Below, in pieces: positions 1 through 64,000 of a stretch of DNA of 64,000 nucleotides. Numbering within the stretch: position 1 is the stretch's first letter; each line of letters opens with the position of its first letter. The position numbers and the translations under genes are program-made. The stretch covers positions 11,100,088 to 11,164,087 of the forward strand of contig NC_134031.1 in the NCBI RefSeq assembly GCF_964204645.1, given 5' to 3'. Origin of the DNA: Tubulanus polymorphus (Eukaryota > Animalia > Nemertea). Under the pieces are notes generated by a model. That model was not told the DNA's origin. It saw only the letters and a program-made list of their open reading frames with translations, and searched no databases.

Positions 1-1115
1 AACATAAAACTGTAATACATGAAGAATTATCAAATTATCAAAAAAGAATTAAACCCGAAAATCATATTCATACGGAAAAGTTAATGGTAACTCAAGAAGA
101 TAAATATAATTATGTAGTACAAAATAGAATGTTGAAGTTTTATCTAAAACAAGGAATGATCCTAAAAAAAGTACATAGATATATTTCATTTAGTCAATCT
201 AAGTGGTTAGAAAAATATATAGATTTTAACACCAAACCGAGAACTGAAGCTAAAACTGATTTCGAGAAAGATTTCTTCAAGTTAATGAATAATGCATTCT
301 ATGGAAAAACTTGTGAAAATATTAGAAATAGAAATGATATTGAGTTAGTTAGTAATGGTAAAAGGATAAGGCATTTACAAACATATCCTAAATTTATAGG
401 TAACAGAATATTTGATGAAAATTTAGCTGCAGTTAAAATGAGAAGAACATCTATGAAATTTAATAAACCAATTTATGTTGGAGCATCAGTTTTAGAATTA
501 TCAAAGTTATTAATGTATGAATTCTATTATAATGTATTACAACCTCATTTTGGAGAAAAACATATAGAAATCTTATATTTTGATACTGACAGTTACATAT
601 TAAAGATAAAAACTAATAACATAACTGATGATTTAAAAACATTGAAACATCATTTAGATTTTAGTAATTATCCTAAAAATCATGAATCGTTTGGCAATGA
701 TAATAAAAAGCGACCCGGGAAGTTTCAGGATGAATTAGGTGGTGAAGAAATGATTGAATTCATTGGTATTAGATCCAAAATGTATTCATATAAAACTAAA
801 ACTCATGAATCAAAGAAATTGAAAGGAATTACCAAAAGCGTTGTTGAAAAGAATATTCATTTCAAAGATTACATAAATTGTATATTCAAAGAAGAAGTTA
901 GAAAACATAAGATGAAATGTTTAAGATCTGAGTACCACGAAATGTTTATTGAAGAAATAGAGAAGATAAGTTTGAATCCATTTGATGATAAAAGATATAT
1001 TTTAGATGATGGACTTCACACAGTTGCTTATGGTTGTAATTTAGATGAATACTTAAAATTTAAAAGAGAAGAAACAAAAGAGAACGAGATAATAAAAAGA
1101 ATTCTAACGTGTTAA
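1..1115 (+). CDS. polB: protein-primed family B DNA polymerase, C-terminal part, intein-free allele
   Basis: KLMNNAFYGKT (motif B), YFDTDSY (motif C), KMYSY, NPFDDKRY; near-identical to 61500-62615. Confidence 0.95.
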   Translation, partial: HKTVIHEELSNYQKRIKPENHIHTEKLMVTQEDKYNYVVQNRMLKFYLKQGMILKKVHRYISFSQSKWLEKYIDFNTKPRTEAKTDFEKDFFKLMNNAFYGKTCENIRNRNDIELVSNGKRIRHLQTYPKFIGNRIFDENLAAVKMRRTSMKFNKPIYVGASVLELSKLLMYEFYYNVLQPHFGEKHIEILYFDTDSYILKIKTNNITDDLKTLKHHLDFSNYPKNHESFGNDNKKRPGKFQDELGGEEMIEFIGIRSKMYSYKTKTHESKKLKGITKSVVEKNIHFKDYINCIFKEEVRKHKMKCLRSEYHEMFIEEIEKISLNPFDDKRYILDDGLHTVAYGCNLDEYLKFKREETKENEIIKRILTC

Positions 1116-1144
1116 TCAAATTTTAATAAAAATATGTATTATAA

Positions 1145-1497
1145 ATGGAGAGTAAACAAGCAAACAGTGAGAACAACAAATTATTTCTAGATAGAATAAA
1201 AGATACTTCAAATGTCAATCAGTAGATTATAAATTTAAGAAGTTAAAAGAATTAACAATCCATAAGAAATATCTAATTACAGATATTGTTACAGTTACTA
1301 ACAAATATGGAGATAAATTAGTTATACACTTAGAATATGAAGGATTAAAAGGAAATACATATAAATTCAGAACATATTTACCGGATAGATTTCTTAGATT
1401 ATCTAGTGAAGATTTAGAAGAATTATGTTCAGGTGATTTCTATTTCGTATACAAAGGTAAGAATGAAAAAGGGCATCATGAAATAGATTTCGAATAA
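1145..1497 (+). pseudogene. small basic protein after pPolB (possible OB-fold ssDNA-binding protein), frameshifted
   Basis: homologous to intact 62644-62985; frameshift near 1220; TAAATG start. Confidence 0.7.
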
Positions 1498-1514
1498 GAA
1501 AATATGTAAAATAA

Positions 1515-2288
1515 ATGGTAGAATTAAAAGAAAACAGAATATTTTTTGATTCAAGAAAACTTACAAATTATAAATCACATAATTTATTAGTTCAATTAGA
1601 TAGGGAATATAAAAATCGTGTTGTTTTAAAATTAGTTAATGTAAGTTTATGTAATTCTTTTTACAATATATCGAATAAAACTATTGAACATAGAGCCTTT
1701 TTAGTTTTTAATAGACACATAGATGCATGGGCCTATATATATTTAAAAACGGGGTTATATAATTTAGATACATTATCACAAGAAATTAATAGAAAAGCCT
1801 GGCACAAATTAGGTAGTGATTCCGGGTTTAGTATTAGATTTTTAAAAAGTGATAGTTCTGATAGAATAAAGATAAGGTTGACTAATAGTGAAAAACATAA
1901 ATTTATGGTAAAAAAACCTATAGCTAAACTGTTAGGAATTCCTCCAGATAGATCTTTTACAAATATTGATGCTACACCAAACTTAATACCTTACACACAC
2001 TTTTATATTTATTGCAATTTAATTGACCATACAAAGACATTCGAAGCAATTAAAGATATAACTTGTAATTCTAGTATATTAAATATTTTACCATTGAAGA
2101 ATGTTAAAGAATTTGGAATGCAAATAAATTATAATTTAACAGAATGTGATTTTAAACCTTGTATTTCACGATTTGATAATTTCAAATTAGAAGTAAAAAA
2201 TCATAATAGATATCTAATTGATTTAAATAATTTTCCAGTAATTTATGAATTAGTTATAAGATGTAGAGAGTATTTTTTTGATATATAA
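1515..2288 (+). CDS. minor capsid protein (penton, single jelly-roll)
   Basis: NSFYNI, FYIYCNLI, SILNILPL, LIDLNNFPVIYEL motifs typical of Polinton/virophage pentons. Confidence 0.8.
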   Translation: MVELKENRIFFDSRKLTNYKSHNLLVQLDREYKNRVVLKLVNVSLCNSFYNISNKTIEHRAFLVFNRHIDAWAYIYLKTGLYNLDTLSQEINRKAWHKLGSDSGFSIRFLKSDSSDRIKIRLTNSEKHKFMVKKPIAKLLGIPPDRSFTNIDATPNLIPYTHFYIYCNLIDHTKTFEAIKDITCNSSILNILPLKNVKEFGMQINYNLTECDFKPCISRFDNFKLEVKNHNRYLIDLNNFPVIYELVIRCREYFFDI

Positions 2289-2630
2289 ATGAATATAACA
2301 GTAGGGCCGAGTATATGTTTTGGGTTTGATTTTAAACATGGTAAAGAAATGAGAATTAAACTAAATGATGTAATTACTGATATAAAAAGTAAATCATTTA
2401 ACAATGCATCAATGATTAATAAAGAAAATTATAATATAGAAAAAGTAATTGATTTAATTAAAACGCCTTTAGAATATTATGAATTAAATGAAGATGGAAT
2501 TATTGATGATATTAAAAACATATTATCTAAAATATATGATAATCATAAAAGTAGTAATAAAATAAATGTTGAAATAATCATCACTAAGATAACTAAATAT
2601 TTTGAAGAAAGTAATTTTTTTGATAAATAA
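2289..2630 (+). CDS. conserved Polinton hypothetical protein (113 aa)
   Basis: homologs at 23113-23466 and 63775->64000; TAAATG start. Confidence 0.75.
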   Translation: MNITVGPSICFGFDFKHGKEMRIKLNDVITDIKSKSFNNASMINKENYNIEKVIDLIKTPLEYYELNEDGIIDDIKNILSKIYDNHKSSNKINVEIIITKITKYFEESNFFDK

Positions 2631-2852
2631 ATGAGTGATAATAAGTGGATAATAACTGAATTATATAATGGCGCATTACTATCAGTTGGAACTGTTGGTT
2701 ATTCAATGGTATTAAAAAAAGTATTTAAAATGGGAAGTGTTAATGTTGATAGATTTGATATAAATGATATTTTGAAATTATCATTAGCAGTTACTTTATC
2801 TAATTTAACTATTGATTATTTGGAAAAACAAAAATATATTCCTCCCATATAA
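2631..2852 (+). CDS. small hydrophobic protein (73 aa)
   Basis: homolog at 22885-23105; two hydrophobic segments. Confidence 0.7.
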   Translation: MSDNKWIITELYNGALLSVGTVGYSMVLKKVFKMGSVNVDRFDINDILKLSLAVTLSNLTIDYLEKQKYIPPI

Positions 2853-2876
2853 ATGCGCAATTATTTTACTAAATAA

Positions 2877-3300
2877 ATGGCTTCTGCAATTATAACTATT
2901 ATAGGATCGGCAATTGTTAACGCTTTAGCATTTACTGGTGGCCGGATATTTATTTAAACATATTGATAAAAATGGATCATTATCAGAACAAAAAAGACAT
3001 AACTTAGCATTAGAAAAATACAATAAAGCTGCAGAAGAATATAGAGAAAAAAGACAAAACTATATGGATTATATTAACAAGGAATTATATGATCAGAAGA
3101 TTTCACATAGAGATTTTCAATCAGTTGATGATGCAATGAGTTTATATAACGCGGTAACCAATAAAGAAAAATTACATCTATACAAACCTAAATTATTAGA
3201 TTATTATACCCCAAGTAAAGAACAACAGAAATATGAAATAATTTGGATTTTAGGTGGAACTGTTATTGTTATATTTGTAGCGTATAGATTTACTAATTAG
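2877..3300 (+). pseudogene. membrane protein with N- and C-terminal hydrophobic segments, frameshifted
   Basis: true start TAAATG at 2877; frameshift near 2940; homolog 22437-22859. Confidence 0.7.
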
Positions 3301-3327
3301 TAATTTCTTAAAAAATTTGCTAAATAA

Positions 3328-3762
3328 ATGGAAGATAAAGTTGATAATATTGATAGTATTCCTCATGATATCAGTAAAACTAAATTAAAAAGATATTTAG
3401 AAAAACAAATATTAGAATTTGAAAGTGACTTAAAGATAAAAAAGAAAAAATATTTAAAAAGTAAAATTATATATTATTTGATTATAAGTGGTTCGGTTAC
3501 AATTAGTTCTGTAATAACATTTCTAGCAATATTCAGTCCATGAACACCTTTAGCTATATCAATTGGTGTGTTAGGATTAAGTTCAAGTGTTTTAACCGGT
3601 ATAAGTTCAAAATTAAATATAAAAAGTAATAAAGAAAAAATTAAAACTAATATAAAAGAAATTAATAAATTAAAGAATACACTAGCTTATATAATAAGTT
3701 TAAATGGTCATATAACAGTTGAGGAACAAGATAAATTATTAAAAGAATTAGTTAATTATTAA
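3328..3762 (+). pseudogene. two-TM coiled-coil protein with premature stop at 3541
   Basis: ORFs 3328-3543 and 3568-3762 are in frame; homologs at 21983-22417 and ~39533-39969. Confidence 0.7.
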
Positions 3763-3778
3763 TTTTTTAATTATATAA

Positions 3779-5143
3779 ATGGCAGTTAGTTTTCCAAAAG
3801 CTTTCCAATATAATAAATCAATTAAATATAATATTCCTGCAATAGATTTCAATAAAGATATTTCATATAGAAATGAAGTTTTAAATTCATTAATTGATTT
3901 ATATATTTATGTTATTGAAAGTAATAATTTTCATGTAAAGATGGAAAATATATTCAATGTTTATGAAATTAATTTTGAAAAAGAATTAAGTAAAGCAAAA
4001 TTATGGATGTCAAAATCAAATATGCAATTCTGGCAATACCAATTAAATTTTGATGTTTATTGCGCAACAACAGGGTGTGGCATAAGTTGGAATAATCATT
4101 TAAATTAACCAAATTTACCATTAATATTATCACCCTTTAGATTTCATACATACTTTCAAATAAGATTAATATTAAATGAATTAGAGTGTCCTTTACCAGG
4201 GTCTAGATATTTTAAAGAATTAGATAATAACATTAATTTATCAAAGTATTATGAAATATGTAATGAATTTAATATAGATATAAATAATTCTGATTTTAGA
4301 TCAAAGATGGGAACAATTACAGGGGGAGATTTATCTAAAGTAGAGAAAGCTTTGGTTGCAATGAATAATTCACCATTTCCAATCGGAGGTTTTGTTGCCC
4401 CTTATACTAAAAAATATATAAAAGAAATAAAAAATATTAACTCAAAAACGTTTAAATGGAATGAAATACCAAAATATTATATTTATATCAAACAACAACA
4501 AAATAATGATGGTTGGGTTAATTTTATTTTAGAAAATAGTGAAGGTTTTACTAAATCAGGTATACAAAGAATAAATCAATCAATTAGAACTTATTTGATA
4601 TGTATTCTAGGATCACAGGTTGAAACAAGATCCCCAATAATTGGAAATTTTAATACATCATTTGATACACAGAAACAATTCAAAGTATTATTTCAAGATT
4701 CAATTCATAATGATAAAAATAGATCGATTCAAGAAAACATTGTAAGATATCAAAATTATCTAGATAAATCACATATTAGATTAAATTATTGTATAGGCCC
4801 TAATCTATTCATTATTTCTAATGATTTAGTATTAAAACTGCAACAATAAATAATTCATTTGGATTAAATGATATAAATAAAAAGATAATTACTGCTCCAA
4901 AATTAATGGAAGGTGAAAAAAATGAAAAAACATATTTAATCAACTGAAACTAAAACTAAAAATATTAAATTGGATAATGATTCTAAAATAAAAGATTACA
5001 ATACATCAGAAAATATTAAAACTGATAATATTCAACATGATATAATTAAAACTGATAATGATAATAAATCCCATGAAAATGGTAAATTAGCTATAACTTG
5101 TATAGGAATTGTTATAGGAGGAATATTATATTTTAAATTTTAA
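3779..5143 (+). pseudogene. conserved Polinton protein (WQxQLNFAVYCATTGC motif, C-terminal TM anchor), disrupted
   Basis: homolog 20665-21966; internal stop and frameshifts. Confidence 0.75.
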
Positions 5144-5158
5144 TTTTTTATTATATAA

Positions 5159-6701
5159 ATGGAAGAATATATTCCAATGGATACTTTTGATGAACCCGGT
5201 ATAAGTGATGAACCACAACCTAATTTTAATGATGATGAATCAGCATTCAATTCTTATTTAGCCCCATGAACAGATGAATTTGATAGAGGAGCTAAATCGA
5301 GAATAAGTCCTGAAAATAAAAATCCAGATTTAATAAGACAAAATTTAGAATATAATGAATTTATAAATGATTTTAAACCTTTATTTGAAAAATCTGGATA
5401 TAATATAAATGATAGAGGCGCTAGACTTTTAGTAAGATATTTAGAATTTTTCAATGGTGATTATTATTATTATTTGGATGGTGATAATTTGAATGGTGAT
5501 TATTATATTAATATCTCTTATAAAAATCAAGACAAAATATTAGCAGAGTCAACTTAAGAAAAATTAGAACCAGATAGAATTAAAAAAATAATTTATAATA
5601 GCAATGAACTAGAAGATGTAACAAAAGAAGAAATAAATCGCTATAAGAAATTTAAAACAAAGAATTAATGATTTATTTGACAAAATCTATAATAATTTAG
5701 AACCAGAAATGGAAGAGTATGGGGATAGATTATTAAGATCTTCAACACCAGAAACATCGAGAAGAGACACTCAACCGATTGATATTGATTTTAAGTCAAC
5801 ATCAAGAAGTAAAACATTTATTGGACACAATAGATTCAGGTAATGCGGCAGAAGAACAGATAAATAATACTTGTATACACCTGGTACTGAAACTGGAACA
5901 AATCAATTGCAACTTTTATTAGAAAAAGGAATTATTGATTTAACTGATGAAGAATTAAAAATGTTACCCAAACAAACACGTAGAGAAATTATTAGTATAA
6001 GAGATGAAACTGATAAAATTACTGATATTAAGATGAGATTTTCTAAAATAACCCTGTTAGAAAAAGAATTAACTGATAAAAATAAAGAAATAGAACAATT
6101 AAAGTCTGATATTGATCATCAAGTAATTGATGAAATAGAATATAGGCAAAAAGAATTACGTTTAGAAAAAGAAATTGATAATTTAAAAGATAATTTAGAA
6201 GTACAAAAAGGTGAAAGAAATATATTATTAAAAGAATTTAGTAATAATTTTAAAAGGTTAAAAGATGTTTTTAAAAGATATCTTATTAAACCAGATTCTA
6301 AAATATCATTGAAAGACAGAATAAAATTATTATTTAAGTTAGAAGGTATAACAATTCTTTCAATTCTAACATCTGTAACTATGGTATCTACAACAATTGG
6401 TTTAGCTATATCAAATTCACTTAAATCTACTCCTACTTCCAATAAACCAGATAAACCCCCAAATAATAATTCTATACAAGATAAAGTTAAGGATGGTTTA
6501 AAAAAATTAGCATAATATTTATGGGAACTATCTAAAAAATCTGCCGCAGCTTTACCCAGAGTTATTGCATCAATTGTTGGTTTTATATTGAAATCTGCAG
6601 GGAGTATTCTTAACTTTGCTGCCGAACATATTATTTTATTTTTAATTACAGTTGTAAGTGCTATTATTTTTGGGTTAGTGAATATGATAAAAAATAAATA
6701 A
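5159..6701 (+). pseudogene. large acidic/coiled-coil protein with C-terminal hydrophobic helices, disrupted
   Basis: includes ORF 5871-6515; homologs 19190-20648 and 41377-42839. Confidence 0.75.
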
Positions 6702-6721
6702 TTAATTTTTTTGTTAAATAA

Positions 6722-6798
6722 ATGAGTGGGAGTTATATAAGTCCTTCTAAGATTTCTAGAATATCTAATGCTATTAAAGCAGAAAAATCACATCATAA
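6722..6798 (+). pseudogene. major capsid protein 5' stub at a deletion junction
   Basis: MSGSYISPSKISRISNAIKAEKSHH matches the start of 17923-19170, then switches abruptly to ATPase sequence. Confidence 0.8.
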
Positions 6799-7221
6799 GT
6801 CTTTAACAATTGAATTATATTTTTGATTTAAAACCCATGTTGTTATTCCAAAATGTCTCCCAGAGAAAGCTAAATAACATAAGTCACTTTCTCTCACTTT
6901 TGAATCATGTAAATTTGCGCAATCATCTATAATGAATAATGTATTTAATCCTTTATATAAGTATCAATTGCTATTTTAATAGAATTATCTAAATTTTCTT
7001 TTACTGTTTTAGGATTTAATATAATAAACTTTTTCATCTTTACTATATCTCTATTATATGTTTCATTCATTTCATAAGTAGGACAGAATGATATTATATT
7101 ATCAAAATGATTTTTATATATAGTTTCTAACAAATCTAATATGAAATGTGTTTTACCACAGTTCGTTACTCCAGTAACTAACATATTATGCGGTTCAAAT
7201 AAAAAATAAATCTTTATTCAT
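6799..7221 (-). pseudogene. A32-like packaging ATPase, truncated and frameshifted
   Basis: Walker A GVTNCGKT, Walker B LFIIDD, GRHFGITT. Confidence 0.85.
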
Positions 7222-8192
7222 TTATTCTTTTAATTTTACTAGATAAAATCCATTAAATTTATCATCATATCCTTTATATTTCACCAAAGAATACTTTTTT
7301 CCTTTAAGAGTTTTTGTTTTCAATACTTTTTCTATTTTATATTCTATTTCATCTGGATTTGGCACAAGTGATAATTCTTGTTCATAAAAATAACCTAATA
7401 TTTCTTCATTTTTTAAATCTTCTAATTTATAAACAAATGGTTTAGTTAATATTATCTTTTTAATCTTAAATATTTCTTCTGTAAAATTAGGGGTATAACC
7501 TTTATAAAATGTTTTTCTATATTTAGATATTCTTGTATAGGTTTCATATTTATAGAACTATGTTTAGAATTACTATAACCTTTCACTAAATCATCTAACA
7601 CATCGATATATTTATATGTTCCATTAGCAGTAAAATATTTCCACATTCTAGTTTTCAATGTTTTATTAAATCTTTCTATAATAGATGCTTTTTTATCTGA
7701 ATGTGTTGAAAAATATTCTACATCGTTATCAGATAATAGTTTTTTAAAATGTTTGTTATAAAATTCTTTACCTTCATCAAATTGTATCTTATCTGGAATA
7801 GCTTCTTTAAATATTGATTTAAAAGCATTTGTCACTTCTATACCAGTTTTATTTTTGATTGGAATTGACCATGCGTATCTACTGAATATGTCTATAACAT
7901 TTAATATCCAGAAATATCCTTTGTTGTATTCCTCTAAGTTCTTCATATCAATTAAATCTGCTTGCCATTGTTGATCGATATATGAAACCATAACTTTTCT
8001 TGTTAAATAAGTTTTATCCATTTTCTTATGGATTTGATATGTTGGTTGATTTTGTAACCATGATTTTAATTCACTATATTTTATATTTTCATTATCAGAT
8101 TTAATTTTACCCCATAATTCTGAAACGTTAGAATATGATACTTCACTTTCTGGGTTATAATATAAATCTCTTAAATATTGTTCTTTCTTCAT
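7222..8192 (-). pseudogene. retroviral-like (rve, DDE) integrase with C-terminal chromodomain, internal deletion
   Basis: WQADLIDM, IDIFSRY, QFDEGKEF, IERFNKTLK; chromodomain YSLVKYKGYDDKFN. Confidence 0.9.
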
Positions 8193-8198
8193 CTTATT

Positions 8199-8568
8199 TT
8201 AATCCATTAATAATAATTTAGATTTAGTTTCAATGACTTTACGATTTGCCTTATTTTCTGGTATAATAGGTTTATCATCATTGGAATCATCTTTATCATC
8301 AGATTTGAATTTTGATTTATATATTACACCAGATAATATAATAAGTGTGATTAACCCAATTGTAATATATAAGTAATTATTTCTTCCACTATTAGAAGAA
8401 TCAGATGGATTGTTATTTTGAATCAATATCAGATAATTTCTGTGGCTCATTTATATCAGTTAATTTCTTTTTCTTAGCTCTTTTAAATTCTGCAGATCTT
8501 TTTCCCAACTCCTTTGACCACCATTTTTGTTTTTCAGTTCTAGGCTTCTTCTCAATATCATCACTCAT
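8199..8568 (-). pseudogene. single-TM basic protein, frameshifted
   Basis: homolog intact at 46668-47030 and related to 14942-15307. Confidence 0.7.
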
Positions 8569-8577
8569 TTATTTTAG

Positions 8578-9168
8578 TTAATTTTTGTTCTAATTCATTT
8601 TCGTTTCACCGTTTGGTTGTCTTACGGCGACATCTGTTTCGTTCTTACCTGATTTATATTCCATAGGTTTGATATTTGAAAATGTTATGACACCAGTAGA
8701 AATTAATGTCATAACCGATCCTAATTGGAATGAAGCATATCCGACCCATTTTTGTAATTCAGTCATAACTTAGTAATCATTTTTCAAATCACTATATAAT
8801 TTATTTTCATCATCAATTGATTTTAACCGTTTACATAATTTTGAATAACATTTTATAATACTATCTGAAATAGAATCATTTATTCGAGCCAATCTAGCTT
8901 CTTCATAAATCTTAAAATATTTTATTACTTTATCGGGTTTCATAGAGTCTAGTTCTTGAAAAGTAATGGTCTTAGTTAAAAACTCTTTAGATTTCCCGCC
9001 AGCAATTAGTAACTCAAGATGGTGTTTACAATATAAGTAGTATTCATAATCAATATTGTTATTTACTTGAATAGAATTAGAAACAACTGGATCCTTATTA
9101 TTACTTATACCCAAATCATCTAATGTTTTTTCAATATCATTACTATTCTTACTCGATTTCTTTGACAT
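8578..9168 (-). pseudogene. conserved Polinton hypothetical protein (YYLYCKHxLE), premature stop at 8770
   Basis: homolog intact at 15240-15845. Confidence 0.75.
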
Positions 9169-9630
9169 TTATATTAGAGAAATTTAATAAGAAAAATATT
9201 ATAAGTATTATAAAATGATACTAAATAGTTAAAGTTAAAGAATTCTAGCATTGACTACTGATACTAGCAATTTGAATTTAAAGAATTTCTATTTGAATCT
9301 ATTCAAAATATAAAGTATTCTCTTTTTGAAAAGAAAATATTAAAAATTAAAATAGAATTCAATAGCTAGTTGAAGTTATTGTTTTTTTATTATATTTTAT
9401 TTAAATTAGGATTTAATATCTCACTACTATTGTCTATCTATAGGAGCGGTAACTATAACTGTCCAGATAAGTCATTTCGGATCCTCGATAATAAATCCTC
9501 AAACTGAAAATAAATTCAAAGAAACGACTGGTGTTATTGCGTAATACTTAGTTAACAGTAAACAATACAATATTAAAACAGATATATACAATCGAGATTA
9601 CATTTTTTGATATCTATATTACAAAGACCT

Positions 9631-9750
9631 TCACTGTGTTACGAGAGTTTCATCCTCCATTTCTATTGATTCCTGAGTTTCACTATCCAGCAGCATTAGT
9701 TCCTTTTCCGATGGTTGGCTTAGAATTTCTGGTTCATATTTGTGTTCCAT
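9631..9750 (-). CDS. putative 39-aa acidic peptide with a 5' UTR intron (9757-9847)
   Basis: AAAT^GTAAGT donor and TTTTAG acceptor just before ATG; same layout at 38904-39164 and 49138-49267. Confidence 0.4.
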   Translation of the reverse strand: MEHKYEPEILSQPSEKELMLLDSETQESIEMEDETLVTQ

Positions 9751-10119
9751 TTTAATCTAAAAGATATCGTGAAAATGACTTACTGTACTTAAATATGTTT
9801 AAAGGTTTCCCTACTTCATAATAACTACAAAAACGGTACTTACTTACATTTAGATTTAGAACTGTAAACTGTGTTTTGAGAGAGAATATCCAATACGTAC
9901 TATGTATGTGAATGTTGATTTCTAACTGCCGACGTGGCGCACGTTCGACCAAACTAATTATTTCTGCATGTTTGCCTGGATTGTAACAGATGTTCTTTAT
10001 GATGAAGTTAATTAATTCTTTAGAATTGAAAACAAGATATATTTGGCAACATATGTTTTAGTAGTAAGCAAAAGCTATGTATTATAGACATACAAAGCTA
10101 AAATAGAATTGCCGGCTTT

Positions 10120-10788
10120 CTAACCACTGATTAAAACCTCAGAATGCGGTTGATTCTGTGAAATACTATTCCATAATTCAACAAATGTCTTTGCTTTAAC
10201 CAGTTGATCTAAATATAACTGTAAATCTAGTTTATTAGATTTAATTATGTTTCCCTTCTTTTCTAAAGGCCTTAAATTTCTCCAGCTCCAGATTAGCTTC
10301 TTATTATAATCATCACTCATGTAAAATTTAGAAATCGGCAACACGTGATCAATATGAAAGTATTCACCATAATTATCTATATTCATTTTATCATCGAATC
10401 GATATATTATCCATGATTTTAAGAATTCATCTGAACAACCCAACAAATTAGATAGTGTTTCTGAATGCGTTTCTTTGTTGAATAATTGTGTTAATCTAGA
10501 TCTTAAACATTGTTTCAATCTAAAATTAATATCTGTTTGATATCTTCCTCTCATATATTCTGTCATATAATCATTGTAAGCTTCTCTATTATCTTCTCGA
10601 TATTGTATGGTATATAGTTTAGTGCAAGTTTTACAGCAATATTGAAAACCATCTTTGCTAATCTTACGCTTACTAAATTCTGTTATAGCTAATTTATCTA
10701 TTTCACATTTAGAACACTTCTTGTAGTATATATTTATGACACCAGTGTTATTTGTAATATTGATAGTTTGTGGTTGTTCTGGTTCCAT
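10120..10788 (-). CDS. HNH endonuclease with N-terminal CxxC...CxxC zinc finger
   Basis: HIDHVLP...NLRPL...N.IKSNK; KKCSKC...CKTC. Confidence 0.85.
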   Translation of the reverse strand: MEPEQPQTINITNNTGVINIYYKKCSKCEIDKLAITEFSKRKISKDGFQYCCKTCTKLYTIQYREDNREAYNDYMTEYMRGRYQTDINFRLKQCLRSRLTQLFNKETHSETLSNLLGCSDEFLKSWIIYRFDDKMNIDNYGEYFHIDHVLPISKFYMSDDYNKKLIWSWRNLRPLEKKGNIIKSNKLDLQLYLDQLVKAKTFVELWNSISQNQPHSEVLISG

Positions 10789-10809
10789 TTATTATACATC
10801 TTTTTTTAC

Positions 10810-11293
10810 TAAATTGATTTTAGAAGTTCAATGATTTATATATGAATTATTTCAATCACACTTTACTAACACTTTTAATGTTTAAGAATATAACTCATAC
10901 AAATATAAATATTGAAATATGTTTAAAATATATCTATATATCTATTCTATAAGAGCTCGTTAATTACTCGTTACTTTTATATTGAATAATCTATCAATTT
11001 ATATGTTATTCATATATATTCTATTCATGTATTTTAAATATAAATATAAATTTAAATATAAAATTATAAATATTTTAAGAGTAATAGGGGTTTAGTTGTT
11101 CTAGGTTAAAGGTTGAACGGTCGAGTTCATTAAAAACAAAATATTAAAAGTAATTTAAAACTATAATATATTTTCATAGCCGTGTGTATTTTAGTTAAAT
11201 CATAGAATAATTATTAATATTTGAATATATTTGATTATATGAATTTGTGTATTGTAAATAAATCAATTGGTCGCGGAGCGGAGCGGCAGCGAA
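10810..11293 (-). repeat. family A terminal repeat, inner arm of the terminal hairpin only
   Basis: reverse complement of ~38090-38510. Confidence 0.85.
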
Positions 11294-12281
11294 ATTCAGT
11301 AAAACTTTTCCCGTCCAGATTTTGAAACATCATTTGACTCAATTTTTCCTCCTAGAAAATTGCTTTAGCTCATTCCAATGTTCGCAGTTAAATTGAATTG
11401 TAGCATGTATGATTCCCATCCATCAATTTTGTCTTGTTTTGTATTTTTAGCGAAATCATCTCGAAAAAGACTGACGTCAAGGCAGGTGGTGGCCAGAAAA
11501 AGAAATATTCTTGGGAAATATTTAAAGACGCATGGCAAACACACTTATTGTTCACTTTTTCCAATCCTTATTTTGAAATTGAAGTATTGTAATTAACTAT
11601 TGATTTATTTTTCTTGATCAACGCAACTAGTTTTGTTGTTTTCTTTCTTAATTTACATTTGATTTGACAATTTCTGTCCATATCACGTTGATTCGGCTCG
11701 AAATCTTGAGGAAATGTAGCCAACGTAAATTGATTTACGAATAGAATTAATCAATTGACTCATTTTAGAAATCATGGTTTCGTGAAATTCATTAAAGTCC
11801 TAAAACTCGCGATAAACTTTAAGCCGAAAATGATTTCAACCATCCACCAAAAAAATTGTTGCGCGCCGGCACTGTACTGATATGTGTCCTGCCTGAATGC
11901 ATGGTTTCACTAGGATTCGAACCCTCAATCTCTCACTTGGGAGTCAAACACCTTATCCACCCTGCCACAGGACAGGACGCGTCTTTTATCGTTAGTGGGA
12001 GTACGCGACACGGCGAGTGGCGATTGCTACTATCATCCGGTGTTATCTTACAGTAAGTAATTTTAAGTTTAAAATAGGATAGAGAGTGCATAGATAGAAT
12101 CTACGCGGAAAGAATGAGTGTTATATTACTATCACAATTCTAAATTTCGATTAGAAGCTGTTAGTTGTCGAATCTGATAGAAGATGAATTTTATGTGCGA
12201 AAAAAAGTGGAAAATATGTAAATAATAATAATAATCAACAGAATTACAAGAGGGTTTTCGATGAAAGTCAGAAAACCCTAA
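11294..12281 (-). mobile_element. host non-autonomous Helentron/DINE-1-like element
   Basis: end palindrome AGGGTTTTC..GAAAACCCT next to a (TTA)n tract; inverted copy at 34382-34998 plus 36612-36981. Confidence 0.6.
11902..11973 (-). pseudogene. tRNA-derived (SINE-head-like) sequence inside the host repeat
   Basis: A box TGGCAGGGTGG, B box GGTTCGAATCC, CTCCCAA loop; acceptor stem does not pair. Confidence 0.65.
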
Positions 12282-12372
12282 TGATGATGATTATAAACCT
12301 ATTATACCAGAAAATAAGTCAAATGTTAAAGTCATTAAAAATAAATCTAAATTATTATTAACGGATTAAAAT

Positions 12373-13440
12373 ATGATGAAAAAAGAACAATATCTAAGAG
12401 ATTTATATTATAACCCAGAGAGTGAAGTATCATATTCTAGTGTTTCAGAATTATGGGATAAAATAAAATTTGATAATGAAAAAATAAAATATAGTGAACT
12501 ACGATTATGGTTACAAAATCAACCAACATATCAAATCCATAAGAAAATGGATACAAATTATTTAACAAAAAAAGTTATGGTTTCATATATCGATCAACAA
12601 TGGCAAGCAGATTTAATTGACATGAAGAACTTAGAAGAATACATCAATGGCTATTTCTGGATACTGAATGTTATAGATATATTCAGTAGATACGCATGGA
12701 GTATACCAATCAAAAATAAAACTGGTATAGAAGTTACTAATGCATTTAAAGAAGCTATTCCAGGTAAGATACAATTTGATGAAGGTAAGGAATTTTATAA
12801 TAAATATTTAAAAAAATTATTATCTGATAACAATATAGAGTATTTTTCAACACACTCAGATAAAAAAGCATCTATTATAGAAAGATTTAATAAAACATTG
12901 AAAACTAGAATGTGGAAATATTTTACTGCTAATGAAACATATAAATATATCGATGTGTTAGATGATTTAGTGAAAGGTTATAGTAATTCTAAACATAGTT
13001 CTATAAATATGAAACCTATACAAGCTAGAAAAGAAGATAATTCAGAAATAGTTTGGAATAATTTATATGGTGCATTTGTTACACATGATTTTGGAGAACC
13101 TAAATTTAAAATTGGTCAACATGTTAGAATATCTAAATATCGAAAAACATTTTATAAAGGTTATACTCCAAATTTTACCCAAGAAATATTTGAAATTAAA
13201 AAGATAATATTAACTAAACCATTTGTTTATGAATAAGAAGATTTAAAAGATGAAGAAATATTAGGTTATTCTTATGAACAAGAATTATCACTTGTACCAA
13301 ATCCAGATGAAATAGAATACAAAATAGAAAAAGTATTGAAAAAAAAAATCTTAAAGGAAAAAAGTATTCTTTAGTGAAATATAAAGGGTACGATGATAAA
13401 TTTAATGAATGGATTTTATCTAGTAAAATTAAAAGATTAA
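12373..13440 (+). pseudogene. rve integrase plus chromodomain, family A copy 2 (stop at 13234, then frameshift)
   Basis: DDE motifs as in 7222-8192. Confidence 0.9.
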
Positions 13441-14038
13441 ATGAATAAAGATTTATTTATATTTGAACCGCATAATATTTTAGTAACTGGTGGTAACACA
13501 TTTCATGTTAGATTTGTTAGAAACTATTTATAAGAATCATTTTGATAATATAATATTATTCTGACCTACTCATGAAATGAATAAAGCATATAATAGGGAT
13601 ATAGTTAAGATTAAAAAGTTTATTATATTAGATCCTAAAACAGTAAAAGAAAATTTAGATAATTGTATAAAAATAGCAATTGATATTTATAAAGGATCAA
13701 ATACATTATTCATCGTGGATGATTGTGCTAATTTACATGATTCAAAAATGCGAGAAAGTGAGTTATATTATTTAGCTTTTTCTGGAAGACATTTTGGGAT
13801 AACAACCTGGGTTTTAAATCAAAAATATAATTCAATTGTAAAAGATTTTAGAGAAAACATTAGATTTTTAGTTTTATTCTACAATAAAGATAAAAAATCT
13901 ATGCACCAATCTCTGGAAGAAAATCAAATTATACCTACTGACTTACATGATGAATATATGAATAAATTAAAAAGTGATAAAGGTTCCAAATTACTTCTGA
14001 GACTACAATATCCATATGAATATAAATTTATAAAATAA
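13441..14038 (+). pseudogene. packaging ATPase, family A copy 2 (Walker A partly deleted)
   Basis: LFIVDDCA, GRHFGITTWVLNQKY. Confidence 0.85.
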
Positions 14039-14333
14039 AATCATAATTTAAGTATTTATGTATTAGATACGTATTAGGTGCCTTAATACTTAAAATTTGA
14101 AATATTATAGAATTTTTAATTGTGTATGAGTGGACGAGTCGACGAATTGGACGAAATGGACAAGGGTAACATATGTAATTTATATATGTATTTTATTTAA
14201 AAAACAGTACGAGTTTGATATTAACTTATTTTATCAATTTATGCTATATTTAAATATTATTTTAATAAAATATAAAAAAGACATAGGGGTTTATTTCAAA
14301 TAAGACCCCCTGTCGTACACTCGTACACTCGTA

Positions 14334-14630
14334 CGATGTAAGACAACATCGATCTCTTAGCTGATAAAAGAGTAATTAGTTCAAAGTTCGATTAATTCTA
14401 CTACAGAAATACAAAACCAACAAGCCAGCTTTCAGTACAACCATGTCAGCAAGCCCATTTTTAGAATTTCTTTCTTGTTCTATTTTATAGTTAGAGGTAG
14501 ATTCTGTTACATCTTCTTTTTTTGTTTCAATATAATCTTCTATTTTAGGTTCAACATTATTTTCTATTTTAGTATCAATATTATTTTCTATTTTAGTATC
14601 AATATTATTTTCTATTTTTGTTTCAATATT
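14334..14630 (-). pseudogene. 3' half of acidic-repeat gene split by the family B insertion
   Basis: matches ~32985-33280; 5' half is at 30752-30918. Confidence 0.85.
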
Positions 14631-14694
14631 AATAATTAGAAGATGGCGTTTTAAGCCCAGAGTACTAGAGTACTAGCTCTCATCACCACAAGTC
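14631..14694 (+). repeat. family B TIR (contains YY1-like AAGATGGCG)
   Basis: inverted match to 30702-30751. Confidence 0.9.
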
Positions 14695-14941
14695 TTATCA
14701 CAGCTAGGCGCTAGTGAGAACGGACGATTGCTCTGTGATAAACATATACAGTGAGTGCGCGTAACAACAACTGCGCGTGGATAGATCGATACAGCGAGGT
14801 GCTACTGAAAACGGTTATTAACGTGTGTGTTATTACTGTAGTACAGTGATTGCGTGTCAACTGTGCCCGGATAAATAGATGCTGTGAGGCACAAAAAACA
14901 ATTTGAAATGAAAAAGTAATTTTTTGCTTTTTTCTAAAATA

Positions 14942-15307
14942 TTAATCCATTTTTTGTATCGTCAATTTTGGAATTTCAGAAGTATTTTCATTTTTGATAG
15001 CAGTTGTTTCAGAATTATAAATATGATGAATTTTATTTGATTTCTTATACCAATTACGCCCAATCAAAATGAATACAATTACAAATCCAACTGTAAAATA
15101 TAAATATTTATCAAATATTCTATTACCAGAAGGAGTAGAAATAACAATATTTTCACAATTATAAAAATTTTTATTATTTATTCCTTCTTTTTTAGCTTTT
15201 TTATATTCTTGTGATTTAATTCCTAATTGCCGAGACCATTCATTTTGTTTCGGACTTCTCAGGTTTTTCTTCACAGTTAATTCCTTCACTTCTTCTACTT
15301 CGCGCAT
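14942..15307 (-). CDS. single-TM basic protein (121 aa)
   Basis: RSPKQNEWSRQLG similar to RSEKQIKWAKELG of 46668-47030; TAAATG start. Confidence 0.75.
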   Translation of the reverse strand: MREVEEVKELTVKKNLRSPKQNEWSRQLGIKSQEYKKAKKEGINNKNFYNCENIVISTPSGNRIFDKYLYFTVGFVIVFILIGRNWYKKSNKIHHIYNSETTAIKNENTSEIPKLTIQKMD

Positions 15308-15845
15308 TTATTGTAGAACAATTTTTACTTTCAATATTCGAAAATGTTATAACTCCAGTTGATAATAATGTCATAAATCCACCTAATTGAAATGATAAAT
15401 ATCCAATCCATTTATTTAATTCGGTCATAACTAAATAATCATTTTTTAAATCGGAATATAATCTATTTTCATCTTGAATTGGTAGCATATAATTACATAA
15501 TTTACTATAACCTTTTACTTCATTTTCTGATATCGCGTCATTAATTCTAGCTATTCTCGCAGTTTCATGAATCTTAAATAATTTAATAATTTCATCCGAT
15601 TTCATTGTATCTAATTCATTATAAGTTAAATTTTTACTAATAAAACTTTTACATTTCCCAGATGCTATTAATATTTCTAATTGATGTTTACAATAAAGAT
15701 AATATTCATAATTATTATTTGTTGTAACATTATTTAAAGCACCATCATCTGGAGTTAATTTTGTTTCTGTTATTCCTAAATCATTTAAAGTTTTTTCAAT
15801 TGGAACATCACCATTTTTAGATTTTATTTTCTTTTTACCTCCCAT
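15240..15845 (-). CDS. conserved Polinton hypothetical protein (201 aa)
   Basis: intact ORF; homologs in A copies. Confidence 0.8.
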   Translation of the reverse strand: MGGKKKIKSKNGDVPIEKTLNDLGITETKLTPDDGALNNVTTNNNYEYYLYCKHQLEILIASGKCKSFISKNLTYNELDTMKSDEIIKLFKIHETARIARINDAISENEVKGYSKLCNYMLPIQDENRLYSDLKNDYLVMTELNKWIGYLSFQLGGFMTLLSTGVITFSNIESKNCSTINARSRRSEGINCEEKPEKSETK

Positions 15846-15879
15846 TTATATAACGAAAAAAAATTAGTTGTGATGTTGC

Positions 15880-16151
15880 AACTAGCATTTAACTAGAATG
15901 TAACTAAAAATCAACTAGATCAACAAACTAGTTGAATTATTATTGTTTTTATTTATTTCTTGTTAAATCTAGATGATTTTTGTTCCAACTACCAATAACT
16001 AGAATTCAACTAGAATGTAACTAAAAATATACTAGATTAACAAGCTAGTTAAAATATTGTTGTTTTTATTTATTTTTTGTTTCAACTACCAATAACTAGA
16101 ATTCAACTAGAATGTAACTAAATATGTAATAGATTAACAAGCTAGTTGAAT
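15880..16151. repeat. imperfect ~100-bp tandem repeat rich in AACTAG
   Basis: repeated CAACTACCAATAACTAGAATTCAACTAGAATGTAACTAAA. Confidence 0.75.
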
Positions 16152-16761
16152 TTAAATAAATTCATATTTAAATGGGTGCTGTAATCGAAATAGTAATTTT
16201 GATCTTTTATTATTTTTCAATTTATCCATATATTCATTATGTAAATCATGGGGAATAATATCATTTTCCTCAAGCGCATTTTTCATCGATTTTCTATCTT
16301 TATTGTAGAACAAAACTAAAAATCTAATGTTTTCTCTAAAATCTTTAACAATTGAATTATATTTTTGATTTAAAACCCAAGTTGTTATCCTAAAATGTCT
16401 ACCAGAAAAAAGCTAAATAACATAACTCACTTTCTCTAACTTTTGAATCATGTAAATTTGCGCAATCATCTATAATGAATAATGTATTTGATCCTTTATA
16501 TACATCAATTGCTATTTTAATACAATTATCTAAATTTTCTTTTACTGTTTTAGGATCTAATATAATAAATTTATTATTTTTAGTAATATTTCTATCATAA
16601 GTTTGATTAAATTCATATGTTGGACAAAATAATACTATATTATCAAAATAGTTTTTATAAACAGTTTCTAATAAATTTAATATAAAATAAGTTTTTCCAC
16701 AATTTTTTACACCAGAAATTAACATATTATGAGGCTCAAATATAAATAATTCCTTATTCAT
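16152..16761 (-). pseudogene. packaging ATPase, family B (frameshift near 16400)
   Basis: GVKNCGKT, LFIIDDCA. Confidence 0.9.
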
Positions 16762-17892
16762 TTATATATTTTTAATTTTACTTGATAATATCCATTCATT
16801 GAATTTATTTGGCCATGCAACCCATTGTACTAAAGAATATTTTTTTCTTTAAACAGTTTTTGTTTTTAATACTTTTTCAATTTTATATTCTTGTTCTAGA
16901 TTTTCAGTAGTTAAACTCAATTCTTCTTCATAAAAATACCCATCAACTTCTTCACCATTTAAATCTTCTTATGTATAGACATATGGTTTTGTTGTTATTA
17001 CCTTTTTCATTTTATATATTTCTCTAGTATATATTTCTCGATCGTATCCTTTATCAAATATCTTTTTATACTTAGAAATTCTAAAATTTTGACCAACTTT
17101 AAATTTAGGTTCACTAAAATTATCTACAAGAAATGCTCCATATAAATTATTCCAAATAATTTCAGCATTTTCAGGTTTTCTAGCATCAACAGGTTTCATT
17201 CCAATAGAAGAATGATAAGAATTATTATATCCTTCCATCAATTTTCGTAAAACATCAATCCATTTAAAAGTATTATTTGCTGTAAAATATTTCCACATTC
17301 TTGATCTTAATGTTCTATTAAATCGTTCAACAACTGCTGCTTTTTTATCCGATTTTGTTGAAAAATATTTAATATTATGATTGTCTAAGAGTTCATGAAC
17401 AAGTGAATTATCAAATTCTTTTCAATCATCAAATTGTATTTTTTCTGGTTTTAGTTTATCATCCGAAAGAAATTTTCTTAAAACATTTGATGTTTGTACA
17501 GCATCTTTTCTATAAAGTGGGAAGCTCCATACATAACGACTAAAAATATCAATTATATTCAATAACCACCAATAATCATCATTATCTTTCTTAACATTTT
17601 TCATATCAATTAAATCTCCTTGCCACTGTTGATCTACATAACTTACCATAGTTTTACGAGTTTTATATTTTCTAACAATTTTTTTATGTGTTGTATATGT
17701 TGGTTGTACTAACATAAATTCATTTATATCTTTATATTTAACTAAATTTTGTGGGAATATCTTATCTAATTTATCTTGTTTTACTTGACGCCATATATTT
17801 TTGGTAGAAGAATAAGCAACTGAACTCTCAGGGTTGTAATATAAATTTCTTAAATATTGTTCTTTAGTATTAGGAGTTTTTTTACCACCCAT
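16762..17892 (-). pseudogene. rve integrase plus chromodomain, family B (in-frame stops)
   Basis: WQGDLIDM, IDIFSRY, IQFDD, VERFNRTLR. Confidence 0.9.
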
Positions 17893-17922
17893 TTATATAT
17901 CGTTAATTTTAACTTTATATTT

Positions 17923-19170
17923 CTAATATTGAATACTATCTAATTGTGAATTTACAATATTTAATTGTGCGTCAGATATAATATAAATGTGCATTTTGAA
18001 ATTTAAGCTTCCTTTTTTCTTTTTCATAAATAATTGTATTCCATCTTTAGTGTTCTGTAGTTTTTTCCCAAAACCATGTAATGAATTATCCTCTGTTGTT
18101 CTAAAATCTAACCATAATGCATATTTATTGCCGGCATAATTATCAATTTGATTAATATTACAATTTTCAGATGATTTTACTTTTTCATTCATAAAATGTT
18201 TTCTAATTTCTGGCCATTGATCTATCATTCTCATTCCTTGACAAAATATTTTATTTGCTATTCCTTCGATAGTTATTTCTACTTTTGTTATTTCAGGATT
18301 ATAATAATTATCTACCTTTATTGCACCATTAGAATATGTTGCAATGGTAAAAAATATTAATATACTTTTAATAGATCTTCTTGGGGAGTTAATATTCTCA
18401 TTAATAATTTCATCATTTGCATTAATAGTTACGGTTTTAAATTTATCAATATAATCATTGAATAATGAAAATCCTTGATTGTATTGAGTTTGAATTGTAT
18501 TAGGAATATTTTCATTAGTTACTTTATTATATTCTAAACATATATTCGATAATTTATAACCCATATCTTTATTAACGCTAGATAATACAATTTCATTTAC
18601 AGGAGCAAATGTTATTTCGAATATAATATCTTCTTGAATTGCGTATTTATATAAAGGCGCATTATTATTTATCAATTCAAAGTCTAATGGAATTTTATAT
18701 TTGCTTCCATAAATCTTTTTTATCAAATTATCTGTAGCATTAGTTACTATTTCGTCATTAGCTCCTGATCTTAATTTATTTTGGTTTTCCGATTGAATGC
18801 CTTGAAATATCATATTATTTCTATTTTCTTTAGTTAACCATAAATCTTTATAATGTATAAATAAATTATAATCATCTAATGAGAAAACTGTTTCTGGGCC
18901 GATCTTTATAGTTAATTTTTTAATCAAATATCTTCCAACATTATCAACAACATAATTATTATTATTACTGGATACTTTTATATCGGCTGATAAATAAATA
19001 CTATTTGGAACATAAAAAGTATTTTGTGTTAATCTGGGGATTCTAACATATAAAGTTTCATCAGGATTAATATTAGAAGGATTATGAGTAATTATATGAT
19101 GTGATCTTTCTGCTTTAATAGCATTAGATATCCTATGATTCTTAGAAGGATTGATATAACTCCAACTCAT
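17923..19170 (-). CDS. major capsid protein (double jelly-roll), intact 415 aa
   Basis: size, beta-rich pattern, position and conservation across copies (ITHNPSNI, YALWLDFRT, HIYIISDAQLNI). Confidence 0.8.
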   Translation of the reverse strand: MSWSYINPSKNHRISNAIKAERSHHIITHNPSNINPDETLYVRIPRLTQNTFYVPNSIYLSADIKVSSNNNNYVVDNVGRYLIKKLTIKIGPETVFSLDDYNLFIHYKDLWLTKENRNNMIFQGIQSENQNKLRSGANDEIVTNATDNLIKKIYGSKYKIPLDFELINNNAPLYKYAIQEDIIFEITFAPVNEIVLSSVNKDMGYKLSNICLEYNKVTNENIPNTIQTQYNQGFSLFNDYIDKFKTVTINANDEIINENINSPRRSIKSILIFFTIATYSNGAIKVDNYYNPEITKVEITIEGIANKIFCQGMRMIDQWPEIRKHFMNEKVKSSENCNINQIDNYAGNKYALWLDFRTTEDNSLHGFGKKLQNTKDGIQLFMKKKKGSLNFKMHIYIISDAQLNIVNSQLDSIQY

Positions 19171-19189
19171 TTATTTAACAAAAAAATTA

Positions 19190-20648
19190 ATTATTTATTT
19201 TTGATTATGTTTATTTTTTATTATTTTTTCTTGATATCTTTTTGATATCATATTCACTAACCCCAAAAAAATTGCACTTACAACTGTAATTAAAAATAAA
19301 ATAATATGTTCAGCAGCAAAGTTAAGAATATTCCCAGTAGATTTCAATATAAAACCAACAATTGATGCAATAACTCCGGGTAATGCTGCAGAAGATTTTG
19401 TAGATAGTTCCCATAAAATTTCTTTAAACCATCCTTAACTTTATCTTTTATAGAATTATTATGATTCGGGGGTTTATCCGGTTTATTGGGAGTAGGAGTA
19501 GATTTCAGTGAATTTGATATAACTAAACCAATTGTTGTGAATACCATAGTTACAGCCGTTAGAATTGAAAGAATTGTTATTCCTTCTAATTTAGATAATA
19601 ATTTTATTCTATCTTTCAATGATATTTTAGAATCTGGTTTTATCAACAAATCTTTAAAAACATATTTTAATCTTTTAAAATTATTACCAAATTCTGTTAA
19701 TAATATATCTCTTTCACCTTTCTGTACTTCTACATTATCTTTTAAATTATCAATTTCTTTTTCTAAACGTAATTCTTTTTGCTTATATTCTATTTCATCA
19801 ATTACTTGATGATCTAAATCAGACTTTAATTGTTCTATTTCTTCATTTGCATTAGTTAATTCTTTTTCCAAATACATAATTTTTTGATATCTTATACTTT
19901 TATTATGCGCAATTTTATCAGCATCATTTCTTATACTAATAATTTCTCTAATTGCTTCATTAGAAAATATATCTAAATCTTCTAATTCTTGATCTGTTGC
20001 ATCAAGTAATCCATTTGGTAAAAGTTTTTCAATTGGTACTTTATTTGATTTAAGTTTACCAGAAGTTGTTTCTGGTTCTAAATTATTATTGATTGTTTCA
20101 AATAATTCATTAATTCTTTGTTTAAATAATTTTTTATTTTGTTTTATTTTTTCTTGTGTTACATTTTCTATTTCATTATCAATACTTATTTTTTTTATTC
20201 TATCTGGTTCTAATTTTTCCAAAGTTGATTCTGCTAATATTTTGTTTTGATTTTTATAAGAGATATCAATATAATAATCTTTTTCCAAACGATAATAATA
20301 TTCACCATCTAAGAATTCTAAATCTTCTACTAAAAGTCTAGCGCCTCTAGCATTTATATTATATCCAGATTTTTCAAATATAGGTTTGAATTTATGAATA
20401 TATTCAATATATTCTAAATCTTGTCTTACTAAATCTGGATTTACATTTTCCGGATTTATTCTCGATATAGTTTTTTTAACAAAATCATCTGTTGATAGTC
20501 CTTTATAACCACTATCTGTTAAATTAGAATTATATGATGATTCATTATCAATATTAGTTTCTGCATCATTATAATCATCATCAATATATCCTTCATTATT
20601 ATTTTCCATTTCTCCCATTTCATAATCTTCTACACCTTCTAAATCAAT
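19190..20648 (-). pseudogene. acidic/coiled-coil protein with C-terminal TM helices
   Basis: ORF 19344-20618 with a frameshifted tail; homolog 5159-6701. Confidence 0.75.
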
Positions 20649-20664
20649 TTACATAATAAAAAAA

Positions 20665-21966
20665 TTAAAATTTAAAATATAATATTCCTCCGATTACAAT
20701 TCCTATACAAGTTAAAGCTAATTTAGCATTTTCATGGGATTTATTATCATTATCAGTTTTAATTATTTCATGTTGAATATTATCAGTTTTAATATTTTCT
20801 GTAGTATTGTAATCTTTTATTTTAGAATCATTATTTAATTTAATATTATTAGTTTTAGTTTCTGTTGATTGAATATGTTTTTTATTTTTTTCACCTTCCA
20901 TTAATTTTGGAGCAGTAATTATCTTTTTATTTATATCATTTAATCCAAATGAATTATTTATTGTTGCAGTTTTAATTAGATTATTATAACCAATTATATT
21001 TCCCATCTTTAATACTAAATCATTACAAATAATTAATAGATTAGGGCCTATACAATAATTTAATCTAATACGTGATTTATCTAAATAATTTTGATATCTT
21101 ACAAGGTTTTCTGGAATCGATCTATTTTTATCATTATGAATAGAATCTTCAAATAATACTTTGAATTGTTTCTGCGCATCAAATGAAGTACTATCATTGC
21201 CAACTATTGGTGATCTTGTTTCAACTTGTGCACCTAAAATACAAATTAAATAAGTTCTAATTGATTGATTTATTCTTTGTATACCAGGTTTTGTAAAACC
21301 TTCACCATTATCTATAATAAAATTATTCCAACCATCATCATTATCGATTTTATAATTATGATAAGCTGAAATTCTATGCATATAATCAATTCTTTTTATT
21401 TCATACTCTTCACCTATACCTTGCAATTTACCATGCGCTCTAAAATCGGAATTAATATTTATATTAAATTCATTACATATTTTATAAAACTTAGATAGAT
21501 TAATATTATCATCCAATTCTTTAAAATATTCCGATCCAGGTAAAGGACATTCTTATTCATTTAATATAATTCTAATTTGAAAGTATGTATGAAATCTAAA
21601 TATTGTATGAATGAATTTTAAATCTGAATAAGACAAATTGTTATATAAATTATTCAAGTGATCATTCCAACTTATACGACACCCTGTTGTTGCACAATAA
21701 ACAGCAAAATTTAATTGATTCTGCCAATATTTCATATTAGATTTTATTTTATATATATTATAATCATCTCGAGTAAAAGTAACTTCGTATGTATTAAATA
21801 TGTTTTCCATTCTAGAAATGAAAAACTTTGTTTCAGTAACATAAATTTCTAAATTAATTAATGAAGGTAAAACTACATTTTTATATGTTATAATACTATT
21901 AAAATCTATAGGTGGAATTAAATATCTATATGAATTATTATATTGGAAAGCTTTTGGAAACCCCAT
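20665..21966 (-). pseudogene. conserved Polinton protein (QLNFAVYCATTGC), one internal stop
   Basis: ORFs 21553-21966 and 20665-21516 are in frame. Confidence 0.8.
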
Positions 21967-21982
21967 TTATATAATTAAAAAA

Positions 21983-22417
21983 TTAATAATTCATTAATTC
22001 TTTTAATAATTTATCTTGTTCTTCAACTGTTATATGGCCATTTAAACTTATTATATAATCTAGTGTATTATTCAATTTATTAATTTTTTTTATATTAGTT
22101 TTAATTTTTTCTTTATTACTTTTTATATTTAATTTTGAACTTATACCAGTTAAAACACTTGATGATAATCCTAACACGCCAATTGATAAAGCTAAAGGTG
22201 TTAATGGTGAGAATATTGCTAGAAATGTTATTACAGAACTAATTGTAACTGAACTACTAATAATAAGATAATATATAATTTTACTTTTTAAATATTTTTT
22301 CTTTTTTATCTTTAAGTCACTTTCAAATTCTAATATTTATTTTTCTAAATATATTTTTAATTTAGTTTTATTTATATCATGAGGAATAATATCAATATTA
22401 TCAACTTTATCATCCAT
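21983..22417 (-). pseudogene. two-TM coiled-coil protein
   Basis: homolog 3328-3762. Confidence 0.7.
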
Positions 22418-22436
22418 TTATTTAACAAAAAAATTA

Positions 22437-22859
22437 CTAATTAGTAAATTTATATGCAACAAATATAACAATAACTGTTCCACCTAAAATCCAAATTGTT
22501 TCATATTTCTGTTGTTCTTAAATTGGGGTATAATAATCTAATTATTTAGGTTTGTATAACTGTAATTTTTCTTTATTGGTTACCGCGTTATATAAACTCA
22601 TTGCATCATCAACTGATTGAAAATCTCTATGTGAAATCTTCTGATCATATAATTCTTTGTTAATATAATCCATATAGTTTTGCCTCTTTTCTCTGTATTC
22701 TTCTGCTGCTTTATTGTATTTCTCTAATGCTAAGTTATGTCTTTTTTGTTCTTCTAATGAACTATTTTTATCTATATGCCTAAATAAATAACTACCACCA
22801 GTAAATGCTAAAGCGTTAACAATTGTTGTTCCTATAATAGTTAGAATTACAGAAGCCAT
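22437..22859 (-). pseudogene. membrane protein, premature stop
   Basis: homolog 2877-3300. Confidence 0.7.
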
Positions 22860-22884
22860 TTATTTAGCAAAAAAATTATGTAAT

Positions 22885-23105
22885 TTTATAGGAGGAATAT
22901 ATTTTTATTTTTCCAAATAATCAGTAGTTAAATTAGATAAAGTGACTGCTAATGTTAATTTTAAGATATCATTTATATCAAATCTATCAACATTAACACT
23001 TCCCATTTTTAATACTTTTTTAAATACCATTGAATAACCAACAGTTCCAACTGATAGTAATGCTCCATTATATAATCCAGTTATTATCCACTTATTATCA
23101 CTCAT
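22885..23105 (-). pseudogene. small hydrophobic protein
   Basis: homolog 2631-2852. Confidence 0.7.
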
Positions 23106-23112
23106 TTATTTA

Positions 23113-23466
23113 TCAAAAAATTACTATTATTTCTTCAAAATATTTAGTTATCTTAGTGATGATTAATTCAACATTTATTTCATTACTAGTTTCATTTGTA
23201 TATATTTCAAATATTATTTTTTTAATATCATCGATGATAAAATCTTCATCTAATTCATAAAATCTTAAAGATTCTCTAATTAAATGAGTAATCTTTTCTA
23301 CATTTAAAGTTTCTTTATCTATTGTTGTTTCATACTCAAATGTTGTTTCATTAAAAAATGCAATATTTTTAATATGTATAATTACATCATCAATGTTAAA
23401 TTTCATTTCTTTCTCACGTTTAAAATCAAATCCAAAACATATACTCGGTCCAACGGTTATATTCAT
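23113..23466 (-). CDS. conserved hypothetical protein (117 aa)
   Basis: homolog 2289-2630. Confidence 0.75.
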   Translation of the reverse strand: MNITVGPSICFGFDFKREKEMKFNIDDVIIHIKNIAFFNETTFEYETTIDKETLNVEKITHLIRESLRFYELDEDFIIDDIKKIIFEIYTNETSNEINVELIITKITKYFEEIIVIF

Positions 23467-23482
23467 TTATATAATGAAAAAA

Positions 23483-24240
23483 TTACTCTCTACATCTTAT
23501 AACTAATTCATATATCACAGGAAAGTTATTTAAATCAATTAAATATCCATTATGAATTCTTATTTCTAACTTAAAATTGTTAAAACTCGAAATACAAGGT
23601 TTAAATCACATTCTGTTAAATTATAATCTATTTGTGTTCAAAATTGTTTAACATTTTTTAATGGTAAAATATTTAATATACTAGAATTGCAAGTTTAATC
23701 TTTAGTTGCTTCGAATGTTTTTGTAACATCAATTAAATTGCAATAAATATAAAAGTGTGTGTAAGGTATTATATTTGAATTACCTTCTATGTTTCTTGTA
23801 ATATTATGCGGGCTAATTCCTAACAGTTTAGCTAAAGGTTTTCTTACTAAAAATGCGCATTTGTTAGCATCATCTAACTTTATTTTAATTTTATCAGAAC
23901 TATCACTTTTTGAAAATCTAATGTTAAATCTGGTATCACTTTCTAATTTAACTCGAGCTTTTTTATTAATTTCTTGCGCTAATGTATCTAAATTATATAA
24001 TCCTGGTTTAAGATAAAGATGAAACCATTTACTTTTATTAGTATCATGAACTAAAAAGACTTTATGTTCAAGACTTTTATTCGATATATTACGAAAAGAA
24101 TTACATAAACTTATATTTACTAATTTCAAATCTACACAATTTCTAAATTCTCTATCTAATTGTACTAATAAATTATGAGATTTATAATTTGTAAGTTTTC
24201 TTGAATCAACAAATATTCTATATTCTTTTAATTCTACCAT
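23483..24240 (-). pseudogene. minor capsid protein (penton), disrupted
   Basis: homolog 63003-63758; stop at 23695. Confidence 0.8.
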
Positions 24241-24309
24241 TTATTTATAACATAAAAAAATTACCGCTCATCACTAAAAATTAACTTTAATAAAATTTTT
24301 CCTAAATAA

Positions 24310-25626
24310 ATGAATGAGAAGATAGGATGTGAAATTTGTGGTGAACTTATCAGAAAAAGTAATATGGCTCGACATATGAAAAAACATGATGAAAAGTATA
24401 AACCCCCTAAAATAAACTGCCCAAAATGTAATGAATTATTCTCAAGAAATTATGTTAAAAAACATTTAGAGAGGTGTAAAATTAATAGCGCAACGGCTAA
24501 TGTTGATAGTAATGAAACTAATAGTAATTCGGTTGAAGTTGAACCTGAAATTATTTGGAAAAGACCTTTCTTATTCTATGATAAGGATAATATAAAAGAT
24601 CGTTTCTGTGAGCCTTGTCGAATGAAATTTAGTCCTGAAAATATAGAAGATTGGGAAAATCATCAATTTCGTAAAATACATATAGATGAAATTTCTAATA
24701 AATTTGAAACTGAATTTAATGAAAGAAAAAATAGTTTATTAGAAAAAATAAAATATGAGAAAACGTTTCCAGATAATGAAGAAACAGTTAGAAAAACAAT
24801 ATAATGAATTAGTAAGATTGTAAATCATTGTAAATATTGTAAATTGATTATTACAACAAGTAATTCAAATCTACATAATAGAGCAATAAAACATAAAGAA
24901 AACGTAAGTAAATACCAAGAACGTAATGAAGATCTATTACCAAGCTATGATAGACAAAAATGCCCAAAACGTATTTATGGGCACTTAAGAGAAGAAGGTC
25001 CTGTGATATTTTGTAATGAATGTGGATGGCAAAGGAATTTATGGGGTGATGAAAAAACTAGAGATATTTTTATAGAACCAAAATTGAAATATCTAGATGA
25101 AATATTTAATATATTTTCTATGGAAGATCATAAACCAGAATATAAGCAATGGCTTGAAAAAATGAAAATAATAGAAAATAAAAATGGTGAAATAACTAAA
25201 AAAGATATAATAAAAACAATTATTCCATCAACATTTAACACACAAGAAAAGAAAATGTATTTATATTTATTAATTAACGATTATTATAAAAAACCTAAAT
25301 TAACAGAAAAAGATATGGAAAATATAAAAGACATATTCAAACAAATATTAAGATATTATGTGGATAATAGAATAACAGATTCAATTAATTATGAATTCTT
25401 CTTAAATAAGATTGTAAATTATTTAAACATCGATATTATAATTCCATTTGATGAATTAACAAACAAAAAGAAACAAAGAGAGCGAGATGAAATGTGGAAT
25501 AATATAGAACTTTATTTAAATGAGAAAAATGAAATTGAAGAACCTAAACAAATTATACAAGAACAATTAAATGAAAAAGAAGAAACCAATAGTGATTTCG
25601 AGTTTGATGATATTGATCCATTTTAA
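24310..25626 (+). CDS. multi-zinc-finger protein fused to a poxvirus VLTF-3 (A2)-like late transcription factor domain; two adjacent in-frame stops at 24802-24807
   Basis: CEIC..H..H, CPKC, CEPC, CKYC fingers; C-terminal CNEC, DIFKQI, SINYEFFLNKI, EMWNNI resemble vaccinia A2 as recalled. Confidence 0.65.
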
Positions 25627-28600
25627 TAATCATAAGGTAATGTTTTTATACCATCATCTGAAATATGTCTTTTATCATCAAATGGATTCAAACTAGTTTT
25701 TTCAACTTCATTAATGTACATCTCGTGATCTTCTGATCTTAAACAATTCATTTTATGTTTCATTACAATTGAGTTATATAACACATTTATATAATCTTGA
25801 AATTCTATGTGTTTATCAACCACATGCTTTGTTATTCCTTTTAATTTTTTAGCTTCATGGTCTTTTGTTCTATAACTATACATTTTACTTCTAATCCCAA
25901 CAAATTCAATCATTTCATCACCCCCTAATTCATCTTTAAATTTACCAGGAATCTTTTTATTATCATTGCTAAATAATTCATGATCTTTGGGATAATTGCT
26001 AAAATAAAAATGATGTTTTAATGTTTTTAAGTCTTTTGTTATGTCATTTGTCTTGATTTTTAGTATGTAACTGTCAGTATTGAACGCAATTAATGGAAAT
26101 CCACAGTTAAATGTACCATCTTCAGTTGATAAATCATAAACATAATCTGTTGGGTTATATATTTTAAATAAATCTTTAACTTCTTCTGTTAACTCATTTT
26201 CTACATGGCTTAAATTAAAGCAATTTGGTTTAGATTTAATCAATCCAATATTCATATTAAAACCTAATGAATTACATAATATATTCAATCCTGATATAGC
26301 AACCTTTCTTTTTTGAGCTAAAGATATTGTTTTGCGGTTTTTGAAACTTTTTGAACTATCTGCAGCATAGAATCCAATGAAGAACCATTTTCTTAAATTA
26401 TTTTTTGCATTTAATACATAATCTGGAACTATCTTTTCTTTTGTTGAAGTATTACTTTTCACTATTGCATGAATATAGAATTCATCATTATATTTTGTAG
26501 CAAAATCTTTAGGATTATTTACAAATATTCTATAAACCGCGGATGATTTCATATGATCCACGATCCTAAATGTTTTATGTGAATAAACTTCTTCGCAGAA
26601 TTTCTTTATTCTTTCTAATAATTTCAAATCTTGATTGCATAAATACCAACGATATTGAGTGCGATTAACATATTTATACACACCTGCTGAACCATCACCC
26701 ATGAAAAATCCTTTGATAAAATATTCTTTTTCTTCTAATGTTTCAGGTTCTATATTATAAATATTATCAATAATTTCATCGAATGACATATGATTCATTC
26801 TTTGGAAAAATCTTTTATGTAATAATTCATCTCCAATTTTTATATCAGTTGGTTTTATTTCATCACCATTTCGTTTAATTAACTATGATCTTCTGTAACA
26901 TCCAAAAACCCTAATTTAGTTCTAACTCTATAGATTTGCTTATTTGTTTCATGTCTAATAATATTCTTTAATTTTTTCCATCCATTTCTTGTCCAAACAT
27001 CTATTAATTCATTTATTTGTATTAATTCTTTTTCACCATACGAAATATAACATTCATTTTGTTTTGGAATTATTTCTGAAATTCTTCTTATCAATATTTT
27101 ATCATTACATTTTAATGATATTGGGGTGGCAGCTGGTTCAGAATCAAAATATAATATTTCAATATGCTTTTCCCCAAAAAGTGGTTGCAAAACATTATAA
27201 TAAAAATCATACATTAATAATTTTGATACTTCTAAAACAGTTGAACCAATGAATATAGGTTTATTAAATTTCATTGACGTTCTTTTTAATTTAACTGCTG
27301 TTAAATAATCTTCAAATCTTTTATTTCCTAAATGTCTAGGACTTGATTGTAAATGTCTTAATCTTTCAGAATTATTTACTAATTCAATATCATTTCTATT
27401 TCTAATATTTTCACATGTTTTACCATAAAAACTATTATTCATTAATTTGAAGAAATCTTTTTCAAAATCTGTTTTAGATATTGTTCTCTGTTGAGTATTG
27501 AAATCAATATATTTTTCTAACCACTTCGATTGATTAAATTCAATATATCTATGCACTTTCTTTAATTTCATTCCTTGTTTTAGATAAAATTTTAACATTC
27601 TATAATGAACGATATTATTGTATTTATTATTTTGAGTAAGTATTAATTTTTCTGTAAAAACATATCTTTCGGTTTTATTTTCTTCTGGTATTCACTTAAA
27701 TAACTATCATCTACGGTTAAATGTTCTGGGCAATAAGGTAAGTTTCTTGTTTTAAACTTTATATTTTCAGGATATTCTAAATCAACTACGAAGAAATAAC
27801 CAATTGGTGCTTCATTTTTTAAACTCGCAATTGCGCTTTCCCAATCAGTTTTATCATCATTTTCAACTTCTGTTAATATAAAATTTTTATATGGTTGAGG
27901 TTGCATCATTGCCCAACCATATAAATTATTGGCGTCAATATATAATAATTTATATTCATCATTTGCTTTAAAATATCTTTCTCCCATAACACCACTAATT
28001 CCACCTCTAATTGATTTTTTCAAATAATAAAACCATATCTGGTTCTTTTAATAAATCTAATTCTACATTTGTATATTTTAAACCACATTGCCAGGTTAAA
28101 CCAGGACTAGAGTAGCAATAACAAGGATCAACATTAAAATGATTCAAATTAACTTCTCTAAATTTTTCAAATATGTCAGCCAATATCATAACATCTGATT
28201 TTAAATATAAATCAACTAATTCACCATGATTTTTCATCTTAAAATGGTTCCAAATATTTAATGTTCTATTAAACACTTCATCTTTCACATACTCCTCTTT
28301 TAATTGATCATAAAATTGATCTTTCAATAATTTTGTTACATTAAAATCATCATGTGTTTTATAAAATGAATAAGGAATTGCGCCTTTATATCTCAATAAT
28401 TCAAAATCTTGTTCATTTGGATAATAATGTCGAGTTATTATAAAATCATTATCAACTAAACTTTTTGATAAATTATCTAATGAACTTGCTAGAAATCTAT
28501 AAGAATCTAAAAATCTAATGCAACCAAATTGAAATGAAATATAATTTTCAGATGTTTTAGCTAATAGTTTAAAATCATATTTTCTTACATTTACACCATT

Positions 28601-30683
28601 CATAGCATTATATTCTTCTATTTCTTGATTAATTGTGCCCAATTTTCCTGATAATTGTTTTATAAATAGATGGGTATCATAGCCTGATAAATTATGAAAT
28701 AATATTGGTACGAAATTAACTTTCTTAGCTTGTAAATTGCAATCTTCATGAGCAGCTCCACGATATTTTGAATTTAAATGATCATGATCTCTAACTTTTT
28801 TATCAAATGAATAAAAACGTTTTTCACAATAACAACAATGAGTTGCATAATTAAAATCAATTTCATCTTCTTTTGTCATAACTATTCTTTTATTTTTGTT
28901 TAATAATTTTGCAAAATCACTTTCTAATTATTTTGTTACAAAAATTATTAACTACATCTTCACCTCTAAAAGAAATATATTGACTTTGATATAATTCAGG
29001 ATAATTTGATTTTATATAAATTCCATAAGCAGCAGCTCTTTGATGAACTTTTTTAATTGTGTTTATAATTGGTGGATCTTGTGTTGTGTCTTCATTTAAT
29101 TCATTTCCTTTTATCCATTGATTTTAATAATTGCTTTTTGTTATATATTTCTTTTCTATCTTGATCAGTTAATTCTTTATTCAACGATTCAAAATCCCCA
29201 TAAATTACAAATGGAACAATATTCTTAAATTTATGATTAGTAAATTTCAATTTATAATCTTTTTCTGTTGGCATTATTAATTTACAAAAATCTTTATTAT
29301 CTCATAATTCTTTATGTTTTAGTATAGCATTCTCAGTTCTAAATTTAGATAAACATTTTCTACATAGATACATTTTATGACTGTTAAAATCACTTTCTGT
29401 TCTAAAGAATAAATCAATTTGTTTTAACCACATATAATGTTCCTTTTCATCTTTTTTGTAATATAACAAATCTATAGCATTTTCATCATAATAATATTCT
29501 GTTAAATATAAAGCTTCCAATGTACAATCTTTAATATTTTCACCTTTTGTCTCTGGTAATTGCATTAATTCGAATACATTTATTTTTAACTTATTAACTT
29601 TTTCTATTTTGGGTATCATTTTTATAGTTACTGGATATTGATCAATTTTATATAATGTTTCATATTTCCGGTAATTTGTTATTCTAAATCTATGATTAAT
29701 ATCTTCTGTTGGATGTAAGCAACTAATAATTGACCATAGAAAACATTTATTATCTTCATTTTGAACATTTATTACTGCTTTTGTTGTAAATGGTAATTTA
29801 ATATAAGATGATGCTTTAATATCCTTTTCTGTTATAAAGTTTGTATCATTTTTAAACATTTTATTACTTTTTGATGTTTTATTTCTTTTTGTATTATAAA
29901 CATTTAAATCTAAATATATAATTTCATTTAATGATAAACCAGAACCCTCAAAATGAATTTCTTCAATATGACGTTTAAATTAATTAAATATTTTTTCTAA
30001 CTTCTCTTTTATTTGTGTTTTTGAAATTATTTCTTCAGAGAGTGTTTGAATATTATAATCCATTTTTTAAAAAAAAAACTTACTTTCCCAGAGATACTAA
30101 TTTTTGGATATTCAACATCTGTTATCAAATCTAGTATTTTTTCTATTATTTCATTAAATTTACTATAATCTTCTATTGTTATACCTTTAAAAAATCTAAA
30201 TATAATAGCTGCAGGACCACTTTTACTATGTAATGTTTCTAAAATTTCAATTGTATCTATTATTTCAAGAGTATCGATATAATTTCTAACATTTTCAATG
30301 TAGGGTTTATTTGAAATGGATTTAGTTTTTGAAGTTGGTTTTTTTACTTTTTGAGGTTTATCATCGAAATAATCTTTTCCTAAAACATTATTACTCAAAT
30401 TTTGATGGTGTTTTTGTGATTCGAGATGTCTATTATAATTCCTTTTTACTATAAATTCATTACAAAGTTCACATTTTATTTCATCCACATTCATATTTTC
30501 TAATCGTTCTTTTCTTTCATTGGAATTTTCTGAAGTTTCAAAATCTATAACATTTTTTATATGATTTGAAGATTTTTCATGTTTAGATTTATTAGATTTA
30601 TCGATGTATTGTTTACAATATGGACAATAATATTGATTTTTATTAACATTATTGTTTTCTGGCTGATGTTCATTCTCCCCCAT
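25623..30683 (-). pseudogene. polB: protein-primed DNA polymerase B, family B, intein-containing, several frameshifts and stops
   Basis: N-terminal zinc fingers, NKCFLW, EndoVII-like RDHDH..AHEDCNL, FHNLSGYD, YIDANNLYGWAM, KLMNNSFYGKT, YFD^TDSY. Confidence 0.95.
26079..27142 (-). other. LAGLIDADG homing-endonuclease intein (~355 aa) at the Pol-c site; 1-bp frameshift near 26880
   Basis: starts Ser (SEPAATPI) after YFD; block B DVTEDHS(L); GFFMGDG and GFYAADS motifs; block F YVYDLSTEDGTF; ends Asn before +1 Thr; absent from the other pPolB copies. Confidence 0.95.
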
Positions 30684-30701
30684 TTATAAGGAAAAAAAAT
30701 T

Positions 30702-30751
30702 ACTTGTGGTGATGAGCGCTAGTACTCTGAAAACGCCATCTTCTAATTACT
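30702..30751 (-). repeat. family B TIR
   Basis: inverted match to 14631-14694; followed by TSD AATATT. Confidence 0.9.
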
Positions 30752-30918
30752 AATATTACCTTCTTTTTTTGTTTCAATATTCTTTTCTATTTTATTTATT
30801 CCATATATTGATTATAGAATTCTCCAAAATACTTACTATATTCATCATAAGGTATTATATAATATATATCTGATGTAATTTCTCTTGGACTTTGTATTTC
30901 ATATATTCCTCCTTCCAT
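30752..30918 (-). pseudogene. 5' half of the acidic-repeat gene interrupted by family B
   Basis: MEGGIYEIQSP.. as in 33030-33497. Confidence 0.85.
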
Positions 30919-30950
30919 TTATTATAGAATTTTTTATTAAAATTAAAATT

Positions 30951-31450
30951 TTAATACATAACACTATTCAATTGAGAATTTACAAGATTTAATTGCGCGT
31001 CAGATATAATATAGACGTGCATTTTGTAATTTAAACCTCCTTTTTTCTTTTTCATGAATAATTGTATTTCATCTTTAGTATTCTGTAATTTTTTCCCAGA
31101 ACCATGTAATAAGTTATCTTCAGTCGTTCTAAAATCTAACCATAATGCGTATTTATTACCGGTATGATAATCAATTTGATTAATATTACAATTTTCAGAT
31201 GATTTATTTTTTTCATTCATAAAATGTTTTCTAATTTCTGGCCACTGATCAATCATTCTCATTCCTTGGCAAAATATCTTATTTGCTATGCCTTTTCTAG
31301 TTATTTCTACTTTTGATATTTCCGGATTATAATAATTACCAATATTTATTGCGCCATTAGAATATGTAGCAATTGTATAAAATTTAAATACGCCTTTAAT
31401 AGATATCCTTGGGAAGTTAATAATCCCATTAATTATTTCATCATTCGCAT
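30951..31450 (-). pseudogene. MCP 3' fragment (family A copy 2)
   Basis: YALWLDFRTTEDN, ISDAQLNL. Confidence 0.85.
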
Positions 31451-31479
31451 AAAATTAAAAGAATAAATGAATAAAGATT

Positions 31480-32230
31480 CATCAATATGTATAGGAAATT
31501 AATCTTTTTCATTTTCATATTTTTCTTTAAGCTTATTATATTCAAACAATATATTCCTTTTCATTGATATTGGTATAATTCCTAATTGATTCCCGAGTTT
31601 ATATTTATTGAATGTTTCTCTTGAAAATATTTTTGGAATATAATTTTCGATTTCATTTTTAGATGGATGTTTATTTAAAAATTATCTAAAATCATCATAT
31701 TTAAGGTCAAATAAGTTCATCGCATAAGTTACATTTGGTTTAAAGTTGTCTAACTTTTTCAATACGGTAACTATATCATTTCTCGAGAAGTAATCTATAA
31801 ATGTTTTTCTATACCACCGATAATCTGATATATTCATTTTATTGAATTTTGGATTTATGATTAATCGATTTTCTATTACATTATCTGTACCTATATGTTT
31901 AATCGAGTATCTATGATTCAATTGTTTATCATATATTACATATTCTCTACATTTTTTCACACCAAGATTTAAATACGTGTATTGCATGGACTGAATCATT
32001 TCCACCTTTTGTTTTTAATCTATAATGTTTTGACCAATTAGCCTTTGTTATACATTCATTACAGAAGGTGCAATAATTTTGATCTTCTTTGCATTTATCT
32101 TTATATATATTAGCATACGTTTTTACTAATTGTAAAATATGTTCAGCTTTTTTGATATGAAATAAATAATAACTATAATTATTAAATCTTCTTCACAATA
32201 CATGCATCTAATGATATCTTTTGGTTTAAC
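31480..32230 (-). pseudogene. degraded AT-rich zinc-finger gene fragment, probably a Polinton accessory gene
   Basis: YCTFCNECITKANWSKH upstream of ORF 31682-32005. Confidence 0.4.
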
Positions 32231-33029
32231 ATTTGATTTTCATGGGCTCGCATGCTTGCAAGCCCATATTGCTATCACACGGATTGATAACTTGCTTGGG
32301 GAGTCGATAACTTTCGTTAGAAACTTACTTGGGCTCTGATATTTACACATATTTAATGCACTAATAAAATCTAGGTTCCTTTCGTATATTGGCTAGATCG
32401 GTTGTCGTTTTCATTTTTTTTATGATTTTGTTTCATCGTTTTTGTTATTTCAGCAGCGCATACCAACCTTGGTTGAGCGTGCGTGATCAGTCTTGAAATT
32501 GGTATTCATGCGCGGCATAGTGCTGCCGACGATTCAATTCATTCTTTATTGACAACTAAAATTTCACAATAAAACATTTACTTTCACGTTTGTAAATAAT
32601 TCTTTTAATTTTCTTTTGCTTTCATTGGGCGCTTGCTTTAGCGGCCATGTGAAAAATCTCTGTATGAACATTTATGTTTTTCAGTATAAATATCTGAAAC
32701 TTAAAAACCGCTTTTCTGTAAAATAAATTCTGAATTGAATTGAAGACTGGTTGCCTGTCTCCAAAGAGCCAGGGGGCAGTAGTCTATGGTGGCAATAAAA
32801 TTTATCGGATGATCGTAGTGGATTGTCATTTGAAGGAAATGCAACTTATTCTTGCTTAATGTCTTTAATATTTTAAAAAGAAAAATCTTGGTTCCTATCT
32901 ATTTTCGTGTTCGCTTCTCTTCCACTTGGTCCACGTCTACAATAAAACCATTCCGATTCCCTGTCCCCGTGTGTAACATTTTATGTAACGATGTAAGACA
33001 ACATCGATCTCTTAGCTCTTAAAGATTAA

Positions 33030-33497
33030 TCAGTTCAAAGTTCGATTAATTCTACTACAGAAATACAAAACCAACAAGCCAGCTTTCAGTACAACCATGT
33101 CAGCAGGCCCGTTTTTAGAATTTCTTTCTTGTTCTATTTTATAGTTAGAGGTAGATTCTGTTACATCTTCTTTTTTTGTTTCAACATTATCTTCTATTTT
33201 AGGTTCAACATTATTTTCTATTTTTGTATCAATATTATTTTCTATTTTAGTATCAATATTATTTTCTATTTTTGTTTCAAAATTATCTTCTATTTTAGAT
33301 TCAACATTATCTTCTATTTTAGATTCAATATTATCTTCTTTTTTTGTTTCAATATTCTTTTCTATTTTATTAATCCTATATTTGAATTGATTATAGAATT
33401 CTCCAAAATACTTACTATATTCATCATAAGGTATTATATAATATATATCTGATGTCATTTCACTTGGACTTTGTATTTCATATATTCCTCCTTCCAT
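33030..33497 (-). CDS. acidic protein with 8-aa repeats (KIEDNVES-like, 24-bp units)
   Basis: TAAATG start; N-terminus shared with 44103-44570. Confidence 0.7.
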   Translation of the reverse strand: MEGGIYEIQSPSEMTSDIYYIIPYDEYSKYFGEFYNQFKYRINKIEKNIETKKEDNIESKIEDNVESKIEDNFETKIENNIDTKIENNIDTKIENNVEPKIEDNVETKKEDVTESTSNYKIEQERNSKNGPADMVVLKAGLLVLYFCSRINRTLN

Positions 33498-33529
33498 TTA
33501 TTATAGAATTTTTTATTAAAATTAAAATT

Positions 33530-34381
33530 TTAATACATAACACTATTAAATTGAGAATTTACACACTTTAATTGCGCGTCAGATATGATATGAATGTGCA
33601 TTTTGTAATTTAAACCTCCTCTTTTCTTTTTCATGAATAATTGTATTCCATCTTTAGCGTTCTGTAATTTTTTCCCAGAACCATGTAATAAGATATCTTC
33701 AGTTGTTCTAAAATCTAACCATAATGCGTATTTATTACCGGTATGATAATCAATTTGATTAATATTACAATTTTCAGATGATTTATTTTTTTCATTCATA
33801 AAATGTTTACTAATTTCTGGCCACTGATCAACCATTCTCATTCCTTGGCAAAATAACTTATTTGCTATGCCTTTTCTAGTTATTTCTACTTTTGATATTT
33901 CCGGATTATAATAATTATCAATATTTATTGTGCCATTAGAATATGTAGCAATTGTAAAAAATATTAATACGCCTTTAATAGATCTCCTTGGGAAGTTAAT
34001 ATTCTCATTAATTATTTCATCATTCGCATTAATAGTTACAATTTTAAATTTTTCAATATAATCATATAATAATGAAAATCCTCTATTATATTGAGTTTGA
34101 ATTATAATTGAAATATTTTTATCAGTTACTGTGTCATACTCTAAACATATATTCGATAATTTATAACCTATTTCTTTAACAACGCTAGATAATACAATTT
34201 CATTAACAGGAGCAAATGTTATTTCGAATATAATATCTTCTTGAATTGCATATTTATATAAAGGCGCATTATTATTTATCAATTCAAAATCTTATGGAAT
34301 TTTATATTTGCTTCCATAAATCTTTTTTTAACAAATTATCTGTAGCATTAGTTACTACTGCATTATTAGCTTCTGATCTTA
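33530..34381 (-). pseudogene. MCP, 5'-truncated by host repeat (family A copy 3)
   Basis: homolog 17923-19170. Confidence 0.85.
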
Positions 34382-34693
34382 ATTAGGGTTTTCTGACTTT
34401 CGTCGAAAACCCTTTTGTAATTCTGTTGATTGTTATTATTATTATTTACATATTTTCCACTTTTTTTCGCACATAAAATTCATCTTCTATCAGATTCGAC
34501 AACTAACTGCTTCTAATTGAAATGTGAAATTCTGATAGTAATATAACACGCATTCGCTCCGCGTAGATTATATCTATGCACTCTCCGTCCTATTTTAAAC
34601 TTAAAATTACTTACTGAAAGATAACACCGGATGATAGTAACAATCGCGACTCGCCCTGTCGGTTACTCCCACTAACGATAAAAACAGCGTCCT

Positions 34694-34764
34694 GTCCTGT
34701 GGCATGGTGGATAAAGTGATGACTCCCAACTGAGAGGTCGAGGGTTCGAATCCTAGTGAAACCA
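34694..34764 (+). pseudogene. tRNA-derived sequence
   Basis: TGGCATGGTGG A box, GGTTCGAATCC B box. Confidence 0.65.
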
Positions 34765-36429
34765 TGCATTATCACAGTGCACGGCGCGCAACAATTGTTT
34801 TATTAATGAAACAACATGGTGGATGGTTGAAATCATTTTCGGCTTAAATCTATCGCGAGTTTTAGGACTTTAATGAATTTCACGAAACCATGATTTCTAA
34901 AATGAGTCAATTGATTAATTCTATTCGTAAATCAATTTACGTTGGCTACATTTCCTGAAGATTTCGGGGTCAAATCAACGTGATATGGACAGAAATTGTA
35001 GGAATTTTCACACGGAATTTTACTTCCGCGTTCAGTTGACGACTCGGATCGATGACAACGACAGCGGAGTTTATGTATTTTAAGGTGAGAATCCGTTAAC
35101 CAGGGAATGTATTAAATGATTTCTTTAATAGTATGAGTATGGTAGCAAATGAGCAGGCCTACTCGGTGAAGCAATGATCATTGTTGGCTACTTACTTAAT
35201 GCCTAGCTTTTTCTGGGGGATGCCCCTAGAATAGATTTAGGCCCTAAATATAATGGGTAGAGCCAGTCAGTGGAATGCCCTAATAGCAGCTAGTTATGGC
35301 CTGGTTTACACTGAATGTGCATGACAATTTATTTTGATTACTTTCTTTCCAGCTATTATTCGTGGAATGAACTGGTTACTACGGTCTTCAATTCCTTTGC
35401 GGATTCTTGCAGGAATATTAAACCACAGTGCGCAAATGTATGTTTCAAATTAGGCTTTTTCGACATTGACAGCCAAAGACGTAACTTAACACGCTAACTG
35501 AAGCGCAACTGTCTCAGATGCTGTAAGTACTTGACGTTTTGCGTAATTTTTTTTTTGTAATGCAATATTTGGATAAGTAATCAGTCGTGCTAACGTACAT
35601 GCAGAATTGGATTCATTGTAATTATGGGATGATAATTCATGGGCGTCACGAGTCCTGCGACATACCCTTGATATGAAGCTTTTTTAATGTTAATCATTGA
35701 CTTGTTTTGGAGTAAACTGAATAGCCCTTATAATACCAATGCCACGTGGCTTGGTGTCTATGCTCTACGAGACTGTAGTAATAGATTTTCACAACAAACT
35801 CATGATTTCAAATAGTCTCCTAAGATATCTATATATTATTTCGCTCCTTACCTAAGTAATTCTTACATTTGATTGCTTAATTACAGATGGAAAGAGGTCA
35901 GATGGCATGAAAATCGACTGTGGCTGACTAATTGGCGCGAGTAACAAAAACTCTTCAATCATCAGGGGTAGACAAATTAGCCAAAGATGAATGAAAACTT
36001 CACCTTGATGATCATCAATTGATTTTGCTGTAATTATTTGCCTGGATATATCCTTCATTTCAAAATCTGTCTTCAATAGAATTTCTTTCAATAAAATATT
36101 TTGAAGATTGAATTTGAATTGATCTTAAAACCAGAGGAAGCATTCAGAAATTTAGAAAATCCTTGACTCATAATCGAATTCTGTGAATTCCATTAAGGTC
36201 TTTTTGGTCGAATCAAGCCGAGGGCTCAGGTGACTAAAACTCAATTCCTCGCTGTCTTATAATGCCGAGTACGACGGAGTTTACACACTGAAACACGTTG
36301 GGCTGTGTAAGTGTAATTTGGATAGGTCCACAATACAATGACCGCCCTGCCCCGCTGCATCTGAGACGTCAACAAGTTAGACTGTATTGCTTCGATGACA
36401 AACTGACTCAACTTTGACTTTGACTTTGA

Positions 36430-36592
36430 CGATGACAAACTGACTCAAGTTTAATTATATCATGTTGAATTTTATCAGTTTTTATATCTTCTGATGTATT
36501 GTAATCTTTTATTTTAGAATCATTAACCAATTTAATATTCTCAGTTTTAGTTTCAGTTGATTGAATGTGTTTTTTATTTTTTTCACCTTCCA
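36430..36592 (-). pseudogene. short Polinton gene fragment (EGEKNKKHIQSTETK)
   Basis: matches ~20750-20900. Confidence 0.8.
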
Positions 36593-37897
36593 ATGCAAGA
36601 TGACCATCCAATTCAAATGTAAATTAAGAAAGAAAACAACAAAACTAGTTGCGTTGATCAACATAAATAAATCAATAGTTTATTACAATACTTCAATTTC
36701 AAAATAAGGATAGGAAAAAAGTGAACAATAAGTGTGTTTGCCATGTGTCTTTAAATATTTCCCAAGAATATATCTTTTTCTGGCCACCACCTGCCTCGAC
36801 GGCAGACTTTTTCGAGATTTTCGCTAAAAATACGAAACAAGACAAAATTGATGGATGGGAATCATTCATGATACAATTCACTTTAACTGCGAACATTGGA
36901 ATGAGCTTAAGCAATTTGCTAGGAGGAAAAATTGAGTCAAATGATGTTTCAAAATCTGGACGGGAAAAGTTGTACTGAATTGTATGGCTAATGGCAAATA
37001 CATGTTTATATTGATAAGGTAAATATCTGTATAAAAGGTTGTATAGCAACTTGAATTGAAGGATTAATGCAATAGGTCTCTTATTCTAAAAGACGAGTGG
37101 GCCATACTTACTAGATTGGTCATGTGAATCAACATCATAGAACTATCATCCATTTTTAGTTTTCAATCAAAGACCAACCTATGAAATAAAGTACATATTT
37201 TTCTGATAACAACCTGGAATAAATTAAAATAAATCTGAGGAATTCACCAAATTTCTGTATCGAACCACTAATATATAACCTATAGATTGATACTTACATA
37301 CGACAAATTGACGAAGAAACTTCATTTGACAGTATACAAACTCGCGGACAAACTCCCAAAATGAATCATGTCCTATTCACCTAGAATCAAACAAAATACA
37401 ACTACAAAATTCACAATACAGATTTCGGTTTCGAATCCTTCAAATAGCTGTTTACTTACATGAAACAAATTATCAAACTACTTCCGCCGACGGCATACCA
37501 ACTCGCTGACAAACCCCCAAAATGAAACGTGTCATGATAAACATCTGGAATTAAACGTCATAAAGCTACAAAATTTACAAAATGTCGGTTTCGAATCCCT
37601 CAAATAGCCTTACACTTACAAATGATGGATTACCAAACAACTATGAACTCCACCAACGCCACATTTCTTTGATAATCTACAGTGAAAACCTGGAATTAAA
37701 TGAAATAAATCTTAAAATTCCGATTTGAACCCAACGTAGGCCCTCTCTTGACTTGTAGGCCTAAGATCTTGAAATAGGATAAATAATGTTATGATGAAAG
37801 AGGCATAATGGTTCGGAAAAAATTGAATTCAATATGGCTCTTGGCCCGGCAAAGTTTGCTTTTGAAATATCCTTTTGATAAGGCCTAGTTACACATT

Positions 37898-38288
37898 AGT
37901 AATAGGGGTTTAGTTGTTCTAAGCCAAAGGTCGAACGGTCGAGTTCATTAAAAACAAAATATTAAAAGTAATTTAAAACTATAATATATTTTCATAGCCG
38001 TGTGTATTTTATATTATAACTAAATATTTATTCTAAGATATTAATAATTTAAATTTTAAAAGCATATTGTAAATATATCAATTGGTCGGTCCGCTTCGCT
38101 AAAGCTCCGCTCCGCGACCAATTGATTTATTACAATACACAAATTCATATAATCAAATATATTCTATTATTTAACTAAAATACACACGGCTATGAAAATA
38201 TATTATAGTTTTAAATTACTTTTAATATTTGTTTTTAATGAACTCAACCATTCAACCTTTCATCTAGAACAACTAAACCCCTATTACT
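37898..38288. repeat. family A terminal fold-back palindrome (391 bp)
   Basis: AGTAATAGGGG...CCCCTATTACT arms; inner CAATTGGTCG/CGACCAATTG stem with GC-rich loop. Confidence 0.9.
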
Positions 38289-38674
38289 CTTAAAATATTT
38301 TTATACATGAATAAAATATATATGAATATCATATAAATTAATAGATTATTCAATATAAAAGTGTTATTAAAAAAGTAACGAGTAATTAACGAGCTCTTAT
38401 AGAATAGATATATAGATATATTTTAAACATATTTCAATATTTATATTAGTATGAGTTAGATTTTTAAACATTAAAAGTGTTAGTAAAGTGTGATTGAAAT
38501 AATTCATATATATACATGATATAATACATTATACTAGAACATGATTCTATTTGGGCCTATATACATTTCATGTAAAGAGCTATGGAATAAATCTATAAAT
38601 TCACAGCTGTCACAGCTGTTACTATGACGCCTAGACATATGAGGCATCGTATGCTGCAGATATATACATTAGAT

Positions 38675-38830
38675 CATTCTAGAAGGTGTACCGGAACTGA
38701 ATAGATGACGCGTCATAATCGAAAACGTGTAGAACATTCTAGAAGGTGTACCGGAACTGTGAATAGATGACGTGTCATAATCGCCGACGTGTTCATTCTA
38801 GAAATCGCACCGGAACTGAAAAGATGATAC
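38675..38830 (+). promoter_or_regulatory. three ~58-bp tandem repeats with ETS (ACCGGAA) and CRE-like (TGACGCGTCA) motifs
   Basis: CATTCTAGAAGGTGTACCGGAACTG..AGATGACG repeated, directly upstream of the putative spliced gene. Confidence 0.55.
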
Positions 38831-39020
38831 AACATAACGCTTAGGATATTCTATCTCTCGAAACGCAATTAGGAGTTTATAGTTTACAATTCTAAATCTA
38901 AATGTAAGTACTGTTTTTTGTAGTTATTAGGGCTATTAAATATGAAACCTTTAGATATATTTAAATGTATTTAGTATATCTTTTAGATAATTAGAGTTAC
39001 CGCTAATATCTTTTAGATTA

Positions 39021-39164
39021 ATGAAACGTCATACGCATCAAGAAGCGATAGAGAAATTCAAGATACTCTTTCTGACTAAGGAATCAACAGCAATGGATAT
39101 CGAACCAATAGAAATTGTCGTAGAAGCACAAGAATCACAAAAGATCGAAGAAGAAACTATATAA
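39021..39164 (+). CDS. putative 47-aa acidic peptide after a 5' UTR intron (38904-39016)
   Basis: GTAAGT donor, CTAAT branch point, TTTTAG acceptor. Confidence 0.4.
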   Translation: MKRHTHQEAIEKFKILFLTKESTAMDIEPIEIVVEAQESQKIEEETI

Positions 39165-39204
39165 GAATTTCAAAAACATTAAGACTCCATTCTTTTATAC
39201 CTTT

Positions 39205-42200
39205 AGGAAATCATAATGGATACTTAATTGATTTAAATAATTTTCCTGTAATTTATGAATTAGTTATAAGATGTAATTTTTTCACTATATAAATAAATTT
39301 AAAAGTAGGACCGAGTACATGTTTTGGATTTGATTTTAAACGTGAGAGAGAAATTTATAGAACGCAGTAACAAATAAAGAAAAATTACATCTACATAAAC
39401 CTACAATATCAGATTATTATACAACAAGTAGTGAACAACAAAAATATGAAATAATTTGGATTTTCGGTGGTACAGTTATTGTATTATTTGTTGCTTATAA
39501 ATTTGCTAATTAGTAATTTCTTTTCTAAAGCAATGGATGACAAAGTTGATAATATTGATATTATTCCTCATGATACAAATAAAACTAAATTAAAAATATA
39601 TTTGGAAAAAAAAATATTAGAATATTAGAAAGTGACTTAAAGATAAAAAAGAAAAAATATTAAAAATCTAAAATTATATATTATTTTATTATTAGTGGTT
39701 CAGTTACAATAAGTTCTGTAATAACATTTTTAGCTATATTCAGTCCATTAACTCCTTTAGCTATTTCAATTGGCGTATTAGGATTAAGTTCAAGTGTATT
39801 AACCGGCATAAGTTCAAAATTAAATATAAAAAGTAATACAGAAAAAAGTAAATCTAATATAAATGAAATTAATATATTAGAAAATACATTAGATTATATA
39901 ATAAGTTTAAATGGTAATATAACTGTTGAAGAACAAGATAAATTATTGAAGGAATTAATAAATTATTAATTTTTTTATTATATAAGTGGCAATTAGTTTT
40001 CCAAAAGCTTTTCAATATAATAAATCAATTAAATATAATATTCCAGCAATAGATTTTAATAAAGATATTTCATATAGAAATGAAGCTTTAAATCAATTAA
40101 TTTAGATATTTATGTTACTGAAACTAATAATTTTAATGCAAAGATGGAAAATATATTTCATGTATATTTGATTAATTTTTAAAAATTGAAAGATGAAAAA
40201 CAATGATTATTAAAATCTAATATGAAGTATTGGCAGAACCAATTAAATTTTGCAGTTTATTGTGCAACAACAGGTTGTGGAATTAGTTTGAATGATCATT
40301 TAAATAATTCAAAATATAAATTAATTCAAAGTTTATTTAGATTTCATACTTATTTTCAAATAAGATAAATATTAAATGAATTAGAGACCCCTTTACCAGG
40401 ATCTAGGTATTTTAAAGAATTAGATAATAATATTAATTTATCTAAGTTTTATTGATTTTGTAATGAATTTAATATAAATATAAATAATTCTGATTTTAGA
40501 ACATTAGAACAATAAGATCACTTCCTTGCCCTAAAAAGATTGCAGAATATTGTGCATTTCCCATACCAGCTAATAGTTTTTATAATATCTATAATAATAA
40601 ATTAGGTTATGGTAAAATAGAAAATATAGATTTAAAAACATTAAATTTCAATAAATTACCTAAATTCTATGATAATTTAAAACAAGAAAACAATAATGGT
40701 TGGGTTTGTTTTATTTTAGATAATAGTGAATGTTTTACTAAATCAGGTATACAAAGAATAAATCAATCAATTAGAACTTATTTGATATGTATTCTAGGAT
40801 CACAAGTTGAAACAAGATCCCCGATAATTGGAAATTTAAATAAATCATTTGATAAACAAAAACAATTTAAAGTATTATTTGAAGATTCAATTCATAATGA
40901 TAAAATAGATCGATTCCAGAAAACATAGTTAGGTACCAAAATTATCTAGATAAATCACATGTAAGATTAAATTATTGTATAGGACCTAATTTATTAATTA
41001 TTTCTGATTATTTAATATTAAAATGGGGAATATAATTGTTTATAATAAATTGATTAAGACTGCAACAATAAATATTTATTTGGATTAAATAATATAAATA
41101 AAAAGATTATTACTGCACCAAAACTAATGGAAGGTGAAAAAATTAAAAAACATATTCAATCAACTGAAACTAAAACTAAAAATATTAAATTGGATAATGA
41201 TTCTAAAATAGAAGATTACAATACTACAGAAAACACAAAAACTGATAATATTCAATATGTAATTAAAAGTAATAATGATAATAAATCCCATTAAAATAGT
41301 TAATTAGCTAAAACTTGTATAGGAATTGTAATAGCAGGAATATTATATTTTAAATTTTAATTTTTATAAGATATAAATGGATGTAGAAGGTGGAGAAGCG
41401 TATGAAATGGGTAATAATAATGAAGGATTTATACCTGATGAACCCCAACCTGATTTTAATGAAACTAATATTGATAATGATGATGGATCAGCATATAATT
41501 CTAATTTAGCAGATAGTGGTTCTAAAGCCCCTTCAACAGACGAGTTTGATAAAAAAAACTAGATCGAGAATAAATGCTGAAAATGAAAATCCAGATTTAA
41601 TAAAACAAAATTTAGAAAATTTTATAGATATAATGAATATATTTATAATTTCAAACCTATATTTGAAAGATCTGAATATAATATAAATTATAGAGGTGCT
41701 AGATATTTACTTAGAGAATTAAGATTTTTAGATGGTAAATATTATTATCATTTGAAAGATGATTATTATATTAATATCACTTATAAAAATCAAGATGCAA
41801 TATTAGCAGAATCAACTTTGAGTAATTTAGAACCATCTAGAATTAAAAGAATAAGTAATAGTAATGAAATAGAAAATGTTACACAAGAAGAAATAAATCA
41901 AACTAAAAGAGTATTTAAACAAAGAATTAATGAATTATTTGAAACAATCAATAATAATTTAGAAACAGAAACAACTTCTGAACAGAATATAACTTCCAAA
42001 ACTAGTAAACTTAAATCAAATAAAGTTCCAATTGAAAAACTTTTACTGAATGGGTTACTTGATGCAACAGATCAAGAATTAGAAGATTTAAATATGTTTT
42101 CTGATAAAGCAATTTTAGAAATTATTAGTATAAGACTTGCATCTGATAAAATTGCACATGATAAAAGTATAAGAGATTTTAAAATTAGAACTTTAGAAAA

Positions 42201-42839
42201 AGATAGAACTGATAAAATTAAAGAAATAGAACAATTAAAATTAGATAGAGATGATAAAGTTATTGAAGAAATTGAATTTAAAAAAAGAAATGCATATTTA
42301 GAAAAAGGAAAAGATGATTTAAAATATAACATAGTATTTCAAAAAGAAGAAATTAAATTATTATTAAAATCATATGATTACAATATTAATAGATTAAAAG
42401 TTATTTTTAAAGATTTGTTGATAAAACCAAATTCTGAAATATCATTAAAAGATGGATAAAATTATTATTCAAATTAGAAGGTATAACAATTCTTTCAATT
42501 CTAACAGCTGTAACTATGTTATTTACAACAATTGGTTTAGCTATTTCAAATTCATTAAAATCTGCGCCTACACCCAATAAACCGGGTAAACCTCCAAGTC
42601 ATGATAATTCTATACAAGATAAAGTTAAATATGGTTTAAAAAAATTAGCAAAATATCTATGGGAACTATCTAAAAAATCTGCTGCAGCTTTACCCGGAGT
42701 TATTGCATCAATTGTTTGTTATGTTTTAAATTCTGCTGGAAATATTATTAACTTTGCTGCTGTACATATAATCTTATTTTTAATTACAGTTGTAAGTGCA
42801 ATTATTTTTGGATTAGTGAATATGATAAAAAATAAATAA
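39205..42839 (+). pseudogene. degraded block: penton 3' end, membrane-protein genes, QLNFAVYC gene, coiled-coil gene
   Basis: colinear with 2200-6701; many stops and deletions. Confidence 0.8.
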
Positions 42840-42859
42840 TAAATTTTTCTCTTAAATAA

Positions 42860-44073
42860 ATGAGTGGGAGTTACATAAATCCTTCTAAGAATTCTAGAAT
42901 ATCTAGTGCAATTAAGGCAGAAAGATCTCACCATATAATTACTCATAATCCTTCTAATATTAATCCTGATGAAACTTTATATGTTAGAATCAAAATCAAA
43001 ATACGTTTTATGTTCCGAATAGCATTTATTTATCAGCTGATATAATGGTAACTGGTCATGATAATAATTATGTTGTAGATAATGTTGGGGGATATTTGAT
43101 TAAAAAATTAACTATAAAGATTGGACCAGAAACAGTTTTCTCATTAGATGATTATAATTTATTTATGCCTTATAAAGATTAATGGTTAACAAAAGAAAAT
43201 AGAAATGATATGATATTTCAAGGCATCCAATCAGAAAACCATAATAGATTAAGATCTGAAGCACATAATGCAGTAGTAACTAATGCTAAAGATAATTCAA
43301 TAAAAAATTTTTATTGAAGCAAACAAAATTCCATTAGAGTTTGAATAAATAATAAATAATAATGCACCTTTATATAAATATGCAATTAAAAAAGATATTA
43401 TATTTGAGATAACATTTGCTCCTGTTAATGAAATTGTATTGTTAAAGATATGGGATATAAATTATCGAATATATGTTTAGAATATGACACAGTAACTGAT
43501 GAAAATATTGCTAACACAATTCAAACTCAATATGATCAAAGATTTTCATTATTATATGATTATATTGATAAATTTAAAACTGTAACTATTAGTGCAAATG
43601 ATGAAATAATCAATGAGAATATTAACTTCCCAAGAAGATCTATTAAAGGTATATTAATATTTTTTAACATTGCAACATATTCTAATGGGGAAATACAGGT
43701 TGATAATTATTATAATCCTGAAATATCAAAGGTAGAAATAACAATTGAAGGTATAGCAAATAAAATATTTTGTCAGGGAATGAGAATGATAGATCAATGG
43801 CTAGAAATTAGAAAACATTTTATGAATGAAAAAGTAAAATCATTTGAAAATTGTAATTATACCGGTAATAAATACACATTATGGTTAGATTTTAGAACAA
43901 CAGAGGATAATTCATTACGTGGTTCTGGAAAGAAAATACTAAATAAAAAAGATGGAATACAATTATTCATGAAAAAGGAAAAAGGAAGTTTAAATTTCAT
44001 TATGCACATTTATATTATATCTGACGCGCAATTAAATATTGTAAATTCTCAATTGAATAGTGTTATGTATTAA
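42860..44073 (+). pseudogene. major capsid protein, disrupted
   Basis: homolog 17923-19170. Confidence 0.85.
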
Positions 44074-44102
44074 AATTTTAATTTTAATGAAACATTCTAT
44101 AA

Positions 44103-44570
44103 ATGGAAGGAGGGATATATGAAATACAAACTCCAAGTGAAATGATATCAGATATATATTATATAATACCTTATGATGAATATAGTAAGTATTTTGGAGA
44201 ATACTTTAATCAATTCAAATATTCAATAAGTAAAATAGATAATAATAAAAGTGGTGTTGTTGATATTTTAAGTAATGAAATTGATAATAATGTTATTCCT
44301 TCTACATCTGATAATGTTTTACCTTCTACATCTGATAATGTTTTACCTTCTACATATAATAATGAAATAATATTAGATTATAGTGAAAATAGAAATTATT
44401 GTGGTTATTGTAAAGGTGAATTTTCAAATAGTCCATCAAATTGGAATAACCATATGAATACAGCTGTACATATAACTAATGTTATAAAACGCGTTGGTTT
44501 AAGAGAATTTATAGAACACCCATTGAGATATGTAACAAAGTTTGTTTCAAATAAAAAAGTAAATGGTTAG
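44103..44570 (+). CDS. post-MCP variable protein with PSTSDNVL repeats and a C2H2-like finger
   Basis: MEGGIYEIQ N-terminus; YCGYC..H..H. Confidence 0.65.
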   Translation: MEGGIYEIQTPSEMISDIYYIIPYDEYSKYFGEYFNQFKYSISKIDNNKSGVVDILSNEIDNNVIPSTSDNVLPSTSDNVLPSTYNNEIILDYSENRNYCGYCKGEFSNSPSNWNNHMNTAVHITNVIKRVGLREFIEHPLRYVTKFVSNKKVNG

Positions 44571-44984
44571 GATTTGTATAAAGAGTTATAAGGCGAATTT
44601 TTATCAAAGGAACTTGAACTCAGTAAAGATGAATTAGATTTAACTGATGCTAATAAAATATTAGGATCAAACATTGTAAATAGAATATTAAGGTGAAACA
44701 TTAAGAAAGAGGATATAGTTACTGGAAAGCATATTGATAATGAAGATTATATAGATACAGATTGGACGAAACGGAAAGTAGTAACTATTGATGATGCGGT
44801 AGATAGGATGAAAAAGGATTATCATGAAGAAACTTATGATGACCCGCTTGATAGGTTGAATAAAATGTTAGAGTCTGATGATGATTCGGAGGATGGTGAT
44901 GAAAATGATGTTAATTATTACAAACTCACATAATATATTAGTTGAAAATGGCATAAAATAATAGTTAATAAAAAAGGGGTTTTA

Positions 44985-45230
44985 AGTATTAAGGTATCTA
45001 ATACGTATCTAATACGTATTTAATTATTTATGTATATAATATGTTTTAATTTATATAACCTTTATTATTTTCAAACTTAGTTGAAAAAATAAAAATATAT
45101 TAGTTGAAAAATTAAAATAAATAACATATATTTTAAAAAAGGGGGTTTTAAGTATTAATGTATCTAATACGTACCTAATACGTATCTAATACGTACCTTA
45201 TACGCATCTAATACGTATCTAATACATAAA
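44985..45230. repeat. 11-bp GTATCTAATAC repeats between convergent gene blocks
   Basis: visible tandem units; related reverse-complement unit near 14055-14090. Confidence 0.7.
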
Positions 45231-45243
45231 TGCTTAAAATACC

Positions 45244-45641
45244 TTATTTTATAAATTTATATTCATAAGGAAATTGTAGTCTCAGTAATAATTTTGAACC
45301 ATTATTACTTTTTAATTTATTCATAGATTCATCATGTAATTCAGTAGGTATAATTTGATTTTCTTCCAATGATTGTTGCATAGATTTCCTATCTTTATTG
45401 TAGAATAAAACTGAAAAACTAATGTTTTCTCTAAAATCTTGAACGATTGAATTATATTTTTGATTTAAAACCCATTATACGTTTTATTCATTTCATAAGT
45501 AGGACAGAATAATATTATATTATCAAAATGATTCTTATAAATAGTTTCTAACAAATCTAATATGAAATGCATTTTACCACAGTTGGTTACTCCAGTAACT
45601 AACATATTATGCGGTTCAAATGTAAATAAATCTTTATTCAT
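45244..45641 (-). pseudogene. packaging ATPase with internal deletion
   Basis: GVTNCGK Walker A. Confidence 0.85.
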
Positions 45642-46661
45642 TTATTCCTTTAATTTTACTAGATAAAATCCATTCATTAAATTTATCATCATACATATCA
45701 TCATTTTGTATTCTATATCATCTATATTTGGTACAAGCGATAATTCTTGTTCATAGAAACCTAATATATCTTCATCTTTTAAAGCTACTAATTTATAAAC
45801 GAATGGTTTGGTTAATATTATTTTTTTAATTTTAAATATTTCTTCAGTAAAATTTGGAGTATAACCTTTATAAAATATTTTTCGATATTTAGATATTGTA
45901 ACATGTTGTCCTATTTTAAATTTAGGTTCTCCAAAATCATGTGTTACAAATGCTCCATATAAATTATTCGAAACTATTTCTGAATTATCTTCTTTTCTAG
46001 CTTGTATAGGTTTCATACCAATACTTGAATGTTTAGGATTATTATAACCTTTCACTAAATCATCTAATACATCGATATATTTATATGTTTCATTAGCAGT
46101 AAAATATTCCCACATTCTAGTTTTCAATGTTTTATTAAATCTTTCTATAATAGATGCTTTTTTGTCTGAATGTATTGAAAAATACTCTACATCGTTATCA
46201 GATAATAGTTTTTTTAAAATGTTTATTATGAAATTCCTTACATTCATCAAATTGTATCTTACCTGGAATAGCTTCTTAAATATTTATTTGAATGCATTAG
46301 TAACTTCTATACCAGTTTTATTTTTGATTGGTATACTCCATGCGTATCGACTGAATATATCTATAACATTCAGTATCCAGAAATATCCTTTATTGTATTC
46401 CTCTAAGTTCTTCATGTCAATTAAATCTGCTTGCCAATGTTGATCAATATATGAAATCATAACTTTTCTCGTTAAATAATTTTTATCCATTTTCTTATGG
46501 ATTTGATATGTTGGTTGATTTTGTAACCATAATCTTAGTTCACTATATTTTATATTTTCTTTATCAGATTTAATTTTATCCCATAAATCTGTAACGCTAG
46601 AATATGATACTTCACTCTCTGGGTTATAATATAAATCTCTTAAATATCGTTCTTTTTTCAT
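45642..46661 (-). pseudogene. rve integrase, disrupted
   Basis: WQADLIDM, IERFNKTLK. Confidence 0.9.
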
Positions 46662-46667
46662 CTTATA

Positions 46668-47030
46668 TTAATCCATTAATAATAATCTTGGTTTATTTTC
46701 AATGACTTTATCATTTGATTTATTTTCTGGTATAATAGGTTTATCATCATCATTATCATTATTGTTATTAAATTTAGATTTATATATTACGCCAGACAAT
46801 ACAATTACTGTGATTAACCCAATTGTAATATATAAGTAATTATCTCTTCCAGTATTAGAAGAATTAGATAAATTATTATTCGAATTAATATCAGATAATT
46901 TCTGTGATTCATTTATATCACTTAATTTCTTTTTCTTAGGTCTTTTTAATTCTGAAGATCTTTTACCTAATTCCTTTGCCCATTTAATTTGTTTCTCAGA
47001 TCTAGGCTTCTTCTTGATATCATCACTCAT
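46668..47030 (-). CDS. single-TM basic protein (120 aa)
   Basis: intact ORF; TAAATG start. Confidence 0.75.
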   Translation of the reverse strand: MSDDIKKKPRSEKQIKWAKELGKRSSELKRPKKKKLSDINESQKLSDINSNNNLSNSSNTGRDNYLYITIGLITVIVLSGVIYKSKFNNNNDNDDDKPIIPENKSNDKVIENKPRLLLMD

Positions 47031-47039
47031 TTATTTTAC

Positions 47040-47582
47040 TTAATTTTTGTTCTGATTCAATATCTTCTGATTTACTTTTATATTTACATGCTATAGGTTT
47101 GATATTAGAAAATGTTATAACTCCAGTAGAAATTACTGTCGTTGTTCCTCCTAATTGAAATAAAGCGTATCCAACCCATTTTTGTAATTCTGTCATAACT
47201 AAGTAGTCATTTTTTAAATCAGTATATAATTAATTTTCATCATCAATTGGTATTACTGGGTTACATAATTAAGAATAACATTTTACTATTCCATCTGAAA
47301 TAGAATCATATATTCGGGCTAATCTAGCTTCTTCATATATTTTGAAATGTTTGATTACTTTTTCTGGTTTCATGTTATCTAATTCTTGATATGTTATAAT
47401 TTTTCCGATAAATTCCTTAGATTTGCCGCCGGCAATTAGTATTCTAGATGGTGCTTACATATTAAATAGTATTCATAATCAATATAATTATCATTTTGAA
47501 TACAATTAGAAACAACTGTATCATTATTGCCAGAGATACCTAAATCTTCAATTGTCTTTTCAATATCAGATTTCTTTGACAT
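47040..47582 (-). pseudogene. YYLxCKH hypothetical protein, frameshifted
   Basis: homolog 15240-15845. Confidence 0.75.
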
Positions 47583-48760
47583 TTATTTTGGCAAAAAAAG
47601 CGAAAAAAAATATATTTATTGTATATTTATATATATATTTATTATAAAATGATACTAGAATAATACTTTATGTGATACTAGTGTAATACTAGCTATTTGA
47701 TGTTATTGTTTTTTTATTTGAATCTATTCAAAATCTATTCAATCTAGTGTTAACTAGAATTGCAAAAGAAAATATTAAAAATACAATAGAATTCACTATC
47801 TATTTGAAGATATGTTATTCTTAATATATTTTATTTAGATTAGGATTCAATATCTCTATTGTCTATCTAAAGGAGCGGTAACTATAACTGTCCCGATAAG
47901 TCATTTCGGATCCTCGATAATAAATCCTCAAACTGAAAATCAATTCAACGAAACGCCTGGTGGAATTACTATTTCATAAACACATATATTTTATTGTACA
48001 GTCAGTATCGATTTCCACATTCCAAGCCGCTCGGCTCCCGAGCGGTTAGGTATGCGTGGAATGCAGTAATTAATAAAGTATAATACAACATCTGTCACTG
48101 CGACATTAACAACAGCTGAACATAGAATAATAGAAAATGCAATTAGGGTAAATATAATACATTAAAAAATCATTTATTTTGGCAAAAAAGCGAAAAAAAA
48201 TATATTTATTATATATTTATATATATATTTATTATAAAATGATACTAGAATAATACTTTATGTGATACTAGCGTAATACTTGCTATTTGAAGTTATTGTT
48301 TTTTTATTTGAATCTATTCAAAATCTATTCAATCTAGTGTTAACTAGAATTGCAAAAGAAAATATTAAAAATATAATAAAATTCACTATCTATTTGAAGA
48401 TATGTTATTCTTAATATATTTTATTTAAATTAGGATTCAATATCTCTATTGTCTATCTAAAGGAGCGGTAACTATAACTGTCCAGATAAGTCATTTCGGA
48501 TCCTCGATAATAAATCCTCAAACTGAAAATCAATTCAACGAAACGCCTGGTGGAATTACTATTTCATAAACACATATATTTTATTCTACAGTCAGTATCG
48601 ATTTCCACATTCCAAGCCGCTCGGCTCCCGAGCGGTTAGGTATGCGTGGAATGCAGGAATTAATAAAGTATAATACAACATCTGTCACTGCGACATTAAC
48701 AACAGCTGAACATAGAATAATAGAAAATGCAATTAGGGTAAATATAATACATTAAAAAAT
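47580..48760. repeat. near-perfect ~590-bp tandem duplication (47580-48170, 48171-48760)
   Basis: direct sequence identity. Confidence 0.95.
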
Positions 48761-49580
48761 CTATATAGACAACTGCTGTTACAAATCATCATTGGGATTT
48801 TCTAATTTCGACCAGAATTCTTTGATTTCGTGGTAATTTTCACACATTTTTTTCGATTTCTGTCAAATGATTAATAACGGTATCAAATGGCAAACCCAAT
48901 AATTGAAATTTTTTAAACGAATATAATTTTCCAATCCCTCTAAGTTTTCTTTCTTACCCGACACTAATATGTATATTTTCTTACCCGACACTAATATGTA
49001 TATTTTCTTCTATCTCTATTACGGTCTCTTGGGATGGTGTGTGGATATCTGGTTCGTTACTTTCCTGGTTCCGGTTCTGGTTCCTTACTTTCTTGCGTTT
49101 TACTTGAAGTAGATAGTGGGCTTCTTGAAATGTGTGACATTTTCTTTACCAAATATCTAGAATGTAGAATAAAACTAACTTGAAATTGTAGTTGTCAACT
49201 ATGAATTACAGCGCTAAACATGTTTAACGTTTCCCGGCGTCTCGATAACAACAAAAACAGTACTTACATTTAGATTTAGAACTGTAAACTCCTAATTGTG
49301 TTTCTGGATAGAAATCCTATGCGTTCTGTATATTCTGTCTGTTCGGTTCGGATGTCGCAATAGTAATGCGCCCAGGCACTGTCTGGCGCTTTTAGAAACG
49401 AGCAACAGATGTTCTTTTATGATGAAATTAATTAATTCTTTTCAACTGAAAGAGCAAGTTCGATCAATATTCAATTAAGGTACTACTCCCCATTCAACTG
49501 AATTTATAACATGCGACAGATGCTAGTATAATTGCATAGGCAGTTTGACATACATCGATAGTTACCGGTTTTCTAAACGT

Positions 49581-50287
49581 TTATAAAGATTCAACGTATT
49601 TTTCATTATGTGTTGAGTTCCATAATTCAACAAATGTCTTTGCTTTACACAGCTGATCTAAATATAATTTTAAATCTAGTTTGTTTAATAATCTCCGAAT
49701 ATTTTCAACTTTTTCTAAAGGTCTTAAGTTTTTCCAGTTCCAGATTGATTTCTGATTGTGTTCATCATTCATGTTGAATTTAGAAATCGGCAACACGTGA
49801 TCAATGTGGAAATATTCACCATAGTTTTTTTCATGCATTTTATCATCGAATTGATAAACAATCCATTATTTGAGAAATTCATCTGAACCCCCAATAAATT
49901 AGATAGTGTAACTGAATGCGCTTCTTTACTGAATTTTGTTAATCTAGAACTTAAACATTGTTTCATTTTAAAATTAAAATCTGATTGATATCTTTCTTTA
50001 TGATATTCATTAAAATGTTCACGATTATTATCCCTCCATTCTCTCATATATTCGTGGTGATTTTCTCTCCATTCCTTTTGATAATCTGGGTTATTTGCTC
50101 GGTATTGCTTATTCATTTCCTTAACACAAGTTCTACAATAACTTTGCTCACCATCTTTCTGGGTTTTATAATTATAATATTCCGAGAGTTGTTTATCTAA
50201 TTCACATTTAGAACATTTCTTGTTGTAAATATTTATAACCCCAGTATTATTTGTAATATTGATAGTTTGTGATTGTTCTGACTCCAT
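49581..50287 (-). pseudogene. HNH endonuclease, frameshifted
   Basis: homolog 10120-10788. Confidence 0.85.
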
Positions 50288-50314
50288 TTATTATACATAT
50301 TTTTTTACTGAAAT

Positions 50315-50510
50315 TTGATTAACATGTTATAATCCTATTCAAAATCTCATTCTCTTTTGTTTCTTCTCTTTTGAATTTTAGGTATTCTTCTAAATTGCAA
50401 CCATAAGCAACTGTTTGAATTACATCATCTAAAATATATCTTTTATTGTGGGTTTAGACTTATCTTCTCTATCTCTTCAATAAACATCTCGTGATCTTCA
50501 TATCTTAAGT
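50315..50510 (-). pseudogene. pPolB 3' end fragment
   Basis: reverse complement of ~920-1115 (RYILDD..TVAYGCNL). Confidence 0.8.
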
Positions 50511-51159
50511 ATAAAATGTAATACGAAACGAAAATTTTGTAATTTTTTGCGCTATAGCAGCGGATTCGTGGAGCTGGCTTAAACATGAGCACCCGGTCTA
50601 GTGTGGCAGGGTTCCGTGCCACGAGTTTAGCGATGCCATCAGGGAGAATGATCTGCGCATGCTCATATACAACTGGAAGGTAGCGATTAATAAATTACGG
50701 GTTAGAGAACGAAGTGTGCCATAAAATATATCCTGCAGTGTTTAGGCTAAAAAATTGATACCTCGTTTCTCCTCTGCTGAGGAGCTTAAAAGTTGACCCG
50801 ACCGGCCGCTAATCTACCCTGTACATTAATTTTTTCTAAGCTAAATGATCGATACTAGACAGATTCAGATATGTCGGCCCATGTTGACACATGTGGTCAG
50901 CAGTATCGCACTGTATCATTTATTTTCCATTATCAAAATGAAATTAAGTAAGACCTTTACCCTGTCTGGATTTTGCAAGGGATGCGGATTCGAAAAGAAA
51001 ATTCACGGCCGGAATTTTTTTCAAATTGCTCGTCACTACGCTGTTAAGCGGTAAAAAGATCGTCATGTAGTCCATGTGTAGGGCCTATCATTTCACTATA
51101 GTAGTTAGGGTATGTCACTATGGGGCCACAGTGGAGGGAGGAGGGAGGAGGGAGGAGGG

Positions 51160-51330
51160 ATGACGTCATACCGGAAGTGACGTCATACCGGAAGTGACGT
51201 CATACCGGAAGTGACGTCATCCAAGATGGCGACCGGAAGTGACGTCATCCAAGATGGCGGCCGGAAGTGACGTCATCCAAGATGGCGGCCGGAAGTGGCG
51301 GTTGAATTTCAAATTTTTGGCGGGAAAATT
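51160..51330. promoter_or_regulatory. tandem CRE/ETS/YY1 array with an E2F site
   Basis: TGACGTCA, CCGGAAGT and CAAGATGGCG repeated; TTTGGCGGGAAA. Confidence 0.85.
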
Positions 51331-51681
51331 CAAAATTTTTCCGTTAAATCCAAATCAAATTATTGACAACAAATCCAAATCAATTTATTGGCGGTGTTAA
51401 ATCCAAATCAAATTTATTGGCGGTGTTCAATCCAAATTTATTTATTGGTATGATTGAATCCTAGATGGCGCTTACGCATTCCTATGCGTGTTTATGGGAA
51501 AAGTTGAATCCTAGATGGCGCTATTACGAGATCATATGTGTACGTGGAGGTGAGGGGGAAGTGAAGTTAAATCCTAGATGGCGCTTTTCCCTGAGTACGG
51601 GCAAATTCGAGACAAAGAAAACCAAAAATTAAAAAAACAATGTAAAACAATAAAAAAAAACATTTTATTCACCGTTAAAAT

Positions 51682-52242
51682 TTAGTTTAAACACGGTTTA
51701 AATCCAAATTCCTTGGCGCACGAGACGTGAATATAAGCGTCGCAGCAGTCTGTCTTTTGTTTAGTTATTTCCAAACATATTAAACACGTGTTGATGCCAC
51801 AAAATAAAGTTATGCAGTTATAACAAAAATTTTCTTCATACCCTTCACACGTTTTAAGTTCGCTTAAACAGGGCCAGCATATAGTTTTATCACAACAATG
51901 AAGCAAATCCTCTTGCGCGTGACAACGATAACAGTCTTTTTTCGCGATATGTTTGATAATCCTAAAATGTGCCATGCAATTCTCGATAGGACATTCGAAA
52001 TCATGTTGAACGCCTAACCATCGAGCGTTCACTAGCCAGCAATCTTCACAAATCGGTTTCCTGCAACACGTCGTTACTCGAAAACTACCGTATGTAATTG
52101 TCGTATTACAATATTTGCAAATCGCAAATCTGGTAGACCAGTCGATATCTTCAAAGTCGACATGATTTATTTCATGTTCCGTGGTAGTTGATTTTTTTTT
52201 TTTTAGGAAAATGTTTTCCACGGTAAAAAAATCGCCAGACAT
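51682..52242 (-). CDS. Cys-rich protein with three RING-like repeats
   Basis: CxxC..CC..ICxxC..CP pattern occurs three times; AATAAA downstream. Confidence 0.65.
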   Translation of the reverse strand: MSGDFFTVENIFLKKKKSTTTEHEINHVDFEDIDWSTRFAICKYCNTTITYGSFRVTTCCRKPICEDCWLVNARWLGVQHDFECPIENCMAHFRIIKHIAKKDCYRCHAQEDLLHCCDKTICWPCLSELKTCEGYEENFCYNCITLFCGINTCLICLEITKQKTDCCDAYIHVSCAKEFGFKPCLN

Positions 52243-52643
52243 TTTCGTAAGTCACGTCTCGTTTATGCGAGTGTAAACAAAGCGAGTGCGCAGTTAAATC
52301 CTAGATGGCGCTAGTCCGTAATCCTATACAGATGCGTGCGCATGCGTGCGTTTGTGTGTACGTGTGTAAGCGAGTGACGTCATCCTAGATGACGCCATGA
52401 TTATATAATCCTATGCGAGCGCGTGTATAGAGAGGGGAGCGGGGTTAAATCCAAGATGGCTTCTTTTGACGGCTATTGTGAAATCATAGACAAGTTTAGG
52501 CGAACATATTTCGTAACATGTAAAACCATAAAACGATTTCGGGTAAGTCATTTTCTGACAATAAAAACGCGTTGCAAATCCATAATTTAGTCATTCTGCT
52601 CAGAGACTTTGAACCGTCAACATCATAAAACATCATCGTAATA

Positions 52644-53471
52644 ATGGATTCGGCCAGCGGACAAAGTATTTTAGAAATATCTAATACACCAGTTAAAGCA
52701 AAGTCATCGCTTCAATCTAGAAAAAGAAAACACCCCTCGCTGAAACTCGACTTTAGTAAGTTTCTACTTATTTCCCGTATTCGAAACCGTCAAATATTAA
52801 AATATACGTATACTGATATATAATATTTTATTGTTCTTTTAGGTTCGATCGTTAATGACAACGCTGTCGCCGGCCCGTCGAAAAGTGCGAACTTGCGTAA
52901 CACCTGGAACAATGACCCCGAACCCCATTATCTGGGATCTCTTGTTTACGCGAGTGCGAAAACGTGGCAGGGGGTAAAACGTGTAGATTTACGGTCCTAC
53001 GAGTGCTGTGAACGAAGAAAACAACTGTATCCCACTAAAAACGGTATTTCGCTCGATCTCCAAGAGTGGGTGCATATAGATTTTTGTAAATCCGATATCG
53101 AACACGAAATTGCGCGCGTTAAAGAAGATATCGAATACGTGGGTGTAATGACTGTTGGTCGTACGAACTTTATCAAAATATATAGGTCTAGTCACGATCA
53201 TCGTATTTACGTAGATATCCGAAAATACGATCTATTCGATGAACCTCTCGGTGTTTCCCCGACTAGATGCGGTGTAAAACTAACATTGGAACAATGGAAA
53301 AAATTGAAAGACATTAATTTTAATGACGATATACCCGAACTAGCCAACATGACGCCCTGTTGGTATGATTCGAGTCACTCGAATCAGGAATACAGGTGTC
53401 CGTACTGCGCAAAAGACACTTCTGGAGTACGAAAAACACCTGAATACGGTGTAATGATCACCCAAGTATAA
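52644..53471 (+). CDS. spliced gene (52644-52755, 52843-53471), 246 aa, NLS plus two PC4/Sub1-like domains and a C-terminal CPYC
   Basis: GTAAGT..TTTTAG intron keeps the frame; VDLR..PTKNGISL..QEW and YVDIR..PTRCGVKLTLEQWKKL. Confidence 0.8.
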
Positions 53472-54344
53472 TTTCACAGATATTAATTAGATAATATTTA
53501 TATCGTAACCGAACAACAAAATATGTAAAATACATCAATTTATATACGTTAGTTTGCGTTAAACTCTTAGATAGAAATAAGTATCCGAAATGACTAATCC
53601 AGGACTTCATTAAGATCCGCTCTAACCAAAGAGGATTAACTAAAGTAGTGAGTTTCTATCTTTTATGAAATTTATGGTTTTTTCATGTATAGGTATATGA
53701 CCTATGTTTATCTACAATATTTATAAAAATATTTATGTTTTTTAGGACTAAATAAAACATTAATTGAATAAAAGATTTCATTTTTGACTCATTCTGAGTT
53801 ACGTTAATCTAGCATTTCGTTGCTATCCAGACCCATGATACCATATACCGACAAAGAAGGCAATTAATTGATTTAGATCAATACATGACCACGATTGGGG
53901 AAAATAGGTGTGAGCAAAACCAATTACCTAGACTAGTAGCAGATGGGTCGATAGTATCCAAACACCATTAATTATATGTGGAAGACGAAGGCAATTAAGT
54001 GATTTAGATCGGAGACACGTCCGAGATGGGAAATTATGTGTGAGGTTTCAAACCAATTACACTAGCAATAATTCGAACATTTTTAGTGCTCATAGCGCTG
54101 AGGTAATTAAATTGTTTAGAAAAAACCGAACAGATGGTCCTATATGCTGGGTGATATTAGACCCGAGTATCAAAAACAACGTTAATTATATGTGATAGAA
54201 TCCTCAAATACTTTGAGTAAACTGTTAGACTATGAGAATTAATCAACTAATTAGTCGTCTGACTTAGACCCATAAATAAGGGGGTAGTTTTAGGACAAAT
54301 CATTTCCAAGATGTCTGTTATTGGAGCACTAAAATAGTAGCCGA

Positions 54345-54661
54345 AATGTTACGTTCGAACTTTATCAAGATATATGGATCTAGTCACGATCACCGTATTA
54401 CGTAGATATCCGAAAATACGATCTACACGATGAGCTTTTCGACGTAAATCCGACTAGATGCGGCGTAAAACTAACATTGGAACAATGGAAAAAAATTGAA
54501 AGACATTAATTTTACAGAAGATATATCCGAACTGGCTAATATGAGACCGTGCTGGTACGATTCGAGTCACTCGAATCAGGAATACAGATGCCCGTACTGC
54601 GCAAAAGACACAAGCGGGGTTAGAAAGCACCTGAATACGGTATAATGATAACCCAAGTATA
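54345..54661 (+). pseudogene. diverged duplicate of the 3' half of the PC4 gene
   Basis: matches ~53155-53471 with frameshifts. Confidence 0.85.
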
Positions 54662-56384
54662 ATTAAAGTAATTTAAAACCGCTCTGACCAAAAGAGGATT
54701 AACTAAAGTAGTGAGTCTTTTACGAATTTTTATACGTAGCGACTCATTCGTCATCTACCGGATTGTATAAATAAAAGCCATAACCCGTGTATATGTATAA
54801 TATTTTTGGAAAAAAAAAAAATTATGTTTTTTAGATGAACGAGTAAATAATAAACTTGCAATGTATATAATATTTCATATCTGTCTCATTTTATTCGGAT
54901 TTACTCTATAATAATCAAGCATTTTGTCGTTGGCCAGACCCCTTGATACAAAATATCATCTATGAACGTAATTAAGTAATTGAGAAACAAATACCATTGA
55001 CCCATGGTTAGCATCTACCATCTAAAATATCTGGTCAGTACCCTCGATGATATGTGACGGAATATGCAGGATAAAAATTACGCAATTAAGTAATTGAGAA
55101 ACAAAAACCATTGACTCGTTGTTAGCATCTGCCGAATAAGTTATTTAGATCAGAGACACAACCGCGATTGGGGAAATTAAGTATGAGCAAACCAACTATA
55201 GTATATATTTGTTGGTTGTTTGTTGATTGACTGACGCGATTAAGCTGTTTGGAAAACCTAGACTAGTAACAGATGGTTTTCTACGGCGAGTTTATAGAAA
55301 TATAATTTAGAAACGACAAAATTCATATACATAATAGTTTATTATAGAAGCTTAAAATATTTCACGATAAATTTTTCTTTTACAAAATAATCATTATCAT
55401 TAGTTTTATTCGACAATAGTTTCGTAATATCGCGTACATCGTTACCGTGACATAGGTGCAATAGTACAAATATTGCGTAATAACAGAAATACATCGGATA
55501 ATACGTTTTGATACATCTTATTATTATATTTCCAATCTATACAATTTTCATCCAAGTATTTTTCTAACATTTATCACAAGTTCCGGTATGTTGCCCGAAC
55601 GAATCAAAAATAACCGATTCCGTAATCGTTTATTATACAGTTAGCCAATGTTCACCCGGTTCGTCGTAATTGTCAGTGTTTACTATAAAACCCAGCGGGA
55701 CGCTGGTTTATATCTGGTAGTCGATCGCATGGAAAAACGCCAAAGAAAGACGCTTTTAGATATTTCTCTAGTATAACTATTAACATATCGCAAGCGAATT
55801 TATTAACGTTACAATCTCATGGATGAATCGAAAAAAACGATTACTTTACTTTACTTTTGCTTTATTTGACAAACTCTTGGTCTTAATACAAAGACAATTC
55901 GAGTGATACAGTATACATAAAAATAAATACATTATATATAGGACGCACAGTAGATAGATACGTAATTACACATTGATTTTCATGTGAGCTATCAATTGAA
56001 AAGTTTCAAAATTCTTCCAACAAAAATACACAGTTTACGGAGTTCGGCTATATCTTTAGTTTGCATTAATAATTTTTATCTGAAAATGTTGGGGGTTCGT
56101 ATAAAATCTCCTGTCTAGGTATAACTCCCTTCTATCATTTAAATATATACAGTTGAAAAGGTAATGAAATTCGTCCCCAATTCCATTATTACACAATTTA
56201 CATATTCTTTCAGCACGCTCTACAGTATTCCATCGGCCAGTTTCTATTGGGAGCTTATGGTTTGCAGGACGGAATTTAGTTAAATAAATTATGAGGTTAA
56301 CTGAAAGATCAGATACTAGATGGTTACGGGGCTTGACTCAATTCCACGCGCTTGGACATGTTCTAATGTTATGTATTGTATACA

Positions 56385-57676
56385 AAGTGTTGACAAGCTC
56401 AATTTATACAGCATTGTAGCCCTCCGGCATTTTCAAAGTTTTAGATGATTTATCAATAGAAATACTCTTATAATGCGCATCCTAGTGCGTTAGTGTTTAA
56501 GTGATTTTAGTGTTTTAGTGTCGAATATGTAAAACCGCAGTTTATTAGATTTCGAGTTGTAAGCATTTCCCGATAACTTACATTGATTATAATGCAGAAT
56601 TCTTTATTTCCAGTTAACGAGGTTAAACAATTTTTCAGTTTTTAAAAAATATGGTTTGGACTTTTTTAATAGGAAAATACTAACAGGTTTGATGAAAAAA
56701 TAGAAAATGGGATTTCCGGTTTTATCATTTTTCAGTATATGGCGTTTTAGTAGGATGATGATTTTAAATTTTCAATAAACGCGGTATAACAATTTTTAGG
56801 TTTTTGAAAAATATGGTTCCAAAGTTTTGTATACACAAGAGATTTTAAACAACGAAACTACACACACATGTAACTAAATCACTTTAGTCTTTCCAAATAT
56901 AGAGAAATAACAGACAAAAATATGTATATGTATATACTTTATCTTTTTTTCGCATCGCTTTTTCTTTGTTACAAAATTCCCAATTTTTATAAACTTTTCT
57001 TAAATATTTATGTTTTTTAAACATATTTCCCCATACTTTTACATTGCAATATTATATCGAGATTTTCTACATTTCATGCATTTTACAGCTAGACCTTGTA
57101 AAGATTTGGTACATTAAATAACGCAGCAGGTAAACATTTCAATTGTATTACTTCGTTATGCGTAAATGTTTCGCGTCATCTTCCTACAATATGTGACTGC
57201 TATCGGCAGAAATATGGTAAATTAGGAATTAACATATCTTAAGTTAGCTTCACTTTTCTTAGCTACTCTTACAGAAACCAAGTATGGTTAAAAGTTCAAA
57301 CGATCTTCAAGCCGCATGAATCGATCAACAGTATGCCATTTACTGACCGTGACTCGTGGCTACATTCGTATATATGGTTATGGTCAAGAAAAAGAAATGA
57401 ACTAGTTTAAGTTGGAAAGCATAAAATGTTCTAGTACAAATATCTGGTTAGTTTGCTTAGTCTAAACCATACTTTCACTAACTTAAGAAATTGATGAACC
57501 TCATAAACTGAAAATTAAGTTTGAGGTACTAAAAGATACTAAAACGGTAAAATCACTTAAATACTAACACACTAGGATGCGCATTATAGGAATATTTCTA
57601 TTGATAAAACGGTGGACTCGCACACTTTGGACATACCGGGGACAACAGTGTAGTATAAATTGAGCTTGTCGACACT
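56385..57676. repeat. ~140-bp imperfect inverted repeats (56385-56522 / 57535-57676)
   Basis: ATAATGCGCATCCTAGTG vs CACTAGGATGCGCATTAT; GACAAGCTCAATTTATAC vs GTATAAATTGAGCTTGTC. Confidence 0.8.
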
Positions 57677-58230
57677 CTTTGTTCTACCACCCGGATGGTG
57701 GTGCTACTGAGATTTGTGCCCATATTCGCTATATGCATTTTTATCGTATCCCCTATGCACGACCGTTTCTTTTCTAAATATGGTAAATTAGGAATTTTTA
57801 TAGATTCTTGTTACCTCTATGTACCAATGTTTGGTTAGGGGAATTCCATTCTATTCCCGACAATCGCTCGATTTTCGTATTTGTCCCAGCCCATTTTCGC
57901 GCTTTTGACAAAAAAAAGTGAAACTACATTACAAGCGTGTGTAATCGAGAAATGTTTAAAACTTACAATCTAAACTTTGGTATAAATTTGGATGCTGTGA
58001 GACATTAAAACAATGACCATAAAGTTGCGCATAATAGGAATATTTCTACTGATAACTTGTGGGGTCTTTAAACTTTATAAAAACCTATATATTAAGCTTG
58101 CTTAAATAGAATTACTTCCAAAAGTGGTCGAACATGCGAATGCGTTAACGTTGATATGAAAACCAGAAAAACACGTCGGTGGCGTTTTAGATGACAACAA
58201 GTAGGGATATATTGTTTTACATTAAAAAGT

Positions 58231-58497
58231 AGTAATAGGGATAATGGGCTTTCAAGCCAAAGGTCGAACGGTCGAGCTCGTAAAAAATGAAAAACATAAA
58301 AATAATTACAATTTCTACTTGAATTACTCGCAAAACTCATAAAAATGAAAAATAAATTCTCACACGCTCGAATTTATTTTTCATTTTATGAGTTTCACTC
58401 CTAATTCAAGTAGAAATTGTAATTATTTTTATGTTTTTTCATTTTTACTCACCCGCCCGTTCAACCTTTAGCTTGAAAGCCCATTATCCCTATTACT
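58231..58497. repeat. terminal fold-back palindrome (267 bp)
   Basis: AGTAATAGGGATAATGGGCTTTCAAGC...GCTTGAAAGCCCATTATCCCTATTACT. Confidence 0.92.
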
Positions 58498-58577
58498 CTT
58501 AAAATATTCATATATATGAATAACATTTAAATCATTGAACTTCTAAAATCAATTTTAATAAAAAATTTAGTATTAAA

Positions 58578-61500
58578 ATGGAAGCAAATAAGTACTACTG
58601 CCCAACATGTAATATCAATATAGATAAATCCCAAAAAGCAAGACACAATAAAACTAAAACACATTTAGAGAATAAATTGAAACTAGAGTATAAAGATGAT
58701 ATATTAGAAACTAAATTAGAAGAATTAAAGAATGAAAAAGAAACATACAAATGTGATATATGTAATCAATCATTCAGTGATAAAAGATATTATAAAGAAC
58801 ATTTAAAATCTATAAGTCATATTAGAAATAAGAATAATGATATTTTAGGTGAAGATTATTTTGATAATGATAACGATAAGAAACAGAAGACAATTAAAAG
58901 AATAAAAAATAAATTAAACAATAAAAGACCATATATGGAAGATGTAAGAAATTATATTAATTCATTAGATAATAAAAAAGATATAGAGATAACCGAAGCA
59001 TTTAAAAGTGATATTGGCCCAGCAGCTATTGAGTTTAAATTTCATAAAGGAAAAACAATAGAAGAAAATAAAAAACATTTAGAAAATATGAAAGAAATAA
59101 TAAAAATAATTACAGATGTTGAATATCCTAAAATTAGTATATCAGTTAAAGTAAAGTTTATAAAATCTGAAGATAAACCAATATATAATATAAATTCTCA
59201 TTCACAACATATTATATCTAAACAACATATAGATGATAAATTAAATAAATGTTATAATGAAGTAAAAACTAAAATAGAAGAGAAATATTTTGAAGGATCT
59301 GGTTTAATATTTGATGAGATAATATTTATAACTTTACATGTTTATAACACAAAATATAATAAGTTAACTAAATCAAAACCAATTGATGAAAATAATTTAT
59401 CATATTATAAAGAACCTGATATTGAAGCATCGAGTTATATTAAACTACCATTTAAAACTAATGCTGTTATAAATGTACAAAATTTTGATGATAAATGTTT
59501 TCTATGGACAATTATAAGTTGCTTACACCCAGTTGAAGATTATAAACAACATAGTTTTAGATTAACTCATTATAAACAATTTGAAAATAATTATAAGATA
59601 GATAAGTATCCTGTTAGAATTAAAAATATTCCAAAAATAGAAAGAGATAATAATCTCAAAATAAATGTATTTGATTTAATCAAATTACCAAATACAAAAG
59701 GAAATAATATTAAACATTATACATTAGAACCTTTATACCTATCAAAAGATTATGATTCAAATGATGTTATAGATATACTATATTATGAGAATCATTATAT
59801 GTAGATTAAACAAATAGATTTATTTTTTAGAACAGAAAATGATCACCATAAAATATATCTTTGTAGAAAATGTTTACATAGATTCAGTAATGAAAGTACA
59901 TTATTAAATCATAAACAACTATGTGATAATCATGATTATTGTAAATTAGTTTTACCAAATGAAAAAGATAAAATATTAGAATTCAAAAAATATGATTACA
60001 AAAATAAAGTACCATTTGTAATATATGGAGATTTTGAATCATTAAATAAAGAACTAACTGATCAAGATAGAAAAGATATATATTATAAAAGAAAGAAATT
60101 AAATTCTAATGAAAATGATATAATTGATTATTCAGATCCTATAATAACAAATACTATTAAAAAGATCTATCAAAGTGCTGCAGCTTTCGGGTTATATATT
60201 AAATCTAATTATCCAGAACTAATTGAAAGTGAATATTATAATTACAGAAATGAAAATGTTATCAATCATTTTTGTGACTTATTAATTGAATATGAAATAA
60301 GATTTAGTAAATTATTGAATACAAATAAAGAAATAATTATGATAGAAGAAGATAAAGAAGAATTTGAGTTTGCAGATAAATGTTATTATTGTGAAAAGAT
60401 ATTTAATTATAAAGATAAAAAAGTAAGAGACCATGATCATTTGAATGGAAAGTTTAGAGGCGCGGCACATGAGAATTGTAATTTGCAAGCAAAGAAAATC
60501 AATTTTGTCCCCATTATATTTCATAATCTATCAGGATATGATGCACATTTATTCATCAAACAGTTATGTCATAAAATAGAAGAAATCAATAATGAAATAG
60601 AAATATTAAATTCAAATAGATCAAAAGATAAAATACCAACTTATAAATTTAGAATGTTAGCTAAAACATCTGAGAATTATATATCTTTCCAATTTGGATG
60701 CTTAAGATTTATAGATTCATATAGATTTTTAAATAGTTCATTAGATAACTTATCAAAATCATTAGTTGATGATGAATTAAAAATATTAAAACAACACTAT
60801 CCAAATAATGATGATTTTAAATTAATGAGATATAAAGGAGCAATTCCTTATTCATTTTATAAAACACACAATGATTTTAACATAACTGAATTATTGAAAG
60901 AACAATTTTATGATGAATTAAAAAATGAATATGTTAAAGATGAAGTCTATAATAGAACATTGAATATTTGGAATCATTTCAAAATAGAAAATCATGGGCA
61001 ATTAGTAGATTTATATTTAAAATCAGATGTATTATTATTAACTGATATATTCGAAAGGTTTAGAGATGTAAACCTAAAATATTTCAATATTGATCCTTGT
61101 CATTGTTATTCATCACCAGGATTAACATGGGATTGTGGATTAAAATTTACAGATATAAAAATGGATTTGTTAACAAATATAGATCAATTACTATTATTTG
61201 AAAAATCTATAAGAGGAGGTGTTTCAGGTGTATTGGGTGATAGATATTTCAATGTAAATGATAATCCTGGATATAAATTATTATACATAGATGCAAATAA
61301 TCTTTATGGTTGGGCAATGATGGAACCACAACCTTATGGGATGTTTGAAATAACTGAAGTTTTACAAATTGATAAATTTGATTGGAAGAAAAGAATTCTA
61401 GATATTGCAGATGATTCAGATACTGGTTACTTCTTCGTTGTAGATTTAGAATACCCCGAAAATATTAAATTCAAATCTAGAAATCTAGCATATTGTCCCG

Positions 61501-62615
61501 AACATAAAACTGTTAAACATGAAGAATTATCAAATTATCAAAAAAGAATTAAACCTGATAATCATATTCATACTGAAAAGTTAATGGTAACTCAAGAAGA
61601 TAAATATAATTACGTTGTGCATTATAGAATGTTGAAGTTTTATTTGAGACAAGGAATGATATTAAAAAAAGTACATAGATATATTTCATTCAGTCAATCT
61701 AAATGGTTAGAAAAATATATAGATTTTAATACTACACAGAGAACTAAATCTAAAACTGATTTCGAGAAAGATTTCTTCAAGTTAATGAATAATGCATTCT
61801 ATGGTAAGACTTGTGAAAATATTAGAAATAGAAATGATATTGAGTTAGTTAGTAATGGTAAAAGAATTAGACATTTACAATCATATCCTAAGTTTATAGG
61901 TAACAGAATATTTGATGAAAATTTAGCTGCAGTTAAGATGAGAAGAACAAGTATGAAATTTAACAAACCGATTTATGTTGGAGCTGCAGTTTTAGAGTTA
62001 TCAAAGCTATTGATGTATAATTTTTATTATAATGTTTTACAACCTCATTTTGGGGAAAAACACATAGAAATTCTATACTTTGATACTGACAGTTATATAT
62101 TAAAGATAAAAACTGATAACATAACAGATGATTTAAAAACATTAAAACATCATTTTGATTTCAGTAACTATCCTAAAAATCATGAATTGTTTACCAATGA
62201 TAATAAAAAAGTTCCCGGTAAATTCAAAGATGAATTAGGAGGTGAAGAAATGATTGAATTCATTGGTATTAGATCTAAAATGTATAGTTATAAAACTTAA
62301 ACTCATGAATCAAAGAAATTGAAAGGAATTACCAAAAGCGTTGTTGAAAAGAATATTCATTTCAAAGATTACATCAATTGTATATTTAATGAAGAAGTTA
62401 GAAAACATAAGATGAAATGTTTAAGATCTGAAGATCATGAAATGTATATTGAAGAGATAGAGAAGATAAGTCTAAACCCATTTGATGATAAAAGATATAT
62501 TTTAGATGATGGAATCCACACAGTTGCATATGGTTGCAATTTAGATGAATATATAAAATTCAAAAGAGAAGAAACAAAATAAAATGAGATTATGAAAAGG
62601 ATTCTAGCGTGTTAA
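58578..62615 (+). pseudogene. polB: protein-primed DNA polymerase B, intein-free, single frame with three premature stops (59802, 62298, 62580)
   Basis: zinc fingers, DKCFLW, RDHDHLNGKFRGAAH, FHNLSGYD, YIDANNLYGWAM, KLMNNAFYGKT, YFDTDSY. Confidence 0.95.
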
Positions 62616-62643
62616 TCAATTTCAATAAAAATTTGTATAATAA

Positions 62644-62985
62644 ATGGAGAGTAAACAAGTACACAGTGAATTCTTAGATAGAATTAAAGATACTTCAAGC
62701 GTCAAATCTGTAGATTATAAATTTAAAAAACTAACTGAGTTAACAATTCACAAGAAATATTTAATTACTAACATTGAAACAATTACTAATAAATATGGAG
62801 ATAAATTAGTAATTCATTTAGAATATGAAGGATTAAAAGGAAATAAATATAAATTCAGAACTTATTTACCAGATAGATTTCATAGATTATCAAGTGAAGA
62901 TCTAGAAGAATTATGTTCTGGAGATTTCTATTTCGTATACAAAGGTAAGAATGAAAAAGGTCACCATGAAATAGATTTCGAATAA
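62644..62985 (+). CDS. 113-aa protein, possible OB-fold ssDNA-binding protein
   Basis: intact ORF; FKKLTEL, NKYG, YLPDRF; follows pPolB. Confidence 0.6.
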   Translation: MESKQVHSEFLDRIKDTSSVKSVDYKFKKLTELTIHKKYLITNIETITNKYGDKLVIHLEYEGLKGNKYKFRTYLPDRFHRLSSEDLEELCSGDFYFVYKGKNEKGHHEIDFE

Positions 62986-63002
62986 GAAAATATGTAAAAT
63001 AA

Positions 63003-63758
63003 ATGGTAGAATTAAAAGAATACAGAATATTTGTAGATTCTAGAAGGCTTACAAATTATAAATCTCATAATTTACTAGTACAATTAGATAGAGAATTTAA
63101 GAATTGTGTTGATTTAAAATTAGTAAATATAAGTTTATGTAATTCTTTTTATAATATATCGGATAAAACTTTTGAACATAGAGGGTTTATGATTTATATG
63201 AGAAATAAAGATAAATGGTTTCATATATTTTTAAAACCAGGATTATATAATTTAGAATCATTAGCGCAGGAAATTAATAGAAGAGCTCGGTTGAAAATCG
63301 GGGGCACTTCTGTATTTGAAATTAGATTTAATAAAATTGATAGTACTAATAAAATAAGAATAAAGATATCTAATGAACAACATAAATTTATGGTAAACAA
63401 ACCACTGGCTAAAATGTTAGGAATTAAACCGCTTACAGTTACTGGAAACGCAGAAGGTAGCTCAAATATAATACCTTTTACACACTTTTATATTTATTGC
63501 AATTTAATCGAGCCTACAAAAACTTTCGAAGCAACTAAAGAAACAATTTGTAATTCAAGTATACTAAATATTTTACCGCTAAAAAATGTTAAACAATTTG
63601 GAACTCAAATAAATTATAATTTAACAGAATGTGATTTTAAACCATGCATTCATAAATTTAGTAATTTTAAATTAGAAATAAGAAATCATAATGGATACTT
63701 AATTGATTTAAATAACTTTCCTGTGATATATGAATTAGTTATAAGATGTAGAGAGTAA
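63003..63758 (+). CDS. minor capsid protein (penton), intact
   Basis: penton motifs as in 1515-2288. Confidence 0.8.
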   Translation: MVELKEYRIFVDSRRLTNYKSHNLLVQLDREFKNCVDLKLVNISLCNSFYNISDKTFEHRGFMIYMRNKDKWFHIFLKPGLYNLESLAQEINRRARLKIGGTSVFEIRFNKIDSTNKIRIKISNEQHKFMVNKPLAKMLGIKPLTVTGNAEGSSNIIPFTHFYIYCNLIEPTKTFEATKETICNSSILNILPLKNVKQFGTQINYNLTECDFKPCIHKFSNFKLEIRNHNGYLIDLNNFPVIYELVIRCRE

Positions 63759-63774
63759 TTTTTTCACTATATAA

Positions 63775-64000
63775 ATGAATATAACTGTCGGACCGAGTAT
63801 ATGTTTTGGATTTGATTTTAAACGTGAGAAAGAAATGAAATTTAACGTTAATGATGTAATTACACATATTAAAAATATTGCATTTTCTAATGAAACAACA
63901 TTTGAGTATGAAACAACAATTGATAAAGAAACTTTTAATGTAGAAAAGATTACTGAGTCTTTAAGATTTTACGAATTAGATGAAGATTTTATCATATATG
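63775..64000 (+). CDS. hypothetical protein (MNITVGPSICFGFDF), runs off the window
   Basis: homolog 23113-23466. Confidence 0.75.
   Translation, partial: MNITVGPSICFGFDFKREKEMKFNVNDVITHIKNIAFSNETTFEYETTIDKETFNVEKITESLRFYELDEDFIIY

Follow-up and report, generated by a model that had tools for sequence, protein, structure and literature searches.

A decayed Polinton in Tubulanus polymorphus and a clade-specific start motif that resembles the vaccinia late promoter

Results

An integrated Polinton-type virus nested in a sister element

We analyzed a 64-kb stretch of the Tubulanus polymorphus genome, called the window below, and found in it a 16.1-kb element that ends exactly at positions 14631 and 30751. 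The element is bounded by imperfect TIRs of about 63 bp on the left and about 50 bp on the right, with 18 of the outermost 19 bases identical, and is flanked by a 6-bp target-site duplication. It lies nested in a sister element, as shown by sequence matches between 14333-14631 and 32988-33285 and between 30752-31453 and 33327-34032. Further fragmentary copies with 68-96% identity are found in the window. The flanks hold what seem to be a tRNA-like repeat and a LINE-like fragment, as would suit an animal genome; no RNA family was detected. Guided by the relatives L001 and L002, we assigned 14 genes, which are listed here with the other features of the element:

14625..14630, left target-site duplication, AATATT
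14631..14693, plus strand, left TIR, imperfect
14942..15307, minus strand, 121-aa ORF that includes a hydrophobic segment; ATAAATG start; homologues restricted to the close clade
15240..15845, minus strand, conserved 201-aa ORF, no assigned function; ATAAATG start
16152..16761, minus strand, A32-type packaging ATPase (Pfam Pox_A32, E = 5.6e-7); frameshift near 16410; ATAAATG start
16765..17892, minus strand, rve integrase (Pfam rve); in-frame stops; ATAAATG start
17923..19170, minus strand, double-jelly-roll major capsid protein, 415 aa, open frame; ATAAATG start
19198..20660, minus strand, gene with coiled coil and membrane segment, broken; start decayed, the sole start without the motif
20665..21966, minus strand, conserved gene of about 440 aa, no assigned function; in-frame stop; ATAAATG start
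21983..22417, minus strand, gene with two membrane segments, weakly SLATT-like, broken; ATAAATG start
22443..22859, minus strand, small gene kept throughout the capsid family; in-frame stop; ATAAATG start
22905..23105, minus strand, hydrophobic 66-aa ORF; ATAAATG start
23113..23466, minus strand, 117-aa ORF, no assigned function; ATAAATG start
23486..24240, minus strand, putative minor capsid gene, frameshifted; ATAAATG start
24310..25626, plus strand, zinc-finger and VLTF3-like (TFIIB cyclin-fold) gene; broken near 24800; ATAAATG start
25623..30683, minus strand, pPolB gene (Pfam DNA_pol_B_2), intein-bearing, broken
26079..27142, minus strand, intein with LAGLIDADG endonuclease at the polymerase motif-C site; frameshift near 26882
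30702..30751, minus strand, right TIR
30752..30757, right target-site duplication, AATATT; insertion was into a 24-bp tandem array within a gene of the sister element

The element has the features by which Mavericks/Polintons are recognized, namely TIRs, a 6-bp duplication, pPolB, an rve integrase, a double-jelly-roll capsid protein and an A32 ATPase. An AlphaFold model of the capsid protein (pLDDT 87.9) matched PBCV-1 Vp54 in Foldseek with an E-value of 2e-17, as well as the capsids of SGIV and mavirus, and the integrase of an intact relative combines rve and chromo domains. The gene at 23486-24240, whose product had no database match, presumably encodes a minor capsid protein, judging from its sequence pattern. 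Pfam gave no match to an adenain-type protease in the ORFs scanned, several of which remain without assignment, and detected in the element none of the protease, lipase and mu-core genes of entomopoxvirus-associated PLVs. An initial sequence-only reading had held that the element has no RNA polymerase of its own, and indeed neither Pfam nor NCBIfam revealed a polymerase subunit in the window and 12 close loci, where a divergent subunit could escape detection.

That reading had also described the element as complete, intron-free and very AT-rich. A GC content of 21-26% agrees with the last description, and the exact ends, TIRs and 6-bp duplication agree with the first, but stops or frameshifts interrupt at least nine of the 14 genes, including those for pPolB, the integrase, the ATPase and the VLTF3-like protein. 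No intron is required to explain these breaks, because the intact relative L002 aligns collinearly with the element. In one DNA run labelled as the same species, of which about 12% was used, 47,299 reads matched the region at 90% identity or more and only 1,157 at 99% or more, while depth across the element ranged from 67 to 830; this points to a diverged multi-copy family. One sequencing run presumed to be RNA contained a single 20-base match to it, and a search of IMG/VR found no relatives of its capsid, pPolB or TIR. We conclude that a Polinton-type virus integrated here and has since decayed, and that this 16.1-kb copy is itself incapable of activity.

A start motif with fixed upstream positions

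The sequence ATAAATG stands at 13 of the 14 gene starts, preceded at a fixed spacing by a T-rich tract, whereas TAA precedes only 40 of the 631 other ATGs in the element. The fourteenth start has decayed; its counterpart in the sister copy at 41377 retains the motif. To score it, we trained a matrix on metagenomic relatives only, with the window excluded. On average the 13 starts scored +6.2 bits, compared to -6.5 for the 40 other TAAATG sites (p = 2e-7). A T occupies position -12 at 50 of 59 starts compared to 38 of 120 other TAAATG sites (p = 1e-11), and position -13 at 48 of 59 compared to 40 of 120. Each of the fixed upstream positions (T at -12 and -13, A at -18 and -4) differs from non-start TAAATG sites at p < 1e-8, and the T peak, 9-10 bases upstream of TAAAT, reaches 81-85% at starts against 32-33%. 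Replication and structural genes carry the same motif. It is also present at the gene that comes first after the TIR and at the two divergent genes starting at 24240 and 24310, where no ORF lies upstream.

In descriptions of the vaccinia late promoter, TAAAT(G) overlies the start codon, the tenth base upstream is a conserved T (PMC11980589), and a T-rich core lies 5-7 bp ahead of TAAAT (PMC5294985). In its sequence, the element's start motif fits this published promoter. Poxvirus-type late promoters had been proposed from the first inspection of the element, and the signal has turned out to be clade-wide and stronger than first stated.

The motif is confined to one clade

We scanned metagenomes with an alignment of 50 capsid sequences and obtained 80 loci, 50 of which had a usable capsid start. 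The capsid gene begins with TAA abutting ATG in all 10 loci at 50% identity or more and in none of the 40 at 42% or less, and on a 48-row tree of this capsid family only, built by a quick method, the motif maps as one change (SH-aLRT 99). The pattern extends to all genes. Among ORFs with a homologue in 12 close loci, 45 of 55 carry the motif, against backgrounds of 4.3% and 5.3%; among ORFs of at least 100 aa in the same loci, 45 of 50 have exact TAAATG and none has an A run of another length. Orthologous genes have the motif in 37 of 43 cases in close loci (queries included) and in 2 of 194 in distant loci. We rejected AT-richness as its source, since only 1 of 41 ORFs in 13 AT-rich distant loci has TAAATG and L006 keeps the motif at a GC content of 44%. 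The motif is thus specific to the clade, specific in position, and no effect of composition.

These data bear on two readings that would deprive the motif of a present role in transcription. It might act at the level of translation or mRNA, as a start context or through stop-start coupling on long transcripts, and the TAA is indeed an in-frame stop immediately 5' of the ATG, just as AT-rich relatives have A-rich start contexts. We consider such a role very unlikely: T at -12 and -13 and A at -18 are fixed in position, no upstream ORF is available for coupling at either the gene next to the TIR or the 24240/24310 pair, and the length of the A run is exact in 45 of 45 cases. Alternatively, the promoters might be the relic of a helper-dependent ancestor, with present copies being only transposons or dead, as could be expected when every copy in the window is fragmentary or broken and reads at 99% identity or more are so few (1,157 of 47,299). 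Yet the motif is kept among capsids down to 50% identity and in the open-gene relatives L001 and L002, which implies long-term selection and leaves the relic reading little chance.

A VLTF3-like gene with a TFIIB-like fold

The claim of a VLTF-3-like transcription factor, made in the sequence-only reading, was borne out by Pfam, Atlas and fold comparison. A 168-aa ORF matches PF04947 marginally, at 27.1 bits with a cut-off of 25, and loses the match on a 272-aa frame. Atlas gave a value of 0.93, with 29 of 30 matches in VLTF3-bearing clusters and a low recognition value. Most top matches in a BFVD fold search with the VLTF3-like model (pLDDT 66) are VLTF3s, including those of an entomopoxvirus (rank 2), Megaviridae (rank 3), cowpox (rank 4) and a poxvirus (rank 8), with E-values within threefold across ranks 2-4; iridovirus VLTF3s follow at ranks 18 and 31. 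A profile-free scan of all 1.84 billion representatives recovered three VLTF3 homologues, whereas a word-based search for VLTF3 relatives recovered none. One homologue, P0163, spans both pieces of the gene in the window and has its N-terminus in L002 at 96%, so the pieces represent one broken zinc-finger and VLTF3 gene that is common to at least one clade member. These comparisons confirm the VLTF3-like domain as real, and the modeled grouping with poxviruses is not decisive. PMC11131425 already reports VLTF3 in coral polintoviruses and a Maverick subgroup. VLTF3 is common to the Nucleocytoviricota as a whole.

The domain also resembles a TFIIB cyclin repeat, with a modest Z of 5.7 (rmsd 3.5, 95 aligned); no solved VLTF3 structure was among the structure matches. 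This likeness, together with the nuclear setting of integration, raises an account with no helper, in which host Pol II would transcribe the element in the nucleus, guided by its TFIIB-like VLTF3 protein, with the motif serving as a private core promoter. We find that account unlikely. The VLTF3-like gene is present in L002 and missing from the sister copies in the window, and it must be dispensable for the motif because those copies lack it; most close loci, themselves mostly partial, also show the motif without the gene. A transcription start that overlaps the ATG would moreover be unusual for Pol II. Finally, coding regions show no avoidance of poly(A) signals: AATAAA occurs 131 times in the clade against 139 expected and 52 times in the window against 48, while AT-rich distant loci avoid it mildly (59 versus 74). 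This lack of avoidance lends weak support to non-nuclear transcription. We rejected the poxvirus early terminator TTTTTNT as a signal: it occurs 15 times against 33 in clade coding regions, but all T runs are depleted, in distant loci too.

An intein with kin in Polintons and giant viruses

The intein, at 27142-26079, occupies the motif-C site of pPolB (YxD/S...N/TDS) and is missing from the copies at 58539-62565 and 1-1035 and from L006. Among its 10 matches, the top five lie in Polinton pPolBs (58-42%) and the other five in RNA-primed PolBs (37-25%). Three of the latter were compared with the PDB; Pol delta was their best match (E = 4e-55 to 2e-99), and not one of them was pox-like; the nearest RNA-primed carrier, P0182, is 84% like a PolB from a giant-virus bin. 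With a support of 63, the intein tree does not settle the direction of transfer. The intein identified in the initial reading is real, but its giant-virus likeness is second-order, Polinton inteins being closer.

We therefore rejected the intein as a pointer to poxviruses, given that its nearest kin are in Polinton pPolBs and then in Pol-delta-like PolBs of giant viruses. It documents that Polintons were in contact with giant viruses other than poxviruses, and on poxviruses themselves it is silent. The idea that promoters, VLTF3 and intein are three independent signals pointing to poxviruses fails; the intein leads to Polintons and Pol-delta-like giant viruses and VLTF3 occurs across the Nucleocytoviricota.

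Related start signals in other large DNA viruses

We scanned IMG/VR for the start pattern and obtained 60 loci, none of which was recognized as a poxvirus, so that the scan is without a pox positive control. The loci richest in TAAATG starts are giant-virus contigs and two contigs that, by their gene patterns, are probably virophage- or PLV-like. With the selecting site removed, exact TAAATG starts number 7 of 14 in G001, 1 of 7 in G002, 3 of 21 in G003, 7 of 30 in G004, 0 of 6 in G005 and 5 of 17 in G006. Across all 16 bin-named loci the count is 24 of 118, again without the selecting site, and longer A runs are common. The G001 capsid is of iridovirus type, with the SGIV capsid as its best PDB match (E = 1e-41), and G004 and G006 have same-site inteins related to that of the window (46-54% in the N-part).

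An iridovirus-like (Pimascovirales) virus is the most likely candidate if a satellite lifestyle is kept but the helper is a large DNA virus other than a poxvirus. Bins chosen by promoter pattern alone proved to have iridovirus-type capsids and starts enriched in TAAATG, two of them have the related inteins just described, and iridoviruses have been proposed to activate vertebrate Mavericks (PMC8097293). We nevertheless regard such a helper as improbable. The bin motif is looser and variable in its A run, with a pooled matrix score of -0.4, compared to -8.3 for non-starts and 5.1-6.2 for the clade. Bin-wide motif counts exceed controls at most about twofold (37 versus 29 and 20 in G001, 44 versus 21 and 22 in G006), with no enrichment in G002 or G005. 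Iridovirus VLTF3s rank low by fold (18 and 31), and the iridovirus promoters described in the literature are different. Judged by sequence, the strict motif of the clade fits poxviruses best among published motifs, and other large DNA viruses have related start signals.

Discussion

The element shares TIRs, the 6-bp duplication, pPolB, rve integrase, A32 ATPase and double-jelly-roll capsid with animal Mavericks/Polintons, or adintoviruses, as characterized in PMC8502044, PMC8097293 and PMC11131425. Like them it is intronless and known from mostly decayed copies, and VLTF3 occurs in one of their subgroups (PMC11131425). It differs in having no detected adenain-type protease, in its clade-wide TAAATG promoters and in its pPolB intein. 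By its capsid, the element may fall into a PLV-like lineage of animals, distinct from Maverick groups 1 and 2, that is outlined in 10.64898/2026.06.19.733378 and 10.64898/2026.10.13.758929.

The four entomopoxvirus-associated PLVs AHEV_PLV1, AHEV_PLV2, CBEV_PLV1 and Ca_PLV1, which PMC11296320 proposes as poxvirus parasites, are likewise small and capsid-coding, with an AT-rich gene style and an A32 ATPase. These viruses, of about 12 kb, are physically present in occlusion bodies; they also have protease, lipase and mu-core genes and either a tyrosine recombinase or no integrase (same source). The terms "promoter" and "VLTF" give no matches in that paper, and three of its capsids showed no obvious common motif with ours in a comparison by eye. 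Mavirus, an integrating virus with pPolB and rve whose promoters resemble the late motif of its helper CroV, offers a further parallel (bioRxiv 10.1101/068312). There, induction and host protection are experimental results in a protist, while our element has a pox-type motif and another capsid family. The late promoters of vaccinia and the cytoplasmic virus-like elements of yeast share with it the TAAAT initiator over the start codon and the upstream T tract, and also slippage to 5' poly(A), which for our element is only predicted; both encode their own RNA polymerase, and none was detected in the element (PMC11980589 and PMC6211774 for the two systems). Entomopoxvirus-associated PLVs and VLTF3 in Polintons are thus already known. 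In the literature searched (few subscription journals and preprint main texts), we found no pox-type promoters in Polintons, no inteins in Polinton pPolB and no clade-wide promoter signature of this kind.

Because a strict viral late promoter stands on every gene and no polymerase was detected, helper transcription of the mavirus type is the simplest account. We deduce from sequence that the clade probably depends on some large-DNA-virus helper. Our preferred and more tentative reading is that a pox-type cytoplasmic DNA virus, infecting the same cell, provides the RNA polymerase that reads the clade's genes. Neither a helper virus nor a transcript or particle of the element came to light in the analysis. 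The initial suggestion of a poxvirus-like helper is reasonable as regards dependence on helper late transcription, but its pox-specific part is weaker, given the iridovirus-like bins with their looser motif. Inherited antiviral defence, which that reading also raised, would be a speculative further step.

Under the pox-type reading, intact members of the clade would remain silent while integrated, until infection by the helper brought in late factors and an RNA polymerase. Transcripts would then begin at the AAA of TAAATG, almost without a leader and with a 5' poly(A) produced by slippage. The element would copy itself with pPolB, be packaged in its own capsid and re-integrate through its own integrase, and the accessory VLTF3-like protein could bias the helper's late machinery or compete for it. 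The weak point of this scheme is that the first access of a cytoplasmic enzyme to a nuclear copy is unexplained; for mavirus, bioRxiv 10.1101/068312 proposes a late factor that enters the nucleus.

What triggers animal Mavericks, and whether they confer virophage-like immunity, is stated as an open question in PMC8097293. The sharp, clade-specific promoter signature makes the question of Maverick activation directly testable, and the helper reading predicts an undescribed cytoplasmic virus in the host. In its boldest form, which we think rather doubtful, a whole animal Polinton clade would have adopted poxvirus late promoters in a single step, and its members would be inherited, inducible parasites of an unseen poxvirus lineage. 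If the helper reading is true, promoter motifs might serve to assign helper viruses across Polinton clades. One such case may be a sister lineage with TATATA starts, which may track an asfarvirus-type helper.

Start contexts in the clade and its sister lineage

At some starts of the Polinton in the window, the upstream tract is A-rich rather than T-rich:

16761 (-), start of the A32-type ATPase gene
17892 (-), start of the rve integrase gene
15307 (-), start of a 121-aa ORF

The ATPase starts of four metagenomic loci related by capsid (L001, L002, L004 and L009) likewise have an A-rich tract instead of a T-rich one, and among the motif-bearing starts that we compared, the ATPase is the gene that shows this tract consistently. 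Vaccinia A32L is listed as intermediate class, and the starts with A-rich tracts perhaps represent a second, intermediate-like class. In the sister lineage, TATATA-type contexts lie immediately 5' of ATG (L054:545-5129; L062:1156). They resemble the ASFV late initiator, possibly indicating a different helper for this lineage.

Accessory genes and other elements

The clade's start motif, TAA directly before ATG, is also found at accessory genes:

L002:10343-10981 (-), deoxynucleoside kinase gene in a close relative
window 10120-10788 and 49581-50287 (-), an accessory ORF present in two copies

The kinase is of a kind typical of large DNA viruses. A Pfam search of both ORF copies returned no match; Cys/His patterns in their sequence are suggestive of a homing endonuclease. 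The window also holds:

1-9533, 12281-14081, 30752-34396, 39204-48761 and 58539-64000, fragmentary sister copies
51682-53471, 40% GC, with one ORF rich in Cys and another that has a PC4 domain (Pfam E 4e-14)

The sister copies, in both orientations and partly nested, form a dense cluster, which may represent either a hotspot for insertion or a silencing cluster. The PC4-containing stretch is apparently another kind of element.

Homologues in bacterial and giant-virus records

Capsid homologues at 54% (P0045 cluster) are filed under Bartonella assemblies, and are probably host DNA carried over into bacterial records. Two loci from iridovirus-like giant-virus bins, selected by promoter pattern alone, contain short PolB inteins (L156 in G004, 234 aa; L157 in G006, 254 aa) that share the insertion site of the window's intein and are related to it in sequence.

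Follow-up and report, generated by a model that had tools for sequence, protein, structure and literature searches.

Results

Polinton genes and other elements of the window

The window (the whole 64-kb stretch of DNA that was analysed) is occupied by a cluster of nested, decayed Polintons with a GC content of about 24% over the elements. One of these extends leftwards from about position 30,650 and harbors, on the minus strand, the gene of a protein-primed family B DNA polymerase (pPolB) that is divided by an insert. Its N-extein (27143..30650) ends in YFD and was detected as a Pfam match (PF03175, E 2.5e-9 on 28010-28927) and as tblastn pieces with frame changes near 30,070, 29,115, 28,925, 28,020 and 27,670; the C-extein (25623..26078, minus strand), assigned by its motif and by tblastn pieces, begins with the +1 Thr of TDS. 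Since these five frame changes add to a frameshift within the insert, the intein-bearing copy is a pseudogene. An Endonuclease_7 (HNH-like) insert is present in this pPolB as well. The same Polinton includes, all on the minus strand, a fragment of an A32-like packaging ATPase (16399..16761; PF04665, 29.7 bits at a cut-off of 22.8), an rve integrase that is split by a stop and stays below the Pfam cut-off (16969..17892; PF00665, E 2.3e-6) and a look-alike of the double jelly-roll major capsid protein (17923..19170; Atlas 0.97-0.98). The latter is a lead only; some of its Atlas clusters are Capsid_N or DJR-like at 10-24% of members, and its recognition value is 1860. Together with the pPolB, these genes make up the set known from Polintons or Mavericks (adintoviruses), the capsid gene by Atlas likeness only. 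The first-pass annotation of this DNA had named a Polinton pPolB as the host gene, and the PF03175 match and the integrase, ATPase and capsid-like neighbours bear this out.

When the ends of the intein-bearing copy were searched for terminal inverted repeats and a target-site duplication, no match resembling a terminus was found near either of them; the copy is truncated among the nested copies. A terminus of the third Polinton with an AGTAGT start was identified (58226..58500, plus strand), and 1,182 reads have loose ends before 58,231 (agreement 0.34); because these reads enter unlike flanks at about 58,229, this family must have integrated at many places. A zinc-finger-rich ORF with one stop (24310-25626, plus strand) lies tail-to-tail with the pPolB and is missing there in both neighbouring copies. 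An ORF with CxxC pairs and a HIDH motif occurs in two copies (10120-10788 and 49581-50287, both minus strand); it has no Pfam match and presumably resembles an HNH-type endonuclease.

No host gene, structural RNA or tRNA was detected in the 64 kb by Pfam, Rfam and ARAGORN. A short stretch at 34690-34770 resembles a tRNA, with motifs like the A and B boxes; it was not called by ARAGORN and is probably the head of a SINE. A second repeated element that is not a Polinton spans 51130-58230, is covered 50-140 deep by the reads of run X6 (see below) and harbors tandem TGACGTCA/CCGGAAGTG/CAAGATGGCG boxes; the arrays at 51,161-51,297 are what we take to be ETS-, CRE- and YY1-like boxes. This element also contains a Cys-rich ORF (51682-52251, minus strand), a double-PC4 ORF (52824-53471, plus strand), which recurs in decayed form near 54,350-54,660, and a fragment resembling a protease (55673-55816, minus strand). 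A 93-aa fragment resembling the C-terminus of a LINE reverse transcriptase was found at 56056..56337 (minus strand; Atlas 0.97, no Pfam match). Its nearest Atlas clusters are 100% Eukaryota with Mollusca as the commonest group, at a recognition value of 2195, below the mark of 2300.

The insert in polymerase motif C

The insert comprises 1,064 nt (27142-26079, minus strand; a multiple of three plus two) and lies exactly between the Asp and the Thr of motif C (...HIEILYFD and TDSYILK). This is the Pol-c site, between YxD and TDS, and the neighbouring copies read YFD-TDS unbroken. Every motif that the first-pass annotation had listed was located, and the insert is described here as a class 1 intein with a LAGLIDADG homing-endonuclease domain (26079..27142, minus strand, as are all its parts). 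The N-terminal splicing region (26882..27142) contains Ser1 (27140-27142), block A and block B with its TEDH (DVTEDHS, 26882-26902). The first and second LAGLIDADG motifs, GFFMGDG (26691..26711) and GFYAADS (26355..26375), each have their acidic residue. In the C-terminal splicing region (26079..26144), block F (YVYDL, 26130-26144) and a GFPLI motif are followed by the terminal Asn (26079-26081) and then by the +1 Thr. The class 1 residue set of Ser1, block B TxxH, block F Asp, terminal Asn and +1 Thr is therefore complete. The penultimate residue is Phe, which had been pointed out as a departure from the usual His. However, this is not unusual: the position is occupied by Ser in the homologue P0003 (see below) and by Lys in P0001 and P0165, and 67 of the 161 relatives in the intein alignment lack the His, so that Phe is no strong sign of loss.

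As had been noted earlier, a single frameshift near 26,880 interrupts the intein and divides it into an N-terminal piece of 87 aa and a C-terminal piece of 267 aa. The intein N-terminal model TIGR01445 matched the 87-aa piece with 24.5 bits (E 4e-5; cut-off 24.5 bits) and LAGLIDADG_3 (PF14528) matched the 267-aa piece with 30.1 bits (cut-off 22.5 bits), while Pfam Intein_splicing and TIGR01443 matched neither piece taken singly. A PDB sequence search with the two pieces gave no match below E 0.4; a protein search for the intein in a database of 1.84 billion returned 548 proteins at E<=0.001. The GC content at third positions is 13-16% in the intein and 12-18% in the extein, a value that cannot date the intein because its viral relatives are equally AT-rich. 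Judged by its sequence, the insert is almost certainly a real intein.

An intact homologue and other pPolB-linked inteins

The JGI protein P0003 is an intact pPolB of 1,693 aa (PF03175) with a 354-aa intein at YGD-TDS that is 59.8% identical to the window intein. In at least three fragments, P0001 (NCBI), P0002 (JGI) and P0165 (ENA), pPolB sequence is joined to the same intein; in P0002, Ala replaces the catalytic Asp before the intein. All pPolB-linked rows retain the splicing and nuclease residues that they cover. Between the window intein and P0003, 104/176 residues are identical in the nuclease and 57/87 (N-terminal) and 25/42 in the splicing parts, and the nuclease is thus about as conserved as the splicing part. 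An AlphaFold model of the P0003 intein built on a 37-row alignment reached a pLDDT of 88.3, whereas a single-sequence fold gave only 40. In a PDB structure search, the model matched TliVMA, PhoVMA, PI-PkoII, PI-PfuI and PI-SceI (E 1e-17 to 1e-9) and also the I-DmoI fold. The top matches are solved inteins with a homing endonuclease, and in this model the intact homologue adopts the HINT fold. Among viral models, it matched the PolB of phycodnaviruses, Pandoravirus, Marseillevirus and Megavirus, the last at rank 7 with 24% identity. A profile search with A3 against the PDB yielded mostly extein matches, the best intein being PI-PkoII (E 1.5e-13). From these records, the intein is very probably resident in a Polinton lineage and not a one-off.

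Six short proteins in ENA (P0054, P0056, P0067, P0082, P0145 and P0180), encoded on contigs of 63-239 kb, resemble decayed Polinton-type inteins; the four of them that were placed in trees group with the Polinton inteins. They possibly represent a second host lineage with many copies. P0202, a Polinton pPolB with 56% identity to the window copy, is a UniRef entry under a Sulfurimonas bin, a filing that is probably due to eukaryotic contamination of that bin.

Filled and empty alleles in the window and in reads

The window contains two further pPolB copies, which read HIEILYFDTDSYILK without an insert; their empty sites are at 584/585 and 62084/62085 on the plus strand. Compared with the flanks of the filled site, the second Polinton copy (555..614) has one mismatch in 30 nt at the site and the third (62055..62114) has four in 30 nt. 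Among 11 sequencing runs, five contain part of the window, four of them from one organism (A); four runs were aligned to the intein region. Elsewhere in the window, X1 contigs 276-513 nt long deviate by 1-3 letters, and organism A therefore belongs to the species of the window or to a very close one. Run X6, which consists of 1.93 Gb of raw DNA reads of organism A, covers the bins of the intein about 100-255 deep; in a comparison stretch of 14 kb, the depth falls to about 22-30 in the thinnest bins. If the genome measured 0.5-2 Gb, such a depth would amount to roughly 50-250 copies. The frameshift near 26,880, for which a raw-read check had been suggested, is not shared by 187 of the 240 X6 reads spanning it. 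Only 100 of the 5,511 reads over the window intein region are at least 99% alike, which makes the window copy a diverged member of its family. The exact empty site was found in 35 X6 reads that join both flanks, and 33 further reads derive from a related empty allele. The insert is thus absent from homologous alleles in the window and in reads, in frame in the intact P0003 and frameshifted in the window copy; the end-to-end integrity of any single copy in organism A is beyond the reach of short reads. In the marine metagenome run X5, one contig of 197 nt covers the intein, which is too small a basis for naming a habitat.

Relatives outside the Polintons

The non-Polinton matches listed are almost all inteins of ordinary PolB, with a few of topoisomerase II. 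When viral contigs were scanned, 37 loci were obtained, of which the best lie on giant-virus bins; in prokaryote genomes, 11 distant loci were detected, all archaeal. The best outside match was the giant-virus contig L004 (39% and 42%), while jumbo-phage (31%) and archaeal (20-25%) inteins are more distant. No intein-carrying Polinton was detected in the viral-contig scans with the window piece and with a two-row alignment, and the intein is absent from three viral contigs with a related pPolB. A degenerate pattern of the first LAGLIDADG motif matched no viral contig and no prokaryote genome. It had three matches in metagenomes (two archaeal-type reductase loci and one giant-virus-type PolB), none of them a Polinton. 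Among 50,697 records of annotated phages, one weak match of 25.5% was obtained. None of the 120 pPolB homologues listed contains an intein, in a length range (457-1,455 aa) that excludes full filled alleles. The closest of these 120 show 79-81% identity, and the only named eukaryotes among them are Haliotis and Leptopilina (38-39%, 3 of 120 rows); one more row bears the name of a bacterial bin.

Trees of the intein and of the extein

Intein trees were calculated with FastTree from 167 rows (15 near-duplicates dropped) and with IQ-TREE in quick mode from 50, 34 and 29 rows. With archaeal and jumbo-phage outgroups included, the Polinton inteins branch outside all giant-virus-type inteins (support 86-98). 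When these distant outgroups are omitted, they form a clade (99) inside the giant-virus inteins, joined (89) to seven rows comprising the giant-virus contigs L004 and L009, three similar PolBs and two T4-like gp43 proteins. The AU test rejected neither position (p 0.52), the nested tree being 0.39 log units higher. The first-pass annotation had proposed the PolB of a large DNA virus as donor; the nearest outside relatives indeed lie there, but nesting depends on the choice of outgroup, and such a donor is therefore likely and not proven. The annotation had also likened the insert to the Mimivirus intein. In the supplement of PMC5784728 the start of the Niemeyer virus intein has the motifs named there, but it is among uncultured giant-virus contigs and the polymerases of T4-like phages, and not in Mimivirus itself, that the nearest relatives are found.

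Further characters bear on the donor. The terminal motif Gx-P-LI occurs in 10 of 161 rows, four of them linked to pPolB and six in one virus clade, and the spacer between block B and the nuclease has 57 residues in four Polinton-type rows and 57-60 in the virus clade. P0003 has YGD before the intein, as do 128 of 140 Pol-c rows, whereas none of the 45 empty pPolBs that match YxDTDS among the 120 listed has YGD. This flank in P0003 is as co-conversion would leave it, although YGD is found in only one of the three filled alleles with an N flank, the window copy and P0002 being without it. Going by these sequence comparisons, the donor was probably a large DNA virus.

The five pPolB-linked records form or adjoin one intein clade, the inner branching of which follows the pPolB tree, with empty alleles between them. 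In an extein tree of 39 rows (including 32 chosen from the 120 homologues), the filled or empty state changes at least five times, and the best or near-best extein match of each filled allele is an empty allele (88%, 94%, 85% and 76%). This is the pattern of a family and not of one recent jump. In the comparison of intein and extein trees that had been proposed as a check, the trees are congruent among the five records; within the diversity of pPolB, the intein is limited to a small part. We read this pattern as suggesting one old invasion, upkeep by homing among close relatives and repeated loss.

Discussion

Predicted splicing and homing

Inteins excise themselves by attack of Ser1, transfer to the +1 Thr and cyclisation of the terminal Asn, which here would restore the catalytic YxDTDS. 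An intact copy would encode a polymerase precursor of about 1,700 residues. Its predicted splicing relies on Ser1, the Thr and His of block B, the Asp of block F, the Asn at the end and the +1 Thr, by which the intein would be excised and YxD rejoined to TDS. Since this is the catalytic motif, polymerase activity would depend on prior splicing. Polinton copies that lack the intein are the predicted target of the LAGLIDADG domain, which would cut their empty site, whereupon repair would copy the intein in; homing of this kind would account for filled and empty alleles side by side. The same splicing residues are listed for the Mimivirus intein in the available part of PMC549080. Taken together, we consider it likely that a Pol-c intein, frameshifted in the window, belongs to one Polinton pPolB lineage in what is likely an animal genome, that its acquisition from a large DNA virus, out of the PolB gene, is old and that it persists by homing. 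More tentatively, and short of what we would call likely, active homing among the many Polintons of an animal germline could constitute a natural gene drive within an endogenous virus family, with splicing-dependent replication. It would go back to an encounter between a Polinton and a giant virus in one cell, and the decayed relatives on other long contigs suggest its presence in several animal lineages.

Alternative explanations

The main rival to upkeep by homing is passive inheritance, in which a real intein that no longer homes entered once, was inherited vertically, spread with Polinton transposition and was lost by recombination with empty copies. Vertical descent with losses gives the same congruence of intein and extein trees as is seen among the five records, intein and extein have diverged alike between the window and P0003 (about 60%), and P0002 has lost its catalytic Asp. 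However, both LAGLIDADG acidic residues and a conserved Lys are retained at 60% overall identity, the nuclease does not decay faster than the splicing domain and the filled and empty states alternate repeatedly on the extein tree, so that we regard passive inheritance as somewhat unlikely. That the Polinton intein does not derive from giant viruses at all, being instead an old sister lineage, an arrival via phage or the product of reverse transfer, seems improbable to us. The outgroup-rooted trees would fit such an origin, as would the T4-like gp43 proteins P0050 and P0053, which carry the same subclade and score nearly equal to L004, but long-branch pull can account for the former. Moreover, the rare terminal motif and the 57-residue spacer are common to Polinton inteins and one derived virus subclade, P0003 has the YGD flank, the intein occupies a small part of pPolB diversity only, yet is widespread in PolB, and the jumbo-phage and archaeal inteins are clearly more distant.

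Two further alternatives concern the DNA itself. If it came from a protist, fungus or symbiont, the intein would be new for Polintons but not for animals. The 64 kb without host gene, rRNA or tRNA would allow this, and Polintons and viral inteins do occur in nuclear genomes of protists and algae, according to the available part of PMC10710043. Against this stand the LINE-like fragment closest to Mollusca clusters, Haliotis and Leptopilina as the only named eukaryotes among the 120 pPolB relatives listed, the tandem boxes presumed to be ETS-, CRE- and YY1-like, and the fact that the Polinton and the stretch with the LINE fragment are both covered by reads of one organism. A non-animal source thus has only a small chance of being correct. 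On these indirect clues, of which the LINE-like fragment is the main one, the host of the intein-bearing Polinton is very likely an animal; to name a mollusc or another marine invertebrate would be a guess. An assembly chimera of a Polinton and a contaminating giant virus might be suspected from the unlikeness of the window copy to nearly all reads at many places. It is refuted by reads and contigs that span both junctions and by independent pPolB-intein records from JGI, NCBI and ENA, and the boundaries lie exactly within the motif, which leaves a chimera a practically negligible probability.

Known systems and implications

The intein resembles the Pol-c (site III) inteins in the PolB of Nucleocytoviricota, for example those of Mimivirus R322 (PMC549080, as far as its available text goes) and of phycodnaviruses (supplement of PMC5784728, available part), in occupying the equivalent of YGD-TDS, in Ser1, Asn and +1 Thr, in two LAGLIDADG motifs and in size (351 aa in Mimivirus, 354 aa in P0003). 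The DVTEDHS of its block B is also found in 57 entries of the PMC5784728 supplement, whereas its GFPLI terminus is found in none of that survey, and the best identity of the Polinton intein to any viral row is 39-42%. Unlike in these viruses, the host gene is a protein-primed PolB (PF03175 and not PF00136) and the carrier is an integrating Polinton. Known inserts of Polinton pPolB are HNH and VSR domains, with no splicing domain described in the available parts of PMC10748475 and PMC11071308, while a full HINT and LAGLIDADG arrangement within motif C is found here. The latter paper, in its available text, suggests that pPolB nuclease inserts stem from 'intein invasions', citing the HNH and VSR domains; the word 'intein' occurs 0 times in PMC10748475 and PMC8502044. 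Virus-borne inteins in eukaryotic nuclear genomes are likewise described for the endogenous giant-virus polymerases of Klebsormidium, Tetrabaena and Hondaea (PMC10710043, available part). These are giant-virus genes in algae and protists, in contrast to a multicopy transposon-virus with filled and empty alleles in a likely animal. Hedgehog HINT domains of animals share the fold and a related chemistry with inteins (PMC5784728 and PMC8529194, available parts), but they do not ligate exteins, have no nuclease and are not optional inserts with empty alleles; the available part of PMC10075465 contains only a Hedgehog/Intein domain.

Inteins are stated to be absent from metazoan genomes in the available parts of PMC5784728 and PMC8529194. 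This absence is also invoked to justify intein inhibitors as drugs. The open full-text literature searched, including PMC12220804, describes no intein in a Polinton or an animal genome, and the supplements of PMC5784728 (four files) and PMC10710043 (two files) have no Polinton or Maverick entry. By our searches of the full-text literature, no intein in a Polinton or in any protein-primed PolB had been described before this one; its chemistry and site are known, the host gene family is new and the host kingdom is likely new. It would be an exception to the absence of inteins from metazoans that arose via an endogenous virus, the intein lying in a viral passenger gene and not in a host gene. It would further mean that an intein crossed between RNA-primed and protein-primed B polymerases at their one common motif, which bears on how inteins reach distant homologues, and it would document physically that Polintons and large DNA viruses have exchanged genes. 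Many copies, some filled and some empty, coexist in a single genome, which makes homing, loss and co-conversion directly measurable with long reads.

Further Pol-c inteins were noticed among the relatives. P0042 is a PolB of 1,483 aa with a Pol delta C4 zinc finger and a Pol-c intein and represents either a Pol delta of cellular origin or a viral enzyme that resembles it. P0050 and P0053 are T4-like phage polymerases (phrog_262, 547 and 262 bits) with Pol-c inteins of a giant-virus subclade, the giant-virus loci of which are L004:8001-9092 and L009:8001-9083. Inteins of the same subclade in the PolBs of T4-like phages and giant viruses point to an exchange of inteins between phages and eukaryotic viruses.
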